Both the position numbers and the translations under genes were made by a program. Under the pieces are notes generated by a model. The model ran no database searches, was not told the origin of the DNA, and saw only the letters and a list, made by a program, of their open reading frames with translations. Positions 1 to 32,000 of a stretch of DNA of 32,000 nucleotides are shown here, piece after piece. This stretch comes from Bacillus subtilis subsp. subtilis str. 168 (GTDB lineage: Bacteria; Bacillota; Bacilli; Bacillales; Bacillaceae), in NCBI RefSeq assembly GCF_000009045.1, contig NC_000964.3:2700001-2732000 (forward strand), read 5' to 3'. Position 1 is the first letter of the stretch. Every line of letters begins with the position of its first letter.

Positions 1-32
1 ATTTTCTGATGCAGCTATTGCTATCCGTTAGT

Positions 33-569
33 TTAATTAGAACTCAGATAATCCAAGACACGGTCAACTCTTTCATTGACTGAGCAGTCGTCTTCAATCT
101 TTAACACTGGACAAGATAAATCTGCCATCCAATGTTCATGCAAAGCTCTACTTCTAACTTCCATTCCAGCATTATCATATAAAGAAGCCCACTCTAAAAA
201 TGTTTTTGATTGTTCATATTTACTGCCACCGGCTAACACTTCGTTTCCATAACGCTGAAATTCCCTGTGCCTTAGTCTCTCAAGCCGTATATCTTGTGGA
301 ATCCATAAGAAGACGACAAGGTCAAAATAACTTTTTAGATTATCGCCCCAGCCACACACTGCACCAGAAAGAATCCATTTTTCATTGATTGTTAAGTCTT
401 TTTCAAGCAACTTTCTTCTTTCAGGAATTTCTCTTTTTTTAGTGAATTTGTCTAACCAATAGTAATTATCAGTATCAAGATGCGTATGAGGCAAACGCTT
501 TGATAATGCAGCACCCAATGTTGAAGTTCCGACACCAGAGGCTCCCAATATGTGAATATTTTTTTTCAT
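33..569 (-). CDS. yqaC: P-loop nucleotide kinase-like protein (skin element)
   Basis: 178-aa ORF with an N-terminal Walker A-like GASGVGTST. SD AAGGAGGGG lies about 6 nt upstream of the ATG. Confidence 0.85.
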   Translation of the reverse strand: MKKNIHILGASGVGTSTLGAALSKRLPHTHLDTDNYYWLDKFTKKREIPERRKLLEKDLTINEKWILSGAVCGWGDNLKSYFDLVVFLWIPQDIRLERLRHREFQRYGNEVLAGGSKYEQSKTFLEWASLYDNAGMEVRSRALHEHWMADLSCPVLKIEDDCSVNERVDRVLDYLSSN

Positions 570-644
570 ACTTCCCCTCCTTATTAAGCAACCAAACTCC
601 CTGTTTGTTGCATAACGTACTTACTATTATTTTGACATAAATCC

Positions 645-731
645 CTAAAAGACCTTTACTTTTCGAGGGAAATCCAGATGCGTGTTAAAATCATAATACT
701 TACGAAAACAGTCATGATTAAACGGATTCAT
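645..731 (-). CDS. Possible 28-aa small ORF (MNPFNHDCFRKYYDFNTHLDFPRKVKVF)
   Basis: SD AAGGAG lies 7 nt upstream of the ATG at 731. It is too short for the ORF track and I recognise no homology. Confidence 0.2.
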   Translation of the reverse strand: MNPFNHDCFRKYYDFNTHLDFPRKVKVF

Positions 732-837
732 ATTCCATCTCCTTAGACGCATTTTCCTATGAAAAAAGTCTTGATTTCCATATAATATTTAAACGAATCC
801 AATTTTTAGATTGTCGTCTTTAAGGAGGTTTTTCATC

Positions 838-1356
838 TTGAGGTATACAAACAGTCATTTAGAGGATTGGATTGAAAACTTATACAAGAAGATTGATATT
901 ACAGAACCAGAACAAATTAATTTTGAACGGATTGCCGAGGCTTTAGATATCAGGCTTTCGTTTAAACCTGTTACAAGCTTCGCACTTAAACACAGCGGAA
1001 TTTATAATATATGCTTGGACAGCCGTAAAAGCCGAACTGAACAATGGTATGATTTTGCTCATGAATTTTGCCATATATATAGACATGAAGGCGATAAAAA
1101 AACAATGCCTGCAACTTGGACTGATTATTTGGATTGGCAGTCCAATTATTTTACATATCACTTTTGCATTCCAACTTGCATGTTGCGTAATATCAACCTT
1201 CCGTACATACAATCACATGCAATTGAAAATGTAGCTTGGTTATTTAAGGTATCCCCTTCATTCGCTAAGAAACGTTTAAGCATTTATTACAGGAAACTGA
1301 CTCAACATTTATTTAGTCAAACTGTTACGGGAAATTTATGCCCCCCCTTTTTGTAA
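838..1356 (+). CDS. yqaB: ImmA/IrrE-family zinc metallopeptidase (skin element)
   Basis: HEXXH motif (HEFCH) in a ~170-aa protein. SD AAGGAGG at 822-828 favours the TTG at 838 over the ORF-track start at 811. The stop codon at 1354-1356 lies inside the junction repeat. Confidence 0.85.
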
Positions 1357-1361
1357 TGAAT

Positions 1362-1754
1362 AATGAAATCCTCATGCATTTGCGCGCATTGAAAAAAACA
1401 AAAAAAGACGTCTCCCTTCACGATCCGATCGGGCAGGATAAGGAAGGGAATGAAATAAGCCTGATTGACGTTTTGAAATCAGAAAACGAAGACGTGATAG
1501 ATACGATCCAGCTCAATATGGAGCTTGAAAAAGTGAAACAATACATTGACATTTTAGATGACCGTGAGAAGGAAGTGATTGTCGGGCGGTTTGGACTTGA
1601 TTTGAAGAAGGAAAAAACGCAGCGAGAGATTGCCAAAGAACTCGGTATCTCACGCAGCTATGTATCGCGGATTGAAAAGCGGGCGCTGATGAAGATGTTT
1701 CATGAGTTTTATCGGGCAGAGAAGGAAAAGCGGAAGAAGGCGAAGGGGAAATAA
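1362..1754 (+). CDS. spoIIIC: 3' segment of split sigma-K gene (C-terminal regions 3-4 of SigK); not an independent gene
   Basis: The translation [17 protein letters not shown]...[23 protein letters not shown]...KAKGK is the sigma-70 region 4 HTH and the SigK C-terminus. The ATG at 1338 is fortuitous element sequence with no SD. Confidence 0.9.
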
Positions 1755-1762
1755 TGCAGAAG

Positions 1763-1795
1763 AAGCCGGATCTCATACTCCGGCTTTCTCTATTT
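1763..1795 (+). terminator. Rho-independent terminator of sigK
   Basis: Stem AAGCCGGA (1763-1770) pairs with TCCGGCTT (1779-1786), followed by a T-rich tract. Confidence 0.75.
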
Positions 1796-1820
1796 GAAAG
1801 AGTTATGAAAATCATTTTTT

Positions 1821-2049
1821 TCATCGCTGATAAGCTCTCCGAGAAAGACAGGCAGGATCGTAACAAATAACTTGACTTATAATCCTCCCGCAGGCATTCA
1901 AAGCCGGACGTTCTAAAAGCTCTCCTGAGAAAATCCTTAGATCGGTATACTTCAGTACATCTTTAGTCCCTGCTTTCTTTATACAGGCCTCGATCTGGCT
2001 GTCGATGCTCGATCCCTTGATCGCTTGTTCCACGATATATTGCTATCAC
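1821..2049 (-). pseudogene. N-terminal catalytic-domain relic of a large serine recombinase (SpoIVCA-like)
   Basis: SD GGCAGGAGAT is followed by GTG ATA GCA ATA TAT CGT (VIAIYR). A frame break follows, then EQAIKGSSIDSQIEACIKKAG...FSGELLERPALN...ISQVICYDPACLSRR and a stop. The resolvase motifs are present (IAIY-R, SG-x4-RP, YD-xx-LSR), but the catalytic VST segment is deleted and about 425 aa are missing. Confidence 0.75.
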
Positions 2050-2143
2050 CCTGGATCTCCTGCCTATAAAGTTTTATTAAATAATGATAGCAATCGTTCA
2101 TGCATTTGTCAGTTTGCAGTCCCTCGATGATTATTACCTTCAT
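1979..2143 (-). CDS. Possible 54-aa ORF running out of frame into the recombinase relic
   Basis: SD AAGGGGTGAT (2151-2160) lies 7 nt upstream of the ATG at 2143. There is no recognisable family, and the 3' part is out-of-frame recombinase sequence. Confidence 0.2.
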   Translation of the reverse strand: MKVIIIEGLQTDKCMNDCYHYLIKLYRQEIQGDSNISWNKRSRDRASTARSRPV

Positions 2144-2206
2144 AAAATACATCACCCCTTGGGTAATGCTGCGTAATACCTGTTTGTCCTAATGAGGTGA
2201 TTTTCA

Positions 2207-2284
2207 ATGAGTATGAAAACAAATAAAAAAACCGATGGTTTGTACCATCGATCTGTTTTCTATATCACTAGGCCCTCAATATAG
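2207..2284 (+). CDS. Mini-ORF A, 25 codons (MSMKTNKKTDGLYHRSVFYITRPSI)
   Basis: SD GAGGTGA (2194-2200) lies 6 nt upstream of the ATG. The ORF contains the 2233-2250 hairpin, and its 3' end lies in repeat copy A. Confidence 0.2.
   Translation: MSMKTNKKTDGLYHRSVFYITRPSI
2233..2250. terminator. Hairpin flanked by an A-run and a T-rich run (possible bidirectional terminator)
   Basis: CGATGGT-ttgt-ACCATCG, with AAAAAAA upstream and ATCTGTTTTC downstream. Confidence 0.5.
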
Positions 2285-2320
2285 TAAATCTAGCTCATTG
2301 GTTATGAAAGCTTATTTTCA
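2246..2320. repeat. Direct repeat, copy A (partner at 7822-7906)
   Basis: Hand alignment gives 21/23 matches for the core cactagGccctcaaTatagtaaa against 7852-7874, then 21/32 over the next ungapped stretch. Gapped similarity continues on the 5' side. Confidence 0.65.
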
Positions 2321-2687
2321 TTACACACTATATATTCATTTGTTATCATTTCTATACGTTTATATCAATTATGGTAAAAAATGGTTACAAAAACCCAATA
2401 AACGTCCAACCTAACTTTTTCATCTTATTTATTAAGAATTTTAACCTCTTCCTTGTGAAATAAAGAAGCGATTTTCATCTCCAAACAGTTAATGCTATTT
2501 CATCGGGACATGTCTGTTAAAGTAGCCAATAAATACATTCGGATATCCACTTACAACCACGATTCAATTTGATCCACTACAGATTTCTGAGCTGACATTA
2601 AACAGATAGAGTTATAAAAATCTGTACCAGTTCCCTTTCACAATTAGGACATTTCGGCGGCGTTTCGGCATAATGCGAACTAATTTA

Positions 2688-3107
2688 TTAATGTTCAACA
2701 ACAGAATTTCGTCTATTGGCAATAAAGAATCCACAAATCATTGCAAGAATGGCCATCGCCCACCAGAACGTTGAGATCGCCTGATCATGATCGATGATAA
2801 TCAAACGAATGACAGCTGTGATGCCAATATAAATGAAGTAGCGAAGCGGAAAATGAAAGTCTGATTTGAAGTATTTGATAATCAAAGCAATGAACTCAAA
2901 GTACATGAAGAATATAAGCAGTTCTCCAAGCATCTCATAATAGCTGTCCACTTTGTTGAACAGTGACTTGTATACGAATAGCACAATGTACCAAGTCTCG
3001 CTGATCAGAAGTGCGCTTAAGGCTAACGCCAGAAAGAACAGACAGACGTTGAGAAGCGCTTGTAACAGGTAAGGCACCTTTTTGAATTTGTTAGAAAATC
3101 TCATCAT
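2688..3107 (-). CDS. yrkR: PsiE-family (phosphate-starvation-inducible E-like) membrane protein
   Basis: 139-aa ORF with four hydrophobic segments and a PsiE-like sequence. It lies 42 nt downstream of yrkQ. Confidence 0.8.
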   Translation of the reverse strand: MMRFSNKFKKVPYLLQALLNVCLFFLALALSALLISETWYIVLFVYKSLFNKVDSYYEMLGELLIFFMYFEFIALIIKYFKSDFHFPLRYFIYIGITAVIRLIIIDHDQAISTFWWAMAILAMICGFFIANRRNSVVEH

Positions 3108-3149
3108 GTTGTCTCCTATTTCAATATATTCGTGGTTTTTATTCTCAGC

Positions 3150-4448
3150 CTACATCTTGGTGTTCCAAAATCGTAGCACAATGTAGTACTTAGAATTCTT
3201 TTGTATACTGTGAAACTGTCCCTGCATGCGGGACATCATTCGCGCAATGCTTCTTTCACCGAGTCCGTTGCTTTCCGGTGTTATATCTGCAAGTTTAATC
3301 GTATTGCTAACATGGATCTCAAATATCTCTTGATCCGATACAAACGTGATACTGATTTTTTCTTCCGGATCTGCGTATTTCAATAAGTTTGACATCACAT
3401 TATCAAATACACGACCAAGCTCCTCCAAATTCACGTTAATATAGGTTTCCGGCAGCTCGCCTGAAATATGGACCCGAAAATGCTCCTGATGAAGGATAGC
3501 AATCTGATCTGATATTAGATCGTAGATCACTTCTTTCACTGCAACGGTCTCCAGATCGGCCTCATATTCCTTGTTCAGCAGGAAATACGCAAACAGATTG
3601 TCAGACAAGCTTTTTAATTGCAGTGCTTTACCATAAGCATTGGCTACATACCGATCTTTGCTGGCACCCGCTTCGCCTCCCTCTTTTTTGGCAAACTCCA
3701 GATTCATGATCAGCGACGTCAGCGGTGTGCGCATATCGTGCGACATTTCGGTAACCAGGCTGCGGCTCTCAGCTTGCAATTCCTCGATAGCTTTAAGTTT
3801 ATCCAGGAAAGCTTTCCGCAGATCCTCAATGCTCTTTGCAATCATCGCTAATTCATCATGCCCTTTTATCGTCATCTCGTAGTCCAGTTCGCCCCCTTCA
3901 AGAATATGAATCTCTTGATGAATCGTTTTAAGGTAGCGAAGACTTTGGCGAATTCCGAAGAGAACAATGATTAAAAAGATGAGGGTTGCCCCGAGCAAAT
4001 CCAATGCAAAGGCCAGATCATAATATCGGGAAGAGTAGAAACCGTCGATAATGACTCGTCCTTCACCATCGCTAAACTTGACAGGATGTGAATGATTTTG
4101 AGCGTACTGAGTCAGCTTTTCCTTTCCATAATCCGATTCGGAATAAATAGAATCATATTGCAGCTCCTGATCCTTGAATATGGTGAGGTTAATGTAATTT
4201 TCTTTTTTGACCCACTCGCCAAACGCTTTTCTATCTGATGTAGACAACTCATTTTCTGAAACGTACTTGCTGAATTTTTGAATGTATCTTGCTGACTCCT
4301 CGTGATAATACTCTTCCGAACTCAGATATCCCTCGATCAGATCATCTGTGATCTTTTGCAACGTCAGAAAGATCACACCACTCACAATCGCAGCAACCAT
4401 TATCAGCAAAGCCAGTTTTTTGGTTAGCGTAAATTTAAGATGCGCCAA
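3150..4448 (-). CDS. yrkQ: Two-component sensor histidine kinase
   Basis: Two TM segments flank a ~130-aa extracytoplasmic region. It has the H-box MSHDMRTPLTSL and a C-terminal HATPase domain. Its start overlaps the yrkP stop by 14 nt. Confidence 0.9.
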   Translation of the reverse strand: MAHLKFTLTKKLALLIMVAAIVSGVIFLTLQKITDDLIEGYLSSEEYYHEESARYIQKFSKYVSENELSTSDRKAFGEWVKKENYINLTIFKDQELQYDSIYSESDYGKEKLTQYAQNHSHPVKFSDGEGRVIIDGFYSSRYYDLAFALDLLGATLIFLIIVLFGIRQSLRYLKTIHQEIHILEGGELDYEMTIKGHDELAMIAKSIEDLRKAFLDKLKAIEELQAESRSLVTEMSHDMRTPLTSLIMNLEFAKKEGGEAGASKDRYVANAYGKALQLKSLSDNLFAYFLLNKEYEADLETVAVKEVIYDLISDQIAILHQEHFRVHISGELPETYINVNLEELGRVFDNVMSNLLKYADPEEKISITFVSDQEIFEIHVSNTIKLADITPESNGLGERSIARMMSRMQGQFHSIQKNSKYYIVLRFWNTKM

Positions 4449-5130
4449 ATCGATATCCTCTTCCCCATTCAGTTTTTATATAAACCGGACGTGCCGGATC
4501 ATCCTCAATTTTGGAGCGCAGCTTCCGTATATGCACCATCACCGTATTGTTGGAACAGTAAAAGTAAGGCTGTCCCCACACACTCTCATATATATTTTGG
4601 GCAGAAAATATTTTGTTGCGTTTGTTCATCAGAAGTTTCAGGATACGATACTCCAGATCTGACAACTTGATTTGCTTCTCCTCTTTCCACACCTCATTAA
4701 ATTCTTCGCTCACTCTTAGTTTGCCCCCGATAAGAAATGTTTCTTCCTGTTCCTTCTTTTCCTGATAGATAGTATATCTGCGTAATTGAGCAATCACTCT
4801 AGCGTGAAGTTCCTCTTCCGAGAATGGTTTAGTCATATAATCATCGCCGCCGGCGAGTAATCCCTCAGTTTTATCGAGTGTACTCGATCTGGCCGTCAGA
4901 AACAGAATCGGGACGTTAGAGGATTTCCTGATGTGCTGACATGTTTCAATTCCCGAAATGCCTGGCATCATAATATCCAAAATAACCAAATCAAGCGAGT
5001 CATTCACAAGTTGCAATGCTCGCTTTCCATCCTTGGCTCTTAGCACCTCGTAACCTGCACGTGTAAGGGATTCCTCCAAAAGATCACCAATATCCTCATC
5101 ATCCTCTACGACTAATATTCGATAGGCCAT
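4435..5130 (-). CDS. yrkP: OmpR/PhoB-family response regulator
   Basis: Receiver domain (ILVVEDDEDI...LVILDIMMPG...TKP) plus a winged-helix C-terminus (RPVYIKTEWGRGYRF). Confidence 0.92.
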   Translation of the reverse strand: MAYRILVVEDDEDIGDLLEESLTRAGYEVLRAKDGKRALQLVNDSLDLVILDIMMPGISGIETCQHIRKSSNVPILFLTARSSTLDKTEGLLAGGDDYMTKPFSEEELHARVIAQLRRYTIYQEKKEQEETFLIGGKLRVSEEFNEVWKEEKQIKLSDLEYRILKLLMNKRNKIFSAQNIYESVWGQPYFYCSNNTVMVHIRKLRSKIEDDPARPVYIKTEWGRGYRFGAS

Positions 5131-5222
5131 GTCTCTCTCACCTCATGATTCTTGTTGTTATTTCTCGTGTGTCCTTACTATATATCGTTCATAGTAATAA
5201 GTACGTTATAAGATACTACGTA

Positions 5223-5311
5223 AATCTTAACAATTTATGAAAGCTGATGCTCGCCACAAATTTGTCACATTTTCTAAAAAAAATGATGACTCTTCATAAA
5301 TTGTTAAGATT
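5223..5311. promoter_or_regulatory. Perfect 19-bp inverted repeat (5223-5241 / 5293-5311) in the yrkP-yrkO divergent control region
   Basis: AATCTTAACAATTTATGAA and its exact reverse complement are separated by 51 nt. The spacer contains the palindrome ACAAATTTGT. The arms lie 92 nt and 86 nt from the two divergent start codons. Confidence 0.5.
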
Positions 5312-5397
5312 CGGTCTTTATATTTATCCATTGTAAGGCTCAAGTTTTTCAGATCCGCACTACACATTGCCGTGATAAATGGGAAAGGAGTATTGAT

Positions 5398-6615
5398 ATG
5401 ATTGTACAAAAAGAAGGACGCGGGCAACCGGTGAGTCTGCGGGAACGGGTTCATTTTCTGGACATCGTACGAGGATTTGCCTTGCTTGGCATTATTATTG
5501 TCAATTATTTTCTGATCGTAGATTCAGTAAAGGGATTCGAAATGGCCTCCGATGACGTACTGCATAAGCTGGTTTCCTGGTTTGCCGAAGGGAAATTCGT
5601 TACGTTATTCTCCTTCCTGTTCGGAGTCGGGTTTATGATCTTTATGGATCGAGCCGCGCAGAAGGTAGAGAGTCCCAACAAGCTGTTTGCCCGCAGGTTA
5701 TCTATCCTGTTGGGATTTGGCATTTTGCACATCACATTTGTTTGGGTCGGTGACATATTGGCCTTTTACGCCGTAAGTGGCTTCCTGTTACTCGCCTTCT
5801 ATAAACGCACGGCCAAAACGGTGCTTAGATGGATTATCGCACTTATCGTGTTTCAATTCCTGACTCCTGTTTTCACAATGTTGTACAATGTCATCAATAC
5901 TGCAGGGTCAAAAAACCCGAATTTTTCAGAGTTTACTTTGTTTAGCCACAGCAGCCTTACCTACATGGAATCCATCAGCACTCGGTGGACAGATATGGTC
6001 ACGATGGCTGCCGGCTCTTTCTCTATGATCTATTCCATGTTTCTCATGTTTCTGCTGGGCGTGTACTTTGTTAAGATGGAATTTTTCAAAGACATGGAAG
6101 CGAAAAAGCCTATATGGAAGCGTATCTGGATCATTAGCACAATCGCTTTTCTAATAACACAAAGCAGTATATTACTAGACATGTTTAATCTTTCTGAGAA
6201 TATGCTGTGGAAGGACATTTCCTCTGTCTTGGGTCAAAATGGCGGCTTAACCGGAAGTATGTTTTATATGAGCACTTTTGCAATGCTGTTTCTATACCTT
6301 CCTCAGCTGCGAGGCCCTATGATGATATTCACCAAAGTCGGACGGATGTCATTGACCTGTTATCTGCTTCACTCTATCATTGGAACAGTTCTGTTCCTCA
6401 GGTACGGATTCGGGCTTGCGGATCATATTCAATCCGCCGGCACGTTCATGTTCAGTCTGGCCGTGTACTTCGTTCTTATGAGCTTTAGTACATTGTGGTT
6501 GAAACGGTTTAGGTACGGTCCGATGGAATTAGTATGGCGCAAGCTGACGTACGGCAAAGTAAACGGGAGTCCCAAAGCAACTCCGCTGCATTCGGAAAAA
6601 TCTATTCAGAAATAA
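5398..6615 (+). CDS. yrkO: DUF418/YeiB-like polytopic membrane protein
   Basis: 405-aa ORF with many TM segments and the N-terminal signature [28 protein letters not shown] precedes it. Confidence 0.85.
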
Positions 6616-7126
6616 CCCCCTTGCACAGATTGCATGACTTCAAATTAGTGTTGTTGAATGAAGCGGGCATTAAACGGACAGATTTGATATATGGACTAGT
6701 TATTTTTATATCATTTAGGCTTCTTTGGGCTAATAAATCCACCAGAGTTTACTCAATGTGCATTGCTCATGATCGAATCTAAATTGAATCTTTTACGCAT
6801 GTTCATAGTCAAAGGCGCCTCATTCGACTATTTTTGTAACTTTTCGCAGGAAAAATTCGAGAATGATGACAAATCCCGCATACGACACTTAATACGGTAG
6901 TGAACAATAGTAAATTAGGGTTACATGCAGCTTGTTTTCCAATGAAACAAAGAAAAAGAATCATACAAAAAGACAGGAGAAAGCTTTTGAAGTATTTTAA
7001 CGCCAAATTTACCGCGGAAGAAAGAGCGATGGAATCACTTTTTTGTGAAAAGGCCTCGCAGAGCAGCTCGAATGTTTTACTGAACGACTGAACTCTATAT
7101 TTTAGCAACTGAGGGAGTGAACAATC

Positions 7127-7684
7127 ATGAAAACTAAAAATGAACCAAAAGTTATTCTGGAACTAGCAAAGGAATCTGATCTGCCAGAATTCCAAAAAAA
7201 ATTACAAGAAGCCTTTGCGATCGCCGTGATTGAAACGTTCGGTGATTGCGAAGATGGGCCGATTCCATCGGACAATGATGTTCAGGAGTCTTTCAATGCT
7301 CCCGGAGCAGTGGTATATCATATTCTTCAGGATGGTAAGAATGTCGGTGGTGCAGTAGTACGTATCAACAGCCAAACAAATCATAATTCGCTAGATTTAT
7401 TCTATGTATCTCCAGAATATCACAGCCAAGGGATTGGTCTTTCTGCTTGGAAAGCCATTGAAGCACAGTATCCGGATACTGTGCTTTGGGAAACCGTGAC
7501 ACCTTATTTCGAAAAGCGAAATATCAACTTCTATGTGAATAAGTGTGGATTTCATATCGTAGAGTTCTACAATGAACATCACTCTAATCCGCATATGCAT
7601 CGCAATGGACGTGAAGATGACAAGCCCCTACTGAATGATGATGACTTTTTCAGATTTGTAAAGATTATGAAAAAAAAGGACTAA
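7127..7684 (+). CDS. yrkN: GNAT-family N-acetyltransferase
   Basis: 185 aa with the acetyl-CoA motif HSQGIGLSAWKAIE. SD GAGGGAG precedes it. Confidence 0.85.
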   Translation: MKTKNEPKVILELAKESDLPEFQKKLQEAFAIAVIETFGDCEDGPIPSDNDVQESFNAPGAVVYHILQDGKNVGGAVVRINSQTNHNSLDLFYVSPEYHSQGIGLSAWKAIEAQYPDTVLWETVTPYFEKRNINFYVNKCGFHIVEFYNEHHSNPHMHRNGREDDKPLLNDDDFFRFVKIMKKKD

Positions 7685-7759
7685 ACAATTGAACACGGCG
7701 AGATGCCGCAGAGAGTTGCTGGTAACTTTTTTATATTTCATTATCAGAGGAAGGTAATA

Positions 7760-7870
7760 ATGATGTTTAAAAGGTGTTTTGATCCCTGTCTCATAAACAG
7801 GGGTCAAAACACCTTTGAATCATCGGTTTCTTTTCTGACATATACCACGCCCACTAGTCCCTCAACATAG
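7760..7870 (+). CDS. Mini-ORF B, 36 codons (MMFKRCFDPCLINRGQNTFESSVSFLTYTTPTSPST)
   Basis: SD GAGGAAGG (7748-7754) precedes it. The ORF encloses the 20-bp hairpin, and its 3' end and stop codon align with those of mini-ORF A inside the repeat. Confidence 0.2.
   Translation: MMFKRCFDPCLINRGQNTFESSVSFLTYTTPTSPST
7769..7816 (+). other. Long hairpin: 20-bp stem with one G-U pair and a 7-nt loop
   Basis: aaaggtgttttgatccctgt / ctcataa / acaggggtcaaaacaccttt. No immediate T-tract follows it. It lies 85 nt downstream of the yrkN stop. Confidence 0.6.
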
Positions 7871-7906
7871 TAAAAACATATCATGAGTTACAAAAGCTTT
7901 TATTCA
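7822..7906. repeat. Direct repeat, copy B (partner at 2246-2320)
   Basis: See copy A. It has the same orientation and about 76 percent identity over the 55-nt ungapped core. Confidence 0.65.
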
Positions 7907-8174
7907 AAGCATATGTTTATTTTATTTATACTTATTTTCATCATTTTTCAGAATTCTGGACACAAATCGGGTACCTATTAGAGGCCAAGGAACTCTACAT
8001 TTCATTAAGAAATACGTACTCATTGCCCTGCTTTAATTAATTTTAAGCCCTCGCACTATGCCCCCCCCTGAATTAAGTATTTGATGTAACTTTGAAATTA
8101 AGTTTATGAAAATCTGTCACAAACCCTTATTTCATAACACATCATTTGTTTCAGCTTCCCTCGCGAATACCGGA

Positions 8175-8699
8175 TTAATGCTCGGCTTTAAGATAGTCAA
8201 CCAATCTCTCCGCACTGTTCTTAACATCTTCTTTTGAAAGATGAAGTGTCCCATATTGTGTAAACGCAGGAAGAAAACGCATTCCTATATAGTTAGCAGT
8301 GACTTGAAACGGTCTGATAAGCTCGCTGATCGTGATATTATATTCTCCGCCTGCTTGATAATCAGATTCCTGTGCGCCTAAGGAGATAGCTAAGAGTAGT
8401 TCTTTTCCATGCAATTTAGTTCCTCCAGTTCCATAAGCCCAGCCATGTGTTAACACATCATCTTCCCATTGTTTGAGTAACGCGGGACTGCTGTACCAAT
8501 ACATTGGGAACTGAAAAACGATACGCTCATGATCTAACAGGAGCTGCTGCTCTTTTTCTACATCAATGATAAAATTAGGGTATTCACCGTACAGGTCATG
8601 AACCGTAATGTCTTTCTCTTGCTTTAAACGATTCATCCAGGTTTTGTTGACAACAGACGTTTCCAAATTAGGATGTATAACGATAACTAATGTTTTCAT
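8175..8699 (-). CDS. yrkL: Flavodoxin-like fold NAD(P)H dehydrogenase (quinone), general stress protein 14/KefF-like
   Basis: 174 aa with the family hallmarks MKTLVIVIHPN...FQFPMYWYSSPALLKQW. Confidence 0.85.
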   Translation of the reverse strand: MKTLVIVIHPNLETSVVNKTWMNRLKQEKDITVHDLYGEYPNFIIDVEKEQQLLLDHERIVFQFPMYWYSSPALLKQWEDDVLTHGWAYGTGGTKLHGKELLLAISLGAQESDYQAGGEYNITISELIRPFQVTANYIGMRFLPAFTQYGTLHLSKEDVKNSAERLVDYLKAEH

Positions 8700-8942
8700 T
8701 AGACTGATTATCCTTTCTTTGCCAATTAGTTATTATTTTTTACGATAATGAATTGATTCTAATTTTAAAATAGCAACTTTATTTACACCTATTTTATCCT
8801 TTTTCATGAATTCAGGGCAACTAATTGGGCACCAAAATCAATGATGACTTAAGACATTGTTTTGTAGAAATCCGATATACAGAATAATCCATTATTTAGA
8901 AAATTTCTACCTTTTCCCTCAATCCTTACCAATTTAAACTCA

Positions 8943-9419
8943 TTAAGGAGATACTTTATCACCAACTTTAAATAATAATGGAATAAGTGCTAATAAAATA
9001 ATTCCTACAACCAACGTAGATATTATTAACTCCTTCCATACAATCAAATTCTTTAAAAACATTTGATAAATAACTAATGAGTTTACTGGAATGTTAAGCA
9101 ATAAGCCCGTAAGAAGTCCAGGTGCATACTTTTTCATTACAACAGTTGCGATAAGATGTGGAAAAATAGCGTTGATAACCATAGAACCTAGAAAGCCAAT
9201 GAAAATCCATTTTGCAATATCTGATTCTGGCATATATAAAAAACCAAATGCAGATAAATAAGCCAACATAGTTATAACAATGACAGCAAAATGAAATTCA
9301 TTTGAAGTTACTGGCTTTTGAAACTTTGAAGATTGTTGTGACCACTCAGGTAACCAAATAGCTTCCTCAATATTATGAAGTGTAATAGCAAAACAAAAAA
9401 ATGCTACGAAATAAACCAC
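8943..9419 (-). CDS. yrkK: HXXEE-domain membrane protein
   Basis: 158 aa with the HNIEE motif near the N-terminus and four to five TM segments. It starts at a GTG 9 nt after SD GAGGAGG. Confidence 0.75.
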   Translation of the reverse strand: MVYFVAFFCFAITLHNIEEAIWLPEWSQQSSKFQKPVTSNEFHFAVIVITMLAYLSAFGFLYMPESDIAKWIFIGFLGSMVINAIFPHLIATVVMKKYAPGLLTGLLLNIPVNSLVIYQMFLKNLIVWKELIISTLVVGIILLALIPLLFKVGDKVSP

Positions 9420-10001
9420 CTATCATTTCCTCCTCGGTGCCACAACCAATATGGTTTGGCAACATTATATTACATTTGAGGCTGATTGGATATGGTGTTA
9501 AAAGAGAGAAGAATCTGCCTTAGTAGTTGCTTCTTAATTATATGTGCAATAACGTGTTGTTACGTGGCATGTCATATTCAAATATAATAACTCTAAAGCA
9601 AACAAAGATACCTATATAGTTTGGCATCCTCTTTTTTAGTTCGAGTCCCTCTATTTATTTTGGGCACAAAATAGACATAATTTATATTGACTCATTATAC
9701 CCATCACATACCATACCCCTTAAACCAATCAGGATTAAAATGTTTTAAAAAAGGTGATCAAAGATTAAGTTATGGTCTCTTTTATTTTATGTATGCTGTC
9801 TTAATGCAAAACAACACTGGACACCACTAAGTCAAATGCATTTCATGGTACTATAGTCAAGACTTGTCCAAGTCACCATTATCAAAATGAATTTCATCAA
9901 ACACTTGAAACATTTATTGAACGCGGCCAAGTGTCATAACATTAATAAGAAACCAACGAGTGATGAATCTTTTAATCTTTCATTTTACCCGCTGGCTCAT
10001 A

Positions 10002-10787
10002 TCAAAGGAGCTCTAACCAAATTTTAATAGCTGTCGCACCTATTAATTGCGCTAAAACCCATTGCAGGAATTTTGTATTTACTTTTTGCCCAACTGATGC
10101 GCCAATAGGAGAAGCTATTAAACTAGTAATCATAAGAACCAGAGCTGGTACAAAAAGAACCTGGCCCGTGATTACTTTTCCAACTGTTGCGCCAATGGAT
10201 GAAAGAAATGTAATCGCAAGAGATGAAGCGACTGTGACTCTAACAGGAATATTTAAAATCGATAACATAATGGGGACTAGGATAAAGGCGCCGCCAGCTC
10301 CTAAAATACCTGATACGCCACCAATGATAAACGCTAAGGAAGAAGCCAACCATTTATTAAATATCACTTCCTTATCTTCGCTATGTTCTTGTCCTTTCTG
10401 TCCTTTTTTAGGTATAAACATTAAAATAACTGCTATAATAGCCAGAATTCCGTATATAAAGTTAATTCCTTTTTCAGATATATAATGAGAAAAGTAACTC
10501 CCCAATACACTCCCTAAAAGGATGCTGCTTCCCATGTAAATAATTAATGTTTTATTTATAAGACCACTCTTACGATAAGCCCAAACACCGCCGAGTGTCG
10601 CAAAAAAAACTTGAATAGCCCCTATCCCTGAAACTTCATGGGCAGTTAATGACATCACTCCCACTAAAGAAGGAATGTACAATAGCATTGGATAATTAAT
10701 AACTGCTCCGCCAATACCAATCATTCCGGAAATAAAGGCACCAATAAACCCTATAATGAAAAGAGTTGTGATAAAGGCAATATCCAT
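10002..10787 (-). CDS. yrkJ: TauE/SafE-family anion (sulfite/organosulfonate) exporter
   Basis: 261 aa, Gly-rich and polytopic with an internal repeat typical of TauE/SafE. SD AAAGGAGG precedes it. Confidence 0.85.
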
Positions 10788-10810
10788 TTTATTTGCCTCC
10801 TTTCATAGGA

Positions 10811-10839
10811 AAAGGGTATCTTTCTATTCGATACCCTTT
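10811..10839 (-). other. Intercistronic hairpin between yrkI and yrkJ
   Basis: A 10-bp perfect stem (AAAGGGTATC / GATACCCTTT) with a 9-nt loop. No T-tract follows on the coding strand. It sits immediately upstream of the yrkJ SD. Confidence 0.5.
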
Positions 10840-10847
10840 CACATTCA

Positions 10848-11075
10848 TTAGCCTTTTTGAATCCAAAATTTCAATATATCGCCCTCGTCCGTTTGCTCTA
10901 AAAGGTCATGTCCGCCTGATTTAGACCAGGCTGTAAGATCATTTTTGGCTCCCTTATCTGTTGCATGCACTTCTAATATTTGACCTGATTCCAGTTCATT
11001 CATCGCTTTTTTTGTTCTGACAATTGGCATTGGGCATGCCAAGCCTTTTGCGTCTAATACTTTATCTGATTTCAT
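10848..11075 (-). CDS. yrkI: TusA/SirA-like sulfur carrier protein
   Basis: 75 aa with LDAKGLACPMPIV (the conserved CPxP cysteine). Confidence 0.9.
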   Translation of the reverse strand: MKSDKVLDAKGLACPMPIVRTKKAMNELESGQILEVHATDKGAKNDLTAWSKSGGHDLLEQTDEGDILKFWIQKG

Positions 11076-11108
11076 GTTCTTCTCTCCTCTTTTTAGCAGA
11101 AACTTGTG

Positions 11109-12242
11109 TTACCGTATTGCACAGCGGTTTGGGCCAATCTCCATTTCACGCTGTTTTTCTTCATCTGGGCTGATTTTCCCCATGTTTGTTTCTCGAATCT
11201 CTTGGTATGCATTTGGTTGCGGAGGCAAATGATCTGTTACTAGGTGTCTAAATTCTGTTTCATCCGCAATGTTCAAACCATGGTTCTCGCTAAATAATGT
11301 ACTTAGTTGTTTACCAACACTTCCATTCTCATTTAGCTCGTCAATGATCATAAAGTGTGCCGGTAATACAATTAAATCCTTTGATAACGCTTTGTAACGG
11401 CTATAAAGCGTTTTTCTTAAATCTCCTACCCAATCTTCTGCCATACCGGCTAAGTCTGGTCTGCCGATTGAATCAATAAACAAGATATCACCTGAAAGAA
11501 GATACTGGTCATCGACAATGAAAGAAGTGGAGCCAATCGTGTGCCCCGGAGAATAAATCGGTTGAATTTTAATCGTTGTATTTCCAATAATAATGTCATT
11601 TCCTTCTTCCAACGGCTGATAATCGAATTCCACTTCTTCAGCATCTTTAGGCGGTAACCAGTAGGTTGCTTTTGTTTTTTCAGCAATGACTCTGCCGCCT
11701 GAAATATGGTCCGCGTGAAGATGTGTATCAAATACGTGAGTAATCGTTGCACCCTTCCCCTTCGCAAAATCTATAAAGAAATTCACCATACGTGTCGCAT
11801 CAATAATTGCTGCTTCACCATTGGAAATGACCATGTATGACAAGCAGCCTTTACCGATTCGAACAAACTGATACATCTCACCGCCATCTTTTAAATCCCC
11901 GACTTTTACCGGCTCTAAATGTTCGCTCCATGCTTTCATTCCACCCTTAAGGTAGGATACAGAATGACCTGCTTCAGAAAGCATTTCGGATACCATGACG
12001 GATGAACCTTCTTTTGCGCAAACGACCAGCACTTCTTTATCAGAAGGAATTTTCTCCAAGATATCTTCTACGCCATCTAAAAGATCAAAATAAGGAACAT
12101 TCAAATGGTCAAAGTCATGCCCTTCTATCTTCCAATCACTAAAATCATTTTCATTACGCACATCCAAAATAAATAAAGGTTCTTTGTTAAAGATTTTTTT
12201 GTCACTTCTTTTGGGGTCATTGCCTTTACGGTCATGTTTCAA
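11109..12242 (-). CDS. yrkH: Rhodanese-domain plus metallo-beta-lactamase-fold protein (candidate persulfide dioxygenase); the 5' end is problematic
   Basis: N-terminal rhodanese fold ([11 protein letters not shown]...VVCAKEGSS) followed by the MBL motif THLHADH. The in-frame TTG start is only 2 nt from the SD, while the well-spaced ATG (12235) is out of frame until an A7 tract (12194-12200). Confidence 0.8.
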
Positions 12243-12271
12243 TACCTCCTATATCAAATCTTTTAGCGGGA

Positions 12272-12556
12272 CTAAAACGTTAAGGATACATCAGCATCTT
12301 TCGTAAAACCAAAAAAGGTAACAGCCCCGCCTACTTCGATTCCTTCCATAAAATCATCTTTTGTTAAACCCATAACGTCCATCGTTATTTGACAACCAAA
12401 TCATGCAACTCCCATTTCAATCAGTTAAGAATAGAAGGCACATTTGCGTTCCTACAACCTTCTGCGACATGCTCTTTTCCTTGTCGCAATATTACAGACT
12501 TTATAAGCATCAAACAGACCGCTATTTGCCGCAATAATCGCTACTCTTGTACTCAT
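12272..12556 (-). pseudogene. Decayed DsrE/DsrF-like gene (paralog of yrkE)
   Basis: It reads MSTRVAIIAANSGLFDAYKVCNIAT, followed by premature stops. Other frames give GKEHVAEG.RNANVPSIL, LIEMGVA and FGCQITMDVMGLTKDDFMEGIEVGGAVTFFGFTKDADVSLTF. The last aligns with the YrkE C-terminus VKLVACTMTMDLLGL. At least three frame changes and one internal deletion are needed. Confidence 0.75.
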
Positions 12557-12576
12557 CTGTTCATCATGCTTTTTAT

Positions 12577-13134
12577 TTATTCGGTTTTACCTGTCCAATC
12601 CCGCATACCCGGGACAACATTAATAACCTTTTTAAAACCTTGTTTTTTCATGGTGCGGGCCGCCATTTCACTCCTTCTTCCCGAATGGCAGATAATATAA
12701 ATTTCATCATTTTCGTTTAATTCGTTAGCGCGCTTTTCCACTTCACCAAGAGGGATATGCACAACTCCTGGGATATGAGCTTTTTCATATTCCTCTATCT
12801 CTCGAACATCTAAAATGTTAAGAGACTCGTCACTATCTACTTTCTGTTTGAAAGCTTCTAATGAAATCTCAGGAATTGAAGATGCATTTTCTGATGAATG
12901 CTCTCCTCCTTTTCGAAGAAAATGACGAAGTATTTCTCCCTCTGCTTCAGTACCCAGATATTCATGGCCTGTACTTTTTGCCCATGCTTCCAGATCTGCT
13001 GTAGAACCTTTATCTGTCGCATGAATTTCCAATACTTCACCAGCTTTTAAATCCTTCATTCTCTTCTTCGTTTTTACGATAGGCATTGGACACGCCAAAC
13101 CTTTAGCGTCTAGTACAATAGTTGCTTTCATCAT
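12577..13134 (-). CDS. yrkF: TusA-like domain fused to a catalytic rhodanese domain
   Basis: N-terminal LDAKGLACPMPIV and a C-terminal rhodanese active-site loop CHSGRRS. SD AAAGGAGG precedes it. Confidence 0.9.
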   Translation of the reverse strand: MMKATIVLDAKGLACPMPIVKTKKRMKDLKAGEVLEIHATDKGSTADLEAWAKSTGHEYLGTEAEGEILRHFLRKGGEHSSENASSIPEISLEAFKQKVDSDESLNILDVREIEEYEKAHIPGVVHIPLGEVEKRANELNENDEIYIICHSGRRSEMAARTMKKQGFKKVINVVPGMRDWTGKTE

Positions 13135-13319
13135 TTTTTCCTCCTTTTCTTATATAGGGGTGGGGGTATACAAATATACAAAAAGTTTCTCACTGTAAGT
13201 TAACACCATGTATTCATACCCCCTTTTATATTTGTGATGTTTTTAAATCCTTGTTTCTTCAATATTTTTACTTGCCTTTAAACTTCTCATTCCGCTTAGC
13301 AATGAGTAAATGAGTAACA

Positions 13320-13802
13320 TTAGATAAATAAGTTGACACTGCCTTCCTCAGCATCTGCCAAATAAGCTGCTACACCAGCATAGTCAATATCATCTAATAG
13401 TTCTTTTTCCTGTAAACCAAGAAGATCCATTGTCATCGTACAAGCTACGAGCTTTACCCCCTGTTCTTGAGCCATCTCAATCAACTGAGGTAAAGTAAGT
13501 ACATTATGCTTTTTCATCACATTTTTAATCATTTTAGGGCCCATACCTGCAAAGTTCATTTTAGATAAACCCATCTTATCAGCACCACGAGGCATCATCT
13601 TTCCAAACATTTTTTCAAGAAATCCTTTTTTCACTGGAATCAGCTCTTCTTTACGTAAAGCGTTAAATCCCCAAAAAGTATGGAAGATCGTCACTTCATG
13701 ATCGTAGGCAGCTGCACCATTTGCAATAATATAGGCTGCCATTGCTTTATCATAATCCCCGCTAAATAAAACAATTGTTGTGCGTTTTGTTTGTTCTGTC
13801 AT
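13320..13802 (-). CDS. yrkE: DsrE/DsrF-like family sulfur-relay protein
   Basis: 160 aa with TIVLFSGDYDKAMAA...FHTFWG...VACTMTMD, typical of the DsrE2/DrsE_2 family. Confidence 0.85.
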   Translation of the reverse strand: MTEQTKRTTIVLFSGDYDKAMAAYIIANGAAAYDHEVTIFHTFWGFNALRKEELIPVKKGFLEKMFGKMMPRGADKMGLSKMNFAGMGPKMIKNVMKKHNVLTLPQLIEMAQEQGVKLVACTMTMDLLGLQEKELLDDIDYAGVAAYLADAEEGSVNLFI

Positions 13803-13820
13803 GTTTATTCTCCTAACTAA

Positions 13821-13838
13821 TTACCCCTGCGGGTATAT
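13821..13838 (-). promoter_or_regulatory. CsoR/CstR-type operator OP2 in the yrkE leader
   Basis: The coding strand reads ATATACCCGCAGGGGTAA (arms TACCC/GGGTA). It ends about 18 nt before the yrkE ATG and abuts the SD. Confidence 0.6.
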
Positions 13839-13887
13839 TAAAGTCAAAAAATTTTTTCGAAAGATCTGCTTTTATTCAACTCTTTAA

Positions 13888-13904
13888 ATACCATAGGGGG
13901 TATA
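13888..13904 (-). promoter_or_regulatory. CsoR/CstR-type operator OP1 overlapping the yrkE -10/+1
   Basis: The coding strand reads TATACCCCCTATGGTAT, matching the 14633-14650 site at 15 of 17 positions. Confidence 0.65.
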
Positions 13905-13930
13905 ATATAACGCATATAAAAATTCGTCAA
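13902..13930 (-). promoter_or_regulatory. Sigma-A-type promoter of yrkE (TTGACG-17-TATTAT)
   Basis: -35 at 13925-13930, a 17-nt spacer, and -10 at 13902-13907 (minus strand). Confidence 0.6.
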
Positions 13931-13948
13931 CCTTAGGTTGATGAATTT

Positions 13949-14209
13949 TTATCGGCTCTTTACCAATAAGTCGACTGCTTCTTTTACTAAATTTTGTGTG
14001 TCTTCGCCTTTTTCTAAACTTTCACGAACACAATGTTCAAGGTTTGTGCTCACAATTAAACCCATCGCTCGATCGATCGCATTACGGGAAGCTGCTAATT
14101 GGGTCACAACCTCTCTACAATCTTTTCCTTGTTCCATCATAGTCAATACACCTTTAATTTGTCCTTCAATCCGTCGTAAGCGGTTTTTAATCTTTTGATC
14201 ATACTCCAT
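13949..14209 (-). CDS. yrkD: CsoR/RcnR-family repressor with the two-Cys CstR (persulfide sensor) pattern
   Basis: 86 aa with KNRLRRIEGQIKGV. It has Cys31 and Cys60, with Asn56 at the Cys+25 position where Cu(I)-CsoR has its His ligand. Confidence 0.85.
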   Translation of the reverse strand: MEYDQKIKNRLRRIEGQIKGVLTMMEQGKDCREVVTQLAASRNAIDRAMGLIVSTNLEHCVRESLEKGEDTQNLVKEAVDLLVKSR

Positions 14210-14230
14210 ATATCAATGAAATCCTTTCTT

Positions 14231-14548
14231 TCATTTATTTTTACATTTACATGTTGCCAGTTCATAACTGTTTACATGGATACCTTTGCGCTTTAGAAAA
14301 CGCACTCCTAAATTTAATTCCACCCGGTCACGAGCTATTATGTGTATTTTATCACGTGGAATCTCTAAATAAAAACGTTTTAGATACGCATATGGGATGT
14401 TTAAAATAATATTATCCGAAAAATTGGCTACATCGTTATAATGACGAATATCTAATATTGTGATGTCCATAGCCTCTAATTTATCTTTATGGATACAAGA
14501 GATTCCGGTTATAGGATAATAACGTCTATACGTTGCAATGATAATCAC
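14231..14548 (-). CDS. Rhodanese-homology-domain protein lacking the catalytic Cys; probably membrane-anchored and extending to 14584
   Basis: ITILDIRHYNDV...KIHIIARDRVE (Ala where the catalytic Cys is expected). The upstream in-frame codons encode a TM helix (INYLVIAFLLIFVIIIATY). SD AAGGTGGTG lies 8 nt upstream of an in-frame ATC at 14584. Confidence 0.6.
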   Translation of the reverse strand: MIIIATYRRYYPITGISCIHKDKLEAMDITILDIRHYNDVANFSDNIILNIPYAYLKRFYLEIPRDKIHIIARDRVELNLGVRFLKRKGIHVNSYELATCKCKNK

Positions 14549-14628
14549 AAAAATAAGCAGGAATGCAATAACTAAATAATTGATACTATTTACACCACCT
14601 TATTAACTCTTTGTTTATTCACAAAACA

Positions 14629-14657
14629 ATAATATACCCCCATAGGTATATAGTCAA
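14629..14657 (-). promoter_or_regulatory. Sigma-A-type promoter (TTGACT-17-TATTAT) for the rhodanese-like ORF and yrkD
   Basis: -35 at 14652-14657 and -10 at 14629-14634, with exactly 17 nt between them. Confidence 0.65.
14633..14652. promoter_or_regulatory. CsoR/CstR-type operator filling the promoter spacer
   Basis: TATACCCCCATAGGTATATA, a pseudo-palindrome with TATACC/GGTATA arms. Confidence 0.65.
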
Positions 14658-14769
14658 GTGTGAAAGTTACTTTCTTTGAGCTGATAGATTCATTTCGATA
14701 TCCGCGGATTGAAAAAATACTTACATTCGATAATGCCAATTCTGCTAAAAGGAACTCGAATAAAGCAAT

Positions 14770-14795
14770 AAGCCGATTTAATTTTAAATCGGCTT
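14770..14795. terminator. Terminator downstream of yrkC (bidirectional hairpin)
   Basis: An 11-bp perfect stem (AAGCCGATTTA / TAAATCGGCTT) with a 4-nt loop and T-rich flanks. Confidence 0.7.
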
Positions 14796-14932
14796 TATTT
14801 ATCAATTACTTAAAATTAGCACAAGACACGCTGCTTGGATATTAAATGGGGTTTCATTAGCATGGTACTGGTTCCCCATGTTTCATGCTGGATGTGACTT
14901 TAATTATTCTAGAATTCTCCAGAATATCTGTG

Positions 14933-15493
14933 CTAATCTTCCGCAGCCACTGCATCTGCTTTGGTTTCATGAACTGTACCAAATGGATGGTTAGGAGGAG
15001 CATAAATGGAGTAAAGTTTTAATGGCGTATTTCCTGTATTAATTACGTTGTGCCAAGTGCCGGCAGGGACAACAATGGCAGAATCATCATAGACATTTCT
15101 TTGAAAGTTCAAATGATCTTTGCTCTTTCCCATTTTGACGATCCCACGCCCCTGCTCAATCCGTAAGAACTGGTCAACGTTAGGATGGATTTCCAAACCA
15201 ATGTCTTCTCCAATACCAAGACTCATCAAAGTAACTTGAAAATGCTTTCCTGTCCATAAAGCAGTACGGAACGTATTGTTTTGTTTTGTGGCTCTATTGA
15301 TATTTACAACAAATGGTTTTGGTCCATAATCCTTCAAAAGAAGGTTTCTATCTTCATATGAAGAGCGCAAATCGGCACCTCTGTGTACTTTCTCCATCTC
15401 ATTTGGAATAGTCCAATAAACAGATCTTCCATCATTATACATCGGCACAGTCACATAATAATAACATTGAGGCGAAAAAGGGTTATAGTACAT
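14933..15493 (-). CDS. yrkC: Cupin-domain protein with a Tyr/Pro-rich N-terminus
   Basis: 186 aa with cupin motif 2 (PAGTWHNVIN) and a partial motif 1 (GLEIHPNVDQFLRIEQG). Confidence 0.85.
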   Translation of the reverse strand: MYYNPFSPQCYYYVTVPMYNDGRSVYWTIPNEMEKVHRGADLRSSYEDRNLLLKDYGPKPFVVNINRATKQNNTFRTALWTGKHFQVTLMSLGIGEDIGLEIHPNVDQFLRIEQGRGIVKMGKSKDHLNFQRNVYDDSAIVVPAGTWHNVINTGNTPLKLYSIYAPPNHPFGTVHETKADAVAAED

Positions 15494-15509
15494 TTTTTGA
15501 TCCCCGCAA

Positions 15510-15722
15510 TTATAAATTTTTGTGATAGTATCCTATGCATTTATTAAGGGAGTGTGCTAAATCAAGAAAACTCATATTAAACACAAAAATGAATGTTCGA
15601 TCACCGTTTGATTCATGGATGAATAATTTATCACCGACCTTGTAATCGTTTTCTAGATGTTGAATTTCACTAGCCTTTGTTAACAAGACATCGAATGACA
15701 CCTTTATATGATGGATTATCAA
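15510..15722 (-). CDS. Hypothetical 70-aa ORF (uncertain)
   Basis: An open frame only, with a TTG start and no clear SD. It directly follows the amidase relic. Confidence 0.25.
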   Translation of the reverse strand: MIIHHIKVSFDVLLTKASEIQHLENDYKVGDKLFIHESNGDRTFIFVFNMSFLDLAHSLNKCIGYYHKNL

Positions 15723-15974
15723 AGGTCGACGATCCTAAATGGCTTTTGAACATTTACATAGCACAACAACAGAGTATACGGAATTCTGTTGTTTGTCCCC
15801 CCTATCCCAGCTCTTTTAGATTTATCTCTTTGGATGCGCCTTGATGGCCAGTTTTTCAGCAGCATAGAATTTATCCCCTCCTGAATCGTTATAGCATATT
15901 TCAACGCCGATAGACTTGCGGTTCCCAGTGCCGTTTGTACCGTCTCCTGTATGTGGGCTCGCTTTTAGTAAACC
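15719..15974 (-). pseudogene. Internal fragment of a phage-type N-acetylmuramoyl-L-alanine amidase (Amidase_2, CwlA/XlyA-like)
   Basis: One frame reads ASPHTGDGTNGTGNRKSIGVEICYNDSGGDKFYAAEKLAIKA and stops at 15822-15824. It matches the family motif WH-GDG-G-GN--SIG-EIC. The N-terminal part is absent and the remainder is frameshifted. Confidence 0.75.
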
Positions 15975-16034
15975 AGTTTATATTCTTTTTGGGCACACAA
16001 CAGAAACAATTTTCCATATGAAAATCTCGTAATT

Positions 16035-16856
16035 TTACACCTCTTTAACTTGAAGGAGGATTTTTGCATATGTATTTTCATACCCGTCAACTACCATCTC
16101 ATCCAGCATATATTCCTCATATGCATTTTCCCCTATTTGCATTCCATTTCTTTCAATGAACTCAATGATTCTCCGGTACGCCTCTTCAGTATTTCCGCCT
16201 ATTTCATATCCAACTGCATACAGGCCTTTTGGCCGTACATGATAATTTATGTTCTCTGCCCCATCTTTTACTTTTATATAAAAGTAACTGTAATTGTAGA
16301 AGTCTTTTTCTAAGATTTGTTCCCGTGCAAAGATTCCGCCTATCGGATATCCTTCATCTAATTCATATTGCTGAACTTCATGAATGAGTTCTGAAATGGC
16401 TGCCACATATTTTCGTTCTGGTAAGTTTAATGTTTTTCGGCTTAACATGAATGTTTCTTCATTTAAATATTCAAAAGAAATTGAGGAAAAATCAGTCTCA
16501 AGTGCTTGTTCTGTAAGCGTCACTTTTGTTTGTAAGATCGTTTGCAACTGCTTAAGCTCATTTATTTTTTTATCAATCTCAATAGACTTTTCTTTTAGAA
16601 CATGCAGGATCTTGTCTGGTGTTTTTCCTTTTATTAGACACTTTATTTCTTTTAATGGAACCCCAAGCTCTTTAAATAGACTGATGACTTGAAAAGTCTC
16701 AAATTGATGATAGGAATAATATCTATACCCATTTTCTTTTTTTATTTCCGGCGAGAAAAGACCAATCTCATCATAATGAAATAAAGTTTGTTTTTTTACA
16801 CGGCAGAGCTTCGAAAACTCCCCTGTTGTGAAATACTTCTTAACATCTTCGCTCAT
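16035..16856 (-). CDS. bltR: MerR-family transcriptional activator of blt
   Basis: 273 aa with an N-terminal MerR HTH (YFTTGEFSKLCRVKKQTLFHYDEIGLF) and a GyrI-like C-terminal domain. Confidence 0.92.
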   Translation of the reverse strand: MSEDVKKYFTTGEFSKLCRVKKQTLFHYDEIGLFSPEIKKENGYRYYSYHQFETFQVISLFKELGVPLKEIKCLIKGKTPDKILHVLKEKSIEIDKKINELKQLQTILQTKVTLTEQALETDFSSISFEYLNEETFMLSRKTLNLPERKYVAAISELIHEVQQYELDEGYPIGGIFAREQILEKDFYNYSYFYIKVKDGAENINYHVRPKGLYAVGYEIGGNTEEAYRRIIEFIERNGMQIGENAYEEYMLDEMVVDGYENTYAKILLQVKEV

Positions 16857-16865
16857 AAAAACCTC

Positions 16866-16896
16866 CTTGACTATACGGTAACCATATACCTTATGA
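16866..16896 (+). promoter_or_regulatory. blt promoter with a 19-bp spacer containing a MerR-type palindrome
   Basis: TTGACT-19 nt-TATGAT. The spacer region carries TATACGGTAACCATATA, a 17-bp near-palindrome. Confidence 0.8.
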
Positions 16897-16972
16897 TTTG
16901 ATTGTACTTGAAAAAAGCTTCAAGCGAAAAGGATAGGTAAAAAGGGTTCAATTGAGTAAAAGGGGAATTCAG

Positions 16973-18175
16973 ATGAAAAAATCAATAAATGAGCAAAAAA
17001 CGATATTCATTATACTATTAAGCAACATCTTCGTAGCATTTCTTGGTATCGGTTTAATCATTCCAGTTATGCCTTCTTTTATGAAAATCATGCATTTATC
17101 CGGCAGCACAATGGGTTATCTTGTTGCGGCTTTTGCCATTTCTCAGTTAATTACTTCACCTTTTGCAGGTAGGTGGGTTGACCGTTTCGGGAGAAAAAAA
17201 ATGATTATTCTCGGGTTGCTTATATTCAGTTTATCTGAGTTGATTTTCGGATTAGGGACCCATGTTTCAATATTTTATTTCTCGAGGATATTGGGTGGTG
17301 TAAGTGCGGCTTTTATCATGCCCGCGGTAACAGCATATGTAGCTGATATTACAACCCTAAAGGAAAGGTCAAAGGCTATGGGGTATGTTTCTGCTGCAAT
17401 TAGCACCGGCTTTATTATTGGACCTGGTGCGGGAGGATTTATTGCCGGCTTTGGTATCCGCATGCCGTTTTTCTTCGCCTCCGCCATCGCGTTAATAGCA
17501 GCTGTCACTTCCGTTTTTATACTAAAAGAGTCATTGTCGATAGAAGAACGCCATCAACTCTCATCTCATACAAAGGAATCAAATTTCATTAAAGACTTGA
17601 AGAGATCCATTCATCCTGTCTATTTCATTGCATTTATTATCGTCTTTGTAATGGCTTTTGGTTTATCAGCTTATGAAACGGTATTCAGCTTGTTTTCTGA
17701 TCATAAATTTGGCTTCACACCAAAAGATATTGCAGCCATTATTACGATTAGTTCCATTGTTGCGGTAGTTATTCAAGTTTTACTATTCGGGAAATTGGTC
17801 AACAAACTTGGAGAGAAAAGAATGATTCAGCTGTGCTTAATAACCGGTGCGATCTTGGCTTTCGTGTCTACTGTTATGTCAGGATTTTTAACTGTTTTGC
17901 TTGTAACTTGTTTTATTTTTCTGGCGTTCGATTTGCTACGTCCGGCCTTAACCGCTCATTTATCCAATATGGCCGGTAACCAGCAGGGTTTCGTAGCAGG
18001 CATGAACTCCACATACACCAGCCTGGGAAATATATTTGGACCTGCTCTAGGCGGTATACTATTTGATCTTAACATTCATTATCCTTTCCTTTTTGCAGGT
18101 TTCGTTATGATTGTCGGCCTTGGTCTTACAATGGTTTGGAAAGAAAAAAAGAATGATGCTGCAGCTTTGAATTAA
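16973..18175 (+). CDS. blt: MFS multidrug/spermidine efflux transporter
   Basis: 400 aa starting from the ATG at 16973 (SD AAAGGGG). It is a 12-TM MFS protein with the motif GRWVDRFGRKKM. Confidence 0.92.
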   Translation: MKKSINEQKTIFIILLSNIFVAFLGIGLIIPVMPSFMKIMHLSGSTMGYLVAAFAISQLITSPFAGRWVDRFGRKKMIILGLLIFSLSELIFGLGTHVSIFYFSRILGGVSAAFIMPAVTAYVADITTLKERSKAMGYVSAAISTGFIIGPGAGGFIAGFGIRMPFFFASAIALIAAVTSVFILKESLSIEERHQLSSHTKESNFIKDLKRSIHPVYFIAFIIVFVMAFGLSAYETVFSLFSDHKFGFTPKDIAAIITISSIVAVVIQVLLFGKLVNKLGEKRMIQLCLITGAILAFVSTVMSGFLTVLLVTCFIFLAFDLLRPALTAHLSNMAGNQQGFVAGMNSTYTSLGNIFGPALGGILFDLNIHYPFLFAGFVMIVGLGLTMVWKEKKNDAAALN

Positions 18176-18343
18176 TTCATTTTCTATAAAGTTAAGTCAT
18201 TTGGATGCAGGGAATGCCCCTGGTTAGGCACAATAAGAAAAGGTACTTAATTTGATAGGCTACATGTTGCTTGACGTGAATATAGTATAAGCTGAGTTTT
18301 AGCAATATCAGGATACCGGGATAAGAAAAAAGGAGAATGTAGT

Positions 18344-18802
18344 ATGAGTATAAACATAAAAGCAGTAACTGATGATAATCGTGCTGCAATTCTTGATCTA
18401 CATGTCAGCCAGAATCAATTATCATATATTGAATCTACAAAAGTATGTTTAGAAGATGCAAAAGAATGTCACTATTATAAACCTGTCGGGCTTTACTATG
18501 AAGGAGATCTAGTCGGTTTTGCAATGTATGGATTGTTTCCCGAGTATGATGAAGATAATAAAAACGGACGAGTCTGGCTTGACCGATTTTTTATTGACGA
18601 ACGCTATCAGGGAAAAGGATTAGGGAAGAAAATGCTTAAAGCCCTCATTCAGCACCTTGCTGAGTTATATAAATGCAAGAGAATTTATTTAAGTATATTT
18701 GAAAATAATATTCATGCTATACGCCTTTATCAAAGGTTTGGTTTTCAATTTAATGGTGAACTCGACTTTAATGGTGAGAAGGTAATGGTAAAAGAGCTAT
18801 AG
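18344..18802 (+). CDS. bltD: Spermine/spermidine N-acetyltransferase (GNAT)
   Basis: 152 aa with RYQGKGLGKKML. SD AAAGGAG precedes it. Confidence 0.9.
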   Translation: MSINIKAVTDDNRAAILDLHVSQNQLSYIESTKVCLEDAKECHYYKPVGLYYEGDLVGFAMYGLFPEYDEDNKNGRVWLDRFFIDERYQGKGLGKKMLKALIQHLAELYKCKRIYLSIFENNIHAIRLYQRFGFQFNGELDFNGEKVMVKEL

Positions 18803-18885
18803 ATATCCAAGCCTCCTTGTTTGCTGAGAAACGTTTGAACTTCGATAATGATTACCTACTTAAACTGCAAGATCATTGTTTAAAA

Positions 18886-18916
18886 AAGCCTGGATGAAAA
18901 TTTCATCTCAGGCTTT
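18886..18916. terminator. Bidirectional terminator between the convergent bltD and yrkA
   Basis: AAGCCTGGATGAAA pairs with TTTCATCTCAGGCTT (one bulge), with A- and T-runs on the flanks. Confidence 0.75.
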
Positions 18917-18958
18917 AAGCATCTTATTAGTCAAAATCTCATGTGTTTTATCCAGATG

Positions 18959-20263
18959 TTATTCTTTTTTCCGGACAATTTCTAAATAATTAATATGCCG
19001 GCCAACTGTTTCGTGCACTTTAAAAATATACCCATCGGCTTCTATAACGGACCCAACTGCAGCGTCTATTTGTTGAGTCATAAACCAGCCGCCTATTGTA
19101 TCCACTTCGTCACTTGCTAACGTCGTTCCCAATAAATCATTTACATCTTCAATGAGCACTTTCGAATCTAAGATATAGTGATTATCATTTACTTTTCTAA
19201 TATTAGGCACTTCATCTTTATCAAATTCATCTCTGATTTCCCCGACAATTTCTTCAAGAATATCTTCAGCAGTGACTAAACCTGAAGTGCCGCCATATTC
19301 ATCCACAAGAATAGCGATATGTGTTCGCTCTTTTTGCATTTTTACCAATACATCATGAATTGGAACGGATTCAATAACATGGATAACAGGGTTGATATGA
19401 TTTTCTAACTTGAAATCCTCTTTTATCTTCTGGTCTGTGTCAATATAAGCTGACAAAAATTCTTTAGCATTGATAAAACCAATGATTGAATCTTTATCTC
19501 CATTTAGGACTGGGTACCTTGTATAGCTCTCTGTCTTAATGATCTTAACAATAGTTTCATAAGAATCCTCACTAGAAATCGCTACGATCTCTCTTCTCGG
19601 AATCATAATTTCTTTGGCGATTCTTTCATCAAATTCAAAAATATTATTTACATATTTCAACTCATTTTGATTGATTTCACCGCTCTTATAGCTTTCAGAC
19701 AGTAAGATGCGCAGTTCTTCTTCAGAATGAGCAAGTTCATGTTCTGATGCAGGTTTCAAACCGAAGAGTCCTACTATAAACCGGGCTGAACCATTTAAAA
19801 ACCATATAAAAGGGAACAGGATGCGGTAAAACCAAATAATTGGCTTTGCAGTCAAAAGAGTGATGGTTTCCGCTTTTTGGATAGCGAGTGTTTTAGGAGC
19901 AAGCTCTCCAACTACAACGTGCAAAAAAGTCGCCATCACAAAAGCAATCACTAAGATCAATACATGTGAGACTGTTTCACTTACATGAAAATGAGCAAAT
20001 AAGGGGTGCAAAATCACTTCAAAAGTCGATTCTCCGACCCAGCCAATTCCCAACGCTGTAACCGTGATCCCTAATTGACAAGCTGACAAATATTCGTCCA
20101 AATGAGTAATGACCTTTTTGGCTGATATGGCACCTTTTTTTCCCTCTAATATGAGTTGGTCAATTTTTGATGACCTGATCTTTACTATCGCAAATTCAGT
20201 CGCAACAAAAAATGCTGTTAAGACAATTAAAAGAGTAAAGATTATAAGGTTAATGGTTGTCAA
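18959..20263 (-). CDS. yrkA: CNNM/DUF21-CBS-CorC family transporter (Mg2+ efflux type)
   Basis: 434 aa with an N-terminal DUF21 TM domain, a CBS pair and a CorC_HlyC C-terminus. It starts at a TTG, and a stop codon lies 3 codons upstream. Confidence 0.9.
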
Positions 20264-20339
20264 TGATTTGCCTTACCTAGTAAGGCGTACACCTCCGATG
20301 TAAATATTTATTGAATAAACAAAAAACAGTATATATAAC

Positions 20340-20368
20340 ATTATAAGTTCAAAAGAACCTAAAATCAA
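20340..20368 (-). promoter_or_regulatory. Sigma-A-type promoter of yrkA (TTGATT-17-TATAAT)
   Basis: -35 at 20363-20368 and -10 at 20340-20345 (minus strand). Confidence 0.6.
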
Positions 20369-20455
20369 CTCTGAATGATGTAAATAATCATCTTTTTCCG
20401 TATGGAGAGTGGTTCCCATAGTCTTCAACTAACGATTAGTGGCGTTTTAAGGCTT

Positions 20456-20501
20456 AAAAAAGAAAGCAAAATAAAAACACACCTGAATTTTCTGGTGTGT
20501 T
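20456..20501 (-). terminator. Terminator after the 47-aa ORF and yrdR
   Basis: Stem AACACACC / GGTGTGTT (20476-20483 / 20494-20501), followed on the minus strand by a long T-rich run. Confidence 0.75.
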
Positions 20502-20525
20502 TCAATAATACCCAACCGTCTTGAT

Positions 20526-20669
20526 TTATTTAATGTCTTTATAAAGATTTTCTTTTAAAATTTGAATCAATTCGGCCTGTTGCTTTATATTTTTGCGGCC
20601 ATTTCTATTAATTGCAGCAAGTTCACAGACAATTCCAGCTGAAATGAAAAACAATAAACCTTCAAACAT
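20526..20669 (-). CDS. Small 47-aa protein with an N-terminal hydrophobic segment (MFEGLLFFISAGIVCELAAINRNGRKNIKQQAELIQILKENLYKDIK)
   Basis: SD GGGGGA lies 6 nt upstream of the ATG. The ORF lies between the yrdR stop and the terminator. It is too short for the ORF track. Confidence 0.5.
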   Translation of the reverse strand: MFEGLLFFISAGIVCELAAINRNGRKNIKQQAELIQILKENLYKDIK

Positions 20670-20686
20670 TTTAAATCCCCCACTGT

Positions 20687-21652
20687 CTAAGTGATAGTCA
20701 AATTTGTTTTTTCTTTTTGCAATACCTGCTTATAATCTTCCTTACGCTGATATATGTTATTTAAAATGAGTCCAATAATGACAAACAGTGTTCCTACTAT
20801 ATCAAAAGCAGTTATGTTATATCCTTTGATCACCATGATTAACAATGTAGTAATGGGGACAAAGTTAATAAATAAAATCCCATTAATGGATGATAGGATT
20901 TTAATGCCATAGTTCCAACTAAGGAGGGCTATGATACCTGGTAAAGTAATCATAAATAAAAAATCATACTTAATTGCTGCAATCACTTTAATACTCGGTA
21001 CCGACACGTAACCTTGCGCGGTAAGTATAGCTGTCATGATTCCTGTTATAGCTGTGCCGAATAAACATGTCAAAGTTGAATAACGAAGTGTGGACCACTC
21101 TCGGAATATCTGTCCCCCCATTGTGTAGACAACCCACCCTAAAACACCAATGAATATAAAGAGTATCGAGAATAGATGATCCCCTAATGAAAAAAAGAAA
21201 CTTATATTACCTTTGGTTATGACCATCGAAGCCCCCAAAAAGGCAATCAATATACTGATCATTGTGTATTTTTTAGGTTTCACATGTTTATATCCCCATA
21301 GAATAACAATTGAAAGCATCGGCATGAGTGCCTCGGCAATGGATGCTGTCATAATTCCAGACTTCCCCATCAACCTTTGACCTAAAAAAATAAGAACATT
21401 GTATATAGTAAACGCCATCACCCCAAATAAAATGATCCATTTTGCTTTACCCTCTAAATGAAATGATTTCTTTCCTTCTCTCACCAATAATAAAATCACT
21501 AACATAATCGTTACCACACCGTAGCGAATAAATGAAAAATAAAACGGATCAACAAATTCTAATGCATGATCTGCAACTGGAAACATCGCGCCCCAAGACA
21601 TACTTGCTACTAAACATGTAAGGGCACCAATGAATAATTGACCTTTTTTCAT
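20687..21652 (-). CDS. yrdR: EamA/DMT-family transporter
   Basis: 321 aa from the ATG at 21652 (SD AAGGAGGGG). It has 10 TM segments and a duplicated EamA architecture. The ORF-track start at 21712 lacks an SD. Confidence 0.88.
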   Translation of the reverse strand: MKKGQLFIGALTCLVASMSWGAMFPVADHALEFVDPFYFSFIRYGVVTIMLVILLLVREGKKSFHLEGKAKWIILFGVMAFTIYNVLIFLGQRLMGKSGIMTASIAEALMPMLSIVILWGYKHVKPKKYTMISILIAFLGASMVITKGNISFFFSLGDHLFSILFIFIGVLGWVVYTMGGQIFREWSTLRYSTLTCLFGTAITGIMTAILTAQGYVSVPSIKVIAAIKYDFLFMITLPGIIALLSWNYGIKILSSINGILFINFVPITTLLIMVIKGYNITAFDIVGTLFVIIGLILNNIYQRKEDYKQVLQKEKTNLTIT

Positions 21653-21728
21653 TGAATTCCCCTCCTTTTCTTTAAAATTACAATGAGAATTATAAAAAGA
21701 AGTAAGCATCAAGTAAAATGAACAAAAG

Positions 21729-21743
21729 TGATGAAAAACATCA
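21729..21743. promoter_or_regulatory. Dyad TGATG-N5-CATCA (T-N11-A type) in the yrdR-yrdQ divergent region
   Basis: Perfect 5-bp arms. It is a candidate YrdQ (LysR) site. Confidence 0.4.
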
Positions 21744-21777
21744 TTGATAATGATACTTTAATGAAGGGGGGATCTTC

Positions 21778-22644
21778 ATGGAACTGCGAGACTTACAAAT
21801 TTTCAAATGCGTAGCCCATCACAAGAGTATTACCGGTGCTGCAAAAGAGTTAAATTATGTACAATCTAATGTAACTGCGCGGATTAAGCAATTAGAGAAT
21901 GAGCTCAAAACACCTCTTTTCAATCGCCATAAAAAAGGGGTTTCACTAAGCCCAGAGGGCCGAAAAATGATTGAATACGTTAACAAAATTTTGAAAGATG
22001 TTGAAGAACTGGAGCAAGTCTTTCTAGATACTGAAATACCGTCTGGAATATTAAAAATCGGTACAGTGGAAACAGTGAGGATACTGCCGACCATCATAGC
22101 TTCCTATTATAAAAAGTATCCTAATGTGGATTTATCATTGCAGGCTGGTCTAACAGAGGAACTTATTAAAAAGGTCATGAATCACGAATTAGACGGAGCT
22201 TTTATTTCAGGCCCCTTGAAACATTCTATTCTGGAACAGTATGATGTTTATACTGAAAAACTTACTCTTGTAACCAGTAACAAAACGTTTAATATAGAGG
22301 ATTTTTCAACGACTCCGATTCTTGTTTTTAACCAGGGGTGCGGGTATCGGTCTAGGCTTGAACAATGGCTCAAAGATGAAGGTGTGCTCCCAAACAGAAT
22401 GATGGAATTTAACATCCTAGAGACAATCTTAAATAGTGTTGCACTTGGACTCGGTATAACAGTGGTACCGGAATCTGCTGTTATGCATCTAGCTGTACAA
22501 GGTAAGGTTTATTGCCACCCATTGCCTGAGAAAGACAGCTGTATCTCAACAATTTTTATACGCCATAAAGATGCGTACCTGACAAATTCAATGCGCAGCC
22601 TCCTAAAGACCATTGTTGAACATAAAAATATGAGTATGGCTTAA
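21778..22644 (+). CDS. yrdQ: LysR-family transcriptional regulator (paralog of GltR)
   Basis: 288 aa with an N-terminal HTH ([24 protein letters not shown]). Confidence 0.9.
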
Positions 22645-22723
22645 AGTGATTTTTCTCTTTCTATATTCTAACTTCTTAAATAAAAGAGAAGGCTCATCTC
22701 CACTTCGCTACCCTTATTCACGC

Positions 22724-22759
22724 AAAAAATAGAGCAGTAAACATGTGAGTTACTGCTCT
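22724..22759 (-). terminator. Terminator of czcD-czcO
   Basis: A 10-bp perfect stem (AGAGCAGTAA / TTACTGCTCT), followed on the minus strand by TTTTTT. Confidence 0.8.
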
Positions 22760-22766
22760 GCTTCGT

Positions 22767-23804
22767 TTATTCACCGTTCATTTGTTTTACAATGTATTCA
22801 GCATCATTTCCTACGCCTTGAAGCAACGCTGAACCTCGCTTATGCTGCCAAGGCAAACCTATAAAGTACAATCCTTCTACAGGTGAAACACCTCTATGAT
22901 GTATGATTCGACCTTCTTGATCCAAAACACCTTTTATATTTATCCAACATAAGGGATTCCTGAAACCAGTAGCCCAAATAATATTGTTTACTTCTAATGT
23001 AGATGAATCTTTAAAAATGATTTCATTTTGCTTTGCGGCAATGACTCTTTTTTTTAAGATGATCTCCTTCTGTTTTATTGCATGTTTTAATTCATGCCCA
23101 AATACTGGATCACCTTTCTTTTGAATGAATTTGCCTACTATTGATGTATGACTTGCATGTAAAACTCCTAGTTTATCAAACCACCAAAAGATGCTTCTTT
23201 TTCCGATCATTAAAGGGAAATAAACAAGTTTATTACTACAAGCTAAATATGTAACTCTTTCTTTGGATAATTCAACAGCTATTTGAGCACCACTATTCCC
23301 ACCACCAACTACTAGTACATTTCCATATGCCAATTGTTTTGAATTCTTATATTGTGATGAGTGTAGTTGATTAATATTATCGGATAAATCCTTTGATATT
23401 GATGGAATATTAGGGGTATGAAAAGGCCCTGTAGCAATGACAAGATTCTTCGTTTGATATTCTTCCCGATTTGTTTTTATTAAGAAATAATTCTTTATTT
23501 TTAGGACACTTATTACTTCTGTCCGTAATTGGATTGGAATTTCAAATTTTTTAACATACTTCTTTAGATAAGCAACAATTTCATTTTTTGAAGGAAATCC
23601 ATGTTTTTCTCCTTCAAGATGCATTCCAGGCAAAGAGCTATACATTCGAGAAGTAAATAAAACTAATGAGTCATACCGATCTTTCCAGCTCTCCCCCACC
23701 TCATGACTTTTATCCAAAATGATAAACTTTTGATCGGACTGCTTAAGATAATATCCTATTGAGATCCCTGCTTGACCAGCCCCGATTACTATAGTGTCGT
23801 ACAC
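22767..23804 (-). CDS. czcO: FAD-dependent pyridine nucleotide-disulfide/flavin monooxygenase-like oxidoreductase
   Basis: 345 aa with an N-terminal VIGAGQAG dinucleotide fold and a second GGGNSG motif. Confidence 0.88.
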   Translation of the reverse strand: MYDTIVIGAGQAGISIGYYLKQSDQKFIILDKSHEVGESWKDRYDSLVLFTSRMYSSLPGMHLEGEKHGFPSKNEIVAYLKKYVKKFEIPIQLRTEVISVLKIKNYFLIKTNREEYQTKNLVIATGPFHTPNIPSISKDLSDNINQLHSSQYKNSKQLAYGNVLVVGGGNSGAQIAVELSKERVTYLACSNKLVYFPLMIGKRSIFWWFDKLGVLHASHTSIVGKFIQKKGDPVFGHELKHAIKQKEIILKKRVIAAKQNEIIFKDSSTLEVNNIIWATGFRNPLCWINIKGVLDQEGRIIHHRGVSPVEGLYFIGLPWQHKRGSALLQGVGNDAEYIVKQMNGE

Positions 23805-23891
23805 ATTATCACCCCGCCAATTTCAAATTGTCAGTAGACAGAATCTGCAAAATCCTAGTTGATCTCCTCACTATAAAGTTAGATAAAAAAT

Positions 23892-24827
23892 TTAATGGTG
23901 ATGGTGGTCACGCTGCTTCTCCATTTTGGGCTGACAAAGGATCGCATTGTCGTGGTTATGCGCTTCGGTTTCCATTTGAATGGTTACGTGCGTAATGCCT
24001 TTATGCTCAAGTTCATGTTCAATTTTGCGTAAAATATTTTCACTTTCTGAAATGGTCAGTTGATCGTCAACAACTGCGTGGCAAGAAAGAGCATTCAATC
24101 CGCTTGTGATAGACCATATGTGTAAATCATGAATGTTTTGAATTCCCTCTGTCCCTTCAATTGTACGAATGATATCAGAGACATCGATATTTTCTGGAGT
24201 TCCTTCCATTAAGATGTGAATGGAATCTTTAGTCACATTGTAACCGCTTCTTAGAACAAGAATAGCCACAATGATACTAGCCAATGGATCTGCCCAGCCC
24301 CATCCAAAGAAGATGATAAGTATGGCAGCTAAAATGGCACCTACAGAGCCGAGCATATCGCTTATTACATGTAAATAAGCTCCTCTTATATTCAGATTAT
24401 TCTTTGTATCTCCGCCACTCATCATAATCCAAGCGACCAATAGATTCACAACTAACCCGATGATACTAATTGTAAGCATGCCGGTTGTTGCTACTTTTGG
24501 TGGATTAGAGAAGCGTTCGATTGCTTCATAAATGATATAAAGAGAAATAAGAATTAAGGCAGCACCGTTTATCACAGCTGCAAGAATCTCAAATCGTTTA
24601 TAGCCGAATGTCTTATTGTGATTTGCCTTTTTTTCAGCTAATGTAAAAGCAATCAGGGCAACCATTAATGAAATTGAATCACTCAGCATATGGCCTGCAT
24701 CAGATAAAAGCGCCAGGCTATTTGTTAAAAATCCACCTATAGCTTCTATAATCATATAACCTGTAATCATGATAAAAGAGATCAATAAAACCTTTTTATT
24801 TGCTCCTTCATTATGATTGTGACCCAT
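23892..24827 (-). CDS. czcD: Cation diffusion facilitator (Zn/Co/Cd/Cu efflux)
   Basis: 311 aa from the ATG at 24827 (SD AAGGAGGAG). It has His-rich termini (MGHNHNEG...RDHHHH) and the CDF signature. Confidence 0.92.
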   Translation of the reverse strand: MGHNHNEGANKKVLLISFIMITGYMIIEAIGGFLTNSLALLSDAGHMLSDSISLMVALIAFTLAEKKANHNKTFGYKRFEILAAVINGAALILISLYIIYEAIERFSNPPKVATTGMLTISIIGLVVNLLVAWIMMSGGDTKNNLNIRGAYLHVISDMLGSVGAILAAILIIFFGWGWADPLASIIVAILVLRSGYNVTKDSIHILMEGTPENIDVSDIIRTIEGTEGIQNIHDLHIWSITSGLNALSCHAVVDDQLTISESENILRKIEHELEHKGITHVTIQMETEAHNHDNAILCQPKMEKQRDHHHH

Positions 24828-24920
24828 AAAAAACTCCTCCTTACCTAAAGTTTTTAATACATATGTATTTATTATTTCAAATCTGTTATGAAGCATTCTA
24901 ACATGATACAAATAATATTT

Positions 24921-24944
24921 ATATATGAGCATGTGTTCATATAT
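24921..24944. promoter_or_regulatory. ArsR/SmtB-type (CzrA-like) operator upstream of czcD
   Basis: ATATATGAGCATGTGTTCATATAT, an imperfect 12-12 palindrome with TATATGA/TCATATA arms. Confidence 0.6.
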
Positions 24945-25024
24945 AAATATATCTGCTCTTTACTGAAATGTCAAAATATTTTTATAGAAATCCACAATAC
25001 CTCCTTAATTATTCTTTTATAAAC

Positions 25025-25060
25025 ATAAAAAAGCGGAGCAAACACATGGTTTGCTCCGCT
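25025..25060 (-). terminator. Terminator of yrdN
   Basis: A 12-bp perfect stem (AGCGGAGCAAAC / GTTTGCTCCGCT), followed on the minus strand by TTTTTT. Confidence 0.85.
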
Positions 25061-25113
25061 ACCCTAGTTTCTCTATCCTTTTCTTCAATCAAGCATTTGA
25101 GGGTAGTATTCAA

Positions 25114-25503
25114 CTACAATTTACCTGTTAAAAATTGGGCCTCACCAAGTCCAAAACTCCAGTCAGCATTATCATTTTCAACAATAGATACAATTAAATC
25201 AGTTGATGCGATACCACACTCAGATTCCAGTCTTTCAGCTAACAGCCTGTAAAATTTTTGTTTCTTCTCTTCCGGTCGGGATTTACTTGTAACTGAAAGA
25301 ACAACAAGATTTTTAGTTCGGTTAAATCCTAACCCAGTATCCTCAATAATCATATGATTTTCTGGATGTTCATGAACAATTTGATAACGGTCTTGTTGAG
25401 GCACATCAAAAGCCTCTACTACAACATTGTGAGCGACATCTAAAAGTTTTTTCAAACTTGATTGATCTCGCCCTTCTATTAAGTCAAAACGAAGTAATGG
25501 CAT
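25114..25503 (-). CDS. yrdN: Tautomerase-superfamily protein (Pro1 after the initiator Met)
   Basis: 129 aa from the ATG at 25503 (SD GAAGGAGGGG). It begins MPLLRFDL. Confidence 0.85.
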
Positions 25504-25722
25504 AAAATCCCCTCCTTCTACTACAACAGTCTTTTTAATTTCATTCGTTAATGTGTCAGCTATTTCCAAGCAGCTGCTACATTTAGAAAATAAAGTAATT
25601 TCCCAATAACCCCTTCATTCTGGTGTTAGTCAAGCCTATGTTATGATGTGTATTTCCATAGGCAATATACAGAATCAACTTCGAGTAATTAACCATTTTT
25701 TGAAATAGCTTTATCACTTACT

Positions 25723-25745
25723 TTAGAAATCATTTATTCTTCTAA
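25723..25745. promoter_or_regulatory. Perfect LysR-type T-N11-A box (TTAGAA-N11-TTCTAA)
   Basis: 6-bp perfect inverted arms with an 11-nt spacer. It ends 91 nt upstream of the gltR ATG, in the yrdN-gltR divergent region. Confidence 0.5.
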
Positions 25746-25836
25746 GCTTTAGTTTACATGAAGCTCTGCTATCATATATAATTCAAAATTAAGATGGAAG
25801 ACATCTCAAAATCAGATATCAACTATGGAGGACTAG

Positions 25837-26727
25837 ATGAATATTCAGTTGTTACAGGTTTTTCTCACTACTGCTCGTGAAGGCAGTATTTCCAAGGCTG
25901 CTCTGACTTTAAATTATGCACAATCGAATGTAACGAATAAGATACAACAACTAGAAAACGATTTACAGACAAAATTATTCTATCGTCATAGTCGAGGAAT
26001 CACACTTACTCCCCCAGGGCAAATTCTTGTTTCTTACTCAGAGAAAATTCTACATACTATTGAAGAAGCTAGAGCAGCCATGGGCGAATCATCCGCGCCT
26101 TCTGGGCCACTGCGTATAGGATCAATGGAAACAACAGCTGCAGTTTGGCTTCCTCAACTCCTTGCACATTATAATAACCTCTATCCAAATGTTGATTTGA
26201 ACCTAGTAACCGGCCCTACGGAACAACAAATACAAGCAGTTTTACATTATGAGTTAAACGGCGCTTTTATTTCAGGGCCTATTGAACACCCTGATTTAGT
26301 TCAAGAAAAGGTATTGGATGAAGAGATGGTTCTTGTTACAAGTGCTTCACACCCTGTGATTTCTTCCATTCAGGATGTTCAAACACAAACAATGCTTGTA
26401 TTCCGTAAAGGATGCTCATACAGAGCAAAGCTCAATCATATCCTGCAAGAAGAAGGTTTATTACCTATAAAATTAATGGAATTTGGCATACTTGAAGCGA
26501 TCATTGGCTGTGTAAGCGCCGGCTTGGGGATTTCACTGCTGCCTCGTTCAATCATTGCTTCGCATGAAAAAGAAGGCCGCATCCGCAGCCACACTATCTC
26601 TGACAAATATTCTTTTGTATCAACTATGTTTATAAGGCGGAAAGACACTTTAATTACCCCTGCTTTATCTGCTTTTTTAACGCATATGAGGGATCATTTT
26701 CAGATAAAGAGGCCAGATCAATCGTAA
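25837..26727 (+). CDS. gltR: LysR-family transcriptional regulator
   Basis: 296 aa with the HTH SISKAALTLNYAQSNVTNKIQQLE. SD GGAGGA precedes it. Confidence 0.9.
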   Translation: MNIQLLQVFLTTAREGSISKAALTLNYAQSNVTNKIQQLENDLQTKLFYRHSRGITLTPPGQILVSYSEKILHTIEEARAAMGESSAPSGPLRIGSMETTAAVWLPQLLAHYNNLYPNVDLNLVTGPTEQQIQAVLHYELNGAFISGPIEHPDLVQEKVLDEEMVLVTSASHPVISSIQDVQTQTMLVFRKGCSYRAKLNHILQEEGLLPIKLMEFGILEAIIGCVSAGLGISLLPRSIIASHEKEGRIRSHTISDKYSFVSTMFIRRKDTLITPALSAFLTHMRDHFQIKRPDQS

Positions 26728-26819
26728 ATAAATGGATGGAAGGCATGCTTCGCCTCAAAATACCCCTGATCAGTTGTCTGATATAAAAATATAGGCGCAT
26801 CTCAATGTTTGTATAGAGC

Positions 26820-26856
26820 AAAAAAGCAAACTTCGGTATGTAGTTTGCTTTTTCTT
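26820..26856. terminator. Bidirectional terminator (gltR on the plus strand, brnQ side on the minus strand)
   Basis: AAGCAAACT pairs with AGTTTGCTT, flanked by A5 and T5. Confidence 0.75.
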
Positions 26857-26884
26857 CGTGATTTTGCACTCTGAATCGTGAAAC

Positions 26885-27159
26885 CTAGTCGATATTAGGA
26901 TGTAGATTTTCCTCATTCAAAGAATTTTGAACGAAGGTCATTGCCCTAGACACTTGGTTGCGTCTTGAAGTTAAAGGCTGACTATTTCCTAAAGCGTCAA
27001 TCGCTCTCACAACTATTAAATATTCACCTACAGATTTCGGGTGACAACGGGAAGATTGATATTTTCGGTTGGACAGGGGCAGAACATCCAATTGTAACAG
27101 TTGAAGTATCCACTGATGGAGGAGATCCTGCAGATCTGAGTGATATTGCTGTTGATTGA
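26885..27159. pseudogene. Relic of a sulfite-oxidase-family Moco dimerisation domain, with motifs split between the two strands
   Basis: The minus strand reads GEYLIVVRAIDALGNSQP (family motif RA-D--GN-QP). The plus strand reads IDIFGWTGAEHPIVTVEVSTDGG (family motif G-A--G---I--VEVS-DGG). No intact ORF is present. Confidence 0.35.
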
Positions 27160-28482
27160 TCAACTTGTTTTTGTTCGGAATATACTCAGTATATAGCCGC
27201 ATATTCCTCCTGCAATAGCTGGAATGAGCCACCCCAGCCCTATGTTATACATAGGAAGAATCTGAGTGAAAATACGATTCACAACTTCAATTTTTATTCC
27301 AGCCGCCTTCAAACCGTCAAATAGGCTGATGATGAATGCGAATAATAAACTGCCTTGATACACTTCTGTCTTCCCTTTAAATACAGAATGCAAAAACGTT
27401 AAAAATATTAAGGAAATCGCGATAGGATACATCGTCAGTAAGACAGGCATTGACACCTTAATGAGCTGGGTTAATCCTATATTTGCGACAAGCGTACTAA
27501 ACACTGATAAAACGACAGCAATTTTTTTATAAGAAATGTTCGGAAATAATTCATGAAAAAATGAAGAACACGCTGTGATCAGCCCGACACTTGTCGTCAG
27601 ACACGCCACTGTAATCATTAAGCCCAATAAGATTGAACCATAAGATCCAAAATAATAGGATGAAACCTTAGCCAAAACCTCTGCTCCATTTTCTAAAATC
27701 CCCAGTTCTTCAACGCTGGAAGCCCCCATATAGGAAAGGGCTGTATACATAACTGCTAAGAGTACAGCTGCAATCGCGGCTGCTTTTGCACAAACAACTA
27801 TCAGCTGTTTTTTGGTAGAAGCTCCTTGTTCTTTCAATGCATTCACGATGATAATTCCAAAAACAAATGCTACAAGGGCATCCAGAGTGAGGTATCCTTC
27901 CTGAAATCCTTTAAAAAACGCTTGTGATGTGTACCCTTTTGATGGTGCTTGAATGGTTCCAATTGGGCGAATAAGAGCTACGGCTACAAGCAATCCGATA
28001 AATGTCAGCTTAATTGGCGTCAAAAATTTACCAACTATATCAATGATTTTTGAAGGATTGAGTGATAACAAGCATGCCAATGCGAAAAATAATATTGTAA
28101 ATATGATCAATGAGACAGGGCTTGCATCATTTGATAAAAAAGGTTTTACCCCAATTTCAAACGATACGTTTCCTGATCTCGGGATAGCGAAAAAAGGCCC
28201 GATTGCCAAATAGAGAATCGTCGTAAATACAATGCCAAACACCGGGTGAACACGGCTGGCTAACGACTGTAAGTTTTGTTTACCCGAAAAAACAAATGCT
28301 GTTATAGCCAGTAATGGCAATCCAACTCCGGTCACTAAGAAACCTGCATTAGCGACCCATACATTTTTCCCGGCCAATTGACCAAGCATAGGCGGAAAAA
28401 TGAGATTTCCTGCTCCAAAAAACAATGCAAATAGCATTAATCCTATAATGATGATATAGGAAGCAGACACTTTTTTTGACAT
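27160..28482 (-). CDS. brnQ: Branched-chain amino acid:cation symporter (LIVCS family)
   Basis: 440 aa from the ATG at 28482 (SD GGAGGA). It has FGAGNLIFPP near the N-terminus and 12 TM segments. Confidence 0.92.
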   Translation of the reverse strand: MSKKVSASYIIIIGLMLFALFFGAGNLIFPPMLGQLAGKNVWVANAGFLVTGVGLPLLAITAFVFSGKQNLQSLASRVHPVFGIVFTTILYLAIGPFFAIPRSGNVSFEIGVKPFLSNDASPVSLIIFTILFFALACLLSLNPSKIIDIVGKFLTPIKLTFIGLLVAVALIRPIGTIQAPSKGYTSQAFFKGFQEGYLTLDALVAFVFGIIIVNALKEQGASTKKQLIVVCAKAAAIAAVLLAVMYTALSYMGASSVEELGILENGAEVLAKVSSYYFGSYGSILLGLMITVACLTTSVGLITACSSFFHELFPNISYKKIAVVLSVFSTLVANIGLTQLIKVSMPVLLTMYPIAISLIFLTFLHSVFKGKTEVYQGSLLFAFIISLFDGLKAAGIKIEVVNRIFTQILPMYNIGLGWLIPAIAGGICGYILSIFRTKTS

Positions 28483-28646
28483 TATATATCCTCCGATTAA
28501 AGTAGACACTTCTTGAATAGCCAGGAAACATTACAGATGCTATTTGCACTGGCACAGTGTTGATTCCAAAATAAGCTTGTGTCAGTTTTATATATTTTTA
28601 TCAAGTTAAATAAAAGCATGATCATTTTGATCGTTTCCGATATCGG

Positions 28647-28979
28647 TTAAAAAACCAATTGCACCAAAACCATATAAACAACGGTTCCCCCCGCTATGGA
28701 AAGAAGCATATTTTTCTTCCACAAGTGAAGCAGTACAACAGCAGCTGCTCCAACCAATTCAGGAATGCCATGACTTCCAGAAAGTAGACTCACATCTTTC
28801 AAACAATAAATGACTAAAAGCCCGATTACCGCTGATGGCAGCACTTTACCAAGATACTGTACATATTTCGGTGTCGGTTTGCCAGACGGGAAAATCATGA
28901 ATGGAAGGAACCGTGTCAGCATTGTTCCAAGCACGACCATTGCGATGGTGATCATTTGCTGCGTCATAGTCATCGTCAT
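28647..28979 (-). CDS. azlD: Branched-chain amino acid exporter small subunit
   Basis: 110 aa and hydrophobic. Its start overlaps the azlC stop (ATGA). Confidence 0.88.
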
Positions 28980-29740
28980 ACGGAAACCTCAGCTTTCTCC
29001 AATGGTTTTCTCAGAACAGTCAGTACCCCTAAAATGGCGAGCATAGCAGGAATAATAAATTGGTTTCCGCCAAAAAGGATAAGACTGGCTACTGAAAGTC
29101 CAAGTCCCGTGAGAGCACTGTAATGCTTTTTCTCTTTCATCCATTGTTCTATGAATATCACAATAAACAGAGCAGTCATCACAAAATCAAGCCCTTCGGT
29201 ATTAAACTTCACGTACGACCCAAAAATACCTCCTATCGCTGCCCCCGCGACCCAATATAAATGATTAAGCAGTGTCACAAAAAACATAAACCAGCCCTTA
29301 TCAACATTCGCCGGAACATTAGCGGTATAATTGATAGAAAATGATTCATCGCACATTCCGAAAATCAGATAAAGCTTTTTCTTTCCAGTCCCCCTGTACT
29401 TATCCAACATGGAAATTCCATAAAACAAATGCCGGGCATTGACCATTAACGTCAAAAAAAGAGCATTCATAGGGTTGAACGCACCAAGTAAAAAATTCGC
29501 TGCAACAAACTCCATTGAGCCCGCAAATATCATAAAACTCATGATGATTGGATAGATTGCGCTAAATCCCAAAGAATGCATAAAGATCCCATAAGCTATC
29601 CCCAAAAATAAAAACCCCGCAAAAATCGGAATGGTATATGGGAATGCAGAACGAAATGCAGCCCATATTTGACTTCTCTTATTCATATGAGTGTTTATAG
29701 CAGGAGAGCTTAAATGTAACGATTCTTTATTTTTATTCAA
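28976..29740 (-). CDS. azlC: Branched-chain amino acid exporter large subunit (AzlC family)
   Basis: 254 aa and polytopic. It is coupled to azlD. Confidence 0.88.
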
Positions 29741-29752
29741 ATCAACAACCTC

Positions 29753-30226
29753 CTACATTTCATCAATTGGCACACTGACAGTTCTTTTTTCTGTACTCAT
29801 GACTATGCTTGTGTCAACTCCACTAATAGCAGGGTTCTGCATTAATGAATCAATGATAAAATTCCGATAACTCTCCATGTCCTTCGCCACAATCTTAAGC
29901 ATATAGTCATGGCTTCCTGTAAGTGTGTAGCATTCTTGAACCTGTGGGAATTTGTTTATATCCTCTAAAAATGAATGAATTGTCTCCCTATTTAAGGGTG
30001 ATAAGTTGATGAGAGCTAGTGCTGTGACTTCGATTCCAAGTTTTTTCTCATCAACAATAGTCGTAAACTTTTTAATTATACCTGCTTCTACTAGGTTCTT
30101 TGTTCTTGCAAGGCAAGCTGATGGTGAAAGCCCAATTTTCTTAGATAAATTTAAATTTGATATTGAAGCATCTTCCTGCAAATCTCTTAAGATGGCCTTA
30201 TCAGTTTCGTCAAGCATAATACCCAT
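29753..30226 (-). CDS. azlB: Lrp/AsnC-family transcriptional regulator
   Basis: 157 aa with an N-terminal HTH (LDETDKAILRDLQEDASISNLNLSKKIGLSPSACLARTKNL) and a RAM domain. Confidence 0.9.
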   Translation of the reverse strand: MGIMLDETDKAILRDLQEDASISNLNLSKKIGLSPSACLARTKNLVEAGIIKKFTTIVDEKKLGIEVTALALINLSPLNRETIHSFLEDINKFPQVQECYTLTGSHDYMLKIVAKDMESYRNFIIDSLMQNPAISGVDTSIVMSTEKRTVSVPIDEM

Positions 30227-30559
30227 TTCACAACCCCCAATACAACTTAACAGAATTATATTTCATACAATTTAAATAATAACGAATTTTTATTCGTTAA
30301 TCAAATATTATTTAAATTTAAATCCTTTTAAAGTATTATTCACAGAATAAAATTATCCTCGCGATTAACTCATAATGAAATTAACTTACATCAGAAAGAA
30401 GTCATGGGAGAGTTATGTACTTGTGTGACTTGATACCAACATCATAAGAAACTTATCAGAAGCCAAAAAGTTATTGCGGTCTCACCGAAAATTGAATTTG
30501 CGGTGCCCTATTGCCTTTTTCCGCGAACGAAAATTGTTAAAATTCGCAAAACAGAAAGT

Positions 30560-30835
30560 CTACTCTATTATTATTTTAAATTCGTCCTTTAGTTCTTCTT
30601 GAGCCTCTTGTATAACTTCTAATACATCGTCAGCGTATGAACCTAAAAATGTATTGCTGAACTCAAAATTTTTCAAGACTAAAGTGAGCGGCAAATCCAC
30701 CCACCCTGTCAGGCAATCCCATAAAGCGTCTAAATTTCTCCCATAGTAGTCTGGGAAGTCTAGTTTATCTTTTAAATCATCATGTAAAACTTCTATATTT
30801 TCAAAGTCTCTTCCATCTATTATTATTTTTCTCAT
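30560..30835 (-). CDS. yrdF: Barstar-family ribonuclease inhibitor
   Basis: 91 aa with YYGRNLDALWDCLTGWV, nearly identical to the barnase-binding helix of barstar (recalled from memory). Confidence 0.9.
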   Translation of the reverse strand: MRKIIIDGRDFENIEVLHDDLKDKLDFPDYYGRNLDALWDCLTGWVDLPLTLVLKNFEFSNTFLGSYADDVLEVIQEAQEELKDEFKIIIE

Positions 30836-30910
30836 TAGAAACTATGCCCTCCATTATTTTATCTTAACAAACGTTTACTATGTAACAGCTGTTTGTCCAA
30901 ATGAGGCTGA

Positions 30911-30951
30911 AAACAAATAAAAAACACCGATAGGATGAAACTATTGGTGTT
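30911..30951 (-). terminator. Terminator downstream of cypA
   Basis: AACACCGATAG pairs with CTATTGGTGTT (one G-U pair), followed on the minus strand by TTTTTTATTT. Confidence 0.75.
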
Positions 30952-31106
30952 TGCAAGACATCTTCATACCCGGTAGGCATAAATAATGCTAAACTTTGTT
31001 TTTAAAAAGCTATCATATCAAATTTTTATGTTACAGCTTTTACTATCGTTTAATCTAATTGAGGAGTAAAACAAGATATGTTTGAAAATCACATATCCCC
31101 TAAAAA

Positions 31107-32000
31107 TTAAAAACTAATCGGCAGTTCTTCGAGTGCTCTCATCAGAAAATTCCCTTTCCATTTCATTTGTTTCTTTTCGCCTTTTAACTGTATATTTGGA
31201 CAGCGGCGTAATAAGGTGGAAATCGCAATCTTTGCTTCTAAGCGGGCTAGCTGTGCACCAAGACAAAAATGATTGCCATGGCCAAAAGCAATATGGCGGT
31301 TGTTCTTTCTTTCAATATCAAATATGTCGGCATTTGGAAATATCTTTTCATCACGGTTTGCTGATGCTAAAGAAATGATGATCACATCTTTCCGTTTAAT
31401 CTCCTGCCCATGCAGTATAAACGGTTCAGCCGTCCAGCGAATTGTCGTTAGCTCAACAGGGCTGTGAAACCGCAATGCTTCTTCTATGGCTGAATTCATC
31501 AAGTCCGGCTGCTGGCGGAGCTTTTCTAGTTGATCATGGTGACACATCAGAGCATATGTCATATTGGTGATTAAGTTTACGGTTGTTTCATGACCTGCAA
31601 CGATAAGCAGCATAATCATCGAGTACAATTCTTCTGTACTTAATTGTGTGCCTTCACTTTCCGCTTGAATTAATGCACTGATTAAATCTCCTGCAGGTTC
31701 TCTCCTTTTTTTGCGAACTAAGGATTCCAGATATTCAACAAACTCCCCTAACAAGTGGTCATTCTCCTGAAGTCTTTCAGGGGCATCTGAAAAATCAATA
31801 ATTGCTTGCGACCATACTCTGAATTTTTGACGATCTTCCAAGGGAATGCCGAGCATTTCACTTATCACGATAATCGGCAATGGAAACGCATAATCGTCTA
31901 CTAGGTTCATGAATTTGTTGGGCTGCACTTTATCCAATAAAGAATCTGCGATATGCTGGATTTTGTCTTCCAACTGCAAAATCATCCGATGCGTAAATGC
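31107..32000 (-). CDS. cypA: Cytochrome P450 (C-terminal ~297 aa; the 5' end lies beyond the window)
   Basis: Heme-binding loop FGHGNHFCLG, an ExxR motif (EEALRF) and the I-helix AGHETT. The frame stays open to the window edge (AFTHRMILQLE). Confidence 0.9.
   Translation of the reverse strand, partial: AFTHRMILQLEDKIQHIADSLLDKVQPNKFMNLVDDYAFPLPIIVISEMLGIPLEDRQKFRVWSQAIIDFSDAPERLQENDHLLGEFVEYLESLVRKKRREPAGDLISALIQAESEGTQLSTEELYSMIMLLIVAGHETTVNLITNMTYALMCHHDQLEKLRQQPDLMNSAIEEALRFHSPVELTTIRWTAEPFILHGQEIKRKDVIIISLASANRDEKIFPNADIFDIERKNNRHIAFGHGNHFCLGAQLARLEAKIAISTLLRRCPNIQLKGEKKQMKWKGNFLMRALEELPISF

Follow-up and report, generated by a model that had tools for sequence, protein, structure and literature searches.

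The window analysed, a 32-kb (32,000 nucleotide) stretch of DNA, belongs to the Bacillus subtilis 168 lineage and contains the yrkD-yrkJ operon. All minus-strand ORFs of the cluster were present where a first-pass annotation had placed them, and the domains which it had assigned were recovered in profile searches with Pfam. Gene-neighbourhood comparison across Bacillaceae showed that the order of the core genes is kept. The ORF upstream of yrkD (14231-14593, minus strand), annotated elsewhere as 'sulfurtransferase' or YrzM, is found ahead of yrkD in 41 of 45 loci. It had been described as a Cys-less, membrane-anchored rhodanese-like protein. The membrane anchor was borne out, but three cysteines are present (C33, C115, C117); the catalytic-loop Cys alone is missing, with Ala in its place. 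This pseudo-rhodanese was not recognised in Pfam and NCBIfam profile searches, and its putative rhodanese fold comes solely from a structure model.

The remaining genes lie on the same minus strand. yrkD (13949-14209) encodes a CstR-type repressor of the CsoR family. yrkE (13320-13802) encodes a DsrE-like sulfur carrier (DrsE_2, E 1e-67; PDB 3pnx, E 3e-32) with the cysteine in VACTMTMD, although its score is under the cut-off of the NCBIfam DsrE2 equivalog. The product of yrkF (12577-13134) is a TusA-rhodanese fusion in which the CPMP and CHSGRRS motifs were confirmed, yrkI (10848-11075) encodes a stand-alone TusA, and yrkJ (10002-10787) a predicted anion exporter of the TauE/SafE family (TauE, E 8e-47). 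For yrkH (11109-12242), assignment to a rhodanese plus a persulfide dioxygenase (PDO)-like metallo-beta-lactamase domain (Lactamase_B, THLHADH) was upheld, while the CstB-like architecture was not. Persulfide dioxygenases account for all of its closest neighbours in sequence and structure (3tp9, CstB 3r2u, 8zbd, 4ysb, ETHE1 4chl and BpPRF), and H174, H176, H179, H234, H296 and C75 are invariant. The NCBIfam glyoxalase II model gives YrkH a similar score.

Promoters, operators and the YrkD repressor

Counting along the YrkD sequence verified C31, N56 and C60, and the protein (PF02583, CsoR/RcnR family, E 3e-25) lacks none of the sequence features of a persulfide-sensing CstR, as had been proposed. 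All 59 relatives compared have both cysteines, which form the x-C-x-C fingerprint, and N56 falls opposite the wedge residue N55 of SpCstR (PDB 7mq1) in the alignment. YrkD scores under the cut-offs of the NCBIfam RicR, FrmR and RcnR equivalogs, far under in the case of RicR and RcnR. Its top PDB sequence match is the Ni sensor InrS, marginally above SpCstR.

Two sigma-A-type promoters are predicted on the minus strand. P1 (14629-14657; TTGACT, 17 nt, TATTAT), matching the consensus at 10 of 12 positions, would drive the pseudo-rhodanese-yrkD transcript, and P2 (13902-13930; TTGACG, 17 nt, TATTAT) would drive yrkE-yrkJ. The -35 box of P2 overlaps a weak terminator-like hairpin 3' of yrkD (13927-13941). 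The claim of three operators was substantiated: the motif ATACC-N6-GGTAT, with at most one mismatch, occurs three times in the window against 0.52 expected, and all three sites fall within 13821-14649, each on or beside a promoter. O1 (14634-14649, ATACCCCCATAGGTAT) is perfect and lies within the spacer and -10 box of P1; together with the P1 -35 box it is kept in five species. O2 (13888-13903), also perfect, is at the -10/+1 region of P2. O3 (13821-13836), with one mismatch, is located ~35 nt 5' of the yrkE start codon; in relatives an operator recurs 28-40 nt ahead of this start. B. paralicheniformis, a sister species of B. licheniformis whose YrkD is 93% identical to that of 168, has operators at the same three positions, a counterpart of O2 included. 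A fourth, degenerate operator, missed earlier, is O4 (13154-13169; two mismatches) 5' of yrkF. It is conserved in alignment A1, and in Priestia and Metabacillus a better-matching operator is found 33-38 nt 5' of yrkF. Across 80 related loci the motif was detected at 460 sites, compared with ~57 in shuffles (~8-fold enrichment), and 369 of these sites are within 400 bp 5' of cluster genes. A 10-bp hairpin between yrkI and yrkJ (10811-10839, minus strand; -17.5 kcal/mol, z = -2.95) is likely a partial terminator or processing site.

The regulation of yrkD-yrkJ has already been published for B. subtilis and a sister species, and the earlier remark that its function had not been established experimentally is thus out of date (PMC9918477, PMC6943732). 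According to a 2023 report (PMC9918477), B. licheniformis YrkD is a CstR-type sulfane-sulfur sensor that represses two promoters, binds the intergenic regions 5' of yrkD and of yrkE in EMSA and is released from DNA in vitro by elemental sulfur (S8). That report also describes a reporter responding to S8 and H2Sn and giving no response to sulfide, sulfite, thiosulfate, GSSG or H2O2; Cu(I) is absent from the inducers listed in the section consulted. The searchable literature yielded no experiment with the B. subtilis YrkD protein itself. At the level of transcription, B. subtilis yrkEFHIJ were induced by log2 6.5-11 with allicin and diallyl tetrasulfane (DAS4) in 2019 (PMC6943732), and the yrk genes by log2 ~10 with a garlic-containing oil blend. 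The first-pass interpretation was largely right, yet not new. What is added here are the details of the membrane-anchored pseudo-rhodanese and four lesions in strain 168.

Lesions in strain 168

Comparison with relatives reveals damage to four genes in strain 168: one rhodanese gene is deleted, one DsrE gene has decayed, a poly-A run in yrkH contains a frameshift, and the start codon of the pseudo-rhodanese is gone. The rhodanese remnant (13200-13311, minus strand), situated between yrkE and yrkF, is a second pseudogene that had been overlooked. It derives from a TM-anchored, single-domain protein and shows a ~305 bp deletion and a frameshift; B. rugosus, B. spizizenii and B. paralicheniformis retain an undamaged copy of 122 aa. 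The decay proposed for the second DsrE-like gene (12272-12556, minus strand) was confirmed: set against the intact copies in B. rugosus and B. spizizenii, it has deletions of 98 bp and 12 bp and contains frameshifts. This gene is intact (131 aa) in B. paralicheniformis and cleanly missing from B. stercoris. In yrkH, the native ATG (12233-12235) follows a GGAGG located 9 nt upstream, and a 1-nt deletion in a poly-A run (A7, 12194-12200), also missed previously, shifts the frame after codon 14. Other B. subtilis strains hold an intact YrkH of 375 aa. The pseudo-rhodanese starts with GTG in relatives and has GTA in 168 (14591-14593); were translation to begin at the following in-frame start (GTG, 14548), the TM helix would be lost.

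On account of these lesions, strain 168 may lack a working pathway. The locus could then be a relic in which regulation survives while the pathway, with YrkH frameshifted and two carriers gone, is non-functional, a reading that we consider possible but rather doubtful. It draws on the independence of the four lesions, on the pseudo-rhodanese being dead in B. rugosus and B. paralicheniformis as well, on the loss of the second DsrE gene from B. stercoris, and on the dependence of the 377-aa YrkH ORF on a TTG start at 12242, just 2 nt past the SD. Against this, YrkD, YrkE, YrkF, YrkI and YrkJ of 168 are intact, with 92-100% identity to relatives. Loci in which the additional rhodanese or DsrE gene is missing (layout yrkE, yrkF, yrkH, TusA, TauE) are common, which makes both genes dispensable. 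Some full-length YrkH could still be made through a -1 slip on A_AAA_AAA or from the TTG start. The relic reading adds to the main explanation developed below and is not exclusive of it.

Function of the cluster

The yrkD-yrkJ cluster is probably a sulfur-stress detoxification cluster under a persulfide-sensing repressor. Overall, it is quite probable that the locus represents the 168 copy of a conserved Bacillaceae regulon for detoxification of sulfane sulfur (reactive sulfur species, RSS) with the CstR-type YrkD in control. Reduced YrkD tetramers would bind the ATACC-N6-GGTAT operators, as suggested by the sequence and by EMSA with the B. licheniformis orthologue, and the operators overlapping P1 and P2 and occupying the yrkE leader would mediate repression. 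Upon induction, persulfides or polysulfides would attack Cys31 and Cys60' of adjacent protomers, with Asn56 as the presumed wedge residue between them, and the resulting di-, tri- and tetrasulfide cross-links would release the DNA. This persulfide chemistry has been demonstrated for the CstRs of S. aureus, E. faecalis and S. pneumoniae. The rhodanese Cys of YrkF may take sulfane sulfur from persulfides, whether of low molecular weight or on proteins, and pass it through the TusA (YrkF N-domain, YrkI) and DsrE-like (YrkE) cysteines to YrkH, a direction and order that we infer. The Fe(II) PDO-like domain of YrkH would oxidise this sulfur, yielding sulfite or, by way of the N-terminal rhodanese, thiosulfate, and YrkJ would export the oxyanion.

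The reported lack of a sulfide:quinone reductase (SQR) was verified. The sole Pyr_redox ORF in the 32-kb window (22767-23804) is FMO-like and adjoins a cation-efflux gene, and tblastn for SQR, NreBC and Trx remnants found none. Since SQR is missing, the cluster cannot start from H2S and acts on pre-formed sulfane sulfur. Its absence is the default among related loci, as 78 of 80 Bacillaceae loci are without an SQR-like ORF within 10 kb and just two have one; sqr-pdo modules are appended to the same core in B. paralicheniformis and B. spizizenii. The suggestion that DsrE-like carriers stand in place of SQR proved to be a false contrast. S. aureus CstA is already a rhodanese-TusA-DsrE fusion, and YrkE plus YrkF therefore correspond to a split CstA and not to an SQR substitute.

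Two other functions were weighed. It is highly improbable that YrkD senses a metal, be it Cu, Ni or a soft metal like Hg or Au, and that the cluster provides or manages sulfur with which metal is sequestered. Membership in the CsoR/RcnR family and the match to InrS are in keeping with it, and yrkE, yrkF and yrkH are up-regulated by Hg(II) and by an organogold Au(III) compound together with copA, ars and cad genes, so that YrkD may also leave its DNA in response to thiophilic metals or to thiol stress in general. However, soft metals and electrophiles are expected to hit the same two thiols non-specifically, the Cu-ligand His is replaced by Asn, YrkD is far under the RicR and RcnR cut-offs, the orthologue responds to S8 and H2Sn, and a separate CsoR regulon of B. 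subtilis is listed by the allicin study (PMC6943732). An assimilatory or biosynthetic relay, delivering thiosulfate or persulfide sulfur to cofactor or tRNA thiolation or to cysteine instead of detoxifying it, is likewise improbable. The families TusA, DsrE and rhodanese are classic carriers of sulfur in biosynthesis, and one paper classes the yrk genes under 'biosynthesis of sulfur-containing compounds'; the weak NCBIfam similarities to TusA, YedF, YeeD and MoeB/MoeZ rhodanese domains, however, are all under cut-off. The genes are silent before RSS or thiol stress and then rise ~1000-fold, they share their regulation with a PDO-like enzyme and a TauE exporter, and CstR operators in relatives also precede genes resembling CoA-disulfide/persulfide reductase (CoADR-RHD), all of which speaks against such a relay.

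Comparison with known systems

The closest counterpart is the B. licheniformis yrk system (PMC9918477), which has orthologous genes in identical order and shares with 168 the two YrkD-repressed promoters and the yrkI/yrkJ hairpin. Unlike the B. licheniformis-type system, the 168 cluster ends at yrkJ, without thioredoxin, NreBC, SQR, a CstB-like PDO or their remnants. In B. paralicheniformis, the extra rhodanese and second DsrE are intact and the pseudo-rhodanese is dead. The yrkH frameshift is a feature of strain 168.

The proposed parallel with the S. aureus cst operon (cstR, tauE, cstA, cstB, sqr) is sustained by an x-C-x-C CstR-type repressor, rhodanese/TusA/DsrE modules, a PDO fused to a rhodanese and a TauE exporter. 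In 168, the three domains of CstA are split over YrkF and YrkE, YrkI is an additional TusA, and SQR is lacking. Moreover, the rhodanese of YrkH is N-terminal to the PDO, whereas CstB has the PDO followed by the rhodanese, and YrkH has Val-Gly in place of the essential Cys201-Gly202 loop of CstB, with an invariant Cys133 and a C-terminal Cys374 instead.

The cst-like operons of E. faecalis and streptococci (CstR, RhdA, RhdB, CoAPR) resemble yrk in being CstR-controlled and rhodanese-centred, and the CstR operon of E. faecalis was already known to be without SQR. These operons dispose of sulfur reductively (CoA persulfide to H2S), while the yrk core is predicted to employ an oxidative PDO-like enzyme and an exporter. 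In 22 of 80 loci the yrk core is joined by CoADR-RHD genes that have CstR-type operators; such genes are absent from the 168 window. The same three carrier families make up the Rhd-TusA-DsrE relay of sulfur oxidisers (Allochromatium vinosum Dsr), implying Cys-to-Cys persulfide transfer; the terminal acceptor is DsrC/DsrAB in A. vinosum and presumably the PDO-like enzyme YrkH in the yrk system.

Gene content and YrkD, a probable CstR-type repressor

The 377-aa YrkH, YrkD and the 105-aa product of the ORF upstream of yrkD have exact matches in records of the B. subtilis 168 lineage. The cluster genes are all on the minus strand and the gaps between them are short. Other named yrk genes are also found among the neighbours in the window, where a 273-aa ORF is one that we take to be bltR and a cupin ORF presumably marks the position of yrkC. 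Pfam profile searches agreed with the first-pass annotation on the ORFs, motifs and domain calls of the six named products. YrkD (13949-14209) matched PF02583 (E 3.4e-25, 88.7 bits against a cut-off of 22.8) and YrkE (13320-13802) matched DrsE_2, PF13686 (E 1.4e-67). YrkF (12577-13134) carries TusA plus Rhodanese, YrkH (11109-12242) carries Rhodanese followed by Lactamase_B (E 4e-15 for the latter), YrkI (10848-11075) is a TusA protein and YrkJ (10002-10787) a TauE protein. The motifs VACTMTMD, CPMP, CHSGRRS and THLHADH were all found in the translations. The conserved Cys of YrkE lines up with the Cys of PDB 3pnx, and the protein scored 87.8 bits against the DsrE2 equivalog model, below the cut-off of 210; YrkE thus has the DrsE_2 domain with its conserved Cys but is not a DsrE2 equivalog. 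No NCBIfam family was matched above threshold by any cluster protein, and an Rfam scan of 9400-15100 gave no structured RNA.

By direct count YrkD has C31, N56 and C60. Both Cys are kept in 59/59 relatives, and N56 aligns with the wedge residue N55 of S. pneumoniae CstR (PDB 7mq1). The two Cys, together with a Cu-ligand position that carries no His, fit the x-C-x-C form of the W-X-Y-Z fingerprint. Scores against the RicR, FrmR and RcnR equivalogs were 51.8, 43.5 and 35.9 bits, with cut-offs of 175, 133 and 138 respectively, so that by these models YrkD is not equivalent to the sensors of metals or of formaldehyde. In the CstR proteins of S. aureus, E. faecalis and S. pneumoniae, persulfide leads to interprotomer di-, tri- or tetrasulfides and DNA binding is lost.

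A search of the window for the operator ATACC-N6-GGTAT, allowing at most one mismatch, gave three sites where 0.52 were expected, all inside the two control regions of the cluster. O1 (14634-14649) is within the spacer and -10 box of P1, the promoter of the upstream ORF and yrkD (TTGACT-17-TATTAT). O2 (13888-13903) is at -10/+1 of P2, the yrkE-yrkJ promoter (TTGACG-17-TATTAT), and O3 (13821-13836) falls within the leader of yrkE. A further operator with two mismatches, O4 (13154-13169), precedes yrkF and is kept in close relatives. The three pseudo-palindromic operators O1-O3 sit on or beside P1 and P2 of sulfur-metabolism genes. YrkD of B. paralicheniformis is 93% identical to that of the window, and operators are present there at the same three positions. 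Across 80 related Bacillaceae loci the motif was found at 460 sites, compared with about 57 in shuffled sequence (~8-fold), and 369 of the 460 are no more than 400 bp upstream of cluster genes. The pattern with an N5 spacer showed no enrichment; the correct spacing is N6. The reading made from the sequence was right in its general logic and about the regulator, whose CstR-type assignment is supported by the CsoR/RcnR fold, the x-C-x-C pattern, the sub-cut-off metal-sensor scores and the promoter operators.

The system at this locus is already known. The orthologous cluster of B. licheniformis is the subject of Tang et al. 2023 (PMC9918477). The YrkD of that species shares ~50% identity with S. 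aureus CstR and represses two mapped promoters. Its Kd for the DNA preceding yrkD and yrkE is ~2.3-2.4 µM, and treatment with elemental sulfur abolishes the binding. In the in vivo reporter described there, S8 and H2Sn were active; NaHS, sulfite, thiosulfate, GSSG and H2O2 were inactive. In B. subtilis, yrkEFHIJ are up by log2 6.5-11 with allicin and diallyl tetrasulfane, and a role in detoxification of reactive sulfur species (RSS) was proposed by the authors of the allicin study (PMC6943732). In other transcriptomes expression rises ~1000-fold with a garlic-containing oil blend, Hg(II) and an organogold compound. The first-pass view that the function of the cluster had not been established is outdated in the light of the RSS induction (PMC6943732) and the B. 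licheniformis sensor (PMC9918477), and the regulatory half of the CstR hypothesis is essentially established by published work. The main claim, useful as a prediction before 2019-2023, now mostly restates that work; what still merits work is the biochemistry of the YrkE/F/H/I/J relay and the damage to the cluster in strain 168. The side observations made here, namely the 168-specific lesions, the pairing of a pseudo-rhodanese with cstR and the non-CstB Cys pattern of YrkH, are modest but practically useful.

[quoted passage not shown] In 9420-10001 (minus strand), 3' of yrkJ, no intrinsic terminator was detected. About 120-140 bp downstream of yrkJ are still conserved with B. paralicheniformis, and 9863-9943 resembles a 41-aa ORF called in that species.

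The upstream pseudo-rhodanese and YrkH

The ORF upstream of yrkD (14231-14593, minus strand) belongs to a real, conserved gene family, whose members are called 'sulfurtransferase' or YrzM in some records and are matched by no Pfam or NCBIfam model. Its AF2 model, which is confident (pLDDT 83.6), has an N-terminal TM helix and an alpha/beta domain, and the PDB neighbours of this domain are almost all rhodanese domains. Among them are 3gk5 (E 1.8e-3, target-normalised TM 0.64) and the rhodanese domains of CoAPR and CoADR-RHD. In tblastn the ORF is 24-27% identical to the rhodanese with a TM anchor found in relatives. The model thus points to a rhodanese alpha/beta fold. In 45 family members the catalytic-loop position is Ala in 40, Val in 3, Ser in 1, Gly in 1 and never Cys; R24, P27 and R50 are shared by all 45, D48 by 44. 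The ORF had been described as Cys-less, which is incorrect, since C33, C115 and C117 are present and only the Cys of the catalytic loop is lacking. These three Cys appear invariant among close homologues of the pseudo-rhodanese. As a family-defining site the triad was rejected, being found in only 28, 16 and 15 of the 45 sequences respectively. The gene is directly upstream of yrkD/cstR on the same strand in 41 of 45 loci, and it is possible that its product acts as a modulator or co-sensor of CstR. Literature on the cluster, retrieved by a search aimed at the cluster and not at this pair, makes no mention of the pseudo-rhodanese-cstR pairing.

The metallo-beta-lactamase (MBL) domain of YrkH is nearest by sequence to persulfide dioxygenases (PDOs), namely 3tp9, CstB (3r2u), 8zbd, 4ysb, BpPRF and ETHE1, and the top 14 Foldseek matches are all PDOs. 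The sequence matches to PDOs have modest E-values and the glyoxalase II model TIGR03413 gives 56 bits; the structural model is of low confidence beyond about residue 250. H174, H176, H179, H234 and H296 are invariant in 101/101 sequences, and D178 and D252 (D176 and D250 in 375-aa numbering) in a 25-sequence alignment. YrkH is PDO-like in its MBL fold, its HxHxDH motif and the conservation of the His and Asp that bind metal further along the chain.

YrkH differs from CstB in two respects. Its rhodanese domain is N-terminal to the MBL domain, whereas in CstB the PDO comes before the rhodanese. The CstB segment GSPCGKSL aligns to NGSVGKQL, so that CstB Cys201-Gly202, the loop recently shown to act as a self-sulfonating substrate mimic (PMC12934615), is Val-Gly in YrkH. 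With this domain order and without this loop, YrkH is not a CstB. All 101 sequences keep C75, which lies in the rhodanese loop, C133, and C374, which belongs to the tail motif GPNRCA[IV]R. C133 or C374 may serve as a different substrate-presenting Cys. The C-terminal tail with Cys374, which may or may not reach the metal site, falls in residues 295-375, where AF2 pLDDT is <50.

A wider proposal joins these observations, and we regard it as improbable. The Bacillaceae core would be a self-contained line for oxidation of protein-bound persulfide and not a CstAB system. It would consist of pseudo-rhodanese-CstR, DsrE, one or more rhodaneses, TusA-rhodanese, an optional second DsrE, rhodanese-PDO, TusA and TauE. 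YrkH would represent a separate PDO class that holds its substrate on an invariant Cys of its own (Cys133 or the tail Cys374) in place of the CstB Cys201 loop. The repressor would have a co-sensor or modulator in the membrane-anchored, catalytically dead rhodanese whose gene directly precedes cstR.

Conservation of YrkH between genera is unusually high, with 93% identity to the B. paralicheniformis protein and 85-89% to those of Priestia, and the annotation places one Priestia endophytica copy on a plasmid. These observations hint at either lateral spread or very strong constraint. A search for plasmid carriage gave just one B. subtilis record with a plasmid label and a weak Mesobacillus match, which makes no case for mobility.

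Decay of the cluster in strain 168

The cluster inventory of the first-pass annotation lists real genes, but does not mention a remnant between yrkE and yrkF (13200-13311, minus strand) of a TM-anchored single-domain rhodanese gene. Compared with B. rugosus, B. stercoris and B. spizizenii, ~305 bp of this gene are deleted and an extra A causes a frameshift. The second DsrE gene is a pseudogene (12272-12556, minus strand) with deletions of 98 bp and 12 bp and frameshifts. In yrkH the poly-A run at 12194-12200 on the same strand is A7, against A8 in B. spizizenii, and this 1-nt deletion puts the native gene, which begins at an ATG (12233-12235), out of frame after codon 14. In relatives and in most other B. 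subtilis strains YrkH is an intact protein of 375 aa, whose ATG is 9 nt after GGAGG. The annotated 377-aa ORF of the 168 lineage relies on a TTG at 12242, just 2 nt after the SD. A -1 slip on A_AAA_AAA, a slippery heptamer of the classic type, would, speculatively, also restore the yrkH frame. The start position of the pseudo-rhodanese (14591-14593, minus strand) is GTA here and in B. stercoris, whereas B. spizizenii and B. rugosus have GTG; a protein begun at the next in-frame start would be without the TM helix.

Decay of these genes extends to neighbouring species, with a dead pseudo-rhodanese in B. rugosus and B. paralicheniformis and no second DsrE gene in B. stercoris. The strain generally used as model, 168, carries the yrkH poly-A frameshift and three further lesions in the cluster, and therefore phenotypes or enzyme work from it could make the pathway look weaker than it is. 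Strains in which the 375-aa YrkH is intact would be better models.

The SQR-less core and the cst operon

Sulfide:quinone reductase (SQR) is absent from the 32-kb window. At 22767-24932 (minus strand) a cation-efflux (CDF) gene is followed by a gene for an FMO-like flavoprotein, which is the sole Pyr_redox protein of the window and no SQR. Loss of an sqr module was considered, and tblastn with the Trx, NreB, NreC and SQR proteins of B. paralicheniformis gave zero matches in the window. With the CstB-like PDO of that species the only matches were the paralogous yrkH and yrkF. These searches lend no evidence to a deletion of an sqr module at the yrkJ junction, and the absence of SQR, as originally reported, was borne out.

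A scan with YrkH gave more than 550 relatives, and the 80 best loci were compared. The gene neighbourhood is conserved in these 80 across Bacillaceae, with the core order DsrE, rhodanese(s), TusA-Rhod, optional second DsrE, Rhod-MBL, TusA, TauE. An SQR-like ORF is located within 10 kb in only 2 of them. In B. paralicheniformis Trx-NreBC-SQR-PDO is appended downstream of the core. In the B. spizizenii TU-B-10 locus (L005) a block of SQR (2603-3808), PDO, rhodanese and TauE at 2-6020 is directly upstream of pseudo-rhodanese-yrkD, and just a 32-codon remnant of yrkC is kept at the sqr block. The comparison shows a single core to which sqr modules are docked at different places. Since SQR-like ORFs accompany only 2/80 loci, the sqr positions differ and E. 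faecalis has a known CstR operon that lacks SQR, the SQR-less core is the common form and the sqr modules look like add-ons. It is sensible to infer that the core handles pre-formed sulfane sulfur and not H2S. Genes for CoA-disulfide/persulfide-reductase-like proteins of ~564 aa with a C-terminal rhodanese (protein cluster C11) are found in 22 of the 80 loci, with a CstR-type operator upstream in 19 cases.

The likeness to the S. aureus cst operon holds, as rhodanese, TusA, DsrE and TauE modules are all present, and the TauE exporter is common to that operon and the window (YrkJ). The S. aureus operon has SQR, whereas the cluster in the window is without it. The idea that the DsrE-like carriers stand in for SQR must be abandoned, since CstA already contains DsrE and the SQR-less core is common. 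YrkF, YrkE and YrkI are separate genes, in contrast to CstA of S. aureus, a rhodanese-TusA-DsrE fusion. Because CstA itself fuses these modules, YrkE and YrkF correspond to a split CstA and not to SQR.
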